In this document: positions 1 to 64,000 of the stretch, piece by piece
How positions within the stretch are numbered: the stretch's first letter is position 1
Layout of the letters: the number at the start of each line of letters is the position of its first letter
Notes under the pieces: model-generated
Database searches by the model: none
What the model was told of the DNA's origin: nothing
What the model saw: the letters and a program-made list of their open reading frames with translations, nothing else
NCBI GenBank assembly: GCA_040905365.1
Contig: JBBDRQ010000061.1
Coordinates: 21,079-85,078 of the forward strand
Reading direction: 5' to 3'
Source: Actinomycetota bacterium
GTDB taxonomy: Bacteria > Actinomycetota > CADDZG01 > JAHWKV01
Length of the DNA: 64,000 nucleotides
Made by a program: the position numbers and the translations under genes

Positions 1-7
1 CGCTGAT

Positions 8-955
8 ATGAGCGGGGTCTTCCTGGGCGATACGATTCCCACCGCGCCCTCCGGGCGGGCTCGCAAGCCGGAGTGGTTGAAAACCAAGCTGCGCACCGGC
101 CCCAACTACGGTCAGCTCAAGCACCTGGTCAAGGACCTGGATCTGCACACCGTCTGCGAACAAGCTTCCTGCCCCAACATCTACGAGTGCTGGGAGGCGA
201 AGGAGGCTACCTTTTTGATCCTCGGAAGCCAGTGCACGCGCCGGTGCGGCTTCTGCGACATCGCCACCGGTAAACCGGGTCCCCTGGATGTTGAGGAGCC
301 CGAGCGGGTTGCCGAGGCGGTTGAGCACCTGGGTCTTAAGTTTGCCGTCATCACCGGTGTTGAACGCGACGACTCGGCGCCTGAGGAGGTGGCGGAGATT
401 TGGGCTGAGACCATTCGGGCGATCCGCCGCCGCATTCCCGACTGCAAAGTGGAGGTGTTGACCGGAGATCTAAAGGGCAAGCCGGATGCCGTGCGGACCG
501 TAATCGACGCCTCCCCCGACGTGTTTGCCCATAACCTGGAGACGCCGCAGCGACTGCATCGCCGGATTCGGCCGGGTTTCCGCTACGAGCGGTCGCTGGA
601 GGTGCTGGCGGAGGCCAAGCGGCTGAATTCACGCATGCCCACCAAGTCCAACATCATCGCCGGAATGGGCGAAACCGACGAGGAGATCTTCGAATGTCTC
701 GGCGACCTCAGGGATGCGGGTGTGGACCTGGTTACCATCGGCCAGTACCTTTCGCCGTCGACCGATCATCATTTGGAGGTGCAGCGGTGGGTGACGCCCG
801 AGCAGTTCGACGAGTACCGTGCGGCTGGGGAGCGGATGGGGTTCGCGTGGGTGGAGTCGGGCCCGCTGGTACGTTCGTCGTATCACGCGGGCAAGCAATA
901 CGAGGCCGCCTCGTCGAGGCTGTCCGAGCTTTACCAGCGCTGGCCGGGGTACTAG
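8..955 (+). CDS. lipA: Lipoyl synthase (radical SAM)
   Basis: 315-aa ORF with a CPNIYECW motif and a second Cys cluster (CTRRCGFC), as in LipA. Length and N-terminus fit LipA. Confidence 0.9.
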   Translation: MSGVFLGDTIPTAPSGRARKPEWLKTKLRTGPNYGQLKHLVKDLDLHTVCEQASCPNIYECWEAKEATFLILGSQCTRRCGFCDIATGKPGPLDVEEPERVAEAVEHLGLKFAVITGVERDDSAPEEVAEIWAETIRAIRRRIPDCKVEVLTGDLKGKPDAVRTVIDASPDVFAHNLETPQRLHRRIRPGFRYERSLEVLAEAKRLNSRMPTKSNIIAGMGETDEEIFECLGDLRDAGVDLVTIGQYLSPSTDHHLEVQRWVTPEQFDEYRAAGERMGFAWVESGPLVRSSYHAGKQYEAASSRLSELYQRWPGY

Positions 956-1908
956 TTGTCGGGGGCGTCGTCCTCGGTTTTGCCGGCCGGCTGGTTGGAG
1001 CTGCCCGCCGAGTCCGCGCCCTTTCCCAGGGCCTTCTCTGAAACCTTCTCGACGCCGTCGTCGGACCCTTCGGGATCGCCGGACGGCGTAGGGTCGTCGA
1101 ATTTGTCCGCCGGCCTGTTGCGAAGCCTGATCAACGCCACGACGCAGATCAGCAGCACGGCTATGGCGGTGAGCTGGCTCCCGGTGAGACCGGTGCCAAA
1201 CCAGGTCTTGTCCACACGTACGGAATCGGTGGCAATGCGGCCGAGGGCGTAAAGAGATGCCCATAGTGCCACGAGATATCCTTTGGCCCGAGGCTTGGCG
1301 TCGACCTTGAGCAAGATCCCCAGGATTACCAGGCTCCAAACCGAGTCGTACAGGGCGGTTTGGTGGACCACCATTCCCGGCTCGATGCATCCGTCCGCCG
1401 TGGGGTAGACGCACGGCGGTGCTGAGATCAGCTCGCCTCCCTGATACTGCCACCCCCACCAGCCGTCGGTCGCCCTGCCCAGGTGGTCCCCGATTACCAG
1501 GTCGCCGAGGCGGCCGACGGCGGTGCCCAAGGCGATGCCCGGGGCACCCAGATCGGCCAAGCGCAAAAAGTCCACCTTCTTGGCCCGGCAGTAAAGGTAG
1601 CCGGCGCCGAACCCACCGAGAAGGCCTCCGACCAAGGAGATGCCGCCCCGGTAGACCTGGAGCCATTCGATGGGGCTCTGAAAGCGGTCGGTGTGACCCA
1701 CTACGTAAGCGACCCGGGCGCCGATGATGGCGCCGATGACGGCCAGCGCAGCCGCATTCCAGGCGTGATCCTCGTCGAATCCGCGGGCGCGGGCGCGGCG
1801 GACCAGAAGGGTAGTGCCGATGAAGTAACCGATGGCTATACCCACTCCGTGAGGCGAAACCGTAAAATCCCCGAACCCGATCCGGGGAATTACCTCCCAG
1901 CCGAGCAT
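952..1908 (-). CDS. lgt: Prolipoprotein diacylglyceryl transferase with acidic, low-complexity C-terminal tail
   Basis: Multi-TM protein; GRLGDLVIGDHLGR matches the Lgt signature box (GRxGNFxNxE). Its stop overlaps the lipA stop within CTAG (convergent 4-nt overlap). Confidence 0.8.
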   Translation of the reverse strand: MLGWEVIPRIGFGDFTVSPHGVGIAIGYFIGTTLLVRRARARGFDEDHAWNAAALAVIGAIIGARVAYVVGHTDRFQSPIEWLQVYRGGISLVGGLLGGFGAGYLYCRAKKVDFLRLADLGAPGIALGTAVGRLGDLVIGDHLGRATDGWWGWQYQGGELISAPPCVYPTADGCIEPGMVVHQTALYDSVWSLVILGILLKVDAKPRAKGYLVALWASLYALGRIATDSVRVDKTWFGTGLTGSQLTAIAVLLICVVALIRLRNRPADKFDDPTPSGDPEGSDDGVEKVSEKALGKGADSAGSSNQPAGKTEDDAPDN

Positions 1909-1948
1909 CAGTACGAGGCTTCGGGGTCGGTTGCAGCGGCGGGGCAGC

Positions 1949-2602
1949 TCATGCTTCGGAGGCGGTAGTCAGGCCGAGGTCCGAGCGTATGCTGAATTGC
2001 TGGGACCCGGAAGCACCCTCGATCTGTGCATAGATCCGGCTCCCCGGTTCCAGCCCTAGGTCTTCCTGCGCTGTGGCGCGCAGCGTGATCCGCGTCCGGC
2101 CGAACGGCGACAGCGGTATCGACGAGTCGTCGGGGACCGACCCGGTTGCCTCTTGCACCAGATCTTGTCCCGGCAGCTGCACAGATTCCCATGAACCCAT
2201 CACGGTGGAAAGGTTACTCGATCCCAGCCTCCGACCATCCTCGGCGAAAAACTCGACGTTGGATATCGACATGTGGCGCGTTTTGAGTTGCCGGGGCACG
2301 GTGATCGTCAGGGTGCTGCTTAGTAGCGACGCTGTGCGGGGCGCTTCATCCGGCGAGGCCGAGCGTTGTACGACCGAGATGAGCCGGTGATCCGCATCGG
2401 TTACGCCGGCCTCGATAGGCGCGGCCCCCTGAGTTACGAGTACTATGTCCGCCAGACCGACCAGGAAGGCGAGCAGCATCAGCGGCCAAACGAGCCGGTA
2501 ACTGCTCGGTGGTCGGGCTTTGGAGGGTCGGCGGTGTGGTTCGGCTACCATGAATTGAGAGCATATTCCGTACCCGGGCACACCGAAACCTGGTGAACCC
2601 AA
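1949..2602 (-). CDS. Hypothetical membrane-anchored protein
   Basis: 217-aa ORF with one N-terminal TM helix (LVWPLMLLAFLVGLADIVLV). No domain recognised and the start is uncertain. Confidence 0.4.
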   Translation of the reverse strand: MGSPGFGVPGYGICSQFMVAEPHRRPSKARPPSSYRLVWPLMLLAFLVGLADIVLVTQGAAPIEAGVTDADHRLISVVQRSASPDEAPRTASLLSSTLTITVPRQLKTRHMSISNVEFFAEDGRRLGSSNLSTVMGSWESVQLPGQDLVQEATGSVPDDSSIPLSPFGRTRITLRATAQEDLGLEPGSRIYAQIEGASGSQQFSIRSDLGLTTASEA

Positions 2603-2695
2603 ACCGTGAGCAACTAGCCGGGGTTCGCGGCTAGAATGAGGTCGGGCGGGAGTGTAGCCTCTCGCGACAGGATTTTATCGTTAAGGAGTAGGTGG

Positions 2696-2992
2696 ATGAC
2701 GTACATCATTTGTGAGCCGTGCATCGGAGTTAAGGACCGGGCTTGCGTTGACGAGTGCCCGGTCGACTGCATCTACGAGGGTGACGACCAGTTGTACATT
2801 CACCCCGAAGAATGTGTCGACTGCGACGCTTGCCTGCCGGCCTGTCCGGTGGACGCCATTTTCCCGGATGACAACGTACCCGCCGAGTGGAAAGAGTACA
2901 TAGAGAAGAACGCCAACTTTTTCGTCCAGAATCCGGGAGCCTCTGGCGGAGCGTCCGAGAGCGACTTCGCCCCCTCCGAGGAGCGCGAATAA
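2696..2992 (+). CDS. 7Fe ferredoxin (FdxC/FdxA type)
   Basis: MTYIICEPCIGVKDRACVDECPVDCIY ... CVDCDACLPACPVDAIF gives two Cys clusters. The ATG at 2696 follows AAGGAG. The ORF-track start at 2636 is an upstream extension. Confidence 0.9.
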   Translation: MTYIICEPCIGVKDRACVDECPVDCIYEGDDQLYIHPEECVDCDACLPACPVDAIFPDDNVPAEWKEYIEKNANFFVQNPGASGGASESDFAPSEERE

Positions 2993-3345
2993 CGGCGAAG
3001 CGGCTGGGCACCTCCAACCTGGGGGAGCGGGTTTCGATTCTGTTTCGTATCAAGGGCGACCCCGAGCATCCTTTCAGCGAAGCCGTTGGTGTGCTGCAAA
3101 GAATTGACTCCGACCCTCCCACCTACCACGTGGTTAGGCGCTCGGGCGAGGTTGTAGAGGTACCGGAAGAATCCGTTGTGACCTTAAAGCTCATGCCCGC
3201 GGTCGGGGGGCCTCTGCGCCCGCCTAAATCCTGGAACGAGACTTCGGAATAGGATCGGGAATTTGCCCGCGCGCTATCTTTGCTCTTGTATTGGTGGGCG
3301 CGTTTGAGATCATGTAGGTAATAAAGATCAAGCACAGGAGCAGTA

Positions 3346-3699
3346 GTGGCTCTGTTCGACAAGTTCAAGCGCGCGGATCTGAAGGTCCTTCAGGAATTCG
3401 CTCAAAGCCATCAGGGCGTCGAGGCCTACATTGAGCCGGAGACGCCGATCAGACAGCAGTCGCTGCTGATGGTAGCCCGCGGTGGTGAGTGGGCCAGGGC
3501 TGCGATCGCGGACCGCGGCCAGGCGGGCGCCTTTTGCAAGAAACTGGGCATTCCTTACTACGACGCGGCGGTGGTGGGTTACCCGGAGCGGATGCGGGGG
3601 ACGAAGGGCCGCCCGGCGCCGGCTGCTCCTTCGGCCGAGGAATTGGAGGCGTGGTTTGCTCAGGATCCGATCGATGGGCCCGGCGAGGACGAGCCGTAG
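3346..3699 (+). CDS. Hypothetical protein
   Basis: 117 aa with a GTG start after CAGGAGC and an AT-rich promoter-like stretch upstream. No domain recognised. Confidence 0.45.
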   Translation: MALFDKFKRADLKVLQEFAQSHQGVEAYIEPETPIRQQSLLMVARGGEWARAAIADRGQAGAFCKKLGIPYYDAAVVGYPERMRGTKGRPAPAAPSAEELEAWFAQDPIDGPGEDEP

Positions 3700-3820
3700 A
3701 GTCTGCGCTTTGGGTTACCATGTAAAGAGCGTGAGTCGCAGCCTGCGGGGCTAGACCCAAAGCCCAGGGTTGCGCGGTCGAGTAAGTGGGCGGATTCACC
3801 GACAAATCAAGGAGGGCATT

Positions 3821-4195
3821 TTGGACACGACCCTTGGACAAGCTTCCTCCATAAAGACCACTGAGACACCCAGCACGATTGTCCTCGGGGCATCTGCCGC
3901 GGCCAAGATCGCTGAGCTTCTCGAGCGTGAAGGAAACCCGGACTACTTCCTTCGCGTCGCTGTGCAGCCGGGAGGTTGCTCAGGTCTTCGCTATCAGCTC
4001 TTCTTTGACGACGAGCCCGTGGAGGGCGACCACGTCCTCAACGAAGGTTCCGTTCAGGTGCGGGTGGACCGGATGTCGGCTCCGTACTTGCGGGGAGCGG
4101 TTGTGGATTGGCTGGAGGGATTGGATCAGTCCGGTTTCACCATCAACAACCCCAGTGCCCAGGGCAGCTGCGCCTGTGGCGACTCCTTCCACTAG
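3821..4195 (+). CDS. erpA: Fe-S cluster insertion protein (A-type carrier, HesB/IscA/ErpA family)
   Basis: RVAVQPGGCSGLRYQLFFDD ... NPSAQGSCACGDSFH, a C-terminal CxCGxSF motif very close to mycobacterial ErpA. A TTG at 3821 sits 5 nt after AAGGAGGG. The ORF-track start at 3770 is an extension. Confidence 0.85.
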   Translation: MDTTLGQASSIKTTETPSTIVLGASAAAKIAELLEREGNPDYFLRVAVQPGGCSGLRYQLFFDDEPVEGDHVLNEGSVQVRVDRMSAPYLRGAVVDWLEGLDQSGFTINNPSAQGSCACGDSFH

Positions 4196-4212
4196 ACGTC
4201 CGTAAGGTTTCC

Positions 4213-4247
4213 AAAGGCCCAGACCCGAATCCCGGGTCTGGGCCTTT
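4213..4247 (+). terminator. 14-bp GC-rich stem hairpin immediately downstream of erpA (putative terminator or structured element)
   Basis: AAAGGCCCAGACCC - 7-nt loop - GGGTCTGGGCCTTT. There is no long U-run beyond the TTT inside the stem. Confidence 0.45.
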
Positions 4248-4329
4248 GACGTGTTCAGGTGTCGAAACTTAGGGATCAATCAGTCAATTAATACGCTGGG
4301 CTTGACCGCACGCTAAATAACAGTGTAGA

Positions 4330-4347
4330 AATTACTCTAGTGTAATT
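4330..4347. promoter_or_regulatory. Near-perfect 18-bp palindrome AATTACTCTAGTGTAATT about 20 bp upstream of the whiB-like start
   Basis: 16 of 18 positions are self-complementary. It lies in an AT-rich promoter region and is a candidate operator. Confidence 0.4.
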
Positions 4348-4368
4348 ACGCACGGAGTATGAACCTAT

Positions 4369-4632
4369 ATGACGATCATTCAGCAAGGTCTGACCTGGCA
4401 GGTTTCGGCGCGATGCGTTGAGGCAGACCCTGAAATCTTCTTCCCCGAGCGCGGTGGCTCGTCTAAAGCCGCGCGCGCAGTTTGCAGTGAATGTTCGGTG
4501 CGGATTGAGTGCCTTCGCTACGCGTTGGCCAATCGGGAACAGTTTGGGATTTGGGGCGGTACCAGTGAACGGGAGCGCCGTCGTTTAAGGCGTATGTCGG
4601 CTGCGGAAAAAGACGTAACGCTAGCCAGCTGA
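4369..4632 (+). CDS. WhiB-family (Wbl) Fe-S transcriptional regulator
   Basis: Four Cys (ARC ... CSECSVRIEC), a GIWGG turn and a basic C-terminal tail. 87 aa. Confidence 0.85.
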   Translation: MTIIQQGLTWQVSARCVEADPEIFFPERGGSSKAARAVCSECSVRIECLRYALANREQFGIWGGTSERERRRLRRMSAAEKDVTLAS

Positions 4633-4659
4633 ACTCCCCAGGCAGACCGATCTACAACT

Positions 4660-5487
4660 TCATCTAAAGCGGGAAAACGCCTCTTCCAGGAGGTGCGGCT
4701 CTCCTGTCAGCCGTAGTGACTCGATGCCCGCGTCGGCTAAGCAGGTGCGGGGGACCAGTCCGATCAATTCCGACTCCAGCACTTGCGCCCCTACTTTTTC
4801 GGCCAGGATACAAACGCGGTCGAAGACATCCGTCAGCGTGACGGTGCCGGGATCGGTGATGTTGACCGAGACTTGGCTTAGTCCCCGGCTGGCAAGGTCG
4901 AGGCCGAGGGTTCGGATGCCGGCCATTCCCGAGACGCCGGTGCGCAGCTGCGCGGCGATCCATCGTGCCGTAGTCGCGTCAGAACCGGCCAGATTCACGT
5001 TGTAGGCGACCAGCAGACCGCGTGCTCCCACTACGCAGGCGCCTGCACTGGGGTGCGGGCGGTCTGGGCCGCAGTCGGGCGGCAGTGACGCGAAAGCGTG
5101 CCTGCGGATCCACGGCAAACTTCGGCCGGGGGGGTCCGAAGACCGTTCATACAAAAAGCACGGTATGCGCAGTCTTGAGCAAAGCATCCGGGCGCACTGA
5201 TCGGCTGCTGCCACAGCCTGAGACATGGGCGTGTCGAAGAGCGGATAGAAGGGAACCACGTCGACCGCGCCGAGCCGGGGATGCTCGCCCCGCTGGGTTC
5301 GTATGTCGATGCGACGGACCGCTTCGGTCGCCAGCTTTACTACGGCTTCGACCAAGGGGTCCGGTGAACCTCCCAGGGTGACTACCGTGCGGTGGTGGTC
5401 CGGGTCGGGTGCTACATCTAGTACTGCGTGGCCGCCGGCCTTCGCTATGACGGCGTCGATGTCCGAAGCAGCGCGCCCTTCCGACAT
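4660..5487 (-). CDS. Formiminotransferase-domain protein (glutamate formimidoyltransferase-like)
   Basis: LGCALNMSEGR resembles the FTCD N-terminal motif ECVPNFSEGR, with conserved downstream blocks. Only the internal ATG at 5487 is certain. The ORF-track N-terminal extension to 5682 is non-protein-like and overlaps the neighbouring gene. Confidence 0.6.
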   Translation of the reverse strand: MSEGRAASDIDAVIAKAGGHAVLDVAPDPDHHRTVVTLGGSPDPLVEAVVKLATEAVRRIDIRTQRGEHPRLGAVDVVPFYPLFDTPMSQAVAAADQCARMLCSRLRIPCFLYERSSDPPGRSLPWIRRHAFASLPPDCGPDRPHPSAGACVVGARGLLVAYNVNLAGSDATTARWIAAQLRTGVSGMAGIRTLGLDLASRGLSQVSVNITDPGTVTLTDVFDRVCILAEKVGAQVLESELIGLVPRTCLADAGIESLRLTGEPHLLEEAFSRFR

Positions 5488-5584
5488 ATTGAGCGCGCAC
5501 CCGAGCAGTGGATCCGAACCCGGTCCACCGTTGCGTCGACCGTTCAAGATCCAGTGGTGTCGTTCATGCCGGTAGCATAGGGGG

Positions 5585-5986
5585 GTGGACGCAGAGTTTG
5601 GCATGGGAGTCAGGGTCGAGGTCGAATTTTCGGCGGTCGTGTCCCGGACCCGTATCTGTTTGAGGGCACATGGTTTTTCCATTCTCTCGGAGATGCCGGC
5701 CCCCGTAGGATCCGGTGACGAGTCCGGAAGGCGCTACCTGTTCATGGCGGTTTGGGAACGCCTGATCAGCGCAGGCAATCTAGGAGGTCCTGGTCTGGAT
5801 GTGGGTGACCATCTGCCGTGCAACGTCGTGGTCTTCGAGGAAGGCGACTCGGTCGTCGTCTCGTACCTCGACCCCACCGAGGGCATGGAAGGTTGGCCCG
5901 AGGGTGTCCGGGAAGCTCAGGCTGCGCTCAAAGCGCTGCAGGAGGCTGCGTCAGAGGTGCGCCGGTGGGTGCCGGCAACTGAGTAG
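5585..5986 (+). CDS. DUF302-like small protein
   Basis: 133 aa; RAHGFSIL ... LPCNVVVFEEGDSVVVSYLDP resembles the DUF302 core (GF.vl ... LPCrv.vye.dg.v.vs..dP). Confidence 0.45.
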   Translation: MDAEFGMGVRVEVEFSAVVSRTRICLRAHGFSILSEMPAPVGSGDESGRRYLFMAVWERLISAGNLGGPGLDVGDHLPCNVVVFEEGDSVVVSYLDPTEGMEGWPEGVREAQAALKALQEAASEVRRWVPATE

Positions 5987-6171
5987 AGTCCGGACCCGCG
6001 GCAGCTAGTACCCTGGCCACCAACCTCCGGGGCGTTTGGCGGCGTGAGCCACTCCCTGGCTGCGTTCTCCCTCGCACCGGTAGGGCACGGCTATAGGCGC
6101 TCGCTGCGTCCTTGCCAGGAAGCGCCTCACGCGCCCCAAACCTCGCAAAGGTTAGTGGCCAAGGTACTAGG

Positions 6172-6181
6172 TAATCGATTA
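6172..6181. promoter_or_regulatory. Perfect 10-bp palindrome TAATCGATTA about 55 bp upstream of the rhodanese-MoeB gene
   Basis: The palindrome is read directly from the sequence, in a 250-bp intergenic region. Confidence 0.25.
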
Positions 6182-6236
6182 GTGCTCGGCCGTCGCTATA
6201 CTCGACGGTGCGCAGGCCGTGTTAACAGGAGGATGA

Positions 6237-7388
6237 ATGGACAAGATCACCGGTCAGGAGTTGCTGAGGCAGGCGAAGGCCAAGGCGAACGCGCTCAGCC
6301 CGGACGCGGTCGCCTCGCTCGTCGACGACGAAGATGTGACCCTGGTCGACGTCCGGGAGGGAGACGAATGGCGTAAGGGACACCTTCCTCGCGCCGTCCA
6401 CGTTCCCCGTGGCTACCTGGAGATGCAGGCCGAGGGCAAGCTGCCCAGCAAGGACTCCCCCCTTATCGTTTACTGCGCGGGCGGGAATCGATCGGCGTTT
6501 GCCACCGAGACTTTGAAGCAGATGGGCTACAGCAACGTACGTCATATGAGCGGGGGATTCACGGCCTGGAAGGACGCCGGCTTGGAGGTGGTTCAACCGC
6601 GGGTATGGACCGATAAGCAAATGGACCGCTACTCCCGGCACTTCGTCCTACCGGAGGTGGGCGAGGCGGGGCAGCAAAGGATCTCCGACAGCAAGATCCT
6701 GGTTATCGGCGCCGGAGGCCTGGGCTCGCCGGCCCTTTACTACCTGGCTGCGGCAGGCGTGGGAACGCTCGGCATAGTGGACATGGATGACGTGGAGGTC
6801 AACAATCTGCAGCGCCAGATCATCCACGCGACCTCGCGCATCGGTGTGAACAAGGCAGAGAGCGCCAAGGCCACGATCGAGGACCTCAATCCCAACGTCA
6901 GCGTCGAGGTCTGGACCGACCCGCTCGGTCCCGACAACGTCGACGAGGTGTTTCGCGGATTCGACATCGTGCTCGACGCGACCGATAACTTCTCTACCAG
7001 ATACCTAATCAACGAAACCGCCTACCGGTTCGGGATTCCGAGCATCTACGGCTCGATCTACCGTTTTGAGGGGTACGCGAGTGTGTTCTGGCCGGCCAAG
7101 GGCGGGCCTTGCTACCGTTGCATGCATCCAGAGGCGCCGCCTGCAGAACTTGCCCCCACCTGAGGGGAAGCCGGAGTCCTGGGCGTGCTCCCAGGAGTGA
7201 TCGGAGTTTTGCAGGCGAACGAGGCCCTGAAGATGCTGGTGGGTTACGGCGAGCCCTTGGTCGGCAGGATCTTGACCTTCGACGCACAGGCCACCGCGTT
7301 TGGTGAACTCAAGCTGCGTCGTGACCCCAACTGCGTTACGTGCGGGTCCGGAGATCAAACCGAACAGGAAGCTCGCAAGAGCGCTTGA
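6237..7388 (+). CDS. Rhodanese-MoeB/ThiF-family adenylyltransferase fusion interrupted by an in-frame TGA at 7161-7163 (candidate selenocysteine codon)
   Basis: Has a rhodanese active-site loop YCAGGNRS; a ThiF nucleotide-binding VIGAGGLGSP motif; a CYRC ... CVTCG zinc motif. ORF-track pieces 6237..7163 and 7185..7388 are in the same frame. The TGA aligns with the Cys of MoeZ SCAEGGVLG / E. coli MoeB TCVEAGV. A hairpin TCCTGGG-CGTGCT-CCCAGGA lies at 7177..7196. Confidence 0.7.
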
Positions 7389-7748
7389 TTAGCGCCGGCG
7401 CCGGCCTCGGTTTCCGCCTGCGCCTCCGCGGCGCCTTTGACCGGGCCGCCGGCTGCGCTTGCGCGGGGGAGACTGACTGCTGTCTCGGGCAGGAAGCGGT
7501 TCGCGGTTTGCCAGGGATAGGGCTACCGCGTCGGACACTTCCTCGCAGATCTTCTCGCCGCCGTCGGTTCCGATGATCAGTTGGAACAACACGCTGCGCT
7601 CCAGCTGCTCAATGGAGTCGACGACCTTACTGCGGGTGCCCGCAGGGGTCCGCCATTCAGCGTGGATGCGTCCAGATGGTGGGATTTCTACCTTGAGATC
7701 GGCGTTACCGACTCTGCCCTCCCAGGCTATGGAGGAGGCTAGATTCAA
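7389..7748 (-). CDS. Hypothetical protein with Arg-rich C-terminal tail, possibly translationally coupled to cspA
   Basis: Its TTG start overlaps the cspA stop (TTGA). 119 aa ending [24 protein letters not shown]. No homology recognised; it could be a GC-shadow ORF. Confidence 0.25.
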
Positions 7749-7954
7749 GCGTTCTCAACCGGCCGGACCGAGGAGGCCTGGAGACCCTTGGGGCCCTGGG
7801 TAACCTCGAATTCGACGGTCTGGCCCTCCTCAAGATTGCGGTAACCCTCGCCGAGGATTGCGCTGAAGTGGACGAAGACGTCGTCTCCGTCCGAGCGTGA
7901 AATGAAGCCGTAGCCCTTTTCGGCGCTGAACCATTTGACTGTGCCGCTGGCCAT
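7745..7954 (-). CDS. cspA: Cold-shock protein
   Basis: [33 protein letters not shown] ... 69 aa, with the internal ATG of ORF 7745..8086 as the true start. A long upstream untranslated region follows. Confidence 0.9.
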
Positions 7955-8270
7955 GTGCAATGCCCTCCCTTCGAACAAACTAACCTTGCCGTATGAACCC
8001 GGCATGGAGGGACTGCTGGTACTGCATGGCGCATGGACCTGGGCTGTGCCCTCATCTTTTACTGTATCACTAAGCCGGTGCGGCAAGCATCGAATTTTCC
8101 ATCGCTATTTAACCGCGAAACATAACACTGCACCGAGATGCTTGTGACTCCGTCTAGTGGTCACGGCACTAGAATGACGCAAGCGACCGTCGCAGCAGAG
8201 AGAGTTTTTCGTACTACCTGGCTGGAGAAATGTTTGGCCAATCCTCGAGAGCGAGTGGACCGAATAACAC

Positions 8271-8861
8271 ATGAGAAGCAAGTTGAAGAAGTCGGTGAAG
8301 CGGCGAGAAGACCTGGAGGACGCGCGACTGCTGGAAGAGATCGCTAACGGCGATCAGGCATGCCTGTCCATCCTCTACGACCGCTACGCCGGCTCGGCAT
8401 TCGGTCTTGCGTGGAAGATATGCAATAGCCGTGCGATAGCGGAGGACGTGGTGCAGGAGGCATTCATGGCAGTTTGGCAGCGGCCCGGAAGCTTCGATTC
8501 CGGCCGAGGGTCGGCCGGATCTTTCCTGCTGGGCATCGTTCACCACAAGGCAGTCGACGCCGTCCGGAAGGAGGAGTCCGTCCGTAGGCGTGAGGCGAAC
8601 TTTGCGGCAGATCTATCGGATTCCTCAGGCGACGAAATCCTCGATGCGGCTTGGCTGACGATTCGGCGGCAAACCGTCGTCAGGGCCCTTCGACAGCTCT
8701 CGGATGTACAGCGGGAGGCGCTGGAGCTCGCCTATCTCCACGGACTTACTTACAGCGAGGTAGCTGCGCGTCTACGTATACCGCTGGGCACGGCCAAGAC
8801 CAGGATGAGAGACGGGTTGATAAAGCTACGGGATATCCTTGACGAGAGCGCGGTGACCTGA
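8271..8861 (+). CDS. ECF sigma factor (SigK-like, sigma-70 regions 2 and 4)
   Basis: Region 2 (AEDVVQEAFMAVWQR) and a region 4 helix-turn-helix (LTYSEVAARLRIPLGTAKTRMRDG). Confidence 0.85.
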   Translation: MRSKLKKSVKRREDLEDARLLEEIANGDQACLSILYDRYAGSAFGLAWKICNSRAIAEDVVQEAFMAVWQRPGSFDSGRGSAGSFLLGIVHHKAVDAVRKEESVRRREANFAADLSDSSGDEILDAAWLTIRRQTVVRALRQLSDVQREALELAYLHGLTYSEVAARLRIPLGTAKTRMRDGLIKLRDILDESAVT

Positions 8862-9625
8862 TGACTATGACTCACGACGAGCTGCGAGAGCTCGTGCCCA
8901 TCATGGCCTTGGGGGCTCTTCCGGTCGAGGAAGAGCAACAGGTGGGCGCGCATGTCAAGTTTTGCGCAGAGTGCTCCCGCCTGCTCGACGAGTATCAATC
9001 TATCGCGGACGTCATGGCTATGGCGGTTCGCCCGCTCGCGCCTCCCGCGGACCTGAAGGACCGAATCATGGCCCAGGCACGCAAGACCGCGCCGGTCGAT
9101 ATGCAGCCTGCGCCCTCTGTGCTGCAACCGACCCGCCGTCGATCTTCGTTTGTCCGGTGGGCGGGAGTGACTGCCGCCGCCGCCGTAACTTTGATGGTTA
9201 TCGGGCTCGGCGCCCAGCAACTTGTCGAGCAGAATCAAAAGGTGCAGCAGCAGGAGGCGCTCTTGGCCGCTCAGCGTGAGGCACTGGACTTGCTGAGCTC
9301 CGGCGAGACCTCCGTGCTGACGATGAACCCTACCGAGGAAGCGGGCACCGTAACGGGACAAGTTTTCGTCTCCCGCGAAAGCGGCCGAGCGGCGGTTCTG
9401 ATGAACGGCCTTAACGAACCCGACGGCGACTCTATTTACACCTTGTGGCTGATCGAGAACGGCAACGAGGAGCCTGTCGTGGACTTTGGGCCCGACCAGT
9501 CCGGACTGGCCGTGCTGAGCGTGGACCAGGTGGATTCGGACGTCACTTTGGCGGTGACTCTGGAACCGCAGCGGGGCAACACCAGCCCGCAAGGACCGAT
9601 TCTAGCGGTAGCTTACCGAGCGTAG
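8861..9625 (+). CDS. Anti-sigma factor (RskA-like: N-terminal HxxxCxxC zinc motif, one TM helix, extracytoplasmic C-terminal domain)
   Basis: Its start overlaps the sigma stop (TGATG). Has HVKFCAECS and a TM helix AGVTAAAAVTLMVIGL. Confidence 0.75.
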   Translation: MTMTHDELRELVPIMALGALPVEEEQQVGAHVKFCAECSRLLDEYQSIADVMAMAVRPLAPPADLKDRIMAQARKTAPVDMQPAPSVLQPTRRRSSFVRWAGVTAAAAVTLMVIGLGAQQLVEQNQKVQQQEALLAAQREALDLLSSGETSVLTMNPTEEAGTVTGQVFVSRESGRAAVLMNGLNEPDGDSIYTLWLIENGNEEPVVDFGPDQSGLAVLSVDQVDSDVTLAVTLEPQRGNTSPQGPILAVAYRA

Positions 9626-9674
9626 GTAAGCGACCCCGGCGGATGCGCCGTGGCCACAGGATGCACCGAGCGAC

Positions 9675-10814
9675 TCAGTCTTCCAAGCGGGTCAGCCAGC
9701 GGGCGGGTTGTGCCAGTTCCACAGTGTCCGGTAGATGCTCCGGCTTCGCCCACAACGTATCCAGGGCGCCGCTGGGGGCGACCTCGGCGATGAACCGCTG
9801 GCCGCGCCGCCGCGCTTCGTTGGGTAGGTCCAGTCCCAGCATTTTCTCCAGCATCTTCTCTGCGGAGCTTCTGGTGGCGCGCCTGCGGTTCATTCCTTCA
9901 CGGATTTTCTCGTAGTCCTGAACCATTCCCGCGCCGGCCTTGTTCATGATCCAGTCGCCGTACCCCTCGGCCACGCTCAAGAATGCGCCGATCCTGTCGA
10001 CGACCGCCTCCTGGCCCGCCGAGCGAAGCATGGGGAACAGCTCGTCAGGCTGCTGCATCAGGGTCGTGAGCTCCTGAGGGTCGGTTATGTTTTGCAGTCT
10101 GTGGAACAGTTCCGAGGTGTGGATCTCGGCAGCATCTATGTACTGGTGAACCAAGCCGTTTAAATACGGACCCGCCCATTGAACGGACTGGAAGTGCAGT
10201 TCCCGGGTTACCGCCCGCAACGCCAGCCACATGCGCAGCGGCTCGGCCGGGATATCGAGCTCCGACTGGACGTCCAGGGTGTTGGGGTAGTTGATGACAA
10301 CCCGTCCCGGTTTCTTAGGGGGCAGTCCGATGTCCCAGTCGCCGACGGCCTTATGGGAGAGGTAGCCCACGCAAAGCCCGATTTGCAAGCCCATGATGTA
10401 AGGTCCGAGCGCCCCCAACAAGGGTCCTGCGCCTCCGGCGGCACCTCCGACAGCCACTTGTTCGGTGAACCGTTTGGCCAAACGCTCGATCAAAGGTTTC
10501 AGGTGTTCCAGGTATTGAGTCGCCCATGGACCCCGCCCTTGGAGGCTCACCTGGTTAACTCCCTGCACCGGTCCCAGGCCGGTGTGGCCGAGTACGCTTA
10601 GCTCGGATATGCGAATGGCCTGTTGGAACTCCTCGGCGTCGGTGCGGGTGGCCTTGGGGTTGCGGATGCCGGACTTGGACACTGCCGTGGCCATCTGCTC
10701 GGCCGCTACCCAGTCCACCGGTCCGGACTGAGAGGCGATGACGTTTTGGATTTCCCGGAAAAGGGGAATCTGCAGCAGCCGGCGGGTCAACTCCGCGGAG
10801 TCGATGTTCTCCAT
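9675..10814 (-). CDS. Conserved actinobacterial hypothetical protein (possibly DUF2342 zincin-like family; HExxH not evident)
   Basis: 379-aa ORF with protein-like composition. The family assignment is from memory and weak; VTRELHF is at best a degenerate HExxH. Confidence 0.5.
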   Translation of the reverse strand: MENIDSAELTRRLLQIPLFREIQNVIASQSGPVDWVAAEQMATAVSKSGIRNPKATRTDAEEFQQAIRISELSVLGHTGLGPVQGVNQVSLQGRGPWATQYLEHLKPLIERLAKRFTEQVAVGGAAGGAGPLLGALGPYIMGLQIGLCVGYLSHKAVGDWDIGLPPKKPGRVVINYPNTLDVQSELDIPAEPLRMWLALRAVTRELHFQSVQWAGPYLNGLVHQYIDAAEIHTSELFHRLQNITDPQELTTLMQQPDELFPMLRSAGQEAVVDRIGAFLSVAEGYGDWIMNKAGAGMVQDYEKIREGMNRRRATRSSAEKMLEKMLGLDLPNEARRRGQRFIAEVAPSGALDTLWAKPEHLPDTVELAQPARWLTRLED

Positions 10815-11249
10815 CTGCCTATCTTCTCACCAGCTTCCCCGCCGCGAGTTGGTGGAGCGAGTTTGTAGGGTTGCTCCGGCCGCCGGGTTCACTGGTTGTC
10901 GACAAATGCTTTCGTGTAGACTTCGAGACGTTGCGGCCAGCGAATGTGACAGTAGTGAAAATGGGGGTAAATGTTGTGGATATAGACCTAGTCAACCCGA
11001 CTCTATTCGTGATTTTGTGCGTACTTGGGCTCGTGTACGTTTTGGCTCTGGCTCTTAGGAACTAATCCAACTAGGTATAAGTACCAAGCGAGAATTCTCA
11101 CCGGGTTCTTCCTCGGCGGGAGGCCGCGTTGGCGGCTCACGGTCCCGGTTGGCCGGCAGTTGTATCCGGAGCGAGTGGGAAGCAACCGGCTCATCTGTGG
11201 CTGGCCCGTGCCCCGATTTAACTGAATACTCACTCAGGAGGATTCCTAC

Positions 11250-11411
11250 TTGTCCTATCTAATTTTCGCCGTGGTCTTGGCGGCGGTGATGATCACCTTC
11301 TTGTCGATAAAGTTTCGCCCGACAACCGATCCGTCGAAGTCGGTGGACTCGTTTCAGCGAGCTATTGAGGCGCTCGCTCAGGAAAGCGAGAGCAAGGGTC
11401 AGTCGCACTAG
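11250..11411 (+). CDS. Small membrane protein (53 aa)
   Basis: AGGAGG 8 nt upstream of a TTG start, then one hydrophobic helix (LIFAVVLAAVMITFLSI). It is below the ORF-track size cutoff. Confidence 0.3.
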   Translation: MSYLIFAVVLAAVMITFLSIKFRPTTDPSKSVDSFQRAIEALAQESESKGQSH

Positions 11412-11472
11412 CGGTGTCGCCGCGCGGGGTCTCATCGGATGCGAGTCCTTGTCCCTAGGCGCGGGGCTGTAA

Positions 11473-12480
11473 TTGCGACGTGATCTTGCCATCGATCTGG
11501 GAACTGCTAACACCCTGATCTATGCGAGCGGCCGCGGGATAGTTCTAAACGAACCCACTGTCGTTGCCCTCAACCGAGAGAACGGACGTGTTCTTGCTTT
11601 GGGCAACGCGGCGTTCGAACTGATCGAGTCCACGCCTGGATATGTGGTGGCCGAGCGTCCGTTAAGGCGAGGCGCCATCAGCGACTTCGATATGACCCAG
11701 CGCTACATCCGCATGCTGATGGAGAAGGTCGGGGTTCGGCGCCGCATCGCCAGGACTCGGGTCCTGATTTGCATTCCGTCGGCTATAACCGGGGTAGAGC
11801 GACGGGCCGTACAGGATGCAGCCATCGGGGCCGGCGCCCGTTCTGCGTACTTGATCGAGGAGCCCGTGGTGGCGGCCATAGGAGCCGGGTTGCCGATTCA
11901 AGACCCGATCGGGAACCTGATCGTCGACGTAGGGGGCGGCACTAGTGAAGTTGGCGTCATATCGATGGGCGGCGTGGTCGTGGACAAGTCGATCCGGGTC
12001 GGCGGGTTCGATATCGACGACGCGATAACCAAGTACATCCGGGACCGCTATTCGATAGTGGTAGGGGAGCGTACCGCCGAGCAGATCAAGATAGCTATTG
12101 GATCCGCCTTTCCGCTCGCCGAGGAAACCACCGCCGAAATAAAGGGACGGGATTTGGGTACCGGGCTCCCCAAGACGATTCAAATATCCTCCGAGCAGGT
12201 TCGTGCGGCGATCGAAGAACCGGTCTCGCAAATCATCAAAGCTGTGGTGACCGCTCTGGCTCAAACGCCTCCGGAGCTGGGCCAGGACATCCTGACCCGG
12301 GGGATCGCTCTGACGGGCGGCGGAGGCATGCTGCGTGGGCTCGACATCCGAATCGCCGAAGAGTGCGATGTCCCCGTACACTTGACTGATCGTCCGCTGG
12401 AATGTGTAGTGCGTGGCGCTGGCAAGTGTCTCGAGACGTTCCATCTTGTGAAGGATTTGTTCGCTACCTCAAACCCCTGA
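11473..12480 (+). CDS. mreB: Rod shape-determining protein MreB (actin homologue)
   Basis: DLAIDLGTANTLIY ... phosphate-1/2 and adenosine motifs. TTG start. No mreCD follow. Confidence 0.9.
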   Translation: MRRDLAIDLGTANTLIYASGRGIVLNEPTVVALNRENGRVLALGNAAFELIESTPGYVVAERPLRRGAISDFDMTQRYIRMLMEKVGVRRRIARTRVLICIPSAITGVERRAVQDAAIGAGARSAYLIEEPVVAAIGAGLPIQDPIGNLIVDVGGGTSEVGVISMGGVVVDKSIRVGGFDIDDAITKYIRDRYSIVVGERTAEQIKIAIGSAFPLAEETTAEIKGRDLGTGLPKTIQISSEQVRAAIEEPVSQIIKAVVTALAQTPPELGQDILTRGIALTGGGGMLRGLDIRIAEECDVPVHLTDRPLECVVRGAGKCLETFHLVKDLFATSNP

Positions 12481-12517
12481 CCCTCTGAGGTGATGGAAGG
12501 CTGGCTGGAGCGCTGAA

Positions 12518-13702
12518 ATGAATGAATTCAACTGGGTCGACCTGGTTATCGGGGTCTTCCTGGTTTCATCCGGCATCCGCGGCTATGTGCAGGGGGCTTT
12601 CTCTCAAGTCACCTCGTATCTGGGGTTCGGCGTGGGATTGTTCCTGGGAGCCCACCTAGGCCCTTCGGTGTCGGCCTACGTCGACAACCCCATCGGGAAG
12701 ATGATCGCAGTCGTAGTGGTGTTGTTCGGCGCGGCGGGCGTGTTGGGCACGGTCGGACGGGTGATGGGCGCGAAGGCCACCTGGGGGTTCGTGAGGGTCA
12801 CGCCGGCAAGGATAACCAATTCCCTCGGCGGCGTCGGTGTCGCGGTGCTGGCAGGCTTGATCGGAGTCTGGCTGCTGGGCGGGATGATTGCTCAGGTGGG
12901 CTTGGGAACGGTTTCCCCGGCCTTCCAGCAGTCGCAGATACTGCGCTCGCTGACCCGGACGCTGCCTCCCGTCCCAGGTGTCTTTTCCCAAATCCAACGT
13001 ATCTTTCTTCCCTCGGGGTTCCCGCCCGTGTTCGCGGAGCTCGAGCCGTCAATCGCCCCGGACGTACCGCTCGCCGAAAGTGCGGAGTTGCAGGCGATTG
13101 TAGATTCCGTAGGCACCAGCGTCGTCAAGATCTCGTCTCCGGGCTGCGGTCGTATCACCTCGGGGTCCGGATTCGTTGCCGGGCAAAACCTGGTTATCAC
13201 CAATGCCCACGTAGTTGCCGGCGTGGCGGAACCGACTGTCGCGGATGGCAACGGTCCGCATAGGGCCGAAGTGGTGCTTTTCGATCCCGACCTGGACTTC
13301 GCCGTTCTGCGCACCAGCGGTCTGGCCGGCTCACCGTTGCCGCTGTTGAGGAGCGAGGTCGAGCGCGGGGTAACGGGGGGAGTGTTGGGCTATCCCGAAG
13401 GAGGGCCCTTCGATGCGAAGTCCGCCGCAGTGCGGGCGCCGTTCAAAGACGCCGTCGGGCGTGATATCTACAGCCGGGATCTGGTTTCCCGCGACATATA
13501 TCAGCTCGACGCCAGGGTGAGGTCCGGCAACTCGGGTGGACCGTTCGTTCAACCCAGCGGTGAGGTGGTCGGAGTGGTGTTCGCGTCCTCGTTGATTAAC
13601 GACAACATTGCCTATGCTCTGACCTCCGCGCAGGTGGCCCCTTTGCTTGACCAAGTCGGACCGTCCGCTCCTGCGGTCGGCACCGGCCCTTGCCCTTTCT
13701 GA
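12518..13702 (+). CDS. CvpA-domain membrane protein fused to trypsin-like serine protease (MarP-like)
   Basis: Four N-terminal TM helices, then a protease core TNAHVVAG ... FDPDLDFAVLRT ... GNSGGPF (H/D/S triad). Confidence 0.8.
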   Translation: MNEFNWVDLVIGVFLVSSGIRGYVQGAFSQVTSYLGFGVGLFLGAHLGPSVSAYVDNPIGKMIAVVVVLFGAAGVLGTVGRVMGAKATWGFVRVTPARITNSLGGVGVAVLAGLIGVWLLGGMIAQVGLGTVSPAFQQSQILRSLTRTLPPVPGVFSQIQRIFLPSGFPPVFAELEPSIAPDVPLAESAELQAIVDSVGTSVVKISSPGCGRITSGSGFVAGQNLVITNAHVVAGVAEPTVADGNGPHRAEVVLFDPDLDFAVLRTSGLAGSPLPLLRSEVERGVTGGVLGYPEGGPFDAKSAAVRAPFKDAVGRDIYSRDLVSRDIYQLDARVRSGNSGGPFVQPSGEVVGVVFASSLINDNIAYALTSAQVAPLLDQVGPSAPAVGTGPCPF

Positions 13703-13703
13703 G

Positions 13704-14741
13704 ATGGCCGGATTGACGAGCGAGTCCCGCCTGCGTTGGCGTTCGATTTCGGCCGGACGCTGGACCGCGCTCGTAACGCTGTTGCTGGTGGCGCCCCTCC
13801 TCGCGACGACGCTGCGATTTCCGCTGCTGGTAATGGAACCGGGGCCCGCTCCCGATATCGCCGATCGCAGTGAGATTTTGACCCCGACCTTCGAGTCGAG
13901 CGGATCCTTCCACCTGACCACGGTGCAGATCCGGCGCCCGGGCGGTTCCACTCTGTTCGAGGCGATGCAGGCGATGTTCGCTTCCGATAAGTTTCTGGTT
14001 TCGCGCAGTGCTGTTTATCCACCGGGCGGATCGGACGAACAGGCGAACCAGGTGCAGAGTGCGCAGATGGTCCAAAGCGAGGTATCGGCGGCAGCAGTTG
14101 CGTTCGATGCTTTGGGAATTGAGTACGAGCAGGCGGGTGCGCTGGTAATCGATGTGCTGCCCGGGTCGCCGGCATCGGAGGTGTTGGAGCCGGGCGACGT
14201 GATTACGGAGGTGGACGGTCAGCCGGTGACCGGTATCGACGAACTCATCGAGGCGATCGCCCAGCGTTCGGCCGGCGAAACCTTGGCGGTCACTCTCACC
14301 CGGGACGGCGCGGTGACCAATGAGCAAGTGCGGACGGTTCAATCGCAGGAGGAGCCGGCACGTACCGTAATGGGGGTGCAGATTAGTCAGCACCACCGGG
14401 CCCCTATCGACATCAATTTCGACGCAGCCGATATCGGGGGGCCCTCGGCCGGTTTGATGTTCGCTCTTTCCATCTACGACCGGTTGGAGGAGGGTGACCT
14501 GACCGGCGGCAAAAAGATCGCAGGCACCGGGACCCTCGACGCCACCGATGGCAGCCGAACGGCAGTTGGCGGAGTCGGCGCGGTGGAGTTGAAGGTAAGG
14601 GGCGCTATGCAGCTGGGAGCGGACGTCTTTGTGGTGCCGCAGGACTCGGTGGAAAAGGCCCGCTCCTTGGCGGGTTCGTCGATGCAGGTGATCGGGGTGT
14701 CGACCTTCGAGGAGGCCATTGCCGCACTCGAAGCGCTGTAG
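13704..14741 (+). CDS. PDZ domain + Lon-like (S16) C-terminal proteolytic domain protein (YlbL / Rv3194c-like)
   Basis: The ATG sits 1 nt after the upstream stop. Has an N-terminal TM helix, a PDZ domain (LPGSPASEVLEPGDVITEVDGQPV), then Lon_C with GPSAGL. Confidence 0.8.
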   Translation: MAGLTSESRLRWRSISAGRWTALVTLLLVAPLLATTLRFPLLVMEPGPAPDIADRSEILTPTFESSGSFHLTTVQIRRPGGSTLFEAMQAMFASDKFLVSRSAVYPPGGSDEQANQVQSAQMVQSEVSAAAVAFDALGIEYEQAGALVIDVLPGSPASEVLEPGDVITEVDGQPVTGIDELIEAIAQRSAGETLAVTLTRDGAVTNEQVRTVQSQEEPARTVMGVQISQHHRAPIDINFDAADIGGPSAGLMFALSIYDRLEEGDLTGGKKIAGTGTLDATDGSRTAVGGVGAVELKVRGAMQLGADVFVVPQDSVEKARSLAGSSMQVIGVSTFEEAIAALEAL

Positions 14742-14748
14742 GACCCGG

Positions 14749-14770
14749 TTTCCAAAGGTTTTTTTGGAAA
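14749..14770. terminator. AT-rich palindrome TTTCCAAA-GGTTTT-TTTGGAAA just after the PDZ-Lon stop (terminator or protein-binding site)
   Basis: 8-bp inverted repeat containing a T-run, located between the PDZ-Lon gene and the histidine kinase gene. Confidence 0.3.
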
Positions 14771-14840
14771 GTCCTTAAGAAAGTCGTATTTCAGCCGATA
14801 GATACGTGAGCTTCGTCGACAAGGCGTAAATTGAGGGCGA

Positions 14841-17582
14841 ATGGACACACTGTCAGCACCCTTCCATTTCGCCGCAACCTTCCTGGTCACCGTGGCTGCT
14901 TTGGGGGGGCTGTGGGTAACCATATACCGGCCCAGATTTGTGCCGGTCGGTCCAACGCGCCGTCTTCTGTTCGGGTTGGGCTGGCTGCTGCTGGCGCTGG
15001 GCGAGTTGCTTCACGGCTCTCAGATCGTAGCGCCCGAGCACGACCCGGTAGCAACCACCCTACGCGTGCTGGGCTACACCGCGGTGGTCGCCGGCCTGCA
15101 GTCACTGATAACGGGCAAGCAGCGGGAACCCGAAGCGATCGTCAGCGGACCCGGCCGGCTGCCCGGTTCCAGCGGCCATATCGTGACGCGGGCGCCCGTC
15201 GTGCCCCAGGTGAGACGGTTGATCGTCGCTCTGGGCTTGCTCGCGCTCACCGAAACCGCCTTTCTTACGATTCCGAACCTGAATCCGCAAGAATCTGGAG
15301 CGGCGTGGTTCGGTGTTCACGCTCTGCGCCTGGCCGGGGGGCTCGCGATATTGGCGTGGCTCGGACAGGTAGTGCGTTCTTCTATTCAGGCGCGGGTGGT
15401 AGCGGTCTTCATCGGTTTGATGCTGGTCATCGTTATCGCGATATCGGGGTCTTTGACCCAAGTATTTATCGCGAACCTTACCGACGAGTCGCTCAGCCGC
15501 GCGCGCCGGGAGAGCGAGGTGCAGGCTCGGCGGGTGCAGGATCAGGTCCAGCTTTCCGAGTCGCAGGCGCGCCAGATTGCCAGGCTGACCAGCTTCCGAG
15601 AGGCGCTGGCGGAACGATCGGTCAGCCTGGGAGCGGTCATTTCCGGACTCCAGGAGCCCGGCGGGGCTTTCGACAGCTCCGATTTCATGGCTCTGTTGGA
15701 TCCTTCGGGTGCGCTGCTGGCGATCTCCGCCGCCGGACAGGGCGGGTCGGCGAATCTGGAGGTGGAGGATGCGTTGGCTCTGGTAGGGACGTCGGTGGTG
15801 CAGGACGCCCTTGACCGGCAGCTGGAGGGAGGCGGTTTCGACCGGCTGGGGACGGGCCGGATAGCCGCCATCGCCGCGGTGCCGGTCCTTCACCCAGATG
15901 GCGTAGAGGTTGCCGGTGTGGTGGTCATGGGAAGTCTCATCGATGAGACGTACCTGGCAGAGCAGCGTGAGGCGCGCGGCGGCCAAGCCTTCTTGATAAC
16001 GCGAACTGAGGTGCTGGCAGGCACGACCGATCAAAGCGAAGGCGTGTTGCCGGACGACCCCAGAGCGTTGGAAACGTTGTTTGGGAGGGGGGCCCGAATA
16101 GCCGTCAACAACACCGTCGGCGGCCAGGACGTTTTTAGTGCCTACGTTCCATTGCAGCGGGACGGTGAGGTGATCGCGTCCCTGGTATTCAGTGCTCCGT
16201 CCGGAGTGCTCGGACTTGCTCAGAGCAACGTGGCAACCCCCTTGTTTTTCATTGCGCTGTGGGCAACCGCCATGGGGGGCGGACTGTCGCTCCTGTTCGG
16301 ATCTCGACTGACTCAACCCATCAGAGACCTGACCACTGCCGCCGACCGGGTTAGGGAGGGGGACCTGAGCGCCCGGGTGTCATTGGGCAGTGCCGACGAG
16401 GTCGGCGTTCTCGGAGATACCTTCGACGAGATGACCGAGGCGCTGCAGTCGTTGACCCAGGACCTCAGGCAGACTGCCGAGGAGCAGTTGGAGCTGCGGC
16501 GCAGACTGGAGACGATATTGCAGTCGATGACCGACGGGGTGGTGGCCGTCAACAACAACGGCACCGTCGAAGCCTTCAACCGGGAAGCGGAGCGGATTCT
16601 CGAGGTGCCGCAATCGAGCGCAGTCGGCAGCAACGTCAAAGATGTCATCAGAATCTTCGATGCCGCGGGGGCGCCGGTGGTTCCGGCCATCTTCGATTTG
16701 GCCAGCGGGTCGGTGAGCGGAATTGTAGTTACTCAAGACCGGACATCGCGGCCGGTCGTGGTCACCTCAGCTCCGGTCCAGGACGACAACAATGAGGCCC
16801 TGGGCGGGGTGGCGGTGCTGAGGGACCTTACCCGGGAAGTCGAGATCGAGAAGATGAAGACCGAGTTCCTGGCCAACATCTCGCATGAGCTGCGCACGCC
16901 GATCACTCCCATCAAGGGCTATTCGGACCTGCTGAGGCGAAAAGAGGTTCCGCGCGAGCAAACAGTTCATTTTGCGGAGGAAATCTCGGCGTCCGCGCAG
17001 AGGTTGGAACGTATCGTGGAGATGCTCGTAGACTTCTCGGCGATGGAGGCCGGGCGGCTGTCTCCCCAGAAGGTGTCGGTTGACTTCGGTCAGGTTGTCG
17101 ACGAGATCGTGCAGAAATGGTCGCATTCAGCTCCCAAGCACTCCTTCGACCGGCACGGTTTTGAGGAGCTGCCCAAGGTGTACGTGGACCGCAGGTTGGT
17201 TCCGCTGGCGATAAACGAGTTGGTGGACAACGCAGTCAAGTTCAGTCCCGACGGAGGTAAGGTGCTTCTCTCCGCTCAACACGTGAACCTGGGGCGGGGC
17301 AGGGGCGAGGTTCGCATCTCCGTGACGGATGAAGGCATAGGAATAGGGCAGGAACAGCTCTCGCGCATTGGCGGGAACTTTATACAGGCCGACGCGTCGG
17401 AGACCCGCGCCTATGGCGGCCTGGGGTTGGGCCTGGCTTATGTCCGCCGCATCGCCGAGAGTCACGGCGGACATCTTGAGGTGGACAGCAGGCCGGATAG
17501 AGGGTCTTGTTTTACTTTGGTTCTTCCGGCCAAGGCGCCTCCGGCACCGAAGGTCCGGCAGGTTTTCGGGGGCAGCTCGTGA
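14841..17582 (+). CDS. Sensor histidine kinase: about 10-TM N-terminal domain, HAMP, PAS, HisKA, HATPase_c; no adjacent response regulator
   Basis: H-box LANISHELRTPITPIKGYSDLL, G2 box GGLGLGLAYVRRI, and a HAMP domain (RDLTTAADRVREGDLSARV). Confidence 0.85.
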   Translation: MDTLSAPFHFAATFLVTVAALGGLWVTIYRPRFVPVGPTRRLLFGLGWLLLALGELLHGSQIVAPEHDPVATTLRVLGYTAVVAGLQSLITGKQREPEAIVSGPGRLPGSSGHIVTRAPVVPQVRRLIVALGLLALTETAFLTIPNLNPQESGAAWFGVHALRLAGGLAILAWLGQVVRSSIQARVVAVFIGLMLVIVIAISGSLTQVFIANLTDESLSRARRESEVQARRVQDQVQLSESQARQIARLTSFREALAERSVSLGAVISGLQEPGGAFDSSDFMALLDPSGALLAISAAGQGGSANLEVEDALALVGTSVVQDALDRQLEGGGFDRLGTGRIAAIAAVPVLHPDGVEVAGVVVMGSLIDETYLAEQREARGGQAFLITRTEVLAGTTDQSEGVLPDDPRALETLFGRGARIAVNNTVGGQDVFSAYVPLQRDGEVIASLVFSAPSGVLGLAQSNVATPLFFIALWATAMGGGLSLLFGSRLTQPIRDLTTAADRVREGDLSARVSLGSADEVGVLGDTFDEMTEALQSLTQDLRQTAEEQLELRRRLETILQSMTDGVVAVNNNGTVEAFNREAERILEVPQSSAVGSNVKDVIRIFDAAGAPVVPAIFDLASGSVSGIVVTQDRTSRPVVVTSAPVQDDNNEALGGVAVLRDLTREVEIEKMKTEFLANISHELRTPITPIKGYSDLLRRKEVPREQTVHFAEEISASAQRLERIVEMLVDFSAMEAGRLSPQKVSVDFGQVVDEIVQKWSHSAPKHSFDRHGFEELPKVYVDRRLVPLAINELVDNAVKFSPDGGKVLLSAQHVNLGRGRGEVRISVTDEGIGIGQEQLSRIGGNFIQADASETRAYGGLGLGLAYVRRIAESHGGHLEVDSRPDRGSCFTLVLPAKAPPAPKVRQVFGGSS

Positions 17583-18721
17583 GTATGCTCAGGATTGTCG
17601 GGGTACTGCTTGGAATCACGCTGCTTACCGGCGCCTGCTCCACCTATCAGACCCGGGAGTCGGTGGGCGAGGTTTCGTCGGTTCGGGGTGCGGTTGCGTT
17701 GGTCCGGGACGGCGAGAATCACCGGGTGGTTGGTACAGCGGAGGTCCGAGCCGGCGATGTGTTGTCGGTGGCCGACGATTCGGTCGGACGTCTTGTCCTA
17801 CGATCCGGCAGCGAGATTGAGCTGCACACCTCACGGCTGAAGGTGTCGGACGAGGACGCCGTCGAGCTGGAGGAGGGAACCGTGCTGGTGGCATCGACGG
17901 TCGCGACGGAGGTGCGGGCGGCGAGGGTGATCGCTACGGCGGGACCCGGCGAAGTCCGTTTTGATCTTGCTGAGACACTGCGGGTGGGCGCCTACGACAT
18001 TGACGGGTTGCGGCTGGCCTCCACCGGCGACGATGTGGAGGTGCCGCGCTACTGGCAGGCCGTTTACGCTGCCGACGGCACGGTGATGGGCGCCGGTCCG
18101 CTGCAGTTTTCGGGAAGCGATGCCATCGACCGCCGCTTGTTGGCACCGGCTCTACAGATCGACTCGCAGTTGAGCAACCTCCTGCGGGGGTTGGAGCCCC
18201 AGCTGGCCGTAGCGGGTGAGTCGTTTGTAGCCGACCGAGCGATGGATCAAGGCATCGATCCGGCAACGGTAGCTGCTTTCGCGGACTCTCCTAAGGCCGA
18301 CCTGTTGGTTGCCCTGGTTTTTTCCCGTCAAGAAACCGGTTCGCTCCCCGTAGGCCCCAGCGAGAGGTTTGGTCTGTCGCTTTATTTGCGCGGCTTGGGG
18401 GCCAGTTGGGGACTACTGGCGCAGCAATTCTCCTTGAGTGGTGACGCTCTGCTGGCTGGACTGGAGGAGGAAATAGCTGCGGTCTTGTTTCCCCCCGAAC
18501 AGGAGGTATCCAGCGGCGGGGAGCTGGTGCCGAGGCGGGTGGCGCCTCCGCCTCCCCCTTCCCCTGCGCCTTCTCCCGGGCCGCAGGAGCCGGAGTCGCC
18601 GCAGGAGCCGGAGTCGCCGGAGTCCCCCGACCCGTTGCTGGACCCGCTGCGCCCGTTGCTGCCTGAGGAGCTGGAACGCATCGTCGACGAGCTGTTCGGC
18701 TTGGTGGACAATTTGCTGTAG
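17579..18721 (+). CDS. FecR-domain lipoprotein with Pro-rich PQEPES-repeat C-terminus
   Basis: The GTG start overlaps the kinase stop (GTGA). Has a signal peptide with LTGAC lipobox and a FecR-like block (GAVALVRDGENHRVVGTAEVRAGDVLSVADDSVGRLVLRSGSEIEL). Confidence 0.6.
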   Translation: MSMLRIVGVLLGITLLTGACSTYQTRESVGEVSSVRGAVALVRDGENHRVVGTAEVRAGDVLSVADDSVGRLVLRSGSEIELHTSRLKVSDEDAVELEEGTVLVASTVATEVRAARVIATAGPGEVRFDLAETLRVGAYDIDGLRLASTGDDVEVPRYWQAVYAADGTVMGAGPLQFSGSDAIDRRLLAPALQIDSQLSNLLRGLEPQLAVAGESFVADRAMDQGIDPATVAAFADSPKADLLVALVFSRQETGSLPVGPSERFGLSLYLRGLGASWGLLAQQFSLSGDALLAGLEEEIAAVLFPPEQEVSSGGELVPRRVAPPPPPSPAPSPGPQEPESPQEPESPESPDPLLDPLRPLLPEELERIVDELFGLVDNLL

Positions 18722-18813
18722 ATCCCGCGATCGAGGGATCAAGGATCCGTCGGTTTTCCGGTTCCGGCCAGTAGTCTTGGAGCGTTGGCCGCGCTAGGTG
18801 CAAGGAAGTGAGA

Positions 18814-20628
18814 ATGGATCCGGAGGAAGTAGAACAGCGAGAATTTCTAGTTACGCTGCGGGGCTATTCCCGAGACGAGGTCGACGCCTTCAAGTCGGAG
18901 GTAGCCGGGTACCTGCGCAGCCTAACAGCCGAGCTGACCGCCTCCGCTGAGGAACTTAAGAACGTAAAAGTCCAGCTGGAGCAAGCGCGAGCGCAGCCCC
19001 GGTCCGAACCTGGAGCGCGGGAGGCCGAAGAGGCCGAAGCGCAAACGACACCACACCGGGAGTTGGCGTTCAAGCAGGTTGCTCAGGAGACGGAGCGGAT
19101 ACTGATGGCGGCCGAACAGGTCGCGGAGCAGATGCACGCCCGGGCCCGCCAGGAAGCGGCGGAGGTCCTGACCGATGCCCGGCGCCAGGCACAGCACGGT
19201 TTCGATCAAGTGGAGGAGTCCAAGCGGCGCGCAGAGCGCGACCTCGACAGCATCCGCGAGTCACGGGGGTTGATCGCATCCCAGATGGAGGACATACGGC
19301 GCCGGCTCGACGAGACGATAAATCGTCTGCGTATTCCCGTGGAGTCTCCTGTCACCCCGGTCCGGCCGCGCGGTTTTCGGGAGGACCGCCAGCGCGCCTT
19401 GCACGAGGCGGATCAAGCTCAGCCGGTGGCCGGTCCTCAGCCGGGAGCGGAGCCCGATGCCGCCCAAAAGGAGCCTCGATCCGACCGGGATCGCCGGCTG
19501 AGGCAAATTGCCGAGCGCCAGGCGCGGGAAGTAGCCGAGGGTCCGGATAAAGAGCGTGCCTCCCAGCAGGCCAAGCCTCGCTCATCGGGCGAGCCCGCTA
19601 AGCCAAAGCAGCCTGAGCGCTCGGAGGACGCCGCCGATTCGCAGAACACGCCCGCCGCTGCGCCTCCGACCTCCCGGGCACCTGAGATCCCCGACGCCTT
19701 GAAACCCGAGCAACCTGCCGAGCCCGAGCAGCAACCTGCCTCAGGGAGGGACGAGCCGAAGGCGCCGCAGGTTGAGTCGTCGAAGGGTGCTTTGGACGAA
19801 CTGTTGGAGGAGTTTCGCCGAAGCCGCGCCAAGGGTAGCGATGCCAAAGCTGCCGGGTCCCAACAGGAGACTGCGACCGAGACGGCAACAACCGAGACGG
19901 CAACTGATTTAGCCGGTACAGCGGACCGGCCCGGGACCGGTGAGGACGCACTGGATCGGCTCGAGCAACGCACCGAGCTCCTGAGCGACCTACCCAACCA
20001 AGCTGCACGCCGGTTGAAGCGGTTGTTGCAGGAGGAGCACAACGACATCCTGGATCGGCTGCGTACAACCAAGAAAGCCAAAGCCGATGCTGAGCAGATC
20101 GTCGCCCCGATAGACGAGCAACTCGCGCGCTTTTTAGATGGTCTCGGCAACGTTCTCGGCGAGGCGTTCCAGCGGGGGCGCCGGCCGGCCGGCGGCAACG
20201 AAAACGGCGATGCTGCCGACGCCGTTGAGCGGCTGATCACCAGGCAAGTGGTGAAACCCTTGAGGTCGGAGGTGGTGGGGGCCATTCAGGCCGGTTTGGA
20301 TGCCGACGACGCAGCCTCGTCCGTAGCCGAGCGGGCCAGCGATGTATTTCGGGTGTGGAAAGGTGTGCGGACCGAGTTGCTCGGCGAGGGCATGGCTTAC
20401 GCCGCGTATCACCAGGGGTTGCTGGACCAGTGGTCGGGCCAATCCGGGGCACGTAAAGTGTGGGTGATCTCCGAGGAGGACGAGTGCCCGGGTGACGTGT
20501 GCGCTACCAACGCCGCAGCCGGCCCGACCGACCTTAAGGCCGCATTTCCCAGCGGTCATACGCTGCCACCGGCTCACGGCGGCTGCCTTTGTACGTTAAA
20601 CAAGGCCGACTCGAGTAAAAACCATTAG
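18814..20628 (+). CDS. DivIVA-domain protein with long charged, disordered region and a Cys-containing C-terminal domain
   Basis: N-terminal DivIVA motif FLVTLRGYSRDEVDAFKSEV; about 400 aa of E/R/A/Q-rich low-complexity sequence; C-terminus VWVISEEDECPGDVCATNAAAGP ... PPAHGGCLCTL. The ATG at 18814 follows AAGGAAG. The ORF-track GTG is at 18808. Confidence 0.7.
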   Translation: MDPEEVEQREFLVTLRGYSRDEVDAFKSEVAGYLRSLTAELTASAEELKNVKVQLEQARAQPRSEPGAREAEEAEAQTTPHRELAFKQVAQETERILMAAEQVAEQMHARARQEAAEVLTDARRQAQHGFDQVEESKRRAERDLDSIRESRGLIASQMEDIRRRLDETINRLRIPVESPVTPVRPRGFREDRQRALHEADQAQPVAGPQPGAEPDAAQKEPRSDRDRRLRQIAERQAREVAEGPDKERASQQAKPRSSGEPAKPKQPERSEDAADSQNTPAAAPPTSRAPEIPDALKPEQPAEPEQQPASGRDEPKAPQVESSKGALDELLEEFRRSRAKGSDAKAAGSQQETATETATTETATDLAGTADRPGTGEDALDRLEQRTELLSDLPNQAARRLKRLLQEEHNDILDRLRTTKKAKADAEQIVAPIDEQLARFLDGLGNVLGEAFQRGRRPAGGNENGDAADAVERLITRQVVKPLRSEVVGAIQAGLDADDAASSVAERASDVFRVWKGVRTELLGEGMAYAAYHQGLLDQWSGQSGARKVWVISEEDECPGDVCATNAAAGPTDLKAAFPSGHTLPPAHGGCLCTLNKADSSKNH

Positions 20629-20640
20629 GCTGGGTCCTCC

Positions 20641-23526
20641 ATGGTGACGAAGCTTCCTTCGCCCGGATCCGGGCGACCGCTGCGGACGGTCCTGATCGGA
20701 CTGATTTTTGTCGTCATAATCTCGCTGTCGGCAATTGTCAGCCTGTACGTCGACCTGCTTTGGTTCCAGGAGGTCGGCTTCGATTCGGTGTTCTGGAAGA
20801 TCCTGTCCTCGCAAGCCTTCCTGGTGGCAGCGTTCGGTTTGGTCTTTTTTGTTTTTTGTCTCGTCAATCTGATCGTCGTCTCCCGATCCAGCCCCACTTA
20901 TCCGATGACCGACCCGGACGACCCGTTGGAGCGGCTGCGAGAAGCCTTGATTCCACTTCCCAAATGGATTCTTATCGGCGCCAGCGCGCTGCTGGCGTTT
21001 CTGTTTGCTTTGCGATTGGCTCCCGCTTGGGAGCTGTTTTTGCTGTCGAACAACCAGGTGCCCTTTGGGATCGAGGACCCGGTGTTCCAAAAGGACATCG
21101 GTTTTTACGTCTTTCGGCTGCCCATGCTGCAGTTGACCTATCAGTGGCTGTTCTCGGCAGTATTCGTGGTGATCCTGCTGGTGGCAGGTACCTATTACCT
21201 CACGGGAGGCATCCGGCCCCAGGCGGCGATCGATCGGGTGTCGGCCAACGTAAAGGTCCACTTGTCCGTGCTGATCGGCCTGCTGGCGCTGCTAAGGGCG
21301 TGGGGCTACCGGCTTGACCAGTTCGAGCTTTTGTACTCCGAGCGGGGGACGGTGTCGGGAGCGTCCTACACCGATGTAACCGCCGAGCTGCCGGCTCTGA
21401 ATTTGTTGCTTGTGGTTTCGATAATCGGCGCAATCTTGTTCCTCGTAAATATTCGCTTCAGGGGCTGGGCGCTGCCTGCCATCGGTTTGGGTCTGTGGGT
21501 CCTCACCTCGGTTCTGGCCGCCGGCGTCTACCCGGCGGTCATCGAGCGCTTTCGGGTAGAGCCGGCTCAGCTGCAAAGGGAGCGGCCTTACCTGGAACGC
21601 AATCTCGAGTCGACCCGGTCCGCCTATGGATTGGATGCCATGGAGGTTACCCAGTTTCCGATCGAGCCGGGCTTGAGCGCCGAAACGGTGGAGGGTAACG
21701 ACAACACCTTGGACAACGTCAGGCTCTGGGATCCCCAGACGTTGAAGACCGCGTACCGCCAGCTCCAGGAGATCCGGACCTACTACCAGTTTCAAGACGT
21801 GGACGTGGATCGCTACACGATCAACGGGCAGCGCCGGCAGTTGATGCTGGCGCTGCGCGAGCTCGACGTCAGCGGATTGGAGAGCCGGTCTTGGCTAAAC
21901 GATCACTTGGTTTACACGCACGGCTACGGTGCGGTTGCCAGCCCCACCAACGACACCGAGGGGGAGGGACGCCCACGGCTGCTGCTGCGGGACATACCTC
22001 CAGCCAGCGGTGTGGACCGGCTGGACATAGAGCGATCCGGCATCTACTTCGGCGAAGGCCCCGCTACTTACTCGGTGGTCAAGACGGAGCAATTGGAGCT
22101 TGACTACACCGCCGAGGGCGAGAACCGGACTACCGAATATGCGGGCGAGGCCGGCATCCCCATCTCCAACCTCTTCCGGCGGGCGGCGCTGGCTTGGAAT
22201 TTCCGGGACGTCAACCTGCTGATCTCCAGCCTTATCGACTCCGACTCCGAGATCCTGACCAACCGCAATATCCGCCAGCGCGTGCAGAAGGTGGCTCCGT
22301 TTCTGGAATTAGACGGCGATCCGTACCCGGTGATCGCCGACGGAAAGATCACATGGATGCTCGACGCCTACACGGTCTCGGGCATGTACCCGTATTCGCA
22401 GCACTTCGACTTCCAGGGCCTCTCGATGATCCGCGGGGGTGCATCGGAGGGTCAACCCAGCATCTTTGGCACGAACAACTACATACGCAACTCGGTGAAA
22501 GTGACCGTCGACGCGTACGACGGCACGATCAAGCTGCACGTATGGGACGAGGACGATCCGATTATCCGGGCCTGGCGCAGCGCCTTTCCCGATCTTTTCG
22601 TCGATCAGGACGCGATGCCCGCGGAGTTGAGGGAGCACATTCGCTATCCCGAGGATCTGTTCCGCATCCAGGCCAACGTGTATCAGCGCTACCACATGAC
22701 CAACATCACCGAGTTCTACCAGCGCGAGGACCAATGGGTCATTCCGGATCAACCGGAGGGTATAGCCGCCAGCGGCGGCGCCAGATCCAACAAGCTGGAC
22801 CCCTACTACGTGTTGATGCGGCTCCCCGACGCCGATGCCGACCAGTACGTGATGATCCTGCCGATGAACCCGCGTGGCCGCCCCAACATGGTGTCCTTGC
22901 TGGCCGCCAAATCCGATCCGGACGAGTTTGGCGAGCTGGTCGATTTGAGGTTCCCTGCAGGCCTGCAGGTGTTCGGTGTGGGCCAGGTTCATGCGCGAAT
23001 CAACGCCAACGAGGAGATCTCAGAAACTCGTACTCTGCTGGGCCAGGGCGGTTCCAGGGTAATCTTGGGCAACCTGTTGGTCCTGCCGATCGGTGATTCG
23101 CTGGTGTACTCGCAGCCGCTGTTCGTGCAAGCCGAATCCAACGCTATCCCGGAGCTCAAGTACGTGATCCTGGCCACCTCGGACCAGGTCCGTATGGCGC
23201 CGACGGTCGAGTTGGCGCTGGAGGCGCTGCTTAGGGACGGACCGACGGTCGTCGATACCCCCGACGAATTGGACGAGACTCCGGAGGGAGAAGGGGAGCC
23301 GGCCGATCCTCCGCCGCCCGAACCCGAACCCGAACCCGAGCCCGAGCCCGAGCCCGAGCCCGAACCGGAACCCGAACCGCTAACCGGGACGCAGCAGGAG
23401 CTCCTGCTGCAGGCGGCCGAGCACTTCGACGCCGCCGACGAGGCTGCTCGCAACGGCGACTGGGCCACTTACGGCGAGCAGCAGCGCCTGGGCCGGGAAG
23501 CGATTAGCGAGGCCCTGGGCGGCTAG
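20641..23526 (+). CDS. UPF0182-family large polytopic membrane protein with C-terminal (PE)n repeat
   Basis: 961 aa with 7 or more N-terminal TM helices and a large extracytoplasmic domain. It resembles mycobacterial Rv3193c-type proteins. Confidence 0.85.
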   Translation: MVTKLPSPGSGRPLRTVLIGLIFVVIISLSAIVSLYVDLLWFQEVGFDSVFWKILSSQAFLVAAFGLVFFVFCLVNLIVVSRSSPTYPMTDPDDPLERLREALIPLPKWILIGASALLAFLFALRLAPAWELFLLSNNQVPFGIEDPVFQKDIGFYVFRLPMLQLTYQWLFSAVFVVILLVAGTYYLTGGIRPQAAIDRVSANVKVHLSVLIGLLALLRAWGYRLDQFELLYSERGTVSGASYTDVTAELPALNLLLVVSIIGAILFLVNIRFRGWALPAIGLGLWVLTSVLAAGVYPAVIERFRVEPAQLQRERPYLERNLESTRSAYGLDAMEVTQFPIEPGLSAETVEGNDNTLDNVRLWDPQTLKTAYRQLQEIRTYYQFQDVDVDRYTINGQRRQLMLALRELDVSGLESRSWLNDHLVYTHGYGAVASPTNDTEGEGRPRLLLRDIPPASGVDRLDIERSGIYFGEGPATYSVVKTEQLELDYTAEGENRTTEYAGEAGIPISNLFRRAALAWNFRDVNLLISSLIDSDSEILTNRNIRQRVQKVAPFLELDGDPYPVIADGKITWMLDAYTVSGMYPYSQHFDFQGLSMIRGGASEGQPSIFGTNNYIRNSVKVTVDAYDGTIKLHVWDEDDPIIRAWRSAFPDLFVDQDAMPAELREHIRYPEDLFRIQANVYQRYHMTNITEFYQREDQWVIPDQPEGIAASGGARSNKLDPYYVLMRLPDADADQYVMILPMNPRGRPNMVSLLAAKSDPDEFGELVDLRFPAGLQVFGVGQVHARINANEEISETRTLLGQGGSRVILGNLLVLPIGDSLVYSQPLFVQAESNAIPELKYVILATSDQVRMAPTVELALEALLRDGPTVVDTPDELDETPEGEGEPADPPPPEPEPEPEPEPEPEPEPEPEPLTGTQQELLLQAAEHFDAADEAARNGDWATYGEQQRLGREAISEALGG
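23317..23379 (+). repeat. Tandem hexanucleotide repeat (CCCGAR)x10 encoding (Pro-Glu)n within the UPF0182 C-terminus
   Basis: The repeat is read directly from the sequence. It is in-frame within the UPF0182 gene. Confidence 0.8.
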
Positions 23527-23583
23527 GTTTGCCGGGTCCTTGCAGGCCGGGTGGCAAGGTTGAATCCCTGTGCTACGCTAGGC

Positions 23584-23657
<74 letters not shown>

Positions 23658-23677
23658 ACTAGATTTCAGGCACAAAT

Positions 23678-23708
23678 GAGGCCCCCGGGGAACTTCCGGG
23701 GGCCTTTT
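23678..23708 (+). terminator. Rho-independent terminator downstream of tRNA-Met
   Basis: AGGCCCCCGG - loop - CCGGGGGGCCT followed by TTTT. Confidence 0.65.
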
Positions 23709-23973
23709 AACTGTCCGCTCACCTCGCTCACGAAAGATCGAAGCTGGCCTTACTCCATACTCCATGTTTGCGGCGAGTAAGTCTTCGCAGGAATTTGCGC
23801 ATCCGCAGTGAAGGGATCGAAGCCTTCTGGGGTGTAGTCGTCCAGGTACCAATCGACGACGTACCTTTCCTGGTCGTGATGGGTGCTCGGAGCTGGGTTT
23901 TCATGGATACGCAGTCGGAACAGGGAAATCACCTCCGAAGTCTTGTCTACCCTGCCGCGGGTAGTGCCAGGTT

Positions 23974-24432
23974 CTACTTATGCACTACCTGGGTGTGGGC
24001 GGCCAGGTCTCCTAGGCGCTGCCTTTTTGAGGAGACCAGAACCGTGATGAAGGCCACCAGATAGAAGAACAGTCCGTCAACAATGCGCAGAACCGTCCTA
24101 ATGGTTGCGGGGCCCAGCCCCGGGACCTCATTCGAATCTTCCTTCACGACCTTGATGCCGGCGACCATCTTTCCGACTGTTTGGCCCAGATAGCCCTCCA
24201 TGAGAATGAAGTACGCGAGCGCCAGCAAGCCGTAGGCGAACGCCGGCAAGCCCGCAAGGTTGGCCTCCCACGTTCCCTGCACGGCCGCGAAGTCGCCGAA
24301 GGCGGATGCCATGGCGGCGAACAGCAGGCCCAAGATGAGGCCGTCGACGATGGTCGCTACCACCCTTTTGCCGGTGACGTGGAAATTCTCTTGTGCCGCG
24401 GTTGCCGAATAACCCACCGTATGGCTGGTCAT
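23974..24432 (-). CDS. RDD-family membrane protein
   Basis: 152 aa from an internal ATG (confirmed as CAT at 24430-24432 on the + strand), with three TM helices and an RDD-like fold. The ORF-track extension to 25077 is antisense to the TlpA-like fragment. Confidence 0.7.
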   Translation of the reverse strand: MTSHTVGYSATAAQENFHVTGKRVVATIVDGLILGLLFAAMASAFGDFAAVQGTWEANLAGLPAFAYGLLALAYFILMEGYLGQTVGKMVAGIKVVKEDSNEVPGLGPATIRTVLRIVDGLFFYLVAFITVLVSSKRQRLGDLAAHTQVVHK

Positions 24433-24604
24433 GTTGCGTTCCCCTTTCGCCGGGTTGCTCTGTGTGGGCAGCCTGACGTCTGCTCGGCGCGGGCGGTAGA
24501 TGCAAGTGGCCCGGCTTCTACGGGGCTTTAGGCCCTTAGCTCGATGTGCAGCAGGTGGCTCGGCAGGTCTGAGCACGGACTTCCCGGCCCTGGGCGTGCG
24601 CCGG

Positions 24605-24960
24605 GTGCCGGAGAAGACTCGAAAGACGGCGCCCGTGGCTCTTGCGGCCGCGGCCGCCTGCACGTCCGGGCAAAACGACTCCTCACCGTCGCCGAAGGCG
24701 GCAGCTACCGTGCCCGACGCCGCTACCGCGACGCCGGATCCGCCGGGCGGCACCGCCCCTTCGATGCAGACCAACTCAGCTCGACAGGCGGCCGAAGTGC
24801 CGCCGATTGTGGACTTCACCGCGTCCCGGTTGGGCGGCGGGGAGGTGGTCGGCGCCGAGCTGGCCGGAAACCACGTGGCTATGTGGTTTTGGGCTCCCTG
24901 GTGACCCACCTGCAATGCGGAAGCTTCCGATGTCGCACAGGTGGTGCGAGAGTATGAGTG
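24605..24960 (+). pseudogene. Truncated TlpA/ResA-like thioredoxin-fold lipoprotein fragment with TGA in place of the first Cys of the CxxC motif
   Basis: GTG 24605; signal peptide with AAAAAC lipobox; ... GEVVGAELAGNHVAMWFWAPW-TGA(24902-04)-PTCNAEASDVAQVVREYE matches FWASWCGPCRAEAP.L..L...Y. Homology ends about 20 codons later and the region then overlaps the cupredoxin gene on the opposite strand. Confidence 0.55.
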
Positions 24961-25016
24961 GTGCCTGTATCCGCACCGGCGGAACCGAGGTGGTGCTTTC
25001 TTTGGAACCACGGGCC

Positions 25017-25469
25017 TCAGTCGTTCACTACGAGTGTGCCCACCATTCCGGCTTGGGCATGTCCGGGAATTGTGCATTCAAACCGGTACCGTCCGGCGTC
25101 GGTTACCTCAAGCCCTCCCGTGGATCGCCGGCCTGCATTGGCTCTCAGCTGGAAATCTAGTTCGACGATGGTGAAATCGTGGATCAGCGCGCCTCGATTG
25201 CTCAGGCCGATATTGACCGGTTCCCCTGCGGTGATTTCGATCCTGGAGGGGTCGAAAACGAATTCACCGGCTTGGACCTCGATCTGCTCGCCGCCCCGGA
25301 TGCGGGGTGGAAGTGGGCCGCTATCGTCTACACGCCAGCCCATCATCGTCCCGTGCGGATGATAGGACCAGCCGGCGCCGCTTCCGGAGGAAACCGCCAT
25401 GCCGACCAACCCCACCACCAACGACGCGACTCCACCGATCAGCAAAGCGCGCGAAGGCATCCGTGTCAC
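25017..25469 (-). CDS. Secreted cupredoxin-like copper-binding protein
   Basis: N-terminal signal/TM segment; FECTIPGHAQAGMVGTLVV gives type-1 Cu ligands (Cys, His, Met). Confidence 0.8.
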   Translation of the reverse strand: MTRMPSRALLIGGVASLVVGLVGMAVSSGSGAGWSYHPHGTMMGWRVDDSGPLPPRIRGGEQIEVQAGEFVFDPSRIEITAGEPVNIGLSNRGALIHDFTIVELDFQLRANAGRRSTGGLEVTDAGRYRFECTIPGHAQAGMVGTLVVND

Positions 25470-25693
25470 CTGCTTTCCAGCGCTCTACGGCGTCGCTCGA
25501 ACTCTTCCTCGTCGATCTCACCACGGGCAAAGCGCTCCTCGAGAATGTGCATGGCGCGCCCGGCTTCTTTCGACCCCTCGGAGCTCCCCCGGTGTTGCGT
25601 GGCCTGGACGGCCCAAACGATGACCGCGATTAGTCCGCCCCAAAACAGCAGCATCCACAACCACATCCACCAACCGCCGTATCCGTACATCAT
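25466..25693 (-). CDS. SHOCT-domain small membrane protein
   Basis: MMYGYGGWWMWLWMLLFWGGLIAVIVW ... ILEERFARGEIDEEEFERRRRAL. Overlaps the cupredoxin start by 4 nt. Confidence 0.7.
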   Translation of the reverse strand: MMYGYGGWWMWLWMLLFWGGLIAVIVWAVQATQHRGSSEGSKEAGRAMHILEERFARGEIDEEEFERRRRALESR

Positions 25694-25876
25694 CCGTTCG
25701 ACCTCCGTAACTCAAGTGCCTGGGTAGCACACTAGAAGACGTGTCCGCTGGGTTTTAGAGGCACAAGGCCCGGGACTCTAAGGACCTTTGCCGGTCGATC
25801 CGGCGTCGGGTCTCGGCCGCCGGCTCCGGCAATTAGCGCCGTGCCGGCGAGAGGCCCGACATTCCGCTTTGTCGAG

Positions 25877-28828
25877 CTACGTGCGGGACTGTGACGCGGT
25901 GCTGGTTACGTAATTTCCCGGGTCTTCTACAAACTGCTCCCGGCAATGCTCGGAGCAGAAGTACAGGATCTCCCCCTCGTGCTCAACGCTGCCCGCAGCG
26001 CGATTTGGGTCGATCTTCATTCCGCAAACCGGGTCGGTCACTTGCTCCGGCCGTTCGCTGCCCGCGTCGTCGGCCCCAACTTCCACGGCGGGCGTGCCGG
26101 CCAACGCCAGTTTGTCGGTGCTGATGGGATGTGGACGCCAGTGGCGTAGCCGGTTGGCGTTGGTCACCACCGACAGGCTGGAGGCGGCCATAGCGGCCGC
26201 AGCGATCATCGGGCTGAGCTGAACGCCGATGAACGGGTAGAGAACTCCAGCGGCGACGGGAATCCCGACTCCGTTGTAGATAAAAGCAAGGAACAGGTTT
26301 TGCCGTATGTTTCGCATCGTGGCTCGACTTAGGGTAATGGCGGTGACTACGCCGTCGAGCGATCCGGCGATCAAAGTAATGTCGGAGGATTCGATTGCCA
26401 CGTCGGTGCCGGTGCCGATTGCAAATCCGATATCGGCCTGAGCAAGTGCCGGAGCGTCGTTTATGCCGTCGCCGACCATTGCCACTATTGAGCCTTCGTC
26501 CTGAAGGCGGCGTACCTCCAGAGCCTTGTGCTCGGGCAGCACTTCGGCCAGAACTCGTTCCACGCCTACCTGTCGGGCTATGGCGGTGGCGGTGCGAGCA
26601 TTGTCACCGGTGATCATTGCCACGGTCGGACCCAGCGCCCGCAATGCAGCAATGGCGGCGGTGGACTCTTCCTTGATGGTGTCGGCGACCGCGATGACGC
26701 CGCCAGGACCGCCGTCGACAGCCACCAGCATGGGAGTGCGGCCGGCTTCGGCAAGCCGCTCGGTCTCGGCGGTTAGCTGGTTGGTGTCGACGGAGGCGTC
26801 GTCGAGCAACCGGCGATTGCCGATGAGCACCTCGCGTCCGTCCACCAAGGCGCGGATACCCTTGCCGGTGATGGAGTCGAACTGGGCAGGCGCAGCCAGT
26901 TCCAGCCCGCGCTCACGAGCACCGGCCACTATGGCCCGAGCCAGGGGGTGCTCGGAGGACTGCTCGGCGGAGGCGACCAGGCGGAGCAGTTCGTCCTCGT
27001 CGATTCGTCCGACCGCGGTTACGTCGGTGAGTGCGGGTTCACCGCGTGTGATGGTGCCCGTCTTATCCAGCACTATCGTATCGATCTTGTGTGCGGTCTC
27101 CAGGGCTTCGGCCGAGCGGATGAGAATCCCCTGCTGCGCACCCTTGCCGGTGGCCACCATGATCGACAGCGGTGTCGCCAGGCCCAAGGCGCAAGGGCAG
27201 GCGATAATCAGCACGGAAACCGCGGCAATCAGCGCAAGAGTGAGCGCCGGCTGAGGCCCGACCAGGAACCAGGTCACGAAGGTGCCGACCGCAACGAACA
27301 TGACCGTCGGCACGAAGTACGAAGACACCAGATCCGCCAGGCGCTGAATAGGGGCTTTGGAGCCCTGGGCCTGTTCTACGAGTTTGATAATCTGCGACAG
27401 CATCGTGTCGGCGCCGACTTTGGTGGCCCTGAAACGAAAAGCGCCGGTCTGGTTGATGGTGGCGCCGATAACCGTGTCTCCAGCATCCTTGGTGACCGGT
27501 ATGGATTCGCCCGTGACCATGGACTCATCTATGGTGGAGCGCCCGTCGATGACCTCGCCGTCCACGGGGATCTTATCCCCGGGCCGAACCAGGACGACAT
27601 CGCCCGGGACCACATCTTCGATGGGAATCTCCAGCTCGGCCCCGTCCCGGATGGTTGTTGCGGTGCGGGCTTGCAGACCGATCAGCTTACGGATGGCCTC
27701 CCCGGTACCGGCCTTGGCCCGAACCTCCAGCAGGCGACCCAAAAGAATCAAGGTGATGATCACTCCGACGGCTTCGAAGTAGACCGCTCGAACTCCGGCG
27801 GGAACCAGTGTGGGTGCAATAGTCACGAATAGGCTGTAGCCGAACGCGGCGATGGTCCCGATGGTAATGAGGCTGTTCATGTCGGCGGTCCGGTGCCGCA
27901 TAGTCAGCCAGCCGGTGCGGTGTATCGGCCACCCCGCGTAGAGCATCACAGGCGTTGCCAATGCCAGTTGCACCCACCGGTTCATTAGGAAATCCGGCAC
28001 CCACTGGGCGGCAAAAAGGTCTGTGGCCATGACCGCGACCACCAGCGGTGTGGATAGGACCGCCCCCACCAGAACGCGGCGAGAAAGATCCTTGATCTCA
28101 GCCTGGCGCTCGGCCGCCTCGCTGTCTTCGGTAGCCGCGGTGCCGGGTGCCTCCCGGGGGACGAGCCGGTAGCCGGAGTCGGCCACGGCGGTTTGCAGAT
28201 CCGCGGAGGTGACCTTGCTCGGGTCGTACTCTACCATCGCCCGCTGAGTTCCCAGACTCACATCCACCCGGTCGACGCCCGGAATTTCGGTGAGCATCGA
28301 CTCGATGTTGACCACGCACGACGCACACGACATGCCGCTGACGCGGAATTCTGCCTGCTCGGTGGAAACCGTGCGTTCCGTAGACGGTCCGACGCCGACG
28401 GCCTGCGCCACGGGCCGGTGCTCGTCAGGTGCGTCGGACTCGGAGGACGAGCCTTCCGGCTCCACGACTAGGGTTCCATGGATCATGTTCATCCCGCACG
28501 CGAAGCTGAACTCGCCTGCCCGGTCGGGAGTGAACTGAAGGCTAGCGGATCCGTAGGCCGGCAGCGTCTTGGAAACAGCGAAGTCGGGGAAAACCACCCG
28601 GGAAGTGCAGTCGCCGGCTTCTTGACGGTCGAACACGAGCCGTAGAGGCACTCCTTGCCGCACCCTGATCAGGTCCGGCGAGTAGCCTCCTTTAACGGTT
28701 ACGTTGACCTCCTGGACGCCGCCGACCAAATCCGCCCGGCGGGCCTTTTTTGGTCCGAAGAAGAACCATCCCAGGAACGCTGCAACTGCGACGCCGGCCA
28801 AGACGACGATCGTATCGATCGAGCTCAC
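25877..28828 (-). CDS. copA: Copper-translocating P1B-type ATPase: N-terminal TM + cupredoxin-like domain, one HMA (GMSCASC), C-terminal YHS/TRASH domain
   Basis: [16 protein letters not shown]; N-terminal [16 protein letters not shown]; C-terminal VCGMKID ... [11 protein letters not shown]. The GTG start follows GGAGG. Confidence 0.9.
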
Positions 28829-28852
28829 GAAAAACAGACCTCCACCTAGACT

Positions 28853-28869
28853 GTACCCCTACAGGGTAC
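28853..28869. promoter_or_regulatory. CsoR-type operator-like inverted repeat GTACCCCTACAGGGTAC (overlapping CTGTA-CCCC-TACAG) about 25 bp upstream of copA
   Basis: TACCC ... GGGTA resembles known CsoR/RicR operators. No csoR-like ORF is present in cis. Confidence 0.45.
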
Positions 28870-29103
28870 GTGTATCAAAGATCTAATCTACCGCCACGTT
28901 TATACGACTTTGAAATGCGCGGCCAGTTGCTTTAAGGGCCAAAAGACCCTTGATCGTCGGGCAGGGCCTTTCTTCATAAAAGTCTCCGGCGAGGTGATGT
29001 AGGGCCAGGAGCGGTTAACTGCGCGGGCATCACCACCTTTTTGCATGAGCTTAACGATACGTAAACAACAAGTCTGTTACGTTTCGTTTGACCAGGAGGT
29101 CTC

Positions 29104-29604
29104 ATGACGTCTACGGACGACCTTATTAAGAACAATCAGAGCTACGCGGCGGCGTCGTCGTCGTTCAGTCGCGCCAACGCGTCCGCGACTCCAATGAAGC
29201 GGGTGGCGGTGGTGGCGTGCATGGATGCGCGGGTAAACGTTTTTGAATTGCTGGGGTTGCAGGAAGGCGATGCCCACGTTATTCGCAACGCCGGCGGCGT
29301 CGTTACCGACGACGTTATTCGCAGCCTGACGATTTCCCAGCGGCTGCTGGGTACGCGCGAGGTCGTTCTAATCCACCACACCGACTGCGGGATGCTGTCT
29401 GTGGCCGAGGAAGAGCTCAGAGCTGAGATCGAAGCCGACACGGGGGTGAGGCCCCCCTTTGACCTGGGAGTCTTCGACGATCTGGAGGCGGACGTTCGCG
29501 AGTCGATCGCTCGTATCCAAGCCAGCCTCTTCATTCCCAACAAGACCGCGGTGCGTGGTTTTGTTCTGGATCTCAAGACTGGGGAGCTCAACGAAGTGGT
29601 CTGA
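29104..29604 (+). CDS. Beta-class carbonic anhydrase
   Basis: CMDAR ... HTDCGM zinc-ligand motifs. 166 aa. Confidence 0.85.
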   Translation: MTSTDDLIKNNQSYAAASSSFSRANASATPMKRVAVVACMDARVNVFELLGLQEGDAHVIRNAGGVVTDDVIRSLTISQRLLGTREVVLIHHTDCGMLSVAEEELRAEIEADTGVRPPFDLGVFDDLEADVRESIARIQASLFIPNKTAVRGFVLDLKTGELNEVV

Positions 29605-29790
29605 GGGCCCCATGGCGCGATGAACCATATGCACCCGCCCGAGTAGAGTCTTGGGTTACAACTAAGCATTTAACCCGGGGGGGGATTCAAAATAAGGGCC
29701 TTCTGCCTGCGCAGTTTCCTGATATTTGGAACCTGCGCGCTGCTGAGTTCCTGCGCCGGCGACGCCGGCGAGCAGGATGGCGCGGAGGGT

Positions 29791-30180
29791 GTGCCGGCAT
29801 CCGAAGAGGGCGAGCTGCTCCTCAACCTGTGTCCCGATAGAGGGTGCCGGGTGCAGATATCCGAGGTCGAGAGGCAGGGCAGGGAGTTGCAGTTGACCTT
29901 CGACGCCAATTTTGCGCCGGATCTGGCTCGCAACCACTTCCACGTCTTCTGGGACAACTTCTCGGCCGAGCAGGTGAGCAGTGACGCCGAAGCTCGTTTC
30001 GGGGTCCGTCAGGGCGACTGGTCCGAAACCGACGAGAACCCCTTTGTCACCAAGGGGGCCACGTTGGTGGCCGCGCGCGGCGACGCGATGATTATCTGCG
30101 TAGTGGCGGCCGACCTCAATCACCGCGTGATCGATCCGCAGCTTGCAGACTGTTTCGACGTAGGGGAGCTTGTTCTGTAG
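29791..30180 (+). CDS. Hypothetical protein, probably the mature part of a lipoprotein separated from its signal peptide by a +1 frameshift
   Basis: A lipoprotein signal-like stretch FLIFGTCALLSSC is encoded in frame 0 at 29712-29753. The mature region is in frame 1 after GCCGGCGGACGCCGGCG. A G8 tract lies at 29677-29684. No canonical start was found for the signal frame. Confidence 0.4.
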   Translation: MPASEEGELLLNLCPDRGCRVQISEVERQGRELQLTFDANFAPDLARNHFHVFWDNFSAEQVSSDAEARFGVRQGDWSETDENPFVTKGATLVAARGDAMIICVVAADLNHRVIDPQLADCFDVGELVL

Positions 30181-30204
30181 AGGGGGCCCGCACCGTTGAC
30201 AGTA

Positions 30205-30220
30205 TCGAACATTTGTTCGA
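30205..30220. promoter_or_regulatory. LexA SOS box (Cheo box) TCGAAC-ATTT-GTTCGA
   Basis: Perfect match to the actinobacterial consensus TCGAAC-N4-GTTCGA, 15 bp upstream of the imuA' ATG. Confidence 0.8.
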
Positions 30221-30234
30221 TACTTCTATGTTCC

Positions 30235-30957
30235 ATGGACCCGGCGAGAAATGCATCTGCTGAGCGACTGAGCGACGTTGCCGGGCTGGCGCGTCCGGTT
30301 TGTTTGGCGGACGAGCAATCTCTGCCCGTCCTGACGGCTCTGGAAGGATTGCTGCCCCACGGAGGACTGCAGCGCGGATTTACCGTTACGGTGCAGGGCG
30401 GTCCGGGGACCAATGCGCTGGCTCTGTCTTTGATGGCGGGAGCCTCCAGGGCGGGATCTTGGGTGGCTGCGGTGGGTATGCCGTCGCTGGGGATTGCATC
30501 CGCTGCAGAGATGGGCGTGGTCCTGGAGCGGCTGATTCTGGTGGCTGCGCCCACTTCCGGGCGCTGGCCGAAGGTGGCTGCCTCGCTGATCGATTCGTTC
30601 GACCTGGTGCTGGTGAACTGGCCGGATGCGTCCACAGGGATGGTTCGGCGCTTGGGGCTGAGGGCCCGGGACCGGAGGGCGGTGTTGATCAGTGTTGTCT
30701 CTGCCGGCAGGGGGCAGGCCTGGCATGAGGCGGCCGATGTTTGTCTGACCGTGACCAGCTCCCGGTGGGAGGGGTTGGGATCTGGCCATGGCCGGCTTAC
30801 GGCCCGCCGGCTTGAGGTGGAGGCTTCCGGCCGCCGGTCGCCGATGTCTCGCAGTTCGACGCTGTGGCTGCCCGATCGGTCCGGACGGGTAGCCGAGCGG
30901 CCGACCCGGACGGTTGAGCCGGTGCCTTTGAGGGACGGGGTCTTCGAGATCGGTTGA
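30235..30957 (+). CDS. imuA: ImuA' (accessory protein of the imuA'-imuB-dnaE2 SOS mutagenesis cassette)
   Basis: Its position immediately upstream of imuB with a TTGA overlap, the SOS box, and its size (about 240 aa) all fit. The identity of the protein sequence itself was not verified. Confidence 0.55.
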   Translation: MDPARNASAERLSDVAGLARPVCLADEQSLPVLTALEGLLPHGGLQRGFTVTVQGGPGTNALALSLMAGASRAGSWVAAVGMPSLGIASAAEMGVVLERLILVAAPTSGRWPKVAASLIDSFDLVLVNWPDASTGMVRRLGLRARDRRAVLISVVSAGRGQAWHEAADVCLTVTSSRWEGLGSGHGRLTARRLEVEASGRRSPMSRSSTLWLPDRSGRVAERPTRTVEPVPLRDGVFEIG

Positions 30958-32519
30958 TTAGAGCGCTTTATTTGGGATGCCCCTGGTGGCCGGTACTGGC
31001 GGCGGGCATCGACCGGGATCAGCCGGCAGTTGTTATCCAATCCAACCGGGTGACCGTAGCCTCTCCGGGCGCAGCGTCGCTGGGGGTAGCCGCCGGCATG
31101 GGGCGCCGGGAAGCAGAGTCTCGTTGTTCGTCACTGACGATTCTTAAAACCGATCCCGCGCGTGAGGCCCGAGAGTTCGAGAAGGTGCTGGTCGCGCTGG
31201 AGGGGTTCACTCCCTTTGTGGAGGTCCTGCGGCCCGGCATGTGCCTGTTCCCCACCAAGTCCTGTGCTCGGTTCTTCGGCGGCGAGCAGACCTTGGCCGA
31301 GTTGGTGGGCAAGGCGCTGGAGCGAACCGCCGGACAGCCGGCGTGCTTCGGTATCGGGGTGGCCGACGGACTGTTTGCTGCGCGGGTGGCTGCGCGCGGG
31401 GGGCCCGACGGTATCGCCGGTAAGCCGGTGGTCGTGCCGGCGGGGGAGTCCGCCGAGTTTCTGGCGCCTTTGCCGGTGTCGCTCATCGAGCGGCCGGATT
31501 TATCGAACTTGCTGGTTCGCCTGGGCGTCAAGACGCTGGGGGATTTCGCCGGCCTACCGTCGGCCGATGTTTTGACCCGGTTCGGCAGGGATGGTCTGGA
31601 CGCGCACCGGCAGGCCGGCGGCGTCGACGAACATCGGTTGATCCTGCGAGAGCACCAACCCGCCCTCGAGCTGTCCGAGGAGCTGGATCCGCCGGCGGAG
31701 CGTTGCGACATGGTGGTGTTTGCCGGCAAGAGGCTGGCCGATGAGCTGGCTCTTCACCTGGAGGAAGAGGCGCTGGCGTGCAGCAAGATGCTAATCGAAG
31801 CGGTGACCGAGGATGGCCGAACGATGTCCCGGTCCTGGCGTCTGGACGAGGGGTTCAGCGCCGGTACGATAGCCGAGCGGGTCCGCTGGCAGCTGGCCGG
31901 CTGGTTGAGCGGGTCTGCGGATTTGCCTCCTGGCAGCGCCCTGGTGCGCTTGGTCCTGCTGCCCGAGGAGGTGCAGGCGGATCGAGGCGTCCAGCTAAGC
32001 TTTTGGGGCGCCCACACCGAGCCCGGCCGCCGAGCGGTACGCGGGCTGGCGCGGCTGGAAGGGTTGTTGGAGCCCGAGAGTGTGGTGGTCGCAGAGTTCA
32101 AGGGGGGGCGGGGGCCGGCCGAGCGTTACCAGTTGGTTCCGGCCGGCAGCGTCGACCTGCTGAGCCGATCGGTGGTGCCTCAGTGCCTGGAAGAAGCGCC
32201 GTGGCCCGGCGCAATCCCGGCCCCTTCTCCGGCGCTGGTCTTTGCCGACCGCGCGGTGATTCGGGTACTGGATGCATCCGGTGTTGCGGTGAGGGTGCTT
32301 GACGATCGGCTAACCCTGCAGCCCGCTGATTTGGTTTTCGACGAGGGCCGCCGGCTTCGGGTGACCGGGTGGGCCGGCCCCTGGCCGGTAAACGAGAGGT
32401 GGTGGGACACATCGGTCCATCGCCGGCTGTCCCGATTGCAGGTGGTGTGCTGGGATGGCTCGGCCCACCTGCTTGCCTTCGAGCAGGACCGCTGGTGGCT
32501 AGAGGCAAGCTATGACTGA
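30954..32519 (+). CDS. imuB: ImuB (Y-family polymerase-like, catalytically inactive)
   Basis: N-terminus MIRALYLGCPWWPVLAAG matches ImuB MRALALWCPDWPVVAAG. Has a Y-family fold; the DnaE2 partner is not in the window. Confidence 0.75.
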   Translation: MIRALYLGCPWWPVLAAGIDRDQPAVVIQSNRVTVASPGAASLGVAAGMGRREAESRCSSLTILKTDPAREAREFEKVLVALEGFTPFVEVLRPGMCLFPTKSCARFFGGEQTLAELVGKALERTAGQPACFGIGVADGLFAARVAARGGPDGIAGKPVVVPAGESAEFLAPLPVSLIERPDLSNLLVRLGVKTLGDFAGLPSADVLTRFGRDGLDAHRQAGGVDEHRLILREHQPALELSEELDPPAERCDMVVFAGKRLADELALHLEEEALACSKMLIEAVTEDGRTMSRSWRLDEGFSAGTIAERVRWQLAGWLSGSADLPPGSALVRLVLLPEEVQADRGVQLSFWGAHTEPGRRAVRGLARLEGLLEPESVVVAEFKGGRGPAERYQLVPAGSVDLLSRSVVPQCLEEAPWPGAIPAPSPALVFADRAVIRVLDASGVAVRVLDDRLTLQPADLVFDEGRRLRVTGWAGPWPVNERWWDTSVHRRLSRLQVVCWDGSAHLLAFEQDRWWLEASYD

Positions 32520-32623
32520 AGCGACCTCATGGGGTCGCTGCGCTCCCCGTGGCCCCAGGGCGCACCTGAGCCCCGATTGACTGCGTTGGGTTTGATCTTC
32601 TTGTCCGGAGGTATTATTGACGC

Positions 32624-33115
32624 GTGGCTACCTCTCCCGCCGGCAAGAACGCAATCAAGGCTCTTGTCGCCAACCCTACGGCTCGCCGCCTTGCCCTTAG
32701 AGGAGCAAAAAAAGCTGTGCTTGCGGCCCAGAGTGCCAAGGCGTCCTCGGCCGAGTCCCAGCCGGCGGGCGGGGATTCCCGGAAATCGGCCACGGATTCC
32801 CGGCGAAGCATCGACCGGGCCGCCAACCCCGTGATCACGTCGGTGGCCAGGCCGTGGGCCGAGAAGCTTGCCGGCTCAGCCGGCGGCAGGTCGGTTTTGC
32901 AGGCGCTCAACTCGGTGTCCGCCGAGGTGCTGCGCACCGCCCAGCCGCAGTCGCGGCTCGGCCCCACATCCCGCGCCGGCCAGGAAGGCACCGAATCGGA
33001 AAAGCCGCCCGTCAAGTTCGTAGCTCCCGTGCCTGCACCTTCATCTGAATCGGCGCCAAGGCGGTCCGCTATCAAGTGGCCGCCCGACCCCGCCGAGCGG
33101 ACCGGCGAAGGTTAA
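32624..33115 (+). CDS. Hypothetical Ala/Ser/Pro/Arg-rich low-complexity protein
   Basis: 163-aa ORF of disordered composition with no recognisable domain. Confidence 0.35.
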   Translation: MATSPAGKNAIKALVANPTARRLALRGAKKAVLAAQSAKASSAESQPAGGDSRKSATDSRRSIDRAANPVITSVARPWAEKLAGSAGGRSVLQALNSVSAEVLRTAQPQSRLGPTSRAGQEGTESEKPPVKFVAPVPAPSSESAPRRSAIKWPPDPAERTGEG

Positions 33116-33152
33116 AAGTACGCGGAAACGGTCCCTGCACTAAGCTGTCTGC

Positions 33153-33491
33153 ATGGCCTCACCCGTATCTCTTATCGAGTTTCCCGCCGACGACCCCGAT
33201 CGGGCGCGCCGCTTTTGGTCGGGCGTGTTGGGCGTGGAGCTGACCGGCCGCACCTCCGAGGAAGGTGAGGGCTGGCAGACTCACACCGGCGAAGCCGAGT
33301 TCGGCTTGCACGAGCGGGGCAAGGGTCCCGGCGATACCGTGTCGATTCCGTATCTGCAGGTCGCCGATCTGCCCGCCGCGTTGGCCCGGGTGCCGGAACT
33401 GGGCGGATCGGTGATTCACCCCGGCGAGAAATGGGCGATCTGCCGCGACTCCGAAGGCAGTCCCTTCGGCTTGACCGAAGTGCAGAGCTAG
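33153..33491 (+). CDS. VOC (glyoxalase/bleomycin-resistance) family protein
   Basis: 112 aa with a beta-alpha-beta-beta-beta module pattern and RFWSGVLGVEL. Confidence 0.55.
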   Translation: MASPVSLIEFPADDPDRARRFWSGVLGVELTGRTSEEGEGWQTHTGEAEFGLHERGKGPGDTVSIPYLQVADLPAALARVPELGGSVIHPGEKWAICRDSEGSPFGLTEVQS

Positions 33492-33585
33492 GTACCAAAG
33501 CGGCTCAGCTTGACATTGGTAAGCCATGTCGTCAGGTTAACGGGGTTAAGTAACCTCTTCTGATTGTTTCTAGCGGGGGCAACCG

Positions 33586-35808
33586 ATGCTTGGCGCGCTT
33601 GGCCGTTTTGTATATCGCCGTCGTATCTGGGTGATCTGGGCAAGTGCGTTCTTCTTGGTCTCCTCCGCCGTTGCCGGTGCAGGTGTGGTTCCCAAGCTCT
33701 CCCCTGGAGGCTTTCAAAGCGACGATACCGAGTCCGCGCGGGCGAGCGGTCTGCTGGAGGAGGAGTTCGACGCCGGAGCGCCCAACTTGCTCTTGCTGGT
33801 GTCGGGGCCGCAGGCGCGTTCGGTTGACGATCCGTTTGTGGCCGAGCGCGGGGCCGCTCTTACCGAACGTCTGGCTTCCGATCCACGCGTCAAGCATGCG
33901 TACTCCTACTGGACCCTAGGCGCCCCCAGTCTGGTTGGCGACAACGGCCGTCAGGCCATGATCCTGGCTCGCTTGAACGGCGGGGAAGAGCGGGTCATGC
34001 AAAGCGCGGACGAGATCGCCGGTGAGATCGCGCAGCAAGAAGACGATCTTGCGGTCCGCGTCGGTGGCAGCGCCAAGGTTTTCAGCGAGATCGCCCACCA
34101 GGTGGAGAGCGATCTGCAAAAGGCGGAGCTGGTCACCTTCCCGATCATCCTGGTGCTTCTGGTCCTCGTTTTCGGCAGCGCAGTGGCGGCCGGGCTGCCG
34201 CTTGGGGTAGGCGCGCTGGCCGTGGTGGGGACGCTCGTAGTACTGAGGATTCTCGCCGGGTTTACGGAGGTATCGATTTTCGCCCTAAACCTCACCACCG
34301 GTCTGGGTTTGGGGTTGGGTATCGACTACAGCCTGTTCATCGTTTCTCGCTTTCGGGAGGAATTGACCGCCGGGGCGGGCACCGAGTCGGCCGTGGTCAC
34401 CACCGTACAGACCGCCGGTCGCACCGTCTTGTTTTCGGGGCTGACCGTGGCGGCGTCGCTGGTGGCGTTGCTGGCCTTCCCGTTGCCTATAATGCACTCG
34501 TTTGCCTACGCGGGATCCGCCGTGGTGCTTGTGGCAGCAGCCGGAGCCATAGTTTCGCTGCCAGCGATGCTCGGCGTGCTGGGCCCCAAAGTCAACCGTT
34601 TTAGCCTGATAGAGCAGCGCCCGGTCAACGACGGCGAGGGATTTTGGAGCCATATGGCACGGGTTGTTATGCGCCGGCCCCTGCCGATCGCCACCGTTGT
34701 GATCGTGCTGCTGGTGCTGCTGGGCGCTCCGTTTTTCAACGTGAAGTTCGGTGTCTGGGATGATCGGGTCTTGGGGGAGAGGGCGCCGAGCCGGCAGGTG
34801 CAGGACGAGGTGAGAGAGAAGTTCTCGGTAGGTGAATTGGGTGCACTGACCGTGGTGTTGACCGATGCCGGCAACGCTGCAGCCCGTAGCTCGCAGGTTG
34901 GCGCCTACGCCGCGGAGCTGTCCGCGCTGGACGGCGTTGCAAGGGTGGAGGCTGAGACCGGTCTTTACGTGCAGGGCGCCCAGGTGGCTCCTGCCGGGGA
35001 GGCCTCGACGCGGTTTGCTGCGCCGCGGGCGACCTGGTTATCGGTGGTCCCCGACATCGAGCCCATCTCCCCGGGGGCCGAGCGGCTCGTGGAGGCCGTT
35101 AGGTCGACGTCCGCTCCTGGCTCGCTGGCGGTAGGCGGGGTCTCCGCGGACCTGGTCGACGGCAAAGAGGCCTTGTTTGACCGGCTCCCCCTGGCCCTGG
35201 CCGTCATAGCCGTAATCACTACGGTCCTGCTGTTCTTGATGACCGGAAGCGTGTTGATCCCGTTCAAAGCCATCGTGCTGAATTTGTTGTCGCTGTCTGC
35301 CACGTTCGGAGCGATGGTGTGGGTCTTTCAGGAAGGACACCTGTCCGACATCCTGGGCTTCACGCCGACCGGAACGCTCGACACCATGGCGCCGATTCTG
35401 ATGTTCTGCGTGGCTTTTGGGCTGTCAATGGACTATGAGGTGTTCGTTCTTTCCCGGATTAAAGAAGAGCACGACGCAGGGGCGGACAACGTCACCGCGG
35501 TGGCCCGTGGCTTGGAGCGTACCGGCAAGATCGTCACGGCCGCGGCGGGGATCCTCTCGGTTATCTTCTTGGCCTTCATCACTTCGCAGGTTGCGTTCAT
35601 CAAGTTGATAGGTGTGGGGATGGCGCTGGCTGTGATCATGGATGCAACCTTGGTGAGAGCTACCCTGGTTCCGGCCTTCATGCGCCTGGCGGGCCGGGCT
35701 AACTGGTGGGCGCCGCGTCCTTTGCGGCGCTTTCACGATCGTTTTGGACTGAGCGAATCCAGCCCTCCGGCCAAGCTCCAGCAACCGGTGTTTGAACGGG
35801 TGGGGTAG
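33586..35808 (+). CDS. MMPL-family RND membrane transporter
   Basis: 740 aa with 12 TM helices and two periplasmic loops. MmpL-like. Confidence 0.85.
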   Translation: MLGALGRFVYRRRIWVIWASAFFLVSSAVAGAGVVPKLSPGGFQSDDTESARASGLLEEEFDAGAPNLLLLVSGPQARSVDDPFVAERGAALTERLASDPRVKHAYSYWTLGAPSLVGDNGRQAMILARLNGGEERVMQSADEIAGEIAQQEDDLAVRVGGSAKVFSEIAHQVESDLQKAELVTFPIILVLLVLVFGSAVAAGLPLGVGALAVVGTLVVLRILAGFTEVSIFALNLTTGLGLGLGIDYSLFIVSRFREELTAGAGTESAVVTTVQTAGRTVLFSGLTVAASLVALLAFPLPIMHSFAYAGSAVVLVAAAGAIVSLPAMLGVLGPKVNRFSLIEQRPVNDGEGFWSHMARVVMRRPLPIATVVIVLLVLLGAPFFNVKFGVWDDRVLGERAPSRQVQDEVREKFSVGELGALTVVLTDAGNAAARSSQVGAYAAELSALDGVARVEAETGLYVQGAQVAPAGEASTRFAAPRATWLSVVPDIEPISPGAERLVEAVRSTSAPGSLAVGGVSADLVDGKEALFDRLPLALAVIAVITTVLLFLMTGSVLIPFKAIVLNLLSLSATFGAMVWVFQEGHLSDILGFTPTGTLDTMAPILMFCVAFGLSMDYEVFVLSRIKEEHDAGADNVTAVARGLERTGKIVTAAAGILSVIFLAFITSQVAFIKLIGVGMALAVIMDATLVRATLVPAFMRLAGRANWWAPRPLRRFHDRFGLSESSPPAKLQQPVFERVG

Positions 35809-36441
35809 ATGGGATCCTCCCAGACCGTCCCGTCACGCAGGACACGGGCGCCCCGGGGAGGGGGGGACAAGCTGCGCACCGAGATCCTGACCGCTGCCGA
35901 GAATCTGCTGGTGCAGACCTGCGATGAGGCCGCAGTGACGGTCCGTGCGGTTGCGAACGCGGTCGGGGTCACCCCGCCGTCGATCTACCTGCATTTCGCG
36001 GACAAAGACGAGTTGCTGGTGGCGGTGTGCGAGCGCAACTTTGAGGAGTTGAGCGCGGCGGTAGAGCGGGCCGCCGGCGAGGCCACCGATCCGCGGGACG
36101 CCCTGCGGCTGGCCGCAACCGCCTACGTGCATTTCGGGCTGGCGCGACCCGAACAGTACCGGATCCTGTTCATGCGAAAGGCCGGTCCACAGACCGAGCA
36201 GATGGAGCTCGACCGCCTGCGCAGCAGCTCCGGGTTCAACCTGTTGCTGGATACGGTCCAAGCATGCATGCAGGCGGGACTGATGAGGCGATCTGATCCC
36301 ATGGTCGTGGCGGTGGTTCTGTGGTCAATAGTGCACGGACTCACTTCGCTGATGATCTCCAAGCCGGCCTTCGAGTGGCCACCGATGGAGGAGATGGTCG
36401 ATCACGCAACCCGCGCGTACCTGGACGGGTTGCGGCCGTAG
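35809..36441 (+). CDS. TetR-family transcriptional regulator
   Basis: N-terminal helix-turn-helix VTVRAVANAVGVTPPSIYLHF. Its ATG abuts the MMPL stop. Confidence 0.8.
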   Translation: MGSSQTVPSRRTRAPRGGGDKLRTEILTAAENLLVQTCDEAAVTVRAVANAVGVTPPSIYLHFADKDELLVAVCERNFEELSAAVERAAGEATDPRDALRLAATAYVHFGLARPEQYRILFMRKAGPQTEQMELDRLRSSSGFNLLLDTVQACMQAGLMRRSDPMVVAVVLWSIVHGLTSLMISKPAFEWPPMEEMVDHATRAYLDGLRP

Positions 36442-36467
36442 AGATAGTCCGAGTTCTGATTGCTAGC

Positions 36468-37277
36468 TCATGCGCTGAGGTCGACCGCGGCCGCGTCCGT
36501 CAGGCGGTCGAGCGCCTGATCCAGGTACGTCCTGAGGACTAATGAGTCATCTGCCAGCGCGCTGGCCAAGGCTGCCGGGCCGGCCAGCGGCATGATTGCC
36601 GCGGTTTGCGACAGGATCTTGGGCTGGGCCGGCTGCCCGGCCAGGTGGGGCGCGGCTACGAGCAAGCTGCCCACCGCCTTTGCGGAGCCGACCGCTGCCG
36701 GGCCGTCCCATCCGCGGGAGCGGCCTGCGATTACCTGCTCGTTACGGTAGACCGGTTGAGCTTCGATCACGCAGTCCATTCGGCTTGAGCCCGATCCGGG
36801 CCGTTCCCCGTGGCGCCCCAGGATCAACTCTTCTCGCCATACCAACCGGGCGTCTGCAGACACATGCACCGCACATTGGATGTGGTGGCGGCAGCCACCT
36901 GCCAGGATGGTCGGCTCGGTCAGCCACCTGAGCTCGGCGCCTTCGGCGACGGTGGCGTCGATACGCAGGCGTGATGGCTGCCCGAGCCGTCCCGGCAGCG
37001 CGACGCTGGCGGCCGTGCTGTGCACGCTCAGTTGAGCGCCGGGCCCCACCTCTATTCGCAGACGCGCCTCATCACCGCCGAGAGGTCCGGCGGCCCCGCC
37101 GACCAGGTACAGGCCGCCGGGAGTGGGTCGCAGGAGGAGGGGCGCCTCGGAGCGCATGTGGATAAGCCGGGTGATCCCGCCCGAAAGCTCGGCCACCACG
37201 TGGCTGCTGGAGCGCATCGTGGTTAGAGTGCGGCCGGGGCGGGCCCGGCCCACAAACCGATCTGCCCGGTCAGCCAC
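36468..37277 (-). CDS. ureD: Urease accessory protein UreD (UreH)
   Basis: The family resembles UreD. The start could alternatively be the ATG at 37217. Confidence 0.75.
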
Positions 37278-37864
37278 TCCACCACCTCGCCGGCTCCATC
37301 GGGCGTGCTGAGCGCACAGAACACCATGTCCTTGTCCCCGCGCTGGGCGACCGAGTCCCGGCGCATGACTTCCAAGTCCGCCCCGACCAAAGGGGCCAGA
37401 TCGATCTTGTTGATTACGAGCAGGTCGGCAAGGGTGACGCTCGGGCCGCCTTTGCGGGGGACCTTATCGCCGCCGGAGACGTCCAGCACGAAGATCTGCC
37501 GGTCCACCAAACCCTGGCTGAAGGTGGCGGTGAGGTTGTCGCCGCCGCTCTCCAGCAACACCACGTCCAGGGGATCGAATCGCCGCTCCAGATCCTCGAC
37601 GGCCTCGAGGTTCTCGGAGATGTCGTCGCGGATGGCCGTGTGCGGGCAGCAGCCGGTTTGGACTGCGCTGATGCGCTCGGAGGCCAGCACCCCCTGAGTC
37701 CTGAGGAAATCGGCGTCCTCGGTCGTGTAGATGTCGTTGGTGACCACGGCGATGTTGAACCGGTCTGCCAGCGCCCGGCACAGCGCGGCCACCAGGGCAG
37801 TCTTGCCGCTTCCTACCGGTCCTCCTACACCGACCCGCAGGGGACGCTTGGGTTCAGGATGCAA
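37223..37864 (-). CDS. ureG: Urease accessory GTPase UreG
   Basis: P-loop GPVGSGKT; CCPH motif. Confidence 0.9.
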
Positions 37865-38522
37865 ATAACTTCACCTCCGAGACTGCGTGTTGTTCGCCGA
37901 ACAGATCGAGCAGCACCGATCCGGGGCAGGGCAGGGTGTCCAATGCCGCGTACGTGTATGAGGTCGCTTCTTCCACCACCTCTTCGACCGCACCCGAAAG
38001 CTTCGCCAGCAGCCGGTGGACCTGTACGGGATCGATTCCCAACAGCCGAACCGCGGCGCCGGCCGGTCCGGCTATGGCGTTGAAAGCGGTGCACCTGGCG
38101 GCATCGGCGGCCCGCAGACCGGCGGCAGCCGTCGCGGCGCCCATCGCGACTGGGTGGTGGGGTCCATCGGGAATTTGCCACGCCAGGGCGTCGAGCTTGT
38201 CCGGCCACAGCCGGCCGGCCGTTCGGATCAACTGTTTGCCTTGCCGGCGGGAAGCCCGGCGGATGGCCGGCGACGGGGTGCGAGCGTCGGCCTCCGCGTC
38301 CAGGTCCCGCCAGTCTTCGCGCTCTACGCTTGCCGCGGCAGCCAGGGCGGCGGCGCTCAGGCCCGCTGTAAACAGCCGGCCGAGCAGGAACCGGCCCAGC
38401 GAATCCAAGTCGGTGACCCGACCGGCGGCGACCGCGCTCTCCATTCCCCCCGAATGGGCGTGGCCGCCGGCCGGAAACCTTCCGTCAGCGAGCAGCAGGG
38501 CGTTGACCGGAGCGCCGCCCAT
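37854..38522 (-). CDS. ureF: Urease accessory protein UreF
   Basis: The internal ATG overlaps the ureC stop (TGATG). The ORF-track extension to 38924 lies inside ureC. Confidence 0.75.
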
Positions 38523-40228
38523 CAAAACAGGAAGTACCGCTGGGCCATCGGGAGCTCGACCGCCGGGTCGGCGTCTATGGCCTCTCCGTCGATGGTCACA
38601 GTGAATGTATCGGGCTCCACCTCGATTCGGGGTAGAGCGTCGTTTTGGGGCATGTCGGCTTTGCCGCGCTTGCGCACGTCTGAGACCGGAACCACCCTGC
38701 GATTTAGCTGGAGCGTCTCGGCAATCCCGCCTTCGAGCGCGGCCGGCGCCACAAAGGCGACGCTCGTCTTGCCGGCCGCGACGCCGTAGGCTCCGAACAT
38801 CGGCCGGGGCAGTACCGGCTGCGGCGTGGGAATCGATGCGTTGGCGTCGCCCATGGCAGCCCAGGCGATCATGCCGCCCTTGACTACCACATGGGGCCGG
38901 ACACCGAAGAACGCCGGGTCCCACAGCACCAGGTCCGCCAGCTTGCCTGGTTCGACCGAACCCACCTCGGCCTCGAGCCCGTGGGCCACGGCGGGGCAGA
39001 TCGTGTACTTGGCCACGTAACGCCGGGCCCGGCGGTTGTCGGCGGGGCCGTCGCCCGGCAGGGATCCCCGCCTATGTTTCATGCAGTGCGCGGTCTGCCA
39101 GGTTCTCGACACCACCTCGGCAACCCGGCCCATGGCCTGGGCGTCGGAGCCGATCATGGAGATGGCGCCCATATCGTGCAGGACGTCCTCTGCGGCGATC
39201 GTCGACGGCCGGATCCGGCTCTCGGCAAAGGCCAAATCCTCGGGAACTGCAGGGTTGAGGTGGTGGCAGACCATGAGCATGTCGAAGTGCTCGTCGATGG
39301 TGTTGCGCGTGTGCGGCCGGGTCGGGTTGGTCGACGACGGCAGGAAGTTGGGCTGCCCGGCTACGGTGATGATGTCGGGGGCGTGCCCGCCGCCCGCCCC
39401 TTCGGTGTGATAGGCGTGAATGCTGCGTCCCGCCGCTGCCGCTATCGTGTCCTCCACGAAGCCGGCTTCGTTCAAGGTGTCGGTGTGCACCGCCACCTGG
39501 ACGCCCGCTTCGTCGGCGACGCTTAGGCAGGCGTCGATGGCGGCCGGTGTGGTGCCCCAGTCCTCGTGCAGCTTGAGCCCGCTGGCGCCACCCCGCAACT
39601 GCTCCCACATGGCCTCGGCAGAGGTCGTGTTGCCCTTGCCCAGCAGGGCTATGTTGATCGGCCAGGGGTCTATGGCCTCCAGCATTCGACGCAGGTGCCA
39701 GGCACCGGGGGTGACAGTGGTGGCCTTCGACCCCTCCGCCGGACCCGTGCCTCCGCCGACGATGGTGGTGATGCCGGTACCCAGCGCCTCCTCAAAGATT
39801 TGGGGGCACACCAGGTGTACGTGACAGTCGATCGCCCCAGGGGTGAGGATTTTGCCGTTGCCGGCGATTACCTCCGTGCCGGGGCCGATCACCAGCTCCG
39901 GGCTGACGCCGTCCATGGTGTCGGGGTTGCCGGCCTTGCCGATACCTGCGATGCGGCCGTCGGCAATGCCTACATCCGCTTTGATGATTCCCCAATGGTC
40001 GAGGATGAGGGCACCGGTTATTACGGTGTCGAGCGCCCCCTCGGCCCGGGTGGCGCGGGACTGGCCCATCGATTCGCGAACCACCTTGCCGCCGCCGAAC
40101 ACCGCCTCGTCGCCGCCGGCACACAGGTCCTGTTCTACCTCGATGAGCAGGTTGGTGTCGGCAAGCCTGATGCGGTCCCCGGTAGTGGGGCCGAATAGGG
40201 CGTTGTAGTGGGAGCGGTCCAACTGCAT
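38522..40228 (-). CDS. ureC: Urease alpha subunit
   Basis: 568 aa with an amidohydrolase fold, His ligands, and the MVCHHL and GSD motifs. Confidence 0.95.
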
Positions 40229-40231
40229 GTC

Positions 40232-40570
40232 TTAGTTTCCTTTCGGGTCCAAGGCGCCGGCCGCCTCGCCTCGCAGTCCGTAGATGATGCGCCGTCCGCC
40301 GAACGGCACCAGCTCTACCTCGGAGACGATTCCCGGCTCAAATCGCACCGCGGTCCCGGCGGCGATGTTGAGGCGCATGCCCCACCCGGCGCCGCGGTCG
40401 AACGACAGTGCCGGGTTGGCCTCCGCAAAGTGGTAGTGCGACCCGACCTGGATGGGCCTGTCGCCGGTATTCGACACCCGAACCCGGGTAACCGGCTTGC
40501 CGGCGTTGATCGTCACGGGATCGATTCCTACGATGACTTCACCGGGAATCACGGGTTGAGAATCGCTCAT
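40232..40570 (-). CDS. ureB: Urease beta subunit
   Basis: 112 aa; UreB family. Confidence 0.9.
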
Positions 40571-40869
40571 GAGACCGGCTCGTGCAGGGTCACCAGCTTG
40601 GTGCCGTCCGGGAAAGTCGCCTCCACCTGCACCTCGGGAATCATCTCGGGCACCCCCTCCATTACGTCGGTGCGACCGAGCACACTGCGGCCGCTCTCCA
40701 TCAGGTCGGCGACAGTTCTGCCGTCCCGGGCTCCTTCGAGGACAAAGGAGGTCAGCAGAGCCACCGCCTCCGGGTGGTTGAGCTTCAAGCCCCGGTCCCG
40801 GCGCTGTTGAGCCAGGTTCGCCGCGACGTGGATGAGCAGGCGCTCCTGCTCGTGTACGGAAAGTCTCAT
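40567..40869 (-). CDS. ureA: Urease gamma subunit
   Basis: 100 aa; [17 protein letters not shown]. Confidence 0.9.
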
Positions 40870-40890
40870 ATTCTCCTCACGCGCATGTCG

Positions 40891-41586
40891 TCAAATGAGT
40901 AGTAGTTGTCGCATCTCGGCGTCGTCCAGGTCCTCGGTGCGGCCGGCCGAAGCCACCATCCCGGCGTCCAGGATCGCGTAGTGCTCGGCGAGCCGCAGCG
41001 CAAACTCCATGTACTGCTCCACCAGCACAATAGTCATGCCCGACGCTGCGCTGAGGCCGGCAACGGCGTCCTCGATCTCCATGATGATCGACGGCTGGAT
41101 GCCCTCGGTCGGCTCGTCGAGGATCAGCAGCTTGGGTTTGGTGACCAGCGCCCGCGCTATCGCCAGTTGGGCGGCTTCTCCGCCGGATAGAAAACCGGCC
41201 TTTCGAGCCATCAGCTTTTTCAACCTGGGGAACAGGTCGAGGGCCTCGTCAACGTCGGCCTTGGTGGAGCGGTCCGACGCGTTGCTCACCACCTTCAGGC
41301 TTTCGAGCACCGTCAACTGCGGAAAGCCTCCTCGGGTCTGCGGTACGTAGGCCATTCCGGCCTGGACCCGCTGATAAGGGTGCATCTTGCCCATATCCTT
41401 GCCCTCGAAGAGGATCTTTCCTCGGGTAGGCCGCAGGATCCCCATAATGGCGTTGAGCAACGTCGTCTTTCCCACGCCGTTGCGGCCCATTATGCAGAAC
41501 AGTTCCCCGGCGGCCACTTCGAGGTTGACGTCGAACAGAACCTGAGTAGGTCCGTAGGCCACATCCAGGTGATCAACCTTGAGCAT
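40891..41586 (-). CDS. urtE: Urea ABC transporter ATP-binding protein UrtE
   Basis: Walker A GRNGVGKT. The internal ATG overlaps the urtD stop (TGATG). The ORF-track extension to 42495 is spurious. Confidence 0.85.
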   Translation of the reverse strand: MLKVDHLDVAYGPTQVLFDVNLEVAAGELFCIMGRNGVGKTTLLNAIMGILRPTRGKILFEGKDMGKMHPYQRVQAGMAYVPQTRGGFPQLTVLESLKVVSNASDRSTKADVDEALDLFPRLKKLMARKAGFLSGGEAAQLAIARALVTKPKLLILDEPTEGIQPSIIMEIEDAVAGLSAASGMTIVLVEQYMEFALRLAEHYAILDAGMVASAGRTEDLDDAEMRQLLLI

Positions 41587-42356
41587 CACTGCACCGGCTC
41601 CTGAGTGCGGCGGTCGTGGGCCCTGCCCAGGTAGACCTCCTGCACCAGCGGATCCGCCTGGACGTCGGCCACGGCCCCTTCCTTGAGCAGCTTGCCCTCG
41701 TGCATAACGGTTACCTTGCTGGCAAAGCGCCGGACGAAGTCCATGTCGTGCTCGATTACGACCAGTGTCCGTGTCTTGGCGATCTGCTGTAGAAGCGCCC
41801 CCGTCTTGGTTCGCTCGGTCTTGCTCATGCCGGCGACCGGCTCGTCGAGTAGCAGCAACTGCGGATCCTGGACTAGCAGCATCCCGATCTCCAGCCACTG
41901 CTTCTGGCCGTGTGACAGTACACCGGCGGGCTGTTCGGCGTATTCGCTCAGCCCGATCGTGGTCAGGGATTCGTCCACTTCCGGGAGCACGCCGTGGCGG
42001 CGCTTGAACAGCTTGCGCAGGGGTTGGCGAAAGTTGGCCGCGAGATCCAGGTTCTCCAGTACGGTCAGCTCCTCGAACACGTTGGCCTTTTGAAAGGTGC
42101 GGCCTATGCCCAGCCTGACGATTTCGAACTCTCGCCTTAGCAGCAGGTTGCGGCCGGCAAAGTCGACCGAGCCGGCGCTCGGTGTCACCAGCCCGGTAAT
42201 GGCGTCGATGAGCGTGGTCTTGCCCGCGCCGTTGGGCCCGATGAGAAAGCGCAGCTCGCCCTCGAAGACGTCGAAATCCAGGCCGTCGATGGCCTTGAAG
42301 CCCTCGAAGTCGACCTGCAGGCCCCGTATTTCCAGCAGCGACTGCCCTAAGGTCAT
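41586..42356 (-). CDS. urtD: Urea ABC transporter ATP-binding protein UrtD
   Basis: Walker A GPNGAGKT; ABC signature LSHGQKQ. Confidence 0.85.
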   Translation of the reverse strand: MTLGQSLLEIRGLQVDFEGFKAIDGLDFDVFEGELRFLIGPNGAGKTTLIDAITGLVTPSAGSVDFAGRNLLLRREFEIVRLGIGRTFQKANVFEELTVLENLDLAANFRQPLRKLFKRRHGVLPEVDESLTTIGLSEYAEQPAGVLSHGQKQWLEIGMLLVQDPQLLLLDEPVAGMSKTERTKTGALLQQIAKTRTLVVIEHDMDFVRRFASKVTVMHEGKLLKEGAVADVQADPLVQEVYLGRAHDRRTQEPVQ

Positions 42357-43498
42357 TTGGCCGAAATCCTCGCAGGCTCGGCAATACCGGTGCTGGGCGG
42401 CTCGGCGACCGTGGAACCGTCAGTCTGCGGCTGTCCGGCGATACCAGTGCGTCGCTTGAAGAGCTTCGCCAGGCCCGCAAGCCCCTTGGGCGCAAACGCG
42501 ATTACCACCACGAACAGCAGCCCCTGCAGGTACAGCCAGCCGCCCGGGTACGCTTCGCTGAGCGAGGTTTTGGCGAGGTTGACCAAGACCGCGCCGATCA
42601 CCGCCCCGATCAAGGTTCCCCTTCCTCCCAGGGCGACCCAGATGACCATCTCGATAGAAGGCACCACCCCGATGGTCGCGGGCGAGATGATGCCGACCGT
42701 GGGCACGAACAACGCTCCGGCCAAGCCGGCCATGCCGGCCGAGAGGCTGAAGGCGACGACCTTGATGATCGTTGGGTTGTAGCCGAGGAACCGGACGCGG
42801 TCTTCACGGTCGCGGACCGCCATGAGCACCCTGCCGTAGCGGCTCTGCACCACCTGCCGCGCCAGCAGGTACGTAGCTCCCAAGCACAGCACCGCCACGA
42901 AGTACAGACCGCGCCGGTTGGCTGTGTTGTTCAGGTCGTAGCCCAGTATCCGGGTGATGTTGGTCAGCCCGTTGGTGCCTCCGGTCAGGGCCTGCTGACC
43001 GACCAGCAGCACCGCGAAGGCGGCGACTAGTGCCTGGCTCATGATGGCGAAGTAGGGGCCGCGCACCCGCCGGCGGAACACCGCGGCACCCAGAGCTGCC
43101 GCCACGGCCATCGGTACGAGTATCGCCGCAGGTATCGCAAACCAGGCGCTGTAGAAAGGCTTCCACAGCGTGGGCAGCTCGCGTATACCGCTCCAGGCCA
43201 TGAAGTCGGGGAGGCGGCCGGGGCCTACCTCCTGGAGTTTTAGCATCATTCCCATGCAGTAGGCGCCGAGTCCAAAGAAGACCCCCTGCCCTAGGGTCAG
43301 CATTCCGCCGTAGCCCCAGGCTATGTCGATGCCGATCGCAACGATAGCGAAGCACAGATACTTGCCCAGCAACGCCAGCCTAAATCCGCTCAATAGTGCC
43401 GGTGCGACGACCAGCAGGAGTAACCCGATCGCGAGGAAAGTCCCGCGGCGTATCCAGGCGGATCGGGTGGAGTCTTTCCGAATGCTTGCAATGCTCAT
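42353..43498 (-). CDS. urtC: Urea ABC transporter permease UrtC
   Basis: Branched-chain amino acid/urea permease family. Confidence 0.8.
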   Translation of the reverse strand: MSIASIRKDSTRSAWIRRGTFLAIGLLLLVVAPALLSGFRLALLGKYLCFAIVAIGIDIAWGYGGMLTLGQGVFFGLGAYCMGMMLKLQEVGPGRLPDFMAWSGIRELPTLWKPFYSAWFAIPAAILVPMAVAAALGAAVFRRRVRGPYFAIMSQALVAAFAVLLVGQQALTGGTNGLTNITRILGYDLNNTANRRGLYFVAVLCLGATYLLARQVVQSRYGRVLMAVRDREDRVRFLGYNPTIIKVVAFSLSAGMAGLAGALFVPTVGIISPATIGVVPSIEMVIWVALGGRGTLIGAVIGAVLVNLAKTSLSEAYPGGWLYLQGLLFVVVIAFAPKGLAGLAKLFKRRTGIAGQPQTDGSTVAEPPSTGIAEPARISAK

Positions 43499-44376
43499 GT
43501 CAGAGCCCTGCTGCGCATCACGAACATCCCCTGGGGACGAATCTGCAGGAACGCTGCTATAGCTAGGAACACCACTACCTTGGCGATGCTGGCCCCGGTG
43601 CTGAACTCTACGAAGGAGTTGAGCAGGCCCAGGGCTGTCGCGGCAATGATTGCCCCGCGCACCTGACCGAGCCCGCCGACCACGACTACCAAGAACGCGT
43701 CGACGATGTAAAACGTGCCCAAGGCGGGTCCGGTGGAGCCGATCAGGGTAAGCGCGACTCCTGCGATCCCGGCCAGCCCCGAGCCGATGAAGAAGGTCAT
43801 CCGGTCGATGCCGTGAGTCTTGAGGCCGCTACAGGAGGCCAACTGGCGATTTTGCATCACGGCCCGCATGCGGGCTCCTTGGGGGAGCCGGTTTAGAAAC
43901 AGCCAGATGCCCACCACGCACAACACCACCAGCGCCATGATGAACATCCGCGAGATCGCGATCTGGGCACCCGCCAGTGTCACACTGCCTCCCAGCCACT
44001 GTGGTGCTCTCACCTGGACGTTGGGGGCGCCGAAGATGTCCCGGGCCAGTTGCTGCAATATCAAGCTGACCCCCCAGGTGACCAGCAGCGTGTCCAGCGG
44101 CCGTCCGTAGAGACGCCGGATCAACACCATCTCGAGAATCAGGCCGAAGGTGCCGGCCACCGCAAAGGCGACCGGCACCGCGACCAGCAGCGAGATGTCC
44201 TGGCCCAGGGAGTTCTGCAGGACGTAGGCCGTGTAGGCTCCGGCCATGATGAACTCTCCGTGGGCCATGTTGATCACGCCCATCTGCCCGAAGGTGAACG
44301 TGAGCCCCAGGGCGATGAGAATCAGGACCGAGCCTATGCTCAGCCCGGACAGCAGCTGTCCTGCAAATGCCTCCAT
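43495..44376 (-). CDS. urtB: Urea ABC transporter permease UrtB
   Basis: Branched-chain amino acid/urea permease family. Confidence 0.8.
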   Translation of the reverse strand: MEAFAGQLLSGLSIGSVLILIALGLTFTFGQMGVINMAHGEFIMAGAYTAYVLQNSLGQDISLLVAVPVAFAVAGTFGLILEMVLIRRLYGRPLDTLLVTWGVSLILQQLARDIFGAPNVQVRAPQWLGGSVTLAGAQIAISRMFIMALVVLCVVGIWLFLNRLPQGARMRAVMQNRQLASCSGLKTHGIDRMTFFIGSGLAGIAGVALTLIGSTGPALGTFYIVDAFLVVVVGGLGQVRGAIIAATALGLLNSFVEFSTGASIAKVVVFLAIAAFLQIRPQGMFVMRSRALT

Positions 44377-44403
44377 CGGCTCTCTACTGCCAATCCACGA
44401 GGA

Positions 44404-45708
44404 CTAGGCGCACGGGTATGGGTCCTGGGCTTCCCGAAACTCCTCGGCCCACTCATAGTCCTCCAGGCAGGGGTCGGGTTCGATCGGTCCGTCCGATCCG
44501 TCGATCTGCGTGATCTGCCCGTCTTCGCCTATGAGCCCGATGCGGGCGGTCTTGAACAAGTGCTGCGTCTTTCCGTGCACGGTTACCGGACCTTCCGGGG
44601 CGGCGAATTCCAGTCCCGCCGCAGCTTCCCGCACCGAGTCCTTGTCGGTGGAGCCGGCCTTTTCTACCGCCATCGCCCATAAGTTGACGCTTACGTAGCC
44701 GGCTTCCATCGGGTCGGAGGTCACCGTGTCGTCGCCGTACTTCGCCTTGTACGCCTCGACGAAAGCGGCGTTTTCAGGCGTGTCGGTGGTCTGGTAGTAG
44801 TTCCATGCCGCCAGGTGCCCGGCTAAGAATTCGGGACCGATCGCTCGTACCGCCTCCTCCTCGACGCTTACCGACATGATGGGCACGTCGTCGGGGCTGA
44901 TTCCCTTGGTCTTCCACTCCTTGAAAAAGGCCGTGTTGGTGTCGCCGTTGAGGGTGTTGAAGATCGCGTCGGGCTCGGTGCCGACCACCTTGTTCACAAG
45001 GGTCGATACGTTCTGGTCGCCCAGCGGTATGTACTCCTCGCCGACGATCTCGATATCGTTGGCCGCGGCGTACGCCTTGATCTCCTCGTTGGCGGTGCGT
45101 GGAAAGACGTAATCGCTTCCGACGAGGAAGATCTCGGACTTGCCCTGTTCCTTCAGGTACTCCATGCCCGGCAGGATCTGTTGGTTGGTGGTGGCGCCGG
45201 TGTAGAAGATGTTGGGGGACTGCTCCATGCCCTCGTACTGCACCGGGTACCACAGCAAACCGTCTTTGGATTCGAACACGGGCAGCATGGCCTTGCGGCT
45301 CGCCGAGGTCCAGCCGCCAAAGACCGTGGCTACTCGGTCCGAGCACAGCAGTTTTTCGGCCTTTTCAGCAAAGGTGGGCCAGTCGGAGGCGCCATCTTCG
45401 ATTATCGGCTCGATCTGCTTGCCGAGGACGCCGCCGGCCTCGTTGATCTGCTCGATGGCGAGCAGCTGGGAGTTGTGTACGGTGACCTCGCTGATGGCCA
45501 TGGTCCCGCTCAAGGACTGCAGCACACCTACCTTGATGGTGTCGCCCTGGTCGCCGGAGTGGTCGCAGGACGCGGCAGTAGCCAGTCCGTTTTCGCCGCC
45601 CGTATCGGCGCAGGCGCTCCCCAGCAACATGATGACCAGCAGGCCTCCAAGCCACCCCCTTCGCGGCAAAGCTCTGTTCAATCTGTCCCCCTTTGGTGTG
45701 CCGTGCAT
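44404..45708 (-). CDS. urtA: Urea-binding periplasmic lipoprotein UrtA
   Basis: Signal peptide with LLGSAC lipobox. Periplasmic binding protein fold. Confidence 0.85.
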
Positions 45709-45732
45709 GATCAGTGCATGCTCATTGCGCGA

Positions 45733-45770
45733 GGTTTCCCGGGAGTTTCGACGGTGTTAATAGCTTGTAA
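45733..45770 (-). promoter_or_regulatory. GlnR-type nitrogen-regulator box: GTTAC-N6-TTAAC-N6-GAAAC-N6-GAAAC on the urtA strand
   Basis: Four pentamer repeats with 11-bp phasing, 25-62 bp upstream of urtA. Matches the actinobacterial GlnR box gTnAc-n6-GaAAc. Confidence 0.5.
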
Positions 45771-45834
45771 CGGTTGATTTAACGGGAGGGACGCTGCGGT
45801 GGGACGCGCGCAGTCGGCGATATAGCGGCTTCGC

Positions 45835-46500
45835 TTGCCAACCGACCCTTCCTGCCCTGAGTATTGGCGCATGGAACGAACCGGCTCGGCCGCCGCACAC
45901 AACGAGCAGGCCGATACCGGGCTGTCCGCCGATGATCTCGAGCGGTTTGAACAGGAGGCTCTGCCGCTGGCCGACACGCTCTACGGCGGTGCGCTGCGCA
46001 TGACGCGCAATCCGGCGGACGCGGCAGACTTGGTGCAGGAAACGTTCCTGCGAGCGTTTAGATCCTGGAGGCAGTTTCAGCCCGGCACCAACCTGAAGGC
46101 TTGGATGTACCGGATACTGACCAACCTGTACATAAGCTCGTACCGGAGCAAGCAAAGAGAGCCCCAGATAATTTCGGCGGCCGATTCGGCCGATTTCGAC
46201 CTGTACCAGACGCTGATGACCTACAGTCCGCGCGCGAGCCGGTCCGCCGAATCCATCGTGTTGGAGTCGCTGGGCGACGAAGACATACAGCAAGCGCTGA
46301 CGGACCTGTCCGATGATTTTCGGATCGCCGTCGTGCTGGCCGACATCGAAGGGTTCTCCTATAAAGAGATCGCCGATATGCTGGATATACCAATTGGTAC
46401 CGTGATGTCCCGGCTGCATCGTGGAAGAAAAGCGCTCCAGAAATCGTTGTGGGGATTGGCTGAACAGCGCGGCTTGATCGGTGCAGGAGGCAAGGAGTGA
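45835..46500 (+). CDS. sigH: ECF sigma factor SigH-like
   Basis: Regions 2 and 4. Followed by a zinc-binding anti-sigma factor. The start may be the internal ATG (MERTG). Confidence 0.8.
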
Positions 46501-46745
46501 CTGGATCTCGGTGTGAAGAGTTGGTGGGGAAGCTTTACCAACTCTTGGACGGCGAGATCACTGAGGATCAGGCCGAGTACCTTCAAAAGCACTTGGAGGA
46601 GTGCGGCGCCTGTCTGGAGCGCCTCGGTGTAGAGATGCACTTCACCATGCTGCTGAGGGCACGGTGCCGACAGGAGGCTGCCTGTCCGGACAAACTGCTG
46701 GTGAGCATCCGCGACGCGCTGCACGCGGAGATCAAGTTCGAGTAG
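46497..46745 (+). CDS. rshA: Zinc-binding anti-sigma factor RshA/RsrA-like
   Basis: [13 protein letters not shown]-x3-C-x2-C motif. 82 aa. 4-nt overlap with sigH. Confidence 0.8.
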
Positions 46746-46775
46746 CCGGACGCCCGAACTCCGAATGCGCTCTTT

Positions 46776-47960
46776 CTAAGACCCTTCGATGATCGCGCCC
46801 AGCTCGAAGTGGTGGCCGTCCGGGGGCGACCACCGACCGCCCCACCTAAAGCCCCATCGCTCGAAGATGGCGACTATCCGTGGGTCCATTTTGGGTGTTT
46901 GGCCCTTAGGATTGTCCGCGACGTTGATGTCGAAGGCCAACCCCCACGCGTGCATGGACAGCGGGCGGGTTCCGTCCCTGTCGATGAATCGGGGCACGTG
47001 GCAGCCGCCGTACTGGTCCGGTTTGATCAGGTCGGTCAGTCCGGCATCCTGGATTTGCTTGAGCGCACCATCGAGTTGGGGAAGCAGCACCCGATGGCAG
47101 CGCACCCGGCCCAGCAGGGGCATGTTGGCGCTTGTTATGTGGGAGCGCACCCACCCGGGATCCTGGACGATCGTCCCGTTTTCATTGGTGGTGTAGGTAA
47201 AACTTCCGATTGCTTGCCGGGCTGACGATCCGGCCAGGAACCGTTTTGGCTCTGGGGGCTGAAGGCGGTCGACGGCGGCGTCCGGGAAACTCGCACCGAG
47301 TCTTTGCGCCACGGTGTCGACCCCGGCGCCGGAATCTAGCGCGATCAGCAGCAATCGGGGAGCACCAAGCCCGAGTTCCTCGGCGAGCCCGAGCGACATC
47401 ATGGCTCCGGCTAGGTTGGGGACCCCGCTGGAGGCCAGTCCGCCGATTTTGAGCACCTTTCTTCCTGCGGGCCCCCTGGCCGCGAGGGTCCTCAATTCCC
47501 GGCCCCCGAAAACCGGATACTGCTCATGGGCGATCAACGTCTCGAACTTGTACAGACCTTCCCAAACAAACTTCGTTTGTGCCGTCGACTCCGGCGCTAG
47601 CGGCCTAAATTCTTTGGGCTCGACCGCGGCGATGCTTACGTCCGCGTCGCCTCCGGGTACCTCCACCGTCAGGTTGGCCAGCAACAGCCTGGCCGCGGTT
47701 GCCACCCCGTCCACGGAAGCGGCTTTGGTAACCGTCTCGTCGGTGGCCGCTTCGGTGAGGGTTATCCGCAGCACGGGTTTTACCGTCTCCACGGTTTCTT
47801 CTACGGGCACCAACAGCGGCCGTGTGGCCGGCAGGCTGGGGTCCTGCGGGGCCTCTGCGCGGTCTCTAAGCAGTATCCACGCCCCCGCCGAAACGCCGAC
47901 CACAATGGTTAGGAGTGCGGTGAGCACGGCGACCGGCCGGCGGAGTTTAATGCGTTTCAT
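46776..47960 (-). CDS. Membrane-anchored M15-family (VanY-like) zinc peptidase
   Basis: Start at MKRIKL (CAT at 47958-60 on the + strand); one TM helix; C-terminal SMHAWGLAFDIN ... DGHHFE zinc-ligand motifs. Confidence 0.7.
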   Translation of the reverse strand: MKRIKLRRPVAVLTALLTIVVGVSAGAWILLRDRAEAPQDPSLPATRPLLVPVEETVETVKPVLRITLTEAATDETVTKAASVDGVATAARLLLANLTVEVPGGDADVSIAAVEPKEFRPLAPESTAQTKFVWEGLYKFETLIAHEQYPVFGGRELRTLAARGPAGRKVLKIGGLASSGVPNLAGAMMSLGLAEELGLGAPRLLLIALDSGAGVDTVAQRLGASFPDAAVDRLQPPEPKRFLAGSSARQAIGSFTYTTNENGTIVQDPGWVRSHITSANMPLLGRVRCHRVLLPQLDGALKQIQDAGLTDLIKPDQYGGCHVPRFIDRDGTRPLSMHAWGLAFDINVADNPKGQTPKMDPRIVAIFERWGFRWGGRWSPPDGHHFELGAIIEGS

Positions 47961-48020
47961 CTCCGGCCCGTCGGCAGCCTGCGGGCAGCACCCACCGTTT
48001 TCGGCGGCGGGCATGCAATG

Positions 48021-48392
48021 TCACAGCGGCCTCCTCCCCGGGTATCCATCCTCCAGGGTGTGCCAGAAGGCGACCTCGTGCTCGCCCTCCTTCCAGCACA
48101 ACAGGATCTGCTTGCCGTCCATCTCGGCGGGAAAGTCCACAAGCCCTTCGTACAGGCTCTTGACGAGGATGCCCGCGTCCGAGAACCACTTCAGCTGCTG
48201 AGCCGCCTGGTTCGAGGCGCTTGCCCACGCGTTGGGATCGTCAGCGCCACCGTTGGTAGGCGCCTTGTCGACCGCTTCCTCCTGGTGCTGGGCGGCCTCT
48301 GTGGTCGCCCGGCGCAAGGCATGCAGGCGCCGGACCACATCCGGGAGGATCTTGTTGGCCGTAAGCTTGGTGTATCTGATATGCCCGGTCAC
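48021..48392 (-). CDS. Conserved hypothetical protein
   Basis: 123-aa ORF, divergent from pdtaS. No domain recognised. Confidence 0.5.
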   Translation of the reverse strand: MTGHIRYTKLTANKILPDVVRRLHALRRATTEAAQHQEEAVDKAPTNGGADDPNAWASASNQAAQQLKWFSDAGILVKSLYEGLVDFPAEMDGKQILLCWKEGEHEVAFWHTLEDGYPGRRPL

Positions 48393-48423
48393 GCATTCAT
48401 CTTAGCTTGGGGACGGTGAGACA

Positions 48424-49893
48424 TTGCCTACACTCTCGGAGTTAGTCGAGGAGCACACCGATCTGCGGGTCGATGAGGTAGAGCACCTCGATCGGCTATT
48501 GGCGTCGTGGCAACTACTGGCGGACCTGTCGTTCGCCGACGTTTTGTTGTGGGCCCCGCGCAGCGGAGGCGAGGGGTTCGTTTGCGTTGCTCAGATGCGC
48601 CCCTACACGGCCCAGACCCTGTATCCGCAGGACTACTTCGGAACGGTTATTCGACCGGAGGAGCTGGCGGTCGTCGATCGCGCCTACCACGAGAGGTGCT
48701 ACTGGCAAAGCGACCAGCCGTTGATCATCGACGGCGAGCCTATTGACGTCGGGGCCATTCCCGTGCCAGTTGGCGATCGGGTTATAGCGGTGATGACCAC
48801 CCACGCAGCCCCGCTCAGTAACCGCAGGCGCGGTGAGCTCGAGCAAAATTACGTGGAGTGCGGCGACGTTCTCGGCCGGATGGTGGGTGAGGGGTCTTTC
48901 CCGTTTGCCGGCGAGGCGCTGGACCCGGAGCTGGCCCCGCGTGTGGGTGACGGCATGATCAGGCTTACCCAGTTTGGCGACGTCATCTACGCAAGCCCCA
49001 ACGCACTATCGGCTTACCGCCGGCTGGGGGTGCTGAGCAACATTCAAGGGGAGAGCATTTTCGACGTGGGCGTGGATGCAACCGCGGTCTCGGTCGCTCT
49101 GACTCTGGGCCGGCCCGCCCAAAAGGACGTTGAGGTCGGGCACTCGGTGGTGCTGCAAAGGGCGCTTCCGTTCCTGGAGGAGGGTCAGGTCACCGGGGTG
49201 CTCATGTTGGTTAGGGATGTAACCCAGCTTCGCTATCGTGAGCGCCAGCTGCAGCGCCAGGAAGCGATGATCCGGGAGGTCCACCACCGGGTCAAGAACA
49301 ACCTGCAGACCATCGCCAGCCTGCTGCGTCTGCAGGCCCGCCGGCTGGGCACCGAGGGGAAAAAGGAGCTGGAGGAAGCCACCAGGCGCATCGCCGCGAT
49401 CGCCTTGGTACACGAGACGCTTTCGAAGGAGTCGGGCCAGTACGTGGAGTTCGCCGAGGTGTCGGGGCGTCTGGTCCAGATGGTGTCGGCCGGTTTGCTG
49501 CACCCCGATCGTAAAGTGACCATCGATCTGGAGGGGGACCCCGGCAAACTCCACTCAGACATAGCGACGCCGCTCGCGGTGGTGTTGGTGGAGCTTTTGC
49601 AGAACGCGGTCGAGCATGCCTTTAGCGAACGCGACGGCGGCCGGGTGACGGTGACCATGGGCCGCAGCGATGAGCGGCTGCGTATGACCGTACAGGACAA
49701 CGGCAAAGGATTGCCGGAAGGCTTTTCGTTCAATCAAAGCGGTCTGGGGCTGCAGATCGTGAGGGAGTTGGTAGAAAGCGAGTTGGGCGGCGTTTTCGAC
49801 TTCGTGTCGCAGGGCGGCACCCAGATAGTGGTGGACGTGGGCATCGAGCGCCCTGTCGACCTCATGCCGCCGGTGAGCGCTAGCGCTAGGTAG
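48424..49893 (+). CDS. pdtaS: GAF-PAS-HisKA_2 sensor histidine kinase PdtaS-like
   Basis: HHRVKNNLQTIASLL H-box of the HisKA_2/HWE type; HATPase. Next to whiB1, as in mycobacteria. Confidence 0.8.
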   Translation: MPTLSELVEEHTDLRVDEVEHLDRLLASWQLLADLSFADVLLWAPRSGGEGFVCVAQMRPYTAQTLYPQDYFGTVIRPEELAVVDRAYHERCYWQSDQPLIIDGEPIDVGAIPVPVGDRVIAVMTTHAAPLSNRRRGELEQNYVECGDVLGRMVGEGSFPFAGEALDPELAPRVGDGMIRLTQFGDVIYASPNALSAYRRLGVLSNIQGESIFDVGVDATAVSVALTLGRPAQKDVEVGHSVVLQRALPFLEEGQVTGVLMLVRDVTQLRYRERQLQRQEAMIREVHHRVKNNLQTIASLLRLQARRLGTEGKKELEEATRRIAAIALVHETLSKESGQYVEFAEVSGRLVQMVSAGLLHPDRKVTIDLEGDPGKLHSDIATPLAVVLVELLQNAVEHAFSERDGGRVTVTMGRSDERLRMTVQDNGKGLPEGFSFNQSGLGLQIVRELVESELGGVFDFVSQGGTQIVVDVGIERPVDLMPPVSASAR

Positions 49894-49899
49894 TTCTAG

Positions 49900-50196
49900 C
49901 TATCTGCCCAGGGAATACTGACGCCGGCTGACGGCGATAGATTTGCGCTCTTCCTCGGAAAACCCTCCCCATACGCCGCACTCTTGGTGGGTTTCCAGGG
50001 CCCACTCGAGGCAGTCTCTTTTGACCGGGCACGGCTTGCAGACCTGTTTGGCGCGCTCGATCTGATCGAGAGCAGGTCCGGTACTTCCGATGGGGAAGAA
50101 AAGGTCCGGGTCGGTTGATTCGCGACAGTTGGCCCGTTGGCGCCAGTCGCTTTCGGACGATACGCCCGACTCTAGGTAGAAGGTTATTTCTTTCAT
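49900..50196 (-). CDS. whiB1: WhiB1-like regulator
   Basis: 98 aa from an internal ATG; four Cys (CRE ... CKPCPVKRDC) plus GVWGG. Confidence 0.8.
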   Translation of the reverse strand: MKEITFYLESGVSSESDWRQRANCRESTDPDLFFPIGSTGPALDQIERAKQVCKPCPVKRDCLEWALETHQECGVWGGFSEEERKSIAVSRRQYSLGR

Positions 50197-50377
50197 TGGA
50201 GGGCTACGGAGTTGAAATATGTCATGGCTGAGAACAAGGTGAGAATATGACTGTTGTGTTAACTCTGCAAGACCCCCGAGCGCATTTTTTTCCGTTCTTG
50301 GTATTGTCTCGCACACTCTCCTCGCGACGTTGAGCTCAGGCCTTACGGATGCCGGCCTACCGCCGATCTTCTCGCCG

Positions 50378-51310
50378 ATGCTTCCTACCTTCACCGAAGA
50401 CCCCTTTGACTCACCGGATTATGTGTACGAGGTCAAATGGGACGGGGTTAGGGTGCTGGCCTTCTGCGACCCCAACGGCACGCGGCTGGTATCCCGAACT
50501 AAGCACGACGTTACCCACCAGTACCCCGAATTCGGCGACCTGCACACCATGGTGAAGCCGGCTACAGCTGTTGTGGACGGCGAGATCGTAGCCCTCGATC
50601 CCGACGGCCGCCCATCTTTCGAGCTACTTCAAAAGCGCATCAACATAGCCCGCCCTGCCGACATCGCACGCGCCGCCGCTCAGCAGCCTCTGCACCTGGT
50701 CCTGTTCGATCTGGTCTTCGCGGGAGGGCAGTGGCTGGGCGGACAGCCGCTGGCCGAGCGGGCCGTCGGCTTGAGGTCTACTGTTCGGTTCGGGGACCGG
50801 ATCCTTTGTTCGGAGCAGATCCCAGAGCACGGCCTGGCTTTATTCCAGGCCGTGCGCGCCCGGGGTTTGGAGGGCATCGTGGCCAAGCGCAGCGCCAGCC
50901 GCTACACGCCGGGCAAGCGCACCCGCGACTGGCTGAAGATTAAGACGGCCTACGATCTGGACTGCGTCGTGGGGGGGTACACGGCGGGCAAGAAGGGTCG
51001 AGCCGATTCGCTCGGCGCCCTACTTCTCGGCGTTTACGACGAGGATGGCCTGCGGTATGTAGGCTCCGTCGGCACCGGGTTTGACCAATCCACACTGGCG
51101 GTGCTGCGGTACGGTCTCGACGGTATCCGCACGGATCAAAACCCGTTTTGCGGGCCGGTACCGGTCAAGCAAGCCCGCTGGGTTGAGCCTTCCCTCGTAT
51201 GTAAGGTCCAGTACCGGGAACTCACGGCGGGCAAGAAACTCCGAGCGCCGTCGTTCAAGGGGGTGCGCGGCGACAAGGCGCCGCGGGAGTGTAGGTTACC
51301 GGAATCCTAG
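50378..51310 (+). CDS. ATP-dependent DNA ligase (ligase-domain only, LigC/LigD-like; NHEJ)
   Basis: Adenylation motif I EVKWDGVR. About 310 aa. Convergent with ku. Confidence 0.8.
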   Translation: MLPTFTEDPFDSPDYVYEVKWDGVRVLAFCDPNGTRLVSRTKHDVTHQYPEFGDLHTMVKPATAVVDGEIVALDPDGRPSFELLQKRINIARPADIARAAAQQPLHLVLFDLVFAGGQWLGGQPLAERAVGLRSTVRFGDRILCSEQIPEHGLALFQAVRARGLEGIVAKRSASRYTPGKRTRDWLKIKTAYDLDCVVGGYTAGKKGRADSLGALLLGVYDEDGLRYVGSVGTGFDQSTLAVLRYGLDGIRTDQNPFCGPVPVKQARWVEPSLVCKVQYRELTAGKKLRAPSFKGVRGDKAPRECRLPES

Positions 51311-51314
51311 GGTA

Positions 51315-52139
51315 CTAGGCGGATTGGGCCTTTTGGGATGCCTTCTTTGGCTCGGAATCTTCCTCGGCCTGCTTCTTGGTCGCCTCCACGCTGGCCTTGA
51401 GGGCGTCCATGAGATCGAGAATCTGCGAGGGCTGCTTGGTGGGCGCCACGGCCACCTCCTGGCCCTCGACCTTGGCCTGCACCGCCGCGGCCAGCCGTTC
51501 TCGGTACGTGTCCACGAAGGCCTCCGGGCGGAACGAATCGCTCAGGTTCTCGATGAGGCTCTTGGCCATTTCCAGCTCTTGCTTGCGGATCTCCGGTTCC
51601 TTCGACAGCTCATCGAGCTCCGGTTGCCGGATCTCGTCCGGCCAGTGCATTGTCTCCAGGACGAAGACCCCGTCACGTACCCGTAGGGTCGCCAGGTGCT
51701 CCTTGTCCCGCAGTGTGATTTTGGCGATGCCGATGCGGCCCGAGTCGCTCATAGCCTGTTCCAGCAGTTTGTATGCCTTGAGCCCGGTGGGTTCGGGGGC
51801 CACGTAATAGGGCTTTTGGAAGTAGACGGGATCTATCTCCTCCAGCGGTACGAAAGCCACGACGTCGATAGCCTTGATGCTGTCCGCGGGCAGCTGTTGC
51901 AGCTCCTCCTCGGTGAAAACGGCGTAGTTGCCCTTTTCGAACTCGTACCCTTTGACGATCTCGTCGAAGGAAACCTCTTCGTCGCAGACGCTGCACACTC
52001 GCTTGTACCGGATACGCCCTTTGTCCTTGTCGTGCAGTTGATTGAAACGAAACGACCGTTCCTCTACCGCCGAATACAGGCTAACCGGGATCGTGATCAG
52101 ACCGAAGGTGATGGCGCCCTTCCATATAGCTTTTGGCAT
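51315..52139 (-). CDS. ku: Ku DNA end-binding protein (NHEJ)
   Basis: MPKAIWKGAITFGLITIPVSLYSAVEE, a Ku core. 274 aa. Confidence 0.9.
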   Translation of the reverse strand: MPKAIWKGAITFGLITIPVSLYSAVEERSFRFNQLHDKDKGRIRYKRVCSVCDEEVSFDEIVKGYEFEKGNYAVFTEEELQQLPADSIKAIDVVAFVPLEEIDPVYFQKPYYVAPEPTGLKAYKLLEQAMSDSGRIGIAKITLRDKEHLATLRVRDGVFVLETMHWPDEIRQPELDELSKEPEIRKQELEMAKSLIENLSDSFRPEAFVDTYRERLAAAVQAKVEGQEVAVAPTKQPSQILDLMDALKASVEATKKQAEEDSEPKKASQKAQSA

Positions 52140-52205
52140 CGGGCCTCCTTGGTTTGGCAGCTTTAAGACTTCGGTTGAAGGTTTCCCGGCCTATTTATTC
52201 TAACC

Positions 52206-52217
52206 TTCGGTACCGAA
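52206..52217. promoter_or_regulatory. Perfect 12-bp palindrome TTCGGTACCGAA upstream of ku
   Basis: The palindrome is read directly from the sequence, between the ABC-2 permease stop and the ku start. Confidence 0.3.
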
Positions 52218-52224
52218 CGGGGCA

Positions 52225-53043
52225 CTAGCTCACTTCCTTGCGCTCGGCAATCAAGAAGCTGAGGGTGACCGCCACCGCAAGGTAGGCAAGGGCCCATCCG
52301 AACCGGGCTCCGTTACCGGCCAGCAGGACCCCGTCGGCGACGCTTGAGCCGATCCCGGATTCTGCGGCGGCCCCCGATTGCGAAAGTGGCGAGAGAAGCT
52401 TTTTTGGAGTGATGAACCAGGCGGCGGTGATGACCGCAGCCGGACCCCCGGTGACGTTGCCGTTCGAGACGAGCACGTATAGGGCGGAGACCGGCGTGGC
52501 GGCCGCGTACAGCAGGTAGCCGGAGAAGGCCGCGATCAGCGGGTGGCCGATCAGTGTGGACATGAAAGTAACGATGCCGGCCAGCAGGCTTAAGTTGAAG
52601 GCGGTAACCGCCCAGTGGCCGAGGACGTCCGGGTTGACTCCGGATTGGTCGATCGTCCCCACGCTGGTCGCCAGGAGTGCCATCAGCGCGCAGAGCCCAA
52701 CGATCACTGCGATGCTGCCCAGCAGGCGCCCGAGAACGAACTGCCAGCGAGCCACCGGCCGCGCGAGAATCAGCGCGGCCTCACCGTCGGCGAACGGCCG
52801 TCCGACGTTGTTCATCGAGACTGCGATCGCGGCCAGAACCGTCATCGCCGGCAAAAGTCCAACCGACGCGATCGTTGCCATGCCCACCGCAGCGTTTACC
52901 AGGGTGGCGCCCAGATCGGTGTTGAGCGTCAGGTAAATCAAGCCGGCTACGATCGCCAGTGTGGCAACGACGAAGAAGCCGATGAGTTTGCGCCGGCGGT
53001 GCTCCAGTATGGAGGCCGAAGCAATGGTCAGGACCGCTCTCAA
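52225..53043 (-). CDS. ABC-2 type transporter permease
   Basis: Six TM helices. The TTG start overlaps the ATPase stop (TTGA). The ORF-track extension to 53613 is spurious. Confidence 0.6.
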   Translation of the reverse strand: MRAVLTIASASILEHRRRKLIGFFVVATLAIVAGLIYLTLNTDLGATLVNAAVGMATIASVGLLPAMTVLAAIAVSMNNVGRPFADGEAALILARPVARWQFVLGRLLGSIAVIVGLCALMALLATSVGTIDQSGVNPDVLGHWAVTAFNLSLLAGIVTFMSTLIGHPLIAAFSGYLLYAAATPVSALYVLVSNGNVTGGPAAVITAAWFITPKKLLSPLSQSGAAAESGIGSSVADGVLLAGNGARFGWALAYLAVAVTLSFLIAERKEVS

Positions 53044-53759
53044 GACTGCGCCTCGATCAGGTCGACGAAGACGGTCTCCAGGTCCGTGCCCTCCGGCACC
53101 AACTCCGACATGGTTCCGGTCGCCAGCAGCTTCCCCTTGTGAATGATCGCAACGTGATCGCAGGACCGCTCCACCTCGGACAGCAGATGTGAGTTGAGGA
53201 TTACGGTGCCGCCCCTTTCGCGGGCCTCGACGATCTGGTTGCGCACCGTTCGCCGCCCGATCGGATCCAGATCGGCGGTGGGTTCGTCGAGCAACAGCAT
53301 CCGGGGTTCTCCAAGAAGGCCTTGGGCCAGGGCCAGACGCCGCACCATGCCTTTGGAGTAGGACTTGATGCGTTTGGGAGCGTCGGCGAGGTCGGCGGCG
53401 TCCAGGCGTTCGGAGACGGCCGAGTCTATTTGGCTGCGGGGCAGGTTGATAAGGCGCGCGTGAATCCTCATCACCTCCTCGGCGGACAGGTAGTCGCCGA
53501 ACCGGGGGGATTCGGGAACGAAGCCCACCCCCACTCTGGAGCCCGGGCGGCCGGCGGGGGATCCGAAGATACTGAGTGAACCCGAGTTGGGTGTCAGCAA
53601 TCCCAACAGACACTTGACGAAAGTGGTCTTTCCGGCGCCATTGGGGCCCAACAGGCCGAAGACGGTACCCTCCGGGATCTCCAGGTTCAACCCGTGGATG
53701 CCCCGGCCCGACTTTCTGTATCTCTTGACCAGATCGCGCGCGTCGACGGCAGCGGTCAT
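53040..53759 (-). CDS. ABC transporter ATP-binding protein
   Basis: Walker A GPNGAGKTT; ABC signature; Walker B LLLDEPT. Confidence 0.85.
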   Translation of the reverse strand: MTAAVDARDLVKRYRKSGRGIHGLNLEIPEGTVFGLLGPNGAGKTTFVKCLLGLLTPNSGSLSIFGSPAGRPGSRVGVGFVPESPRFGDYLSAEEVMRIHARLINLPRSQIDSAVSERLDAADLADAPKRIKSYSKGMVRRLALAQGLLGEPRMLLLDEPTADLDPIGRRTVRNQIVEARERGGTVILNSHLLSEVERSCDHVAIIHKGKLLATGTMSELVPEGTDLETVFVDLIEAQS

Positions 53760-53790
53760 GGGCGAGTCGAAACGGTGCCGGGCGCCAGGG

Positions 53791-54474
53791 TTACTCCCGG
53801 CCGTCCAGCTGGTTGAGGATCTGGGGAAGGGGAAGGTTCACGCAGGTGAAGATGGGTATGTCCCGTGCGGTGTAGGCGGAGGATTCCGACCCCCGCAGTT
53901 CCTCCACCAGGTCGAGGAACTCGCCCAGGGAGTTGCCTTCGAAGGCCACGACAAACTCCTGGTCGTCGATGCCGAAGGAGTAGCCGGTGTGGATGGCGAC
54001 CTCCGGGTAGCGGTGTCCGATCTTGAAGTGCTCGCCCATGATTTTGCGTCGATCCTCGAAGGGCAGCCGGTACCAGGAGCGCAGCTTGTCCATCGGGTAG
54101 ACGAACAAGTACTTGGATCCCTTGGGTCCGGCGGGCATGTTGAATTCCTGACCCTCATGCTTGTGGCCTTTGAGGTAGGCGGACTTCCGGGTCATCGCCA
54201 GGTAGGAATAGGTGGGGTTGAGATAACGGCCCAGGTTGGTGGCGTTGAGAGCCGCCTGGAACTCCTGGAGCCCCTCGGGTCCGCCGGATATCTGCCACAG
54301 AGCCAGGTCGCAGTCTTCACGGAGCCCGACCGTGGAGTACGGGTGAACCTCGATCGAGGCGCCGGCCACCGTCTCGGCAAGCTCCTTTTTGTGGATAGAT
54401 CGTTCCTCGTCGGTCAATCGCCGCCAGGCCGGATCCACTTGGTAGAAGCTGTAGCGCATCAACTTACGGTCCAT
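53791..54474 (-). CDS. hemQ: Coproheme decarboxylase / chlorite dismutase-family HemQ
   Basis: 227 aa in the HemQ/ChdC family, adjacent to hemL and hemB. Confidence 0.75.
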   Translation of the reverse strand: MDRKLMRYSFYQVDPAWRRLTDEERSIHKKELAETVAGASIEVHPYSTVGLREDCDLALWQISGGPEGLQEFQAALNATNLGRYLNPTYSYLAMTRKSAYLKGHKHEGQEFNMPAGPKGSKYLFVYPMDKLRSWYRLPFEDRRKIMGEHFKIGHRYPEVAIHTGYSFGIDDQEFVVAFEGNSLGEFLDLVEELRGSESSAYTARDIPIFTCVNLPLPQILNQLDGRE

Positions 54475-54477
54475 GTC

Positions 54478-55770
54478 TTAGGTAATCCTTTCTAGCGCCT
54501 GACCCGCGGCCGACAGCACCAGGTCGAGGTCGTCGGCGGTATGGGCTGCGCTTATAAAGGCCGCCTCGAACTGCGACGGCGGCCAGTAAACACCTTGCTC
54601 CAGCATCGCATGGAAAAAGTGCCCGAACCGGTTGGTGTCCGACCGTTGGGCGTCCTCCAGGTTGGTGACCGGTCCCTCTGTGAAGAACGCGGTCAGCATC
54701 GAGCCCGCCCTCTGTACGGTCAGCGGAACTGCGCTTGCTTCGCCCAACCGGAGCAGCCCGGCCTGCAGGCCGGCCCCGCGCTCCTCGAGCTGCGCGTAAA
54801 GATCTCCGCCAAACTTTGAGATTCCGGTGAGGGTGGCGATCCCGGCGATTACGCTCATCGGGTTTCCGGCCAGCGTGCCCGCCTGATAGACGCCTCCGGC
54901 GGGTGCCATCATCTCCATCAGGTCGCGTCTGCCTCCGTATGCGCCGACCGGCAGGCCGCCGCCTATGACCTTGCCAAGGGTGGTCAGGTCCGGGTCGATC
55001 CCGAATTTTCCTTGCGCACCCGAGTATCCGACGCGAAAGCCGGTGACCACCTCGTCGAAGATCAGCAGCGAACCGGCGTCATCGCAGAGTTTGCGCAGCC
55101 CCTCCAGGAAACCCGCCACCGGCGGAACCACGCCCATGTTGGCGGCCACGGGCTCGACGATCACCGCGGCTAGCTCGCCGGCGTGATCCTCGAAAGCCCG
55201 TCTGGCGGCCTCCAGGGAGTTGTAAGGAGCCACCAGCGTGTCGGAGGAGGTCCCGCGGGTAACCCCCGGTGAGTCGGGCAGGGCCAAGGTAGCCACGCCG
55301 GAGCCCGCGGACACCAGCAGCGAGTCCACGTGGCCGTGGTAGTTGCCGGCGAACTTTAAGATTTTGGACCGACGCGTCGCGGCGCGGGCCAGCCGCAGAG
55401 CGCTCATCGTAGCTTCGGTGCCCGAGTTGACCAACCTAACCATGTCCACGGCCGGCAGGGCGTCGACGATAATCTTGGCCAAGCGGGTTTCGTTGGCGAT
55501 GGGGGTCCCAAACGACGTGCCGTCGGCGGCAACGGCCTGCAAGGAAGTGACCACCTCAGGGTGGGCGTGGCCGAGGAGCAGCGGCCCCCAGGAGCCGAGC
55601 ATGTCGAGGTAGCGGTTGCCGTCCAGGTCGGTTACCCAACTGCCGCTTGCCGATCGCATGAATACCGGCGTGCCTCCGACCGAGCCGAACGCCCGTACGG
55701 GCGACGAGACCCCTCCGGGCATGAACTTTTGCGCCTGCTTGAAGGCCTGTTCGGATTTGCTGCGTTTCAT
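54478..55770 (-). CDS. hemL: Glutamate-1-semialdehyde 2,1-aminomutase
   Basis: Class III aminotransferase; the ORF is 430 aa. Confidence 0.9.
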   Translation of the reverse strand: MKRSKSEQAFKQAQKFMPGGVSSPVRAFGSVGGTPVFMRSASGSWVTDLDGNRYLDMLGSWGPLLLGHAHPEVVTSLQAVAADGTSFGTPIANETRLAKIIVDALPAVDMVRLVNSGTEATMSALRLARAATRRSKILKFAGNYHGHVDSLLVSAGSGVATLALPDSPGVTRGTSSDTLVAPYNSLEAARRAFEDHAGELAAVIVEPVAANMGVVPPVAGFLEGLRKLCDDAGSLLIFDEVVTGFRVGYSGAQGKFGIDPDLTTLGKVIGGGLPVGAYGGRRDLMEMMAPAGGVYQAGTLAGNPMSVIAGIATLTGISKFGGDLYAQLEERGAGLQAGLLRLGEASAVPLTVQRAGSMLTAFFTEGPVTNLEDAQRSDTNRFGHFFHAMLEQGVYWPPSQFEAAFISAAHTADDLDLVLSAAGQALERIT

Positions 55771-55777
55771 GGCTTCC

Positions 55778-56749
55778 TTACTCGCTCATCCATTTCGCTG
55801 CATCCAGCGCGTGGTACGTGATGACGAAGTCGGCGCCCGAGACCACCATCGAACCAATGATCTCGAGCGCCGCCAAACGCTCATCCATCCAACCACGTTC
55901 GGCGGCGGCTTTGACCATGCCGTATTCGCCGCTCACGTTGTAGGCGCTCAGCGGCACGTCGAACCGCTGGCGAATCTGATGAATCAAGCTGAGGTTTACC
56001 AGGGCCGGTTTGACCATCACGATGTCCGCTCCCTCGGCCAGGTCACGCTCAACGCTGGCCAGACCCTGGCGGTGGCTGTGCGGATCGATCTGGTAGGTAC
56101 GGCGATCACCGAAGGCCGGAGTCGAGCCTGCCGCGTCGCGAAAAGGTCCGTACATAGACGAGGCGAACTTGGCCGCGTACGACATGATGCCGGTTTCGGC
56201 GAAGCCCGCGGTGTCGAGGGCGTCGCGGATGGCGCGAACTCGCCCGTCCATCATGTCCGAGGGCGAGACGAAGTCAGCTCCGGCCTCCGCCTGCGACACG
56301 GCGGTGCGGGCGATGATTTCCACCGAAGCATCGTTGTCCAGCCGCCCCGTCTGCACTATGCAGCAGTGGCCGGTGTCGGTGAACCCGCATAGGCAGGTGT
56401 CGGCGAAGACCACCAATTCCGGTGCGGTCTGCTTGATCCGGGCGATGGCCTGCTGGGACGGGCCGTCGGAGGCGAAGGCTCGGGATGCGCTTGGATCCTT
56501 GGCCGCCGTAACCCCGAAGATCAGCACGGCCGGAATTCCAAGAGATTGCGCTTGCTCGGCGATTTTGTGGACTTCGGAGGTCGGCCAGCTGTAGTGGCCG
56601 GGGAGTGAAGCCAGCGGCTGTCTGGTCGTTAGCTCCTCTGAAACGAAGATGGGAAGCACCAGCCGGGAGGGGTCGAGTCTGGCTTCGGCCACAAGCCGCC
56701 GGATCCCGGGTGTGCGGCGAAGCCTCCTGAGGCGTTTAGGTTGCGTCAT
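55778..56749 (-). CDS. hemB: Porphobilinogen synthase (ALA dehydratase)
   Basis: Starts at the internal ATG (MTQPK), which overlaps the leuD stop (ATGA). Has ALAD active-site Lys motifs. Confidence 0.85.
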   Translation of the reverse strand: MTQPKRLRRLRRTPGIRRLVAEARLDPSRLVLPIFVSEELTTRQPLASLPGHYSWPTSEVHKIAEQAQSLGIPAVLIFGVTAAKDPSASRAFASDGPSQQAIARIKQTAPELVVFADTCLCGFTDTGHCCIVQTGRLDNDASVEIIARTAVSQAEAGADFVSPSDMMDGRVRAIRDALDTAGFAETGIMSYAAKFASSMYGPFRDAAGSTPAFGDRRTYQIDPHSHRQGLASVERDLAEGADIVMVKPALVNLSLIHQIRQRFDVPLSAYNVSGEYGMVKAAAERGWMDERLAALEIIGSMVVSGADFVITYHALDAAKWMSE

Positions 56750-57348
56750 GCCGGATCGGGTACCGCAGGACTCCACTTGGGCCTGGACTTTTCGAACTCC
56801 GAGATCTCGCCGGCCCGCTGCAGGGTCAGCGATATATCGTCCAGCCCGTTCATGAGCCGGTACTGAGCGAAGTCGTCGAGCGGGAACGGCGCCGTGATCC
56901 CTGCCGAGTCCACCGCGACGGTTCGCTCGGCCACGTCGATGGTGATCAAGGTGGTGGGATCCTGCTTAACGGCCTCTTCGATAGCTTTGGCCTGCTCGGG
57001 CTCCACCTGTACGGCCAGTAAACCGTTCTTCAGAGCGTTGGCTCGGAAGATGTCGGCAAAGCTGTCGGAGATCACCGCGTAAAAGCCCGATTCTTCCAGG
57101 GCCCATACGGCGTGCTCCCGGGAGGAGCCGCATCCGAAGTTGGATCCCGCCAGCAGGATGGATGCCCTCTTGTACTCGGGCCGGTTCAAAACGAAGTCGG
57201 GATCCTCCATCCAGGCCGAGAACAGGCCCGCGCCGAATCCGGTGCGCTCGATGCGTTTAAGCCAGACCGCCGGGATGATCTGGTCGGTGTCGACGTTGCT
57301 GCGCTCCAAGGGTACGGCGGTGCCTACAACCTTTTTGACTGGTTCCAC
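56746..57348 (-). CDS. leuD: 3-isopropylmalate dehydratase small subunit
   Basis: 200 aa; LeuD family. Confidence 0.9.
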   Translation of the reverse strand: MEPVKKVVGTAVPLERSNVDTDQIIPAVWLKRIERTGFGAGLFSAWMEDPDFVLNRPEYKRASILLAGSNFGCGSSREHAVWALEESGFYAVISDSFADIFRANALKNGLLAVQVEPEQAKAIEEAVKQDPTTLITIDVAERTVAVDSAGITAPFPLDDFAQYRLMNGLDDISLTLQRAGEISEFEKSRPKWSPAVPDPA

Positions 57349-57354
57349 CTCAGC

Positions 57355-58776
57355 TCAACTCCCGGTCTCTAGGGCACTAAGGTCGGACGGCGCGGCGAAG
57401 TGCCCGGCTATCGCAGTAGCCGCGGCAACCGCGGGAGAGACCAGGTGGGTCCGTCCTCCCTTTCCCTGCCGTCCTTCGAAGTTGCGGTTGGAGGTCGACG
57501 CGCAGCGCTGGCCCGGCTGCAGCTGGTCGGGGTTCATGCCCAGGCACATGGAGCACCCGGCTCCTTCCCGCCACTCGAATCCGGCTTGGGTAAATATCTT
57601 GTCCAAACCTTCGGCCTCCGCGTCGGATTTTACCTTCATGGATCCGGGCACCACCATCGCCTTGACGCCGTCGGATACATGCCGGCCGGCGACCACTTCG
57701 GCCGCGGCCCGCAAGTCCTCTAGGCGTGAGTTGGTACATGACCCTATAAAGACCTGGTCCACGGTGATGTCGCGAATCGCAGTACCGGGCTTGAGCGCCA
57801 TGTAGTCGAGCGCCCTGCGGGCCGCTTCTTTGAGCGCCGGGTCGGTGTAGTCCTCGGGGTCCGGAACCCGGTCCTCGAGGCCTACGGTCTGGGCCGGGTT
57901 GGTTCCCCAGCTGACGTACCGGCGCAGGTTGGCGGCGTCGATGACTATCTCTTTGTCAAACTCGGCGTCTGCATCGGTGACCAGCGACCGCCAGTCCTGC
58001 ACAGCCGCTTCCCAGTCCCGCCCATTCGGTGCGTAGTTTCGGCCTTCGAGCCAGGCGAAGGTCGTCTCGTCTGGCGCGATCATGCCGGCCCGGGCCCCGC
58101 CCTCGATGGACATGTTGCACACCGTCATGCGTCCCTCCATTGACAAAGAGCGGATGGCTTCGCCGCGGTACTCGATGATGCAGCCGGCACCGCCCCCGGT
58201 GCCGATGTGAGCGATGATGCCCAGGATCACGTCCTTGGAGGTCAGGCCCTCGGGCAGAGTGCCGTTGACCGTGACCGCCATCGTGGCCGGTTTGACCTGG
58301 GCCAGGGTTTGGGTGGCGAGCACGTGCTCCACCTCGCTGGTGCCGATGCCAAAAGCGAGCGCGCCAAAGGCGCCGTGCGTGGAGGTGTGGCTGTCGCCGC
58401 ACACTATGGTTGCGCCCGGCTGCGTCAGACCCAGCTCGGGGCCGATGACATGCACTATGCCCTGTCCGGGGTGGCCCATGGGCAAAAGCTTGATGCCGAA
58501 TTCATCGCAGTTGGAACGCAAAGCCTCGATCTGCTTGGCGGATACCGGATCGGCGACCGGCTTGTTGATGCCGATCGTAGGTACGTTGTGGTCCATGGTG
58601 GCCAGCGTGAGGTCGGGCCGGCGAACCCTGCGCCCGGCCAGCCGCAGGCCTTCGAACGCTTGCGGCGAGGTCACCTCATGTATCAGGTGAAGGTCGACGT
58701 AGAGCAGATCGGGCTCCCCCCGCGCCGAGTGCACGACGTGTCGGTCCCAGACCTTCTCGGCCAGTGTCTTACCCAT
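57355..58776 (-). CDS. leuC: 3-isopropylmalate dehydratase large subunit
   Basis: 473 aa; aconitase family with three Fe-S Cys ligands. Confidence 0.9.
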
Positions 58777-58929
58777 GCGCGTTTGTTGTGCTCCTTGGAA
58801 GGTAAAAGGTCAGTATTCAAGTGTAGTTGGTCCCGGGCGCTGGCTACGGCGGCGAGGTCCGGCCGATCGGTAGTTGCTCTGGGTTCGATCTTATCCCCGC
58901 CGAGGGTGCGGGCTTAAGGAGGGTGATTC

Positions 58930-59442
58930 TTGTTGGCTAATTCTACAAGGACGGCTAGGATCAATCGAGTCGTGAACGGTGATCGACCCGCAGGTGCCCG
59001 GAATCCGGAGGTTGGCTTGGAGAATGAAGACTCCCTGGTTCGCCGGCGCGCCCAATGGGTGGACGCCGTCAACGCTGAGTCCATCGACGGGCACGTCGGT
59101 TTGTTAGGTGAGCGGGTACTTTGGCTGCGGCCCGGTCAACTCGCCCTGCACGGGCGAAAAGAGGTGTTGGACTGGCTGACGCCCTTTTTCGATCAGTTCG
59201 AGTACCGGTTCTCGGTCGACCAGACTCTGCTGCGCATCACCGATGATTGGGCGGTCGACAGGGGAGTCTTTACCTCTCACGTCAGGCCCAAAGGGGCCGA
59301 ACCTTGGGACGAGCATCGCGGGGTGTACTTAATGACCTGGCACCGAGAGCCGGACGATAGTTGGTACGTGCATCAGTACGTGGACGTGACCGGCTTACTT
59401 TCCGTTGATCCCGGCGAGGACGAGCCTGGCGCTAGGGGCTGA
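58930..59442 (+). CDS. NTF2-like (SnoaL/DUF4440-type) protein
   Basis: 170 aa; AQWVDAVNAESIDGHVGLLGERVLWLRPG pattern. Confidence 0.55.
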   Translation: MLANSTRTARINRVVNGDRPAGARNPEVGLENEDSLVRRRAQWVDAVNAESIDGHVGLLGERVLWLRPGQLALHGRKEVLDWLTPFFDQFEYRFSVDQTLLRITDDWAVDRGVFTSHVRPKGAEPWDEHRGVYLMTWHREPDDSWYVHQYVDVTGLLSVDPGEDEPGARG

Positions 59443-59779
59443 GTGGATCGACGGTGCAGCCGGTGTCATCCCCATTCGAACTTTCGTCGTGGACGGCAAT
59501 CGGGTCGTGGGGGACTTGCAGCTCGTCGGCTCCGGTGGCGGTGGTTTCGTCGCCGCGCGGCGGACACGCACCCGGGGTGCGGACGGGCGAAGCTGCAGGA
59601 TCCGGTTCATCGGGCGAAGAGGCTTCGACGCACTGGTCTATGGATTCACAAAGTTCTGGCTCTGCTACCGCGATGGCCGGAGGGGGATCCGAACCTTCGG
59701 TATGTGAATTGCTCCCGATCTGGGACAAACCCGCGGAGCCCAACAGGACGACGACCGCGATCAACTGAAGGGTCGGCAT
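59432..59779 (-). CDS. Small secreted acidic Cys-containing protein
   Basis: Signal peptide MPTLQLIAVVVLLGSAGLSQIGS, then a D/E/P-rich region with 5 Cys. Convergent 11-nt overlap with the NTF2-like gene. Confidence 0.4.
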   Translation of the reverse strand: MPTLQLIAVVVLLGSAGLSQIGSNSHTEGSDPPPAIAVAEPELCESIDQCVEASSPDEPDPAASPVRTPGACPPRGDETTATGADELQVPHDPIAVHDESSNGDDTGCTVDPLSP

Positions 59780-60026
59780 TTTGGCCCCTTTCCCGGCTCC
59801 CGGCTGCCGGGATTCGGAGCGGTCGTGAGGGCGACGTTGAATCGGCGGGGGTTTCATCCACTAATCCGAACACCGCGTTTGGGCTCATCGGGGGACGAGC
59901 GCTTGAGGTTCCCTGATTTGTTCGAGCCAACGGCTCCGATGACGTTGGGTAGATCTTGCGGTTTGAAGTTTCGCTGCACAGGCGTCGTAAAATGGTTTTT
60001 GGTCGGCACCAACAGTCCAAGATTTC

Positions 60027-60632
60027 TTGAGCGCTGGAGGTTGCTTTGGTGAAACCGCAAAGAGCCAGTTGAACAATGGGCCCGACGGTGGGTTTGTCTT
60101 CGAAAGCGGATTGGGCCGTTGTGCTCAGATCGAGGCTGAGGTGAGCGAAGACCAGATCGACACGTTTGCGTGGGAGAAGTATCCGCAACCGTTTTGGAAC
60201 GAGCCCAATTCCGTAGCCAGAGCCCTGCGCATGTTGTCGGAGGCTCAGGACGAGGATCAGGCCGGGGACGCGTACGTTGAGTTGCTGCAAGCCTTCGGTA
60301 ATCCGCGCACCGGCACTTACTGGCCTGTCGTGTTGCCGGCAACGCAATTTCTCGCCGAGATTTTGGAGGGACCCGAGGAATGGGCCCGAGCGGCTGCGCT
60401 GGATGTCTTGATCGAGCTGGCGTCCGCCCTGGTTCCCGAACCCGGGTTCGGAACTTTCCGCAGCGCGGCCGGCGTCGAGATCGACGTAAGCAAGGATCTG
60501 GCTCGGAGGATACGCAACCTGATGTCGACGGTGGAGCGGATCGCGTCGTCGCCGGAGTCGGCCCGGCGTGAGCGGGATCGAGCCGACGAGTTGATCTTTT
60601 GTGTCTCCGGAAGCGCCGGGCCGACCGGGTAG
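60027..60632 (+). CDS. Hypothetical protein
   Basis: 201-aa ORF with protein-like composition. No domain recognised. Confidence 0.45.
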   Translation: MSAGGCFGETAKSQLNNGPDGGFVFESGLGRCAQIEAEVSEDQIDTFAWEKYPQPFWNEPNSVARALRMLSEAQDEDQAGDAYVELLQAFGNPRTGTYWPVVLPATQFLAEILEGPEEWARAAALDVLIELASALVPEPGFGTFRSAAGVEIDVSKDLARRIRNLMSTVERIASSPESARRERDRADELIFCVSGSAGPTG

Positions 60633-61155
60633 GCCAGGCTTGAGGTATTTCGCCTACGGATCCAACATGCTTACCCTCCGGCTCGAGCGGCGAGTGGGCA
60701 GGGTAGAGTTGCTTGGGCGGGCCAAGATCGGGGGCCGCCGGCTCGCTTTCCACAAGCGCAGCGGGGACGGTTCGGGCAAGTGCGACATACCGGTTGCCGA
60801 GGACGTAGGCGCGGTGGTTCATGGAGTGGTTTACGAGATGCCGGACGCGGCGATCGAGGATCTGGACCACTTCGAGGGAGGTTATGAGCGCACCCTCTTG
60901 GAGGTTGACCTGTCGGGAGTTCCGACTCAGGTGCACGCCTATCTGGCTCACCCTCGCAACGTTGACCGGCGAGCTCGGCCCTTCGACTGGTACCTGCGGT
61001 TGGTTGGGGCGGGAATCCACGAGCACGGATTGAGTGAGGAGTACCGCTCCGTCCTCACAGAGGTGGCCGCCCAGCCGGACCCCTTCCCGAGCCGCGCGGA
61101 TCGGTTGGAAGCGTTGGGTATCTTGAACGATTTCTACGCTGCGGTCGAGCGCTAA
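60601..61155 (+). CDS. Gamma-glutamyl cyclotransferase-like (AIG2/GGCT fold) protein
   Basis: YFAYGSNM motif. The true start is probably the TTG near 60640 (MRYFAYGSNM). Confidence 0.6.
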   Translation: MSPEAPGRPGRPGLRYFAYGSNMLTLRLERRVGRVELLGRAKIGGRRLAFHKRSGDGSGKCDIPVAEDVGAVVHGVVYEMPDAAIEDLDHFEGGYERTLLEVDLSGVPTQVHAYLAHPRNVDRRARPFDWYLRLVGAGIHEHGLSEEYRSVLTEVAAQPDPFPSRADRLEALGILNDFYAAVER

Positions 61156-61901
61156 GCGCGACATCCGTAGTATTCGCGCAGGGCCCGGACCAGCCCCGGC
61201 ATCGTGTGTTCGGCAGCCTCGGTGTCCACCTGAACTCCTCTTCTCCGGCAGGCAGCCGAGGTGGCCGGACCTATGCTGCAGACCACAACTGTTCTTTCGT
61301 GGCCGGACACGGCTGATGCGAAGCTCTGGGCAATGGAAGCGCTGGTCAGCGCCACCGCGTCGCATTCCCGGTACGCCTCGCGGATCTGCTGCGTTTCGCC
61401 GGGGGCCGTGCGGTAAGCGTCGATTCTGTCCACCTCGAACCCCCGGGCGCCAAGTTTGTGGTCGAGTTCCTCGGTGGCCACGTCGGCCCGGACCAGCAGG
61501 ACCTTTGCCGGCGGCTCGGGCAGCCGATCACCGAGCGTCGCCGAGGTAAAAGAAGAAGGCATCCAGGTCACCTGCAGGCCGTAGGCCTCAAGGGCTCGGG
61601 CGGTTCCGGGGCCTATTGCCCCCACGTTGGCGGGGAAATGCTCCGGGCCCACCCCCTGGGACGTAGCCCGGTCGGTGAAGCCGGCGACTCCGTTGACGCT
61701 GGTGAAAACGATCCAGTCGTACTCGCCGACACTGCGCAGAGCCGAGTCTGTGGGCCCCCAGTTTTCCGGGGGGAGGATCCGTATGGCCGGGACCATTACC
61801 GGTATGGCTCCGGCGGCCTCCAGCATGCCGGCCAGCTCGCCGGACTGGTGTTCGGGACGCAGCACCAGAACTCTGACATCTTGCAGGGGGTGGCCCATCA
61901 A
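61152..61901 (-). CDS. hemD: Uroporphyrinogen-III synthase
   Basis: 249 aa in the HemD family. 4-nt overlap with hemC. Confidence 0.8.
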   Translation of the reverse strand: MMGHPLQDVRVLVLRPEHQSGELAGMLEAAGAIPVMVPAIRILPPENWGPTDSALRSVGEYDWIVFTSVNGVAGFTDRATSQGVGPEHFPANVGAIGPGTARALEAYGLQVTWMPSSFTSATLGDRLPEPPAKVLLVRADVATEELDHKLGARGFEVDRIDAYRTAPGETQQIREAYRECDAVALTSASIAQSFASAVSGHERTVVVCSIGPATSAACRRRGVQVDTEAAEHTMPGLVRALREYYGCRA

Positions 61902-62788
61902 CTCAGACCCAGTAGGTCCTTTGCGCCCTGTTCGATTAGCGCGGCGGCGACCTGCTCTGCCACCTCGTGCGGAAAACCTCCGTCCCCGGTAGCTCGGTGA
62001 AAGGCTTCGCGGGTTCCGTCGGCGGAGACCACTCGGGCCTGGATCTCGATCTGGCCATCGTCGATTGTTGCCAGCACCGCAACGGGCAGCATGCAGCCCC
62101 CTCCCAGTGCGGCCAGCACTTCCCGCTCGGCCGCGGTGGCTACCGCGCTTTGTATGTGGTCGATCCCGCCGATGATCAGCGGGATCTCTAGGGGTCCGGT
62201 GCGCACCTCCAAGGCGAGAGCTCCTTGGCCGGGTGCCGGCAGCGCCTGTTCGAATGGCAGTATCTGCGCCGCCTCGATTCCCAAACGCTGCAAACCGGCC
62301 GCAGCCACCATTGCGGCATCGCAGTCGCCGCGGGCGATTTTTTGCAGGCGGGTTGGGATGTTCCCATTGAGCGGCACCACCTCGAGGTCGGATCGCAGCC
62401 GCTTGATTTGAGCCAGGCGGCGGGGACTGGACGTTCCCACTTTTGCTCCGTTGGGCAAAGCGTCGAGCGAGGTGCCGATCATGGCCTCCCGTGCGTCGGC
62501 GCGTTCGGGCACGGCGGCGACGACGAGTCCTTCGACCGGCTTGGTCGGCAGGTCTTTTAGGGAGTGGACGGCCACGTCGATCCGGTCATCGAGCAGAGCG
62601 CTTTGGATTTCCTTGACGAAGATGCCCTCCCCCAGGTTGGGGTTCGACCGGTCCAACTTGGGCTTGGAGTCGATCACCACGACACTGAAATCCTTCTCCG
62701 GCGCTACCTCCCGGAGCCGCTCGACAACCCAGTTGGCCTGCACCAGTGCGAGCCTGCTTCCGCGGGTTCCGATGCGTATGGGGTTCAC
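61898..62788 (-). CDS. hemC: Porphobilinogen deaminase (hydroxymethylbilane synthase)
   Basis: N-terminus IRIGTRGSRLALVQA. Confidence 0.9.
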   Translation of the reverse strand: MNPIRIGTRGSRLALVQANWVVERLREVAPEKDFSVVVIDSKPKLDRSNPNLGEGIFVKEIQSALLDDRIDVAVHSLKDLPTKPVEGLVVAAVPERADAREAMIGTSLDALPNGAKVGTSSPRRLAQIKRLRSDLEVVPLNGNIPTRLQKIARGDCDAAMVAAAGLQRLGIEAAQILPFEQALPAPGQGALALEVRTGPLEIPLIIGGIDHIQSAVATAAEREVLAALGGGCMLPVAVLATIDDGQIEIQARVVSADGTREAFHRATGDGGFPHEVAEQVAAALIEQGAKDLLGLS

Positions 62789-62791
62789 CAG

Positions 62792-63988
62792 CTATTCACC
62801 CAGCCGGAACAGCCTCCGGATGGTTTCCCGATCGGCCTCGTTGCACCGCCTCAGCTCCACCGTCGGTCCGTGCAACAGTTTGTTGGCGATGCGGTTGCCC
62901 AGCGCTTCGACCTTGAGGAGCTGCTCGGGGGACAGGTCGAGCGATCCGGTGACCCGCTTGAGCTCGTCCTCGACGATCCCCTCGGCAAAGGTGCGCAACT
63001 CCTGGATAGCCGGTCCCGAGGCCCGCGTGTCGGCCCAGTGCAGCAGGTCGGCCACTTCTTTTTTGACCATCGACTCCGCATCGATCATGGCGTCGGTAAT
63101 CTCGGGTCCACGCGGTCCGGGAAGCTGCTCCAAATCGACCACTTCCAAGTAGCCACGGCTCGTGGCCTCGACCACGCTGGGAGCCGACAGGTCCAGGACC
63201 AGCAGGCCGGATCGGTCGCGGGTCGGGAAGTCGGCCTGGTGCAGTCTGAAATCTCCCGACAACGCCACGACCACAACATCCATCTCCTCCAGCAGGACCG
63301 GCAGCTTGTCCAAGGTGTGGACGTCGTCGGTGCCCAGGTCGTCAGCAAGCTGCATCGCCGAGGCAAGCGTGCGGCTGGCAACTGTCAGAGCGGCACCGGC
63401 CTTCCGGCACCCGAACGCCGCGTCGTAGCCGATTTCACCGGCTCCAACGATCAACGCTCGCTTGTCCTCCAGGCCGTCGAACCGTCTGCTGAGGTAATCG
63501 GCTGCTATGTCTCCGATGGAGCGGCCCAGCCGTCCAAGGGCGGTCTCGTTGCGAACCCGGCGGCCCAGGCGAATGGCCCGCCCGAAAATATTGTTCAGCG
63601 ATGGGCCGGTGGTGCGCGCCTCCTGCGCCAGTACCAGAGCCTGTCGTACCTGGCTCAAGACCTGGGGCTCACCTATCACCAGCGAGTCCAGACCGCAGGC
63701 CACCCTAAACAGGTGCTCGATCGCGTCGGCGCCCTGCATAAAGCGTACGTCGTGGTGGTCGGTCGGAAGCAGGCCGGGCATGATGGCCGCGACCGCGTGG
63801 ACCACGTCGGCCTCCAAGCCGTCACCGGTCGCATAGATCTCAGTGCGGTGGCAGGTCGACAGAACCAGCAGTTCGGCCAGTCCGGGGCGGGGGGCGGTCA
63901 GCAGGTCTTTCTGTCCCTGCTCGTCCAGGGACAACCGATCACGTAACTCCTGAGGAGACTGCCGTCCGGCGCTTAGGGCAACAATCAT
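62792..63988 (-). CDS. hemA: Glutamyl-tRNA reductase
   Basis: LSTCHRTEIY active-site Cys motif. NADPH-binding domain. Confidence 0.85.
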   Translation of the reverse strand: MIVALSAGRQSPQELRDRLSLDEQGQKDLLTAPRPGLAELLVLSTCHRTEIYATGDGLEADVVHAVAAIMPGLLPTDHHDVRFMQGADAIEHLFRVACGLDSLVIGEPQVLSQVRQALVLAQEARTTGPSLNNIFGRAIRLGRRVRNETALGRLGRSIGDIAADYLSRRFDGLEDKRALIVGAGEIGYDAAFGCRKAGAALTVASRTLASAMQLADDLGTDDVHTLDKLPVLLEEMDVVVVALSGDFRLHQADFPTRDRSGLLVLDLSAPSVVEATSRGYLEVVDLEQLPGPRGPEITDAMIDAESMVKKEVADLLHWADTRASGPAIQELRTFAEGIVEDELKRVTGSLDLSPEQLLKVEALGNRIANKLLHGPTVELRRCNEADRETIRRLFRLGE

Positions 63989-64000
63989 GTGGTTAGCCAG

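What the first reader, a model, noticed from the sequence alone, without database searches (positions are those of the whole stretch)
6237..7388. In-frame UGA at the conserved Cys of a rhodanese-MoeB/ThiF fusion, with a hairpin 13 nt downstream: candidate selenocysteine protein
The ORF-track pieces 6237..7163 and 7185..7388 share a frame. Read through the TGA (7161-7163) they give ...CYRCMHPEAPPAELAPT-U-GEAGVLGVLPGVIGVLQANEALKML...CVTCG. This aligns residue for residue with MoeZ (PSCAEGGVLG) and E. coli MoeB (TCVEAGVMAPLIGVIGSLQAMEAIKML...CEVCG). The TGA falls exactly on the Cys equivalent to ThiF C184 / MoeB C187 / MOCS3 acyl-disulfide Cys. Thirteen nt after the UGA lies a hairpin UCCUGGG-CGUGCU-CCCAGGA (7177-7196), in the position where bacterial SECIS elements sit. 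From memory, a MoeB-type selenoprotein family and rhodanese-type selenoproteins were reported in prokaryotic selenoproteome surveys. Rhodanese N-terminal to ThiF is also the reverse of the MoeZ order. A second TGA-for-Cys occurs about 17 kb away (see the TlpA-like finding), which argues against a random error.
Basis: partly seen in the sequence, partly recalled or inferred. Interest (0 to 1): 0.8.

Follow-up and report, generated by a model that had tools for sequence, protein, structure and literature searches.

The report
Selenocysteine-containing rhodanese–MoeB sulfur-carrier activating enzyme
This gene almost certainly encodes one 383-residue rhodanese–MoeB/ThiF enzyme in which an in-frame UGA is read as selenocysteine at the catalytic loop cysteine; it is real, but it belongs to a "MoeB" selenoprotein family first published in 2005.

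Summary
ORF 6237..7163 ends in TGA (7161-7163), and the same frame runs on to 7388. The joined 383-aa product is rhodanese + ThiF/MoeB. The TGA aligns with E. coli MoeB C187, ThiF C184 and the Uba4 catalytic Cys. A hairpin, CCUGGG-CGUGCU-CCCAGG, starts 13-14 nt downstream.

The same TGA occurs in 23 related loci from Actinomycetota MAGs and metagenomes (47-95% aa identity). All keep a conserved downstream ORF. Fifty-seven Cys-form relatives were read (54 in the codon count, plus L161-L163).

The five codons forming most of the hairpin have one codon each in all 21 TGA forms, but 4-6 codons in 54 Cys forms. Gene-wide, they are the only 5 invariant codons among 69 conserved degenerate sites. Codons between the TGA and the hairpin vary synonymously, so they are translated.

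Pseudogene, sequencing error and split gene are therefore excluded. Sec recoding is the best explanation (about 0.9).

It is not new. The Sargasso Sea "MoeB" selenoproteins (2005) have Sec at the same residue and the same hairpin loop. What differs here is the N-terminal rhodanese (NF006444 type) and a terrestrial Actinomycetota clade that databases annotate as truncated.

selA/B/C/D could not be checked. The "second TGA" (TlpA-like) is weak support.

The parts
6227..6232 (+). Shine-Dalgarno-like AGGAGG, 4 nt upstream of the ATG
   Evidence: Read directly from the sequence.
6237..7388 (+). Full coding sequence of the selenoprotein: 383 codons plus the terminal TGA stop (7386-7388), with an internal UGA at codon 309
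   Evidence: Single frame with one internal stop. Pfam Rhodanese + ThiF. NCBIfam NF006444 matched over its full length, 507 bits against a cutoff of 449. The downstream part is conserved in all TGA-carrying relatives through the second CxxC motif.
6297..6575 (+). Rhodanese domain (residues 21-113). The active-site loop C80-A-G-G-N-R has its Cys80 codon at 6474-6476
   Evidence: Pfam PF00581, 84 bits. The loop YCAGGNRS is conserved in relatives.
6630..7334 (+). ThiF/MoeB adenylation domain (residues 132-366). It includes the nucleotide-binding G158-A-G-G-L-G163 (6708-6725) and the zinc-site cysteines C292/C295 (7110-7121) and C366/C369 (7332-7343)
   Evidence: Pfam PF00899, 263 bits. Residue-by-residue alignment to E. 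coli MoeB and ThiF. The model of the 73%-identical Cys form superposes on 1jw9_B and 1zud at TM 0.95, rmsd 1.6-1.8 A.
7161..7163 (+). In-frame UGA read as selenocysteine (U309). It is equivalent to MoeB C187, ThiF C184 and the Uba4 catalytic Cys on the crossover loop
   Evidence: Alignment. TGA at this codon in 23 related loci; TGC/TGT in the 54 Cys forms and in L161-L163. Same position as 'u' in the published Sargasso MoeB selenoproteins.
7164..7176 (+). 13-nt spacer (codons +1 to +4: G E A G). It is translated: the amino acids are conserved while the codons vary synonymously
   Evidence: Codon +4 uses GGA/GGT/GGC/GGG, +3 uses GCC/GCT/GCG and +2 uses GAA/GAG across 21 TGA forms.
7177..7196 (+). 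SECIS-like hairpin. The stem is (U)CCUGGG / CCCAGG(A), core 7178-7183 paired with 7190-7195. The 6-nt apical loop CGUGCU lies at 7184-7189
   Evidence: MFE and alignment folds. Codons +5 to +9 are invariant in all 21 TGA forms but use 4-6 codons in 54 Cys forms. They are the only 5 invariant codons among 69 conserved degenerate positions in the gene. 96.7% of cells are paired in 26 sequences, including the Sargasso ones, and changes are wobble-compatible.

Best explanation
Positions 6237-7388 are one gene for a 383-residue selenoprotein. It has an N-terminal rhodanese sulfurtransferase domain fused to a MoeB/ThiF-type adenylyltransferase domain. The UGA at 7161-7163 is recoded to selenocysteine. 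The likely mechanism is a bacterial SECIS hairpin that starts 13-14 nt downstream (CCUGGG-CGUGCU-CCCAGG), lies inside the coding sequence for V-L-G-V-L-P-G, and recruits SelB with Sec-tRNA(Sec).

By analogy with MoeB, ThiF and Uba4/MOCS3, the enzyme would act in three steps. It adenylates the C-terminal glycine of a small sulfur-carrier protein (MoaD, ThiS or CysO type). The residue on the flexible crossover loop, here Sec309, attacks the acyl-adenylate or resolves the acyl-persulfide intermediate. The persulfide on rhodanese Cys80 supplies the sulfur that ends up as the carrier's thiocarboxylate.

Shown here: the conserved in-frame UGA, translation beyond it, hairpin constraint coupled to the UGA, the domain identities, and the equivalence of residue 309 to the catalytic or crossover-loop Cys. 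Inferred: SelB dependence, actual selenium insertion, the chemical role of Sec, and the identity of the carrier protein. A MoaE gene lies next to the orthologue in two related loci, which points to molybdenum cofactor synthesis.
For: (1) The TGA falls on the Cys187/Cys184/Uba4 catalytic Cys column.
(2) The same codon is TGA in 18 species-level Actinomycetota genomes, 2 further metagenome loci and 3 more contigs. Pairwise aa identity among 19 of these TGA forms (the window plus 18 loci) is 47-95%. Each has 65-120 further in-frame codons ending after the conserved second CxxC motif.
(3) 81 of the best 120 database homologues cover only about 80% of the query. All 10 that were read end in ...APT, which is the signature of gene callers stopping at a Sec codon. 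One contig has the gene called as 306 aa plus a 72-aa 'ThiF (weak)' piece.
(4) Full-length homologues have Cys at this position, including a syntenic orthologue (L162).
(5) Codons +5 to +9 (GTC CTG GGC GTG CTC) have zero synonymous variation in 21 TGA forms. The same amino acids show 1.4-1.8 bits of codon entropy in 54 Cys forms. Codon +10 is only CCA or CCG, giving U-A or U.G pairs. These are the only 5 invariant codons among 69 conserved degenerate positions.
(6) Codons +1 to +4 vary synonymously while the amino acids stay conserved, so the ribosome reads through.
(7) The published Sargasso Sea MoeB selenoproteins have 'u' at the same place and the same loop and stem.
(8) The loop is small and contains G, the bacterial SECIS feature named in PMC1088965.
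(9) Other genes in the window have normal lengths, and this gene itself ends in TGA, so UGA is not generally reassigned.
(10) The Uba4 equivalent Cys202 forms the thioester that the rhodanese persulfide then attacks (PMC7527816). The loop carrying the residue is the low-confidence, flexible part of the model.
Against: No selA, selB, selD or tRNA-Sec was found in the 64-kb window, in the tRNA scans of 20 related loci, or in the +-10 kb gene tables of three more. The rest of the genome could not be searched.

The hairpin's folding energy is not better than shuffled sequence. No base pair shows a compensatory double change; only wobble-compatible single changes occur. No Rfam family matches.

There is no direct evidence of selenium incorporation. 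From memory, Cys187 is dispensable in E. coli MoeB, so the chemical role of the residue in this subfamily is inferred from ThiF and Uba4.
Confidence: 0.88

Rival explanations
1. SelB-independent read-through. The UGA is decoded by a near-cognate tRNA (Trp, Cys or Arg) or by a lineage-specific suppressor, and the conserved hairpin merely stimulates read-through by pausing the ribosome.
For: Translation past the UGA is shown, but the identity of the inserted residue is not. The Sec machinery was not found in the sequence available.
Against: The UGA sits exactly on a Cys column, which is the classic Sec/Cys pair. The hairpin has the position, size and G-containing small loop of bacterial SECIS elements. 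It is shared with the published MoeB selenoproteins. UGA is used as an ordinary stop by this gene and its neighbours.
Confidence: 0.05
2. Split gene. Translation terminates at the UGA, giving a 308-residue rhodanese-ThiF fragment, and restarts at GTG 7185 to give a 67-residue C-terminal piece. The two pieces then assemble.
For: An in-frame GTG lies at 7185 and a GGAG lies 8 nt upstream of it in the window. Gene callers predict two ORFs.
Against: The seven codons between the TGA and the GTG (G/S-E-A-G-V-L-G) are conserved as amino acids. Codons +1 to +4 also vary synonymously, so they are translated. The GGAG is present in only 5 of 21 TGA forms, because codon +4 is GGT, GGC or GGG in the others. 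The GTG lies inside the hairpin loop. A break here would cut the catalytic crossover loop.
Confidence: 0.03
3. Pseudogene or assembly error. The TGA is a nonsense mutation or a miscalled TGC/TGT.
For: A single window cannot exclude this on its own.
Against: The same TGA is present in 23 independently assembled loci with 47-95% aa identity, conserved synteny and an intact downstream frame under purifying selection.
Confidence: 0.01

Closest known systems
'Molybdopterin biosynthesis MoeB protein' selenoprotein family (Zhang, Fomenko & Gladyshev 2005, Sargasso Sea, PMC1088965; also GOS 2008, PMC2398784; listed in the reviews PMC9312934 and PMC13188914)
   Same: Sec sits at the identical residue (...GGPCYRCLYSEPPPAALVPSuAVAGVLGVLPG...). 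The SECIS has the same position and the same loop, CGUGCU. Two Sargasso entries have the identical core GTCCTGGGCGTGCTCCCGGG.
   Different: The one Sargasso sequence long enough to show it (AACY01471790) has the rhodanese domain C-terminal to ThiF (MoeZ order); here it is N-terminal. The published members are marine, whereas these are Actinomycetota MAGs and other metagenome contigs (environments were not examined). Residue +1/+2 is AV there and G/S-E here. No published member has been characterised experimentally.
NCBIfam NF006444 (PRK08762), 'molybdopterin-synthase adenylyltransferase MoeB' with an N-terminal rhodanese domain
   Same: The match covers the full length (positions 4-373 of 387), at 507 bits against a cutoff of 449. 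The domain order is the same. Cys-containing members at 57-73% identity include a syntenic orthologue.
   Different: The curated family and public annotation describe Cys proteins. The TGA forms are deposited as truncated 306-310-aa 'ThiF family adenylyltransferase' entries.
Uba4 / MOCS3 and bacterial MoeZ/MoeBR (adenylation domain plus C-terminal rhodanese)
   Same: The two catalytic modules are the same. The crossover-loop Cys (CtUba4 C202) that forms the thioester with the carrier aligns with U309. The rhodanese persulfide then delivers sulfur.
   Different: The domain order is reversed. The NF005902 (MoeZ) score is 367, below its cutoff of 647. Sec replaces Cys.
E. coli MoeB (1JW9) and ThiF (1ZUD)
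   Same: The adenylation fold, the zinc CxxC pairs and the nucleotide-binding loop are shared. The model of the Cys form superposes at TM 0.95. ThiF C184 and MoeB C187 align with U309.
   Different: They have no rhodanese domain and carry Cys instead of Sec. From memory, C187 is not essential in E. coli MoeB, whereas ThiF C184 forms an acyl-disulfide with ThiS.

Membership tests
Bacterial selenoprotein gene (SelB/SECIS-dependent UGA recoding) | An in-frame UGA aligned with Cys in homologues (Sec/Cys pair) | tested here: met
   U309 aligns with MoeB C187 and ThiF C184. The codon is TGC/TGT in the 54 Cys forms and in L161-L163, and TGA in 23 related loci.
Bacterial selenoprotein gene (SelB/SECIS-dependent UGA recoding) | The UGA is conserved among orthologues, and the downstream ORF is conserved at protein level | tested here: met
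   There are 65-120 downstream codons running through the second CxxC motif. Codons +1 to +4 vary synonymously.
Bacterial selenoprotein gene (SelB/SECIS-dependent UGA recoding) | A stem-loop immediately downstream of the UGA with a small apical loop containing G | tested here: met
   The hairpin lies at 7177-7196 with loop CGUGCU, 13 nt after the UGA. Nucleotide-level conservation is specific to the TGA forms. The criterion is taken from PMC1088965. The energy z-score alone is not significant, and there are no double compensatory changes.
Bacterial selenoprotein gene (SelB/SECIS-dependent UGA recoding) | The genome encodes selA, selB, selC (tRNA-Sec) and selD | not testable with these tools
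   None was found in the 64-kb window or in the flanks of related loci. The rest of the genome is not available. The Sec trait is documented in some Actinobacteria (PMC5029168).
Bacterial selenoprotein gene (SelB/SECIS-dependent UGA recoding) | Selenium is actually incorporated at the UGA | not testable with these tools
   This needs 75Se labelling or mass spectrometry.
MoeB selenoprotein family (Zhang et al. 2005) | A ThiF/MoeB (COG0476) protein with Sec at the crossover-loop Cys that follows the first CxxC motif | tested here: met
   The Sargasso sequences read ...CYRCLYSEPPPAALVPSuAVAGVLGVLPG...; the window reads ...CYRCMHPEAPPAELAPTUGEAGVLGVLPG....
MoeB selenoprotein family (Zhang et al. 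2005) | A homologous SECIS element | tested here: met
   The loop CGUGCU and the stem CCUGGG/CCCRGG are the same. Alignment A3 has 26 sequences with 96.7% of cells paired.
MoeB selenoprotein family (Zhang et al. 2005) | The same domain architecture as the published example (rhodanese C-terminal). This is not a stated defining feature of the family | tested here: not met
   AACY01471790 has rhodanese after ThiF. The window protein has it before ThiF.
NCBIfam NF006444 (PRK08762) rhodanese-MoeB | A whole-protein score above the curated cutoff, with full-length coverage | tested here: met
   507.1 bits against a cutoff of 449, covering profile positions 4-373 of 387. The test used Cys in place of U.
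MoeZ (NF005902) | A whole-protein score above the curated cutoff | tested here: not met
   366.7 bits against a cutoff of 647.
ThiF/MoeB/E1-like adenylyltransferase | The adenylation fold with a GxGxxG nucleotide loop, the RxxR/NLQRQ and DxxDN motifs, and a Cys4 zinc site | tested here: met
   Pfam PF00899, 263 bits. The motifs align to 1jw9 and 1zud. The fold match has TM 0.95.
Catalytically active rhodanese domain | An active-site Cys in a six-residue loop (CxxxxR) | tested here: met
   C80-A-G-G-N-R is present in the window protein and conserved in relatives. Activity itself was not tested.

The most novel reading that the evidence does not exclude
The invariant peptide V-L-G-V-L-P-G that follows the crossover-loop Cys may be a latent SECIS. 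With one particular choice of synonymous codons (GUC CUG GGC GUG CUC CCR GG) it folds into the SelB-type hairpin. Any Cys form could then become a selenoprotein through silent changes plus TGC>TGA. This would explain why the same hairpin and loop appear in three settings: marine MoeZ-order proteins, a distant metagenome lineage (L159) nested among Cys forms, and the Actinomycetota N-terminal-rhodanese clade, which has Cys forms nested inside it. Repeated gain of Sec at this residue would also imply that the crossover-loop residue is a true catalytic nucleophile or leaving group (acyl-selenoester or selenenyl-sulfide intermediate) in rhodanese-fused MoeB enzymes, even though it is dispensable in E. 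coli MoeB.
Probability: 0.3. Interest if true: 0.55.

Novelty: new member of a known kind. Interest (0 to 1): 0.35.

Why it matters
The practical consequence concerns annotation. A whole clade of Actinomycetota genomes, and about two thirds of the closest database entries, carry this enzyme as a truncated 306-310-residue 'ThiF family adenylyltransferase', sometimes with an orphan 65-72-residue ORF beside it. It should be one 380-400-residue selenoprotein. A gene like this is also a useful marker that the lineage decodes UGA as Sec.

Biologically, natural replacement of the crossover-loop Cys by Sec in a rhodanese-fused MoeB points to this residue as chemically active in sulfur relay to carrier proteins. 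Its role has been debated for MoeB, in contrast to ThiF and Uba4. The Sec/Cys pair in syntenic orthologues (window versus L162) offers a ready-made comparison for enzymology. The family itself has been known from marine metagenomes since 2005, so the finding extends that knowledge rather than opening a new topic.

Tried and rejected
- **Thermodynamic test of the hairpin.** The result was z = -0.21, no better than shuffles in this 63% GC sequence. I rejected it as evidence and used comparative data instead.
- **Rfam.** I ran gathering thresholds on the whole window and a permissive E-value scan on 7130-7260. No SECIS family matched; only noise hits appeared (mir-3155, MEG3_2).
- **Covariation counting.** No pair shows changes on both sides within the core stem. 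The arms are also constrained by codons, so classical covariation support is unavailable. A possible outer pair (columns 15/57: CG 14, UA 3) was noted but not pursued.
- **Sec machinery.** The ARAGORN tRNA scan of the window found only tRNA-Met at 23585, and the tRNA scans of 20 related loci found none. Pfam scans of about 40 window ORFs found no SelA, SelB or SelD. The +-10 kb gene tables of L164-L166 also had none.
- **The TlpA-like 'second TGA' at 24902.** Pfam matches only the N-terminal half of a redoxin fold, below cutoff. The fold energy is not significant. A homologue search returned only the fragment itself. I rejected it as supporting evidence.
- **Scan of the window for further in-frame TGAs with coding signal on both sides.** It gave only antisense frames or adjacent genes. 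It also failed to flag 7161 and 24902, so it is not a sensitive test.
- **A sulfur-carrier gene (MoaD/ThiS) next to the gene.** I looked for one and found none. Only MoaE lies nearby, in two relatives.
Full report
**What is in the sequence**

The + strand ORF 6237..7163 (308 codons, ATG preceded by AGGAGG) ends in TGA at 7161-7163. The same frame continues without another stop to the TGA at 7386-7388. With Cys in place of the stop, the 383-residue product matches Pfam Rhodanese (residues 21-113, 84 bits) and ThiF (132-366, 263 bits). It matches NCBIfam NF006444/PRK08762, a 'MoeB' with an N-terminal rhodanese domain, over its full length at 507 bits against a cutoff of 449. The MoeZ model (NF005902) scores below its cutoff (367 against 647).

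**Position of the TGA**

A search of PDB sequences aligns residue 309 with Cys187 of E. coli MoeB (1jw9), Cys184 of ThiF (1zud, 1zfn), and the Cys of 'tsCgeag' in Chaetomium Uba4 (6yub). That Uba4 residue is the crossover-loop Cys202. It forms a thioester with Urm1 before the rhodanese persulfide attacks (PMC7527816).

The two zinc-binding CxxC pairs (C292/C295, C366/C369), the GAGGLG nucleotide loop, and the rhodanese active-site loop C80-AGGNR are all present.

An AlphaFold model of the 73%-identical Cys form P0004 has mean pLDDT 85. It superposes on MoeB and ThiF at TM 0.95 and rmsd 1.6-1.8 A. The only poorly defined internal stretch (residues 311-330) is the loop that carries the equivalent Cys.

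**Is the TGA an error, a pseudogene or a split gene?**

In the homologue search, 81 of the best 120 hits (63-100% identity) cover only about 80% of the query. All ten that I read end in ...APT. The 39 full-length hits (57-73% identity) read ...AP[STN]-C-[GSA]E[AG]GVLGVLPG.

A scan of species-representative genomes returned 18 Actinomycetota MAG loci at 55-89% identity. Every one has TGA at this codon. The metagenome scan added two more TGA forms (L081 and the distant L159) and 54 Cys forms. Three further contigs (L164-L166) show the same TGA.

In all of them the frame stays open for 65-120 codons after the TGA. It runs through the conserved second CxxC motif before the sequences diverge and stop. 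Pairwise identity among 19 of these TGA forms (the window plus 18 loci) is 47-95%.

The neighbourhood is syntenic across these loci: formiminotransferase(-), DUF302(+), the gene(+), a small ORF(-), Csp(-), sigma/anti-sigma(+), zincin(-). Sequencing error and pseudogene are therefore excluded.

Codons +1 to +4 after the TGA (G/S-E-A-G) keep their amino acids while using 2-4 synonymous codons each, so they are translated. This rules out termination followed by restart at GTG 7185. It also matters that the GGAG upstream of that GTG exists in only 5 of 21 TGA forms.

**The hairpin**

UCCUGGG-CGUGCU-CCCAGGA lies at 7177-7196, 13 nt after the UGA. Its folding energy is not exceptional for this GC-rich sequence (z = -0.21), and no Rfam model matches it. 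The comparative signal, however, is strong.

- In all 21 TGA forms, codons +5 to +9 (V L G V L) are GTC CTG GGC GTG CTC without exception. In 54 Cys forms the same five amino acids are encoded by 4-6 codons each, with 1.4-1.8 bits of entropy.
- Codon +10 is only CCA or CCG, which gives a U-A or U.G pair.
- Across the whole gene, 69 columns have a fully conserved amino acid with at least four-fold degeneracy. Only 5 of them have a single codon in all 19 sequences, and these are exactly the five consecutive codons +5 to +9.
- The three closest Cys forms (66-73% identity, one of them in the orthologous syntenic locus) use other codons and cannot form the stem.

RNAalifold recovers the same 6-bp core. 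On 26 sequences, 96.7% of cells pair. The changes seen are wobble-compatible single changes (U-A/U.G, C-G>U.G, G-C>G.U) plus two A.C mismatches. There are no double compensatory changes, as expected for arms that are also codon-constrained.

A small apical loop containing G immediately downstream of the UGA is the bacterial SECIS feature named in PMC1088965. From memory, the GU in the loop matches the E. coli fdhF requirement.

**Comparison with what is published**

A 'molybdopterin biosynthesis MoeB protein' selenoprotein family was reported from the Sargasso Sea in 2005 (11 sequences). It was found again in the GOS data (19 sequences) and is listed in reviews from 2022 and 2026.

The supplementary file of the 2005 paper gives the sequences. 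They read ...GGPCYRCLYSEPPPAALVPSuAVAGVLGVLPGVVG..., so Sec is at the same residue. The DNA after the TGA contains GTCCTGGGCGTGCTCCCGGG in two entries. This is identical to the core here. The other entries carry variants (CCTAGG, CTTGGG, CTTCCG) with the same CGUGCU loop.

The longest Sargasso entry has its rhodanese domain C-terminal, in the MoeZ order. The window gene is thus a member of this known selenoprotein family, but in the N-terminal-rhodanese architecture and in Actinomycetota.

**Evolution**

A neighbour-joining tree of the ThiF domain places 20 TGA forms and 3 Cys forms (L161-L163) in one clade. L159 (TGA) falls among Cys forms elsewhere. Parsimony needs at least 4 Sec/Cys switches. 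The peptide VLGVLPG is invariant in the family. The hairpin can therefore be made or lost by silent changes alone. That may explain the repeated exchange, but gain versus loss was not resolved.

**Function**

The fold, the motifs and the curated family assignment make this a sulfur-carrier-protein adenylyltransferase with a built-in sulfurtransferase. MoaE lies next to the orthologue in a Sec-form locus (L164) and a Cys-form locus (L162). One Cys form (L163) is followed by ThiL-like and ThiD-like genes. The window itself has neither. The carrier is thus probably MoaD, possibly others as well, as for MoeZ.

The proposed chemistry is inferred by analogy with Uba4 and ThiF and was not shown here. 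In this scheme Sec309 acts as nucleophile on the acyl-adenylate, or as the resolving residue for the acyl-persulfide, and Cys80 persulfide acts as the sulfur donor.

**What could not be settled**

The Sec trait does occur in some Actinobacteria (PMC5029168).

Its homology stops about 20 codons later, and a real convergent cupredoxin gene begins at 25017. A database search found only the fragment itself. It may be a remnant of a former UxxC selenoprotein, but it is not independent evidence.

**Verdict**

The family has been known since 2005, so this is a new member of a known kind. It is misannotated as truncated in public databases and is of moderate interest.

Noticed in passing
window 24500-25017 (+), TGA at 24902-24904: A lipoprotein-like ORF has a redoxin/TlpA-type motif, ...AMWFWAPW-TGA-PTCNAEA (UxxC). 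Pfam AhpC-TSA/Redoxin match only the N-terminal half, below cutoff. Homology ends about 20 codons after the TGA. A real convergent cupredoxin gene (25017-25469, -) occupies the space where the rest of the fold should be. It may be a truncated remnant of a UxxC selenoprotein. A homologue search found only itself.
   Followed up: partly
window 39790-40078 (+): An Rfam hit to 5_ureB_sRNA (64 bits, gathering score 40) lies antisense to the urease alpha-subunit gene (38522-40228, -). The Helicobacter sRNA is antisense to the urease coding sequence, so the hit probably reflects conservation of the urease gene rather than an sRNA here.
   Followed up: no
window 7389-7748 (-); also L006 4215-4580, L162 7030-7398, L164 2807-3169: A conserved ~120-residue ORF with no Pfam match and an arginine-rich C-terminal tail always lies between the MoeB-like gene and the cold-shock protein gene, on the opposite strand.
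   Followed up: no
L164 3247-3663; L162 9373-9813: MoaE (molybdopterin synthase large subunit) lies close to the orthologue in one Sec-form locus and one Cys-form locus. It is absent from the corresponding place in the window (10815-11473 holds no such ORF).
   Followed up: partly
L163 1974-3751: A Cys-form relative (P0012) is followed directly by an AIRS/AIRS_C protein (ThiL-like) and a Phos_pyr_kin protein (ThiD-like). This suggests a thiamine link in that lineage.
   Followed up: no
L159 4907 (metagenome contig Ga0302046_10001511): A distant TGA form (47.5% identical to the window protein) sits among Cys forms in the tree. It nevertheless carries the identical hairpin core, and a 36-nt stretch after the TGA differs by one base from L012. 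This could reflect convergence on a latent hairpin or local transfer; the question is not resolved.
   Followed up: partly
L165 10001-10921 and 10943-11161: Public gene calls split the selenoprotein into a 306-aa 'Rhodanese+ThiF' protein and a 72-aa 'ThiF (weak)' ORF. NCBI entries for related MAGs are 309-310-aa 'ThiF family adenylyltransferase'. This is a systematic misannotation.
   Followed up: yes
window 5585-5986 (+): A DUF302 gene lies immediately upstream on the same strand. It is conserved in that position in at least 14 related loci. In some of them (L002-L006) a luciferase-like monooxygenase is inserted between it and the MoeB-like gene.
   Followed up: partly
window 20641-23526 (+): A UPF0182 membrane protein (944 bits) has a C-terminal (EP)n repeat, ...[21 protein letters not shown]....
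   Followed up: no
window 50330-63988: Ku and an ATP-dependent ligase (NHEJ) are followed by a heme-synthesis cluster on the minus strand: a chlorite-dismutase-like (HemQ-type) gene, an aminotransferase class III gene (HemL-like), ALAD, porphobilinogen deaminase and glutamyl-tRNA reductase. A urease operon with a urea/branched-chain ABC transporter lies at 37223-45708.
   Followed up: no

Follow-up and report, generated by a model that had tools for sequence, protein, structure and literature searches.

DivIVA-MuF, a fusion protein encoded directly upstream of UPF0182 in Acidimicrobiia-like Actinomycetota

The window analysed here, a 64-kb stretch (64,000 nucleotides) of DNA from an Actinomycetota bacterium, contains five ORFs on one strand, encoding in this order a PDZ-Lon protease, a sensor histidine kinase, a lipoprotein, a DivIVA-MuF fusion protein and a UPF0182 family membrane protein (Table 1). 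A previous reading of the letters alone (the sequence-only reading) had placed three genes between PDZ-Lon and UPF0182, and both the ORFs and their coordinates were confirmed. In mycobacteria the PDZ-Lon and UPF0182 genes are probably neighbours, as their consecutive locus tags Rv3194c and Rv3193c suggest. PDZ-Lon has one N-terminal TM segment and an uncertain start codon; it was recognised by Pfam PDZ_2 (E 1.1e-12) and NCBIfam SepM_fam_S16 (E 4.4e-37), and also matched the C-termini of LonB and LonC. UPF0182, a family universally conserved in Actinobacteria, is represented by a full-length protein (PF03699, E 8.4e-284, profile positions 3-770 of 770) with seven hydrophobic segments forming a 7-TM N-terminus, a large extracytoplasmic domain and an (EP)n tail. 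Further neighbours of the locus are MreB, envelope proteases and a tRNA. A promoter scan of the region gave no candidate on the coding strand, and a scan for the terminator consensus between the genes gave a sole weak and unconvincing candidate, a 5-pair stem at 18736-18748.

Table 1. Coordinates of the genes and protein domains of the locus within the window.
Feature	Position	Strand	Basis or remark
PDZ plus S16 Lon-like membrane protease (Rv3194c/SepM-like)	13647..14741	+	Pfam, NCBIfam; first gene of the conserved core
Sensor histidine kinase, 913 aa	14841..17582	+	Pfam, hydropathy
Lipoprotein	17579/17585..18721	+	start is GTG 17579 or ATG 17585
DivIVA-MuF fusion protein	18808/18814..20628	+	604 aa from ATG 18814; 606 aa from GTG 18808
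DivIVA N-terminal domain and following coiled-coil segment	18820..19341	+	PF05103
Low-complexity linker, probably disordered	19345..19959	+	translation
MuF-like (phage head-morphogenesis) domain	19960..20625	+	PHROG, AF2, Foldseek, hhalign
UPF0182 family membrane protein	20641..23526	+	PF03699

DivIVA proteins are coiled-coil scaffolds that bind the membrane and the cell poles. The DivIVA N-terminus that the sequence-only reading had seen in the third protein of the interval scored above the Pfam gathering threshold (PF05103, E 1.3e-9, 38.5 bits against a cut-off of 28, residues 5-61), with the match falling in two stretches. This domain carries the motif REFLVTLRGYSRDEVDAF, and in an alignment made by eye L-R stands at the place of B. 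subtilis F17-R18. The ATG at 18814 has AAGGAAG 6-7 nt upstream, and hydropathy revealed no TM segment in the protein. DivIVA was found in 65 of the 66 full-length family members (best E 9.5e-18), and the full-length orthologues are 38-48% identical to the window protein, for which an exact look-up returned no record. The linker holds a short conserved motif, LDELLEEFR (residues 329-337, nt 19792-19818), which was recovered by a loose regular expression in 53 of the 66 members; in at least 44 it falls within the linker that precedes the MuF-like domain.

Roughly the last 60 residues of the protein had been described as reminiscent of the Cys/His motif of phage MuF/SPP1 gp7 proteins. PHROG profiles, fold and profile-profile alignment bore this out, but the extent had been underestimated: the complete C-terminal ~220 aa form the MuF-like unit, which consists of a helical bundle and, after it, a small Cys/His element; the PPAHGGCLC motif at the C-terminus is part of this unit. 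Conservation is complete or nearly so at W552, C565, N568, G572, F580, G583, H584, P587, P588, H590, G592, C593 and C595. The domain matched phrog_2662 (E 2.4e-9 over about 200 residues) and phrog_1657 (E 0.024). Structure prediction, as proposed earlier for the C-terminus, produced an AF2 model (pLDDT 90.4, pTM 0.87), and a Foldseek search with it against BFVD, which consists of predicted structures only, gave 45 matches at E≤1e-3, with TMq reaching 0.73; the named ones are without exception phage MuF, minor capsid or portal-MuF proteins. A tblastn search of 50,697 phage genomes returned a single weak match (E 0.01) in a portal gene, which served as a bridge for hhalign. The family profile aligned with the phage portal-MuF C-terminus at a probability of 97.7% (E 1.5e-12) and with a near-identical motif, and this C-terminus itself matches PF04233 (E 8.9e-6). 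The ordered motifs R-TE...G, W..C..C..N..G and FPSGH..PPAH..C.C also occur in MuF proteins of viral contigs.

The gathering score of PF04233 (29.6 bits) was reached by neither the window protein, which gave no match to this model, nor any relative; sub-threshold matches were obtained for 11 of 66 relatives, and relatives reached E 5.7e-5 to 0.13 over the full profile length. An HMM scan of the kind suggested by the sequence-only reading thus detected DivIVA, but neither Phage_Mu_F nor FecR, in the window proteins. The alignment of the family profile with SPP1 gp7 alone was not significant, no solved structure resembled the domain beyond generic helical bundles, and a sequence-profile search of the PDB yielded only chance uS19 matches. 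Taken together, the comparisons show that the MuF-like domain is homologous to phage MuF/SPP1-gp7-type head proteins, and that it belongs to the FPSGHxxPPAHxxCxC subtype that is also fused to phage portals.

At E≤1e-3 the DivIVA-MuF family has 5759 representatives, and at the stricter E≤1e-30 it has 974 clusters; at least 501 species genomes carry it. The combination of DivIVA and MuF, an architecture that had seemed unfamiliar, is therefore widespread and already present in databases, where the proteins are labelled only "DivIVA domain-containing protein"; in the literature searched, DivIVA and MuF are mentioned together only incidentally. Most of the carriers are uncultured; a cultured one is Aciditerrimonas ferrireducens JCM 15389 (locus L028).

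UPF0182 was located immediately downstream of DivIVA-MuF, on the same strand, in all 83 of the loci examined, which come from different species. The gap between the two genes has a median of 44 bp and is ≤150 bp in 78/80 loci; in the window, 12 bp separate the DivIVA-MuF stop from the UPF0182 start. Of 59 related loci, 54 have PDZ-Lon upstream in the same orientation, and in 42 it directly abuts DivIVA-MuF (median gap about 100 bp). The usual core is PDZ-Lon → DivIVA-MuF → UPF0182. No fusions of DivIVA-MuF with UPF0182 were seen; a read-through fusion considered in loci L013 and L023 was ruled out by the stop codons present.

These data do not agree with a three-gene insert peculiar to the window genome. 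Only the kinase and lipoprotein genes are variable and inserted, and even for this pair synteny extends to all close relatives (10 loci). The ancestral arrangement has DivIVA-MuF immediately before UPF0182, and it is conserved without exception in the loci examined. Since it precedes UPF0182 in hundreds of Acidimicrobiia-like actinobacteria, and since the kinase and lipoprotein stand beside it across the window's lineage, the cluster is inherited and conserved, not a one-off insert. The sequence-only reading had named a lack of any MuF match, together with synteny in all relatives, as what would speak against it; only the synteny part holds.

For the kinase, the length and the catalytic core (HisKA E 1.1e-17, HATPase_c E 1.6e-25) were as first described, whereas the ~10-TM sensor was ruled out by hydropathy. 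About seven hydrophobic segments were found, six of them N-terminal (residues 8-206) and the seventh, TM7 (462-486), before HAMP, with a Cache/CHASE4-like extracytoplasmic loop of ~260 aa at residues ~206-462. Pfam placed HAMP at 486-536, PAS at 555-662, HisKA at 672-738 and HATPase_c at 787-898. The NCBIfam models for WalK (272 bits, cut-off 725) and MtrB (157 bits, cut-off 450) both scored below their thresholds. The orthologues in the 10 syntenic loci are 36-58% identical in the sensor and 50-74% in the core. Counting more widely, a kinase lies between PDZ-Lon and DivIVA-MuF in 14 of 59 loci, four of which belong to distant Acidimicrobiales; three of these four kinase genes end 35-124 bp before DivIVA-MuF.

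The GTG of the lipoprotein gene overlaps the kinase TGA (17580-17582) as GTGA, and translational coupling of the two genes is supported. This overlap and the lipoprotein nature of the product (lipobox LLTGA-C, behind a signal peptide, with the Cys codon at 17636-17638) had been described correctly, but the supposed (PQEPES)n tail, SPGPQEPESPQEPESPESPDP, holds only two PQEPES copies. The protein consists of a FecR-fold beta domain (residues 26-172), a helical domain (180-301), a disordered Pro/Glu-rich tail and a C-terminal helix (361-377). The FecR-like domain claimed earlier stands on its predicted fold, which matches the periplasmic beta domain of FecR/PupR, and not on Pfam: FecR (PF04773) was detected at E≤1 in 0 of 12 proteins, the window lipoprotein and 11 orthologues, and a sequence-profile search of the PDB gave nothing meaningful. 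No sigma gene is present in the cluster. In the window's lineage, the interval from PDZ-Lon to DivIVA-MuF has thereby gained a WalK/MtrB-style kinase and a translationally coupled FecR-fold lipoprotein.

Related loci L007, L010, L012, L032 and L051 encode stand-alone receivers (Response_reg, E 1e-25 to 1e-31), whose genes either overlap the start of DivIVA-MuF or directly adjoin it. In some lineages the kinase forms an accessory module, to which the lipoprotein, a GGDEF-like protein and a stand-alone receiver may or may not belong.

UPF0182 has recently been tied phenotypically, although indirectly, to FtsH/YccA membrane-protein quality control and is predicted to form a tetrameric dome (bioRxiv 10.1101/2025.11.14.688347). 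We give a probability of about 0.5 to the reading that the region is a vertically inherited operon for envelope and membrane-protein homeostasis, typical of Acidimicrobiia-like Actinomycetota, in which DivIVA-MuF acts as a partner of the UPF0182 machinery. DivIVA-MuF would then be positioned at the cytoplasmic face of the membrane. As the gene order suggests, its MuF-like domain, perhaps with the conserved linker helix, may dock an oligomeric UPF0182 complex or FtsH/YccA-type partners, and such docking would localise or regulate membrane-protein quality control. Mycobacteria and corynebacteria have a UPF0182 that works without DivIVA-MuF, and its core function therefore does not depend on this partner.

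DivIVA-MuF might instead be a second polar or septal scaffold of the DivIVA/Wag31 type, whose C-terminal domain recruits a different client, for example nucleic acid or an enzyme of the cell wall, the adjacency to UPF0182 then reflecting shared regulation and no complex. The strong DivIVA domain and the nearby MreB and envelope proteases would suit such a scaffold, as would the Tn-seq genetic interaction of Rv3193c with the divisome protein Rv0954 (PMC8093794) and the description of SPP1 gp7-type MuF proteins as parts of the phage head that are linked to portal and packaging (PMC5512222). We consider this explanation somewhat unlikely, because an adjacency of 100%, with gaps of tens of bp in lineages at ~30% identity, exceeds typical co-regulation, and the core encodes no alternative client.

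A separate question concerns the kinase and lipoprotein, which could work as a separate sensing unit that happened to insert after PDZ-Lon and before DivIVA-MuF, with its regulator elsewhere and no functional tie to the core. The pair is missing in 42 of 59 loci, the lipoprotein has few homologues (9 matches in a protein search), and no receiver domain was found in the window with NarL-type, CheY and PhoB queries in phmmer, in agreement with the earlier statement that the kinase lacks a response regulator nearby. Independence is nevertheless unlikely, given that kinases recur at the exact position in distant lineages (38-44% core identity) and that a stand-alone receiver is translationally coupled to DivIVA-MuF in relatives. 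If the locus is a homeostasis operon, as we favour, the lipoprotein may modulate the extracytoplasmic sensor of the kinase, as LpqB does for MtrB and WalH/WalI for WalK, and the output could pass through a stand-alone receiver, encoded directly before DivIVA-MuF in sister lineages and presumably lost from the window locus. As the window has no receiver, this link from kinase to DivIVA-MuF is borrowed from the relatives.

It is very improbable that the resemblance to MuF is fortuitous, a helical bundle and small Cys/His knuckle without common ancestry. The sub-threshold PF04233 scores and the non-significant alignment to SPP1 gp7 would fit such convergence, but not the PHROG match over about 200 residues, the hhalign match to phage portal-MuF, the leading BFVD matches, all of them MuF proteins, or the motif order common to viral-contig MuF proteins. 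A prophage remnant or MuF-type polymorphic toxin/defence element is scarcely credible: MuF is otherwise a phage and prophage hallmark, frequently joined to effector domains (PMC5512222), but no portal, terminase or capsid gene lies near DivIVA-MuF, its neighbours are housekeeping genes, no toxin domain follows the C-terminal MuF-like domain, the composition is not atypical, and synteny is kept in 83 loci of different species.

Building on a partnership with UPF0182, an Acidimicrobiia-like ancestor may have captured a portal-associated phage MuF domain and fused it to DivIVA, creating a dedicated cytoplasmic docking subunit of a UPF0182 quality-control complex that in some lineages would be phospho-controlled via the kinase, FecR-fold lipoprotein and stand-alone receiver. 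We propose this tentatively and regard it as possible, though doubtful. If true, it would give a MuF domain its first role in cells rather than viruses, and UPF0182 its first identified cytoplasmic partner. The strictly linked cytoplasmic neighbour of UPF0182 in a large sister radiation provides a concrete interaction hypothesis, and MuF, seen as a virion or effector-delivery domain, has a stable cellular descendant. Pfam thresholds miss this cellular MuF, and hundreds of proteins are consequently labelled by their DivIVA domain only. The naturally occurring variants with kinase, lipoprotein and receiver form a series in which the regulation of the UPF0182/DivIVA-MuF machinery can be compared.

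Among known systems, the kinase-lipoprotein pair resembles MtrB-LpqB and WalK-WalH/WalI, in which accessory proteins encoded downstream of the kinase (LpqB and WalH/WalI) modulate it. All have a HAMP-PAS-HisKA-HATPase kinase and, after it, an exported accessory protein that is co-translated with the kinase, and all belong to an envelope context. However, the window kinase is not an equivalog of WalK or MtrB, its accessory protein has a different fold, and the response regulator of the relatives is a stand-alone receiver, absent from the window. Compared with the FecR/PupR sigma regulators (PF04773; PDB 6ovm, 4m0h), the lipoprotein lacks the cytoplasmic anti-sigma domain, has a lipid anchor in place of the TM helix and a helical domain in place of the STN domain, and is paired with a histidine kinase and not with an ECF sigma/TonB transducer.

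The window UPF0182 is a full-length member of the family of Rv3193c/MSMEG1959/cgp_0896. In the studied Mycobacteriales its proposed partners are YccA, MSMEG4237 and FtsH (bioRxiv 10.1101/2025.11.14.688347), and no DivIVA-MuF partner has been described there.

With phage MuF/SPP1 gp7 and portal-MuF proteins, DivIVA-MuF shares the fold, a helical bundle and then a Cys/His element; the best single phage match is the C-terminus of the portal protein of Brevundimonas phage Strzyga. Unlike phage MuF genes, the DivIVA-MuF gene is cellular and lies outside a head-gene module, its MuF-like domain is joined to DivIVA and not to a portal or effector, and the window's clade has GGC where phage MuF has HPxCRC. 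The biochemical role of MuF domains in general is poorly defined. The MuF polymorphic toxins of Jamet et al. 2017 are likewise multidomain proteins with a MuF-type domain, which reportedly forms the N-terminus ahead of a toxin domain, with an immunity gene next to it, inside prophages; in DivIVA-MuF the MuF-like domain is at the extreme C-terminus, without a toxin domain, and the next gene is UPF0182.

Finally, DivIVA-MuF has in common with DivIVA/Wag31/GpsB (PF05103) the F..S.RGYD..EV..FL signature, the coiled coil after it and its soluble nature. Those proteins are 160-270 aa long, whereas DivIVA-MuF has about 600 aa and adds a long disordered linker and the ~220-aa MuF-like C-terminal domain; their genes lie in the dcw/ylm cluster, while that of DivIVA-MuF belongs to the PDZ-Lon/UPF0182 operon.

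Five open reading frames, all in the same direction, occupy the forward strand at 13.6-23.5 kb, a region of even GC content throughout. They encode PDZ-Lon (a PDZ and S16 Lon-like membrane protease), a histidine kinase, a lipoprotein, a protein with an N-terminal DivIVA domain and a C-terminal domain resembling phage MuF head-morphogenesis proteins (DivIVA-MuF), and the membrane protein UPF0182. Since orthologues of all five exist elsewhere, they were considered real genes. The ATG at 18814 of DivIVA-MuF has the sequence AAGGAAG just 5' of it and agrees with the MDPEE... start of orthologues.

Features of the window and extra genes at related loci (L-numbers, loci from other genomes)
Feature	Position	Strand	Remarks
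RskA-type anti-sigma-K factor C-terminal domain protein	8861-9625	+	unrelated to the FecR-fold lipoprotein
Zincin_2	9675-10814	-	
MreB	11473-12480	+	
CvpA/Colicin_V membrane domain-trypsin-like protease fusion	12518-13702	+	
PDZ-Lon	13647-14741	+	Pfam PDZ_2 E 1.1e-12; NCBIfam SepM_fam_S16 E 4.4e-37
Histidine kinase	14841-17582	+	913 aa; ORF, Pfam domains
Lipoprotein	start GTG 17579 or ATG 17585	+	GTG overlaps kinase TGA as GTGA
Lipoprotein acidic Pro-rich low-complexity tail	18560-18640		PQEPES, two copies
DivIVA-MuF	18814 or 18808 to 20628	+	604/606 aa; DivIVA Pfam; MuF-like C-terminus
Linker motif of DivIVA-MuF	19792-19818		residues 329-337, LDELLEEFR
UPF0182	20641-23526	+	PF03699 E 8.4e-284; starts 12 bp past DivIVA-MuF stop
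UPF0182 acidic Pro-rich low-complexity end	23290-23390		residues ~885-915, (EP)n
tRNA-Met (CAT)	23585-23659	+	59 bp past UPF0182 stop
RDD-family membrane protein	23974-25077	-	
P-type ATPase, probably a copper exporter	25877-28828	-	983 aa; N-terminal cupredoxin-like and HMA domains, C-terminal YHS domain
L007 GGDEF-type TM protein; receiver	4688-5587; 5593-6096		
L010 GGDEF-type TM protein; receiver	4415-5362; 5332-5832		
L011 GGDEF-type TM protein	5287-6153		
L012 GGDEF-type TM protein; receiver	4768-5691; 5658-6140		
L032 receiver	2560-3003		
L051 receiver	390-851		

Envelope proteases and MreB form one run in the window (Zincin_2, MreB, the CvpA-trypsin fusion, which we take to have the architecture of mycobacterial MarP, and PDZ-Lon). 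A similar neighbourhood was seen in L002 (Zincin_2, trypsin-PDZ protease, MreB) and a partial one in L003 (Zincin_2, MreB).

A word-indexed search returned only 22 DivIVA-MuF homologues, whereas an exhaustive search with a profile, run over 1.84 billion representatives, gave 5759 at E≤1e-3, of which 974 passed E≤1e-30. Most are 400-800 aa long with the MuF-like domain at the C-terminus. Carriers were found in at least 501 species (one genome per GTDB species scanned), the best 80 of which are Acidimicrobiia (among them the cultured Aciditerrimonas ferrireducens), members of the Nitriliruptorales and Actinomycetota MAGs without further classification. The closest relative, L004, has a MuF-like domain that is 81% identical and a UPF0182 that is 84% identical. 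The DivIVA domain was present in 65/66 full-length ORFs. In the close relative L003 (ena:ERZ25039588:contig_50562), which has the same cluster, the kinase, DivIVA-MuF and UPF0182 are broken up into several called genes, in what looks like frameshift errors of long-read assembly; such splitting explains database 'homologues' of 200-300 aa that seemingly lack the DivIVA part.

UPF0182 lies directly 3' of DivIVA-MuF, on the same strand, in 83/83 loci, with a median gap of 44 bp (≤150 bp in 78/80). Among the 59 loci with enough upstream sequence, PDZ-Lon is located upstream in 54, and in 42 loci it is immediately 5' of DivIVA-MuF (median gap ~100 bp). A kinase separates the two in 14 loci, comprising 10 of the window's clade, each of which has the lipoprotein too, and four distant Acidimicrobiales, in three of which the kinase ends 35-124 bp from DivIVA-MuF. 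The core is therefore PDZ-Lon, DivIVA-MuF and UPF0182, in that order, and the kinase module is a variable insertion, so that the three-gene insert proposed in the sequence-only reading shrinks to the latter. The whole arrangement is vertically inherited within the window's clade.

DivIVA domains attach to membrane of negative curvature and act as scaffolds for partner proteins. UPF0182 is predicted to form a tetrameric dome, and in three actinobacteria its phenotypes correlate with those of FtsH and YccA (bioRxiv 10.1101/2025.11.14.688347); Rv3193c, a UPF0182 protein, was identified by Tn-seq as an interactor of a divisome protein (PMC8093794). Because the gene pairing is tight and universal, DivIVA-MuF is the prime candidate for a partner of UPF0182 on the cytoplasmic side, and might act as such. 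The overall model (operon core, DivIVA-MuF role and kinase branch) is given a probability of about 0.5; its functional claims rest on gene order, and physical partnership with UPF0182 is considered less likely than not. DivIVA-MuF might instead be an independent polar scaffold merely co-regulated with UPF0182, which we consider unlikely.

In the kinase, Pfam domains HAMP (486-536), PAS (555-662), HisKA (672-738) and HATPase_c (787-898) follow a region (228-440) with weak signals for CHASE4 (E 1.2e-5) and dCache (E 0.005). Hydropathy indicated ~6 helices at the N-terminus and one further at 462-486; the sensor thus appears to have about seven TM helices, rather than the ~10 first suggested, around a Cache-like extracytoplasmic loop of ~260 aa. 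Its scores resemble those of WalK, PhoR and MtrB, yet fall far under every NCBIfam equivalog cut-off. No receiver domain was detected by phmmer in any ORF of the 64 kb with NarL-type regulator, CheY and PhoB queries, while the same PhoB query easily detects receivers in related loci; the kinase is therefore locally orphan, as had been noticed.

In a sister sub-clade (L007, L010, L011, L012, L014), the gene for a TM protein of ~300 aa, in which the GGDEF domain is partial or degenerate, lies between those of the lipoprotein and DivIVA-MuF. L007, L010 and L012 also carry a stand-alone receiver gene that runs up to or into the start of DivIVA-MuF and is translationally coupled to it, and the distant L032 and L051 have one at the same place. 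Neither gene was found at the locus in the window, L006, L008, L009, L013 or L016. A single-domain receiver working via protein-protein contacts is therefore the likely cognate partner for kinases of this type, and has likely been lost from, or relocated away from, the window locus. Through it, the kinase and lipoprotein would pass envelope signals into the system. That the module is unrelated and arrived here by chance seems to us improbable, its variable occurrence being set beside receivers adjoining DivIVA-MuF in relatives.

The N-terminus of DivIVA-MuF scored 38.5 bits against Pfam DivIVA (cut-off 28), which by sequence marks it as a genuine DivIVA domain; next come a coiled coil and then a linker of low complexity. 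The C-terminal 222 aa had no Pfam match. This region matched phrog_2662 ('portal protein', profile positions 491-705 of 717; E 2.4e-9) and, weakly, phrog_1657 ('head morphogenesis'). Its AlphaFold2 model (pLDDT 90.4, pTM 0.87), in which a helical bundle precedes a small strand/helix element, gave 45 Foldseek matches at E≤1e-3 (TMq up to 0.73) in the predicted-structure set BFVD, all named ones being phage minor capsid, head-morphogenesis or MuF proteins, or portal- or toxin-MuF fusions; no solved structure resembled it. The single tblastn match among 50,697 phage genomes lay in the portal gene of Brevundimonas phage Strzyga, whose C-terminal region matches Pfam Phage_Mu_F (E 8.9e-6), aligns with the family profile in hhalign (Prob 97.7%, E 1.5e-12) and shares the near-identical motif W..C..C..N..G......FPSGH..P.AHP.CRC. 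This order of motifs recurs in viral-contig MuF proteins, where the R-TE…G element again lies upstream. Phage_Mu_F reached E≤0.01 in 11/66 family members (best 5.7e-5), all under the gathering score, and SPP1 gp7 alone gave no significant hhalign alignment with the family profile. We conclude that the resemblance first noticed in the last ~60 aa extends over a divergent MuF-type domain of ~220 aa; a fortuitous likeness is very improbable. That the locus is a prophage or toxin remnant is scarcely credible, given the housekeeping context, the conserved synteny and the lack of any head gene or toxin domain.

Proteins of the MuF/gp7 type belong to the phage head, where they are associated with the portal and packaging apparatus, and they often carry fused modules (PMC5512222). 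In DivIVA-MuF, the MuF-like domain could serve as a docking module, possibly jointly with the linker motif, which may be a docking helix; its loose pattern, [VL][DE]xL[FL]xx[IL]R, occurs in 53/66 members, in at least 44 inside the linker, which is otherwise disordered, and mostly 50-115 residues ahead of the MuF-like domain.

Relatives are known for each part (DivIVA, MuF, FecR fold, WalK-like kinase, UPF0182), and the cluster of genes as such is unremarkable: it is inherited and common within its clade. Neither the fusion, nor a large cellular family of this type, nor its invariable pairing with UPF0182 is described in the literature searched or in annotations, which read 'DivIVA domain-containing protein', 'cell division septum initiation protein DivIVA' or 'hypothetical'. 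DivIVA-MuF offers a way to study UPF0182 by experiment and places MuF in a cellular context for the first time.

The lipoprotein begins with a signal peptide, and its lipobox (…LLTGA-C) is kept in 12/12 aligned orthologues. Tails of related lipoproteins are Pro/Ser/Ala-rich and differ in sequence, ending in a conserved helix (…LPxELExIVDELxGLV). In the AlphaFold2 model, built from nine database homologues (pLDDT 81), residues 26-172 form an all-beta domain and residues 180-301 a helical one, followed by a disordered Pro-rich segment and a terminal helix. The FecR-like domain initially proposed holds at the fold level; Pfam FecR matched neither this protein nor any orthologue, and a profile search of PDB sequences found nothing. 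A role as a FecR-type anti-sigma regulator was rejected: in contrast to such regulators, the lipoprotein has no anti-sigma domain and no sigma partner, and a lipid anchor replaces the TM helix. Kinases are combined with accessory proteins in MtrB-LpqB and WalK-WalHI, and the window kinase and its FecR-fold lipoprotein are similar to these in arrangement.

What the first reader, a model, noticed from the sequence alone, without database searches (positions are those of the whole stretch)
24605..24960. Truncated TlpA-like thioredoxin-fold lipoprotein fragment with UGA replacing the first Cys of CxxC (UxxC)
After a lipoprotein signal (AAAAAC lipobox) and a linker, the + strand encodes ...GGGEVVGAELAGNHVAMWFWAPW-TGA-PTCNAEASDVAQVVREYE. 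This matches the TlpA/ResA consensus FWASWCGPCRAEAPxLxxLxxxY with TGA (24902-04) at the first Cys. UxxC in a thioredoxin fold is a classic selenoprotein redox motif. Homology stops about 20 codons later, and the region then overlaps the well-supported cupredoxin gene on the other strand. So this is a 5' gene remnant, probably cut by insertion of the copper module. An extended imperfect hairpin (CCACCTG ... GGAAGCTTCC ... CAGGTGG, 24906-24944) starts right after the TGA. This is a second TGA-at-Cys within 20 kb, which supports genuine Sec usage in this organism.
Basis: partly seen in the sequence, partly recalled or inferred. Interest (0 to 1): 0.6.

Follow-up and report, generated by a model that had tools for sequence, protein, structure and literature searches.

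The report
Truncated remnant of a selenoprotein gene
This is the broken-off front third of a gene for an exported selenocysteine-containing disulfide enzyme that is common in this group of bacteria; the "stop" codon is a real selenocysteine codon with its RNA signal intact, but the rest of the gene is gone, so it is most likely a dead remnant of a known kind.

Summary
Window 24605-24958 (+) encodes a lipoprotein signal, a linker and the first ~55 residues of a DsbE/DsbF/TlpA-type thioredoxin fold, with TGA (24902-04) at the first Cys of CxxC.

The TGA is not a nonsense mutation. A pattern scan for WFWAPW-TGA-xx-C found at least 119 loci in GTDB species genomes, against about 0.3 expected by chance. 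Nearly all are Acidimicrobiia or other Actinomycetota. Almost all read on for ~97-101 conserved codons; the few shorter ones appear to be cut by contig ends.

A hairpin after the TGA is conserved with compensatory changes. The window keeps it at 24933-24949 (loop AGGUG). A covariance model built from relatives hits the window at 69 bits.

Homology ends exactly at 24958, 18 codons after Sec. The C-terminal two-thirds of the fold is absent from all six frames of the 64 kb window. A simple insertion of the copper module is therefore not supported; the 3' part was lost.

An intact MoeB gene with TGA at its catalytic Cys (7161-63) supports Sec use in this organism.

UxxC TlpA-like selenoproteins are already described. 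This is a degraded member, of modest interest.

The parts
24605..24664 (+). GTG start, signal peptide and lipobox (AAAAA-C; lipid-attachment Cys codon 24659-24661)
   Evidence: Translation. NCBI calls the same start (99-aa MEX2587913.1). Cys19 is an invariant column aligned with the lipobox Cys of relatives.
24665..24790 (+). Low-complexity Ala/Pro/Thr/Ser linker of the mature lipoprotein
   Evidence: Translation. Relatives carry comparable linkers of variable length.
24791..24901 (+). First ~37 residues of the thioredoxin fold, ending in the WFWAPW motif
   Evidence: PDB hits DsbE and DsbF. The family N-terminal HMM matches positions 2-40 (E 2.4e-12). Identity to Sec-type relatives is 62-68%.
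24902..24904 (+). TGA = ancestral selenocysteine codon (first position of UxxC)
   Evidence: At least 119 genomes have TGA at this codon, followed by ~100 conserved codons. About 140 of the 150 closest library proteins end exactly here. Cys-type homologs have Cys at this column.
24905..24958 (+). Last 18 native codons (PTCNAEASDVAQVVREYE), including the resolving Cys (24911-13) and the start of helix alpha-1
   Evidence: The family N-terminal HMM matches positions 42-59. Alignments to relatives end at 24958.
24933..24949 (+). Conserved SECIS-like hairpin: stem 24933-38 / 24944-49, apical loop AGGUG 24939-43, 34 nt after the UGA
   Evidence: -8.5 kcal/mol, z -2.9. The same helix in 28 relatives has 97.8% of cells paired and 3 of 5 pairs with compensatory changes; no shuffle reaches this (0/500). 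RNAalifold predicts the same helix independently. The covariance model hit is 69.3 bits, E 7e-20, with all pairs standard. It fits the published bacterial SECIS model.
24918..24929 (+). Small upstream hairpin CGGA-AGCU-UCCG, at the place where relatives have a hairpin over the xREAP codons (variable register)
   Evidence: -4.3 kcal/mol. Relatives show CCGGGAnnnTCCCGG or CAGGGGnnnnCCCCTG here, but in two registers. Not tested for covariation.
24959..25174 (+). Non-homologous tail of the open frame after the breakpoint (72 codons to TGA 25172-74), mostly antisense to the cupredoxin gene; not part of the ancestral gene
   Evidence: Translation. No family similarity. The codon-usage score is worse than alternative frames.
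25017..25469 (-). Convergent cupredoxin gene, last gene of the cupredoxin-SHOCT-CopA copper module that now abuts the remnant
   Evidence: Pfam Cupredoxin_1 38.2 bits and Copper-bind 33.1 bits, both above their cut-offs. SHOCT and the P-type ATPase are supported.

Best explanation
Window 24605-24958 is the 5' remnant (signal peptide, linker and about 55 residues) of a gene for an exported, lipid-anchored DsbE/DsbF/TlpA-type thiol-disulfide oxidoreductase. Its active site is U-x-x-C instead of C-x-x-C.

In intact relatives the UGA is decoded as selenocysteine. Decoding is directed by a short hairpin that lies inside the coding sequence 31-48 nt downstream (a bacterial SECIS, bound by SelB-GTP-Sec-tRNASec; this step is inferred from the established bacterial mechanism). 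The mature protein works outside the cytoplasmic membrane as a redox enzyme on protein thiols and disulfides.

In this genome the gene was broken at 24958/24959, 18 codons after Sec and 9 nt after the SECIS stem. The remaining ~80 codons, which complete the thioredoxin fold, are gone. The remnant now abuts the 3' end of a convergent copper-resistance operon.

The remnant therefore cannot make a thioredoxin fold and is most likely a pseudogene. The TGA is inherited, not a decay mutation.

Shown: homology, position of the TGA, family-wide read-through ORFs, hairpin covariation, the breakpoint, and absence of the 3' part. Inferred: Sec insertion itself, non-functionality of the remnant, and the nature of the rearrangement.
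For: The fragment matches DsbE and DsbF with TGA on the first Cys.

The pattern WFWAPW-TGA-xx-C occurs in at least 119 GTDB genomes, against ~0.3 expected. All 119 hits are in frame, and all but five read on for 91-106 further codons of conserved fold; the five shorter ones appear to be cut by contig ends.

In an exhaustive search of 1.84 billion representatives, about 140 of the best 150 relatives are gene calls that stop exactly at this codon. A few full-length Cys forms also exist.

The closest relative recovered, L121, is a full-length U-protein.

The hairpin at +33..+47 is conserved with compensatory pairs. The window matches a covariance model built without it, at 69.3 bits over all 63 positions. 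The hairpin meets the published bSECIS criteria.

Homology stops at 24958 in every comparison. A C-terminal HMM has no hit in 64 kb. Full-length relatives pass Pfam Redoxin/AhpC-TSA over the whole profile, while the window copy covers only the first ~40% and falls below cut-off.

The junction is reproduced in an independent assembly.

An intact MoeB gene in the same window reads through TGA at the Cys187-equivalent position (NF006444, 507 bits against a 449 cut-off, full length). This indicates that the organism decodes Sec.
Against: No Sec machinery (selA, selB, selC, selD) is in the window, and the rest of the MAG could not be searched, so Sec decoding in this organism is inferred only from the MoeB gene.

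No close relative with an intact syntenic locus was found, so the ancestral state and the mechanism of truncation are not reconstructed.

The remnant shows no further decay. It has no frameshift or extra stop in 99 codons, the signal peptide is intact, and the SECIS is intact with a compensatory pair. The loss is therefore either recent, or the remnant is under some constraint.

No promoter-like or terminator-like site was detected around it, which says nothing either way about expression.
Confidence: 0.85

Rival explanations
1. Plain nonsense mutation: the gene was a Cys-type TlpA/DsbE gene, and TGC/TGT mutated to TGA by chance during pseudogene decay.
For: The gene is truncated and so not under selection. 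Cys codons are one step from TGA. Cys-type homologs exist (P0001, P0045, P0080).
Against: All nearest relatives (62-68% identity) carry TGA at this codon in intact genes. The window also keeps the clade-specific hairpin with a compensatory pair, and scores 69 bits on a model built from Sec-type genes only. There is no other decay mutation in the 99 codons upstream.
Confidence: 0.03
2. Assembly artefact: the join at 24958/24959 is chimeric, and the real genome has an intact selenoprotein gene here.
For: The source is a metagenome-assembled genome. GGTGGTGC-like words recur at 24941, 24958 and 24990 and could mislead an assembler.
Against: An independent Logan assembly of run SRR27977661 gives a 3.9-kb contig that is 100% identical across the aligned stretch spanning the junction (window 24332-25100), with the same gene order. 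However, this is probably the same read set, so a systematic misjoin is not excluded.
Confidence: 0.06
3. The remnant is still a working gene. It would make either a short 77-residue lipoprotein ending before the UGA, or, through Sec insertion, a chimeric UxxC lipoprotein with a new 72-residue tail ending at 25174.
For: The start codon, signal peptide, lipobox, UGA and SECIS hairpin are all intact, and the frame stays open to 25174. NCBI annotates a 99-aa protein.
Against: The tail has no homolog and is poorer in codon usage than other frames, and it lies antisense to a well-supported gene. About 55 residues of a thioredoxin fold, lacking the strands and the cis-Pro loop that complete the active site, are not expected to fold (established knowledge of the fold). 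Only one 90% cluster, with two members from one population, carries it.
Confidence: 0.05
4. The copper module (cupredoxin-SHOCT-CopA) inserted into the gene and split it.
For: The breakpoint lies 58 bp from the end of the module, and a tRNA-Met gene with a lower-GC stretch lies 1 kb upstream.
Against: The 3' part of the gene is not on the far side of the module or anywhere else in 64 kb. There are no flanking direct or inverted repeats, and no integrase or transposase. The module's GC content is like its surroundings. The 8-kb loci of only 2 of the 119 relatives hold any CopA-like gene.
Confidence: 0.15

Closest known systems
UxxC 'thiol-disulfide isomerase-like' / TlpA-like (cd02966) predicted selenoprotein family (Zhang, Fomenko & Gladyshev 2005, PMC1088965; listed in the 2026 review PMC13188914)
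   Same: It is a thioredoxin-fold, TlpA/ResA-like protein with a UxxC motif, Sec at the first Cys and widespread Cys homologs, and it was predicted from marine and environmental sequence. The relatives found here fit that description.
   Different: I could not obtain the reference sequence (MGB1650493.1) to prove it is the same family. The window copy is only the first ~40% of such a gene. No NCBIfam model reaches its cut-off on the full-length relative tested (L121), so no dedicated model appears to cover this family.
Mycobacterium tuberculosis DsbE (MPT53, PDB 1LU4) and DsbF (PDB 3IOS)
   Same: These are the best solved relatives. They share the motif (LWFWTPWCPFCNAEAP in DsbE, LWFWAPWCPTC in DsbF), an actinobacterial origin and an exported location. 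That DsbF is a lipoprotein is from my own knowledge.
   Different: They use Cys, not Sec, and they are complete proteins. The oxidase-versus-reductase direction of the Sec family is unknown.
TlpA (Bradyrhizobium), ResA (Bacillus), CcmG/DsbE (E. coli): membrane-anchored reductases for cytochrome c and Cu-centre maturation
   Same: Same superfamily, the same W-C-x-x-C context and an extracytoplasmic location. Weak NCBIfam hits to ResA, StoA, TlpA and DsbE.
   Different: All scores are far below the family cut-offs. No CcdA/DsbD or cytochrome-maturation gene is a conserved neighbour. In a subset of Acidimicrobiia the conserved neighbours look, by eye and without a profile search, like lpd, sucB and lipB-lipA.
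Bacterial SECIS elements (consensus model summarised in PMC13188914; E. coli fdhF SECIS)
   Same: The hairpin lies inside the ORF, with a 5-nt apical loop that has G at position 2 followed by G/U. Spacing is 34 nt (model range 16-37) and MFE is -8.5 (model limit -7.5). The larger clade uses an invariant GGUC loop; from memory, this is also the fdhF loop sequence.
   Different: The family uses two different registers: loop at +30-33 in 82 loci, and at +38-42 in 25 loci plus the window. No Rfam family matches. SelB binding is untested.
Selenoprotein loss events in bacteria (Zhang et al. 2006, PMC1794560)
   Same: This is a selenoprotein gene being lost from a Sec-using lineage; four such events were reported in Actinobacteria.
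   Different: Here the loss is caught as a physical remnant that still carries the UGA and its SECIS, rather than inferred from absence or Cys replacement.

Membership tests
TlpA/ResA/DsbE-like thioredoxin-fold oxidoreductases (Pfam Redoxin / AhpC-TSA; cd02966) | W-[C/U]-x-x-C active-site motif at the start of helix alpha-1, preceded by the beta-strand ...WFWA | tested here: met
   WFWAPW-U-PTC aligns with the CPxC of DsbE and DsbF and with relatives.
TlpA/ResA/DsbE-like thioredoxin-fold oxidoreductases (Pfam Redoxin / AhpC-TSA; cd02966) | Complete thioredoxin fold, including the C-terminal strands and helix with the cis-Pro loop | tested here: not met
   Only profile positions 5-56/124 and 8-57/148 are matched. 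Alignments stop at 24958. The C-terminal HMM has no hit in the window.
TlpA/ResA/DsbE-like thioredoxin-fold oxidoreductases (Pfam Redoxin / AhpC-TSA; cd02966) | Score above Pfam's gathering threshold | tested here: not met
   The fragment scores 23.5 against 26 (AhpC-TSA) and 20.3 against 26.6 (Redoxin). Full-length relatives pass at 43.4, 31.5 and 49.9 bits.
TlpA/ResA/DsbE-like thioredoxin-fold oxidoreductases (Pfam Redoxin / AhpC-TSA; cd02966) | Export signal or lipobox placing the domain outside the cytoplasm | tested here: met
   The N-terminus has a basic n-region, the h-region APVALAAAAA and a Cys at residue 19. This Cys aligns with the lipobox Cys in all compared relatives. This is by inspection and alignment only; no signal-peptide predictor was available.
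Bacterial selenoprotein genes (Sec-UGA plus SECIS) | In-frame UGA aligned with a catalytic redox Cys of Cys-containing homologs | tested here: met
Bacterial selenoprotein genes (Sec-UGA plus SECIS) | Orthologs keep UGA at the same codon and a conserved ORF continues downstream | tested here: met
   This holds for the family: at least 119 genomes, with ~97-101 conserved codons after the UGA. In the window itself only 18 such codons remain.
Bacterial selenoprotein genes (Sec-UGA plus SECIS) | Hairpin downstream of the UGA that fits the bSECIS model and is conserved by covariation | tested here: met
Bacterial selenoprotein genes (Sec-UGA plus SECIS) | Sec machinery (selA, selB, selC/tRNA-Sec, selD) in the same genome | not testable with these tools
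   There is none in the 64-kb window (only tRNA-Met). The rest of the MAG (locus-tag prefix WD602) could not be retrieved. Indirect support comes from the intact MoeB gene with in-frame TGA at 7161-63.
Bacterial selenoprotein genes (Sec-UGA plus SECIS) | Selenium actually incorporated at the UGA | not testable with these tools
   This needs 75Se labelling, mass spectrometry or a reporter assay.
Published 'thiol-disulfide isomerase-like' UxxC selenoprotein family (PMC1088965 / PMC13188914, cd02966) | Sequence identity with the published reference member (MGB1650493.1) | not tested
The match is by description only: cd02966-type fold, UxxC, environmental Actinomycetota-rich data.

The most novel reading that the evidence does not exclude
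The remnant is not dead. Its start codon, lipoprotein signal, UGA and SECIS hairpin are all intact, and the frame stays open to 25174. It could therefore be expressed as a new small selenoprotein: a lipid-anchored UxxC peptide with a de novo 72-residue tail encoded antisense to the cupredoxin gene. Alternatively its mRNA could act as a SelB-binding decoy. Either would be a rare glimpse of a selenoprotein module being re-used after gene breakage.
Probability: 0.04. Interest if true: 0.6.

Novelty: new member of a known kind. Interest (0 to 1): 0.3.

Why it matters
For this locus, it settles that the TGA is an inherited selenocysteine codon with its SECIS, in a gene that has since lost its 3' two-thirds. 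This is a physical snapshot of selenoprotein loss, not a sequencing or decay artefact.

More broadly, at least 119 species genomes carry an intact UxxC DsbE/TlpA-like lipoprotein gene; most are Acidimicrobiia, with some Nitriliruptoria and other Actinomycetota. Gene callers almost always cut this gene at the UGA: about 140 of the 150 nearest library proteins end there, and NCBI calls the window's copy a 99-aa hypothetical protein.

No NCBIfam model reached its cut-off on the one full-length relative tested. A model for the protein plus its two SECIS registers would fix many annotations.

The family is also a handle on extracytoplasmic selenium redox chemistry in aerobic Actinomycetota.

Tried and rejected
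- **Source contig lookups.** Exact-protein look-ups of the 150-aa cupredoxin ORF call, the UPF0182 protein and the first ORF failed. The source was identified instead through the 90% cluster look-up. Only short Logan contigs could be fetched, so the remaining ~33 kb of the NCBI contig and the rest of the MAG stayed out of reach.
- **Word-indexed protein search of the fragment.** It gave only two Cys-type hits. The exhaustive search was needed.
- **Island boundaries.** A search for att-like direct repeats or inverted repeats around tRNA-Met and the copper module found only short chance-level repeats.
- **Synteny.** Apart from the source's own Logan contig L120, none of the fetched loci shares the window's neighbours, except a carbonic-anhydrase-like gene in L094 in a different arrangement. 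An RDD-anchored scan of JGI metagenomes gave 66 loci (up to 66% identity). None has the selenoprotein, the copper genes or UPF0182. The ancestral locus could not be reconstructed.
- **Frameshift rescue.** Other frames after 24958 show no family similarity. A weak MAFFT juxtaposition of AFFGTTGLS with VFLTSPGL is not supported by the HMM search and is treated as chance.
- **Whole-family RNAalifold.** Run on ungapped 66-nt segments, it gave no structure, because the family uses two hairpin registers. Splitting by register resolved this.
- **Rfam.** No SECIS or other family matches at the site.
- **Promoter and terminator scan of 24300-25200.** Nothing found.
- **GC3-only screen for other in-frame TGAs.** It was unspecific. 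A codon-usage, best-of-six-frames screen found the MoeB case.

Full report
**What is in the sequence**

On the + strand, a frame opening at GTG 24605 encodes MPEKTRKTAPVALAAAAAC... This comprises a basic n-region, a short hydrophobic core and a Cys at residue 19. An Ala/Pro/Thr-rich linker follows, and then ...PPIVDFTASRLGGGEVVGAELAGNHVAMWFWAPW, TGA at 24902-24904, and PTCNAEASDVAQVVREYE.

With Cys written for the TGA, the best solved relatives are M. tuberculosis MPT53/DsbE (1lu4, E 7.6e-12) and DsbF (3ios, E 9.2e-11). The TGA falls on the first Cys of their CPxC.

Pfam AhpC-TSA and Redoxin match only the first ~40% of their profiles and score below cut-off.

The neighbours are:
- a UPF0182-type membrane protein (20641-23526, +; this family label is my reading of the sequence, no profile search was run on it)
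- tRNA-Met (23585-23659, +)
- an RDD-family gene (23974-24432, -)
- on the other side, a convergent cupredoxin (25017-25469, -), a SHOCT protein (25466-25693, -) and a CopA-type P-type ATPase with cupredoxin, HMA and YHS domains (25877-28828, -).

**The TGA is an inherited selenocysteine codon**

I scanned one genome per GTDB species for DNA encoding W-F-W-A-P-W-TGA-x-x-C. This pattern has 20 fixed bases plus two twofold-degenerate positions, so about 0.3 matches are expected by chance in 1.2e12 positions.

Nearly all are MAGs of Acidimicrobiia (Poriferisodalis, Ilumatobacter, Microthrix, Aldehydirespiratoraceae), Nitriliruptoria (Euzebya, Egibacteraceae) or unclassified Actinomycetota.

In every locus the match is in frame with an upstream lipoprotein-like N-terminus. 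In 114 of the 119 the frame reads on past the TGA for 91-106 codons of conserved thioredoxin fold (...IGVAGRD...F...DG.LW..F.V..QPA..F...DG...) before a real stop. The five shorter ones appear to be cut by contig ends.

An exhaustive phmmer search of the window's own 99-residue N-terminal product against 1.84 billion representatives gave 252 hits. About 140 of the best 150 end exactly at the residue aligned to the last Trp, so they are gene calls cut at the same TGA. A handful are full-length Cys forms (P0045, P0072, P0080).

The closest relative recovered is contig L121, 68.5% identical over 54 residues. It is a full-length U-protein.

TGA is used as an ordinary stop elsewhere in the window, for example in the cupredoxin gene, so a reassigned genetic code is not the explanation.

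**The SECIS**

I counted positions with the U of UGA as 1. On that numbering the family uses two hairpin registers:
- 82 loci have a 4-bp stem at 26-29/34-37 closing an invariant GGUC loop. Several pair types occur at three of the four pairs (CG/GU/GC; UA/CG/GC; GC/UA/GU/AU).
- 25 loci plus the window have a 5-bp stem at 33-37/43-47 closing a 5-nt loop, mostly AGGUG, AGUUG or AGGUU.

On an alignment of 28 relatives of the second type, which excludes the window, that helix has 97.8% of cells paired. Three of five pairs show compensatory changes, and none of 500 column shuffles reaches the observed values. RNAalifold predicts the same helix without being told.

A covariance model built from those 28 sequences hits the window once, at 24896-24958. 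The hit is full length (63/63 positions), 69.3 bits, E 7e-20, with all five pairs standard. The next best hit in 64 kb is 9.4 bits.

In the window the stem is UCGCAC/GUGCGA (24933-38/24944-49) with loop AGGUG (24939-43). It folds at -8.5 kcal/mol, and only 1 of 200 shuffles does as well. The A-U pair replaces the usual G-C through changes on both sides.

The element fits the published consensus for bacterial SECIS. That model requires a 3-9 nt loop, a G in the first two loop positions followed by G/U, 16-37 nt between UGA and loop (here 34), and MFE at or below -7.5 (PMC13188914).

In the 28 relatives, however, only 66.7% of its cells pair, less than in shuffled columns, and it shows essentially no covariation. 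It appears to be a coincidence of the Pro-Thr-Cys and Gln-Val-Val codons. It also overlaps the conserved hairpin.

**The gene is truncated, and the 3' part is not nearby**

Every translated comparison with relatives ends at 24958 or a few bases before it. Relatives continue ...R-x-Y-E-G/D-x-V-x-F..., whereas the window continues W-C-L-Y-P-H-R-R-N.

A profile of the 82 family positions that should follow finds nothing in any of the six frames of the whole window, even with all filters off (best E 5.3). The N-terminal profile finds exactly the two pieces on either side of the TGA. An earlier tblastn with two Cys-type homologs gave the same answer.

Full-length relatives pass Pfam Redoxin/AhpC-TSA over the entire profile.

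After the breakpoint the frame stays open for 72 more codons to TGA 25172-74. That stretch has poor codon usage and is mostly antisense to the cupredoxin gene.

The junction is not peculiar to one assembly. A Logan contig from run SRR27977661 is 100% identical across the aligned stretch spanning it (window 24332-25100) and has the same gene order. It probably derives from the same reads as the MAG, so this is only partial independence.

The source is an NCBI MAG labelled 'Actinomycetota bacterium'. The remnant is annotated there as a 99-aa hypothetical protein (WD602_07985, MEX2587913.1) on a 97-kb contig.

**How the truncation arose is not resolved**

A simple insertion of the copper module should have left the 3' fragment beyond 28828, and it is not there. 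I found no flanking repeats, integrase or transposase. The module's GC content matches its surroundings.

Apart from the source's own Logan contig, none of the fetched loci shares this neighbourhood. A metagenome scan anchored on the adjacent RDD gene returned 66 loci, none with the selenoprotein gene next to it.

The cautious statement is that the 3' two-thirds was lost in a deletion or rearrangement whose other end lies 58 bp beyond the cupredoxin stop codon.

**Does this organism use Sec?**

The window contains no tRNA-Sec and no recognisable Sec machinery. I could not reach the rest of the MAG.

The window does hold a second, intact case. It is a rhodanese-ThiF gene at 6237-7388 with TGA at 7161-63.
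- Read through, it matches NCBIfam MoeB NF006444 at 507 bits (cut-off 449) over positions 4-373 of 387.
- It matches Pfam ThiF over 1-236 of 238.
- The TGA aligns with Cys187 of E. coli MoeB and Cys184 of ThiF.
- A 7-bp hairpin lies at +17..+36.

MoeB is a published selenoprotein family (PMC1088965, PMC13188914). An intact essential-looking gene that needs UGA read-through is good indirect evidence that the organism decodes Sec.

**Comparison with what is known**

UxxC thioredoxin-fold selenoproteins of the TlpA/'thiol-disulfide isomerase-like' type (cd02966) were predicted in 2005 from the Sargasso Sea data. They are listed in a 2026 review. Selenoprotein loss in Actinobacteria has also been described.

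The intact family found here fits that description. I could not compare it with the published reference sequence, so identity with that family is by description only.

No NCBIfam model reaches its cut-off on the full-length relative tested, L121. The nearest named selenoprotein model, the WAxxUGC ResA-like family, is a different motif.

What the intact proteins do is inferred by analogy with DsbE/DsbF and TlpA/ResA: thiol-disulfide exchange on exported proteins. There is no conserved CcdA/DsbD or cytochrome-maturation neighbour. In a subset of Acidimicrobiia the gene sits next to ORFs that look like lpd, sucB and lipB-lipA by inspection; no profile search was run on them.

**Verdict**

The proposed SECIS hairpin and the insertion mechanism are not supported.

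The object is a degraded member of a known selenoprotein family and is very probably non-functional. It is a tidy example of selenoprotein loss, and a reminder that this family is systematically mis-called. It is not a new kind of system.

Noticed in passing
window 6237-7388 (+), TGA at 7161-7163: An intact rhodanese-ThiF (MoeB-type) adenylyltransferase gene has an in-frame TGA at the position of E. coli MoeB Cys187 / ThiF Cys184. Read through, it scores 507 bits on NCBIfam MoeB NF006444 (cut-off 449), full length. A 7-bp hairpin lies 17-36 nt after the TGA. MoeB is a known selenoprotein family, and gene callers would split or truncate this gene.
   Followed up: partly
loci L001-L119 (GTDB genomes), positions +26..+47 after the TGA: The UxxC DsbE/TlpA-like family uses two different SECIS registers. 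82 loci have an invariant GGUC loop at +30-33. 25 loci have a 5-nt AGGUN-type loop at +38-42. 12 loci fit neither cleanly; three of these have the second hairpin shifted by one base.
   Followed up: partly
loci L001-L119, about 0.5-5 kb upstream of the selenoprotein gene: In 16-29 of the Acidimicrobiia loci the selenoprotein gene lies divergently next to ORFs that look, by eye and without a profile search, like dihydrolipoamide dehydrogenase, an E2 acyltransferase and a lipB-lipA fusion. No CcdA/DsbD-type partner is conserved nearby.
   Followed up: no
window 29104-29604 (+): A 166-aa beta-carbonic-anhydrase-like ORF matches only the first half of the Pro_CA profile (2-73 of 156). A 57%-identical homolog of the same length lies about 2.9 kb from the selenoprotein gene in L094, so it seems to be a short divergent family rather than a second truncation. 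An overlapping antisense ORF (29142-69) is probably spurious.
   Followed up: partly
window 25877-28828 (-): The copper P-type ATPase has an unusual architecture: an N-terminal cupredoxin-like domain, one HMA domain, the ATPase core and a C-terminal YHS domain. It is followed in the operon by a SHOCT protein and a separate cupredoxin.
   Followed up: no
window 39790-40078 (+): Rfam 5_ureB_sRNA (a Helicobacter antisense sRNA family) scores 64 bits inside the long ORF 38522-40228 on the minus strand, which from the Rfam family name I take to be a urease gene (not checked). The hit probably reflects conservation of that coding sequence rather than an sRNA.
   Followed up: no
window 23360-23440 (+) and 23585-24200: The UPF0182-type protein ends in a (Pro-Glu)n repeat. 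The tRNA-Met gene just downstream is followed by a lower-GC stretch (0.55-0.57) with a 60-aa minus-strand ORF (23750-23932). That ORF is seen elsewhere only in the source's own Logan contig. No att-like repeat was found.
   Followed up: partly
window 24941-24997 (+): GGTGGTGC-like words occur three times around the breakpoint (24941, 24958, 24990). The first is the 3' arm of the SECIS stem. They could be chance, or microhomology involved in the rearrangement.
   Followed up: no
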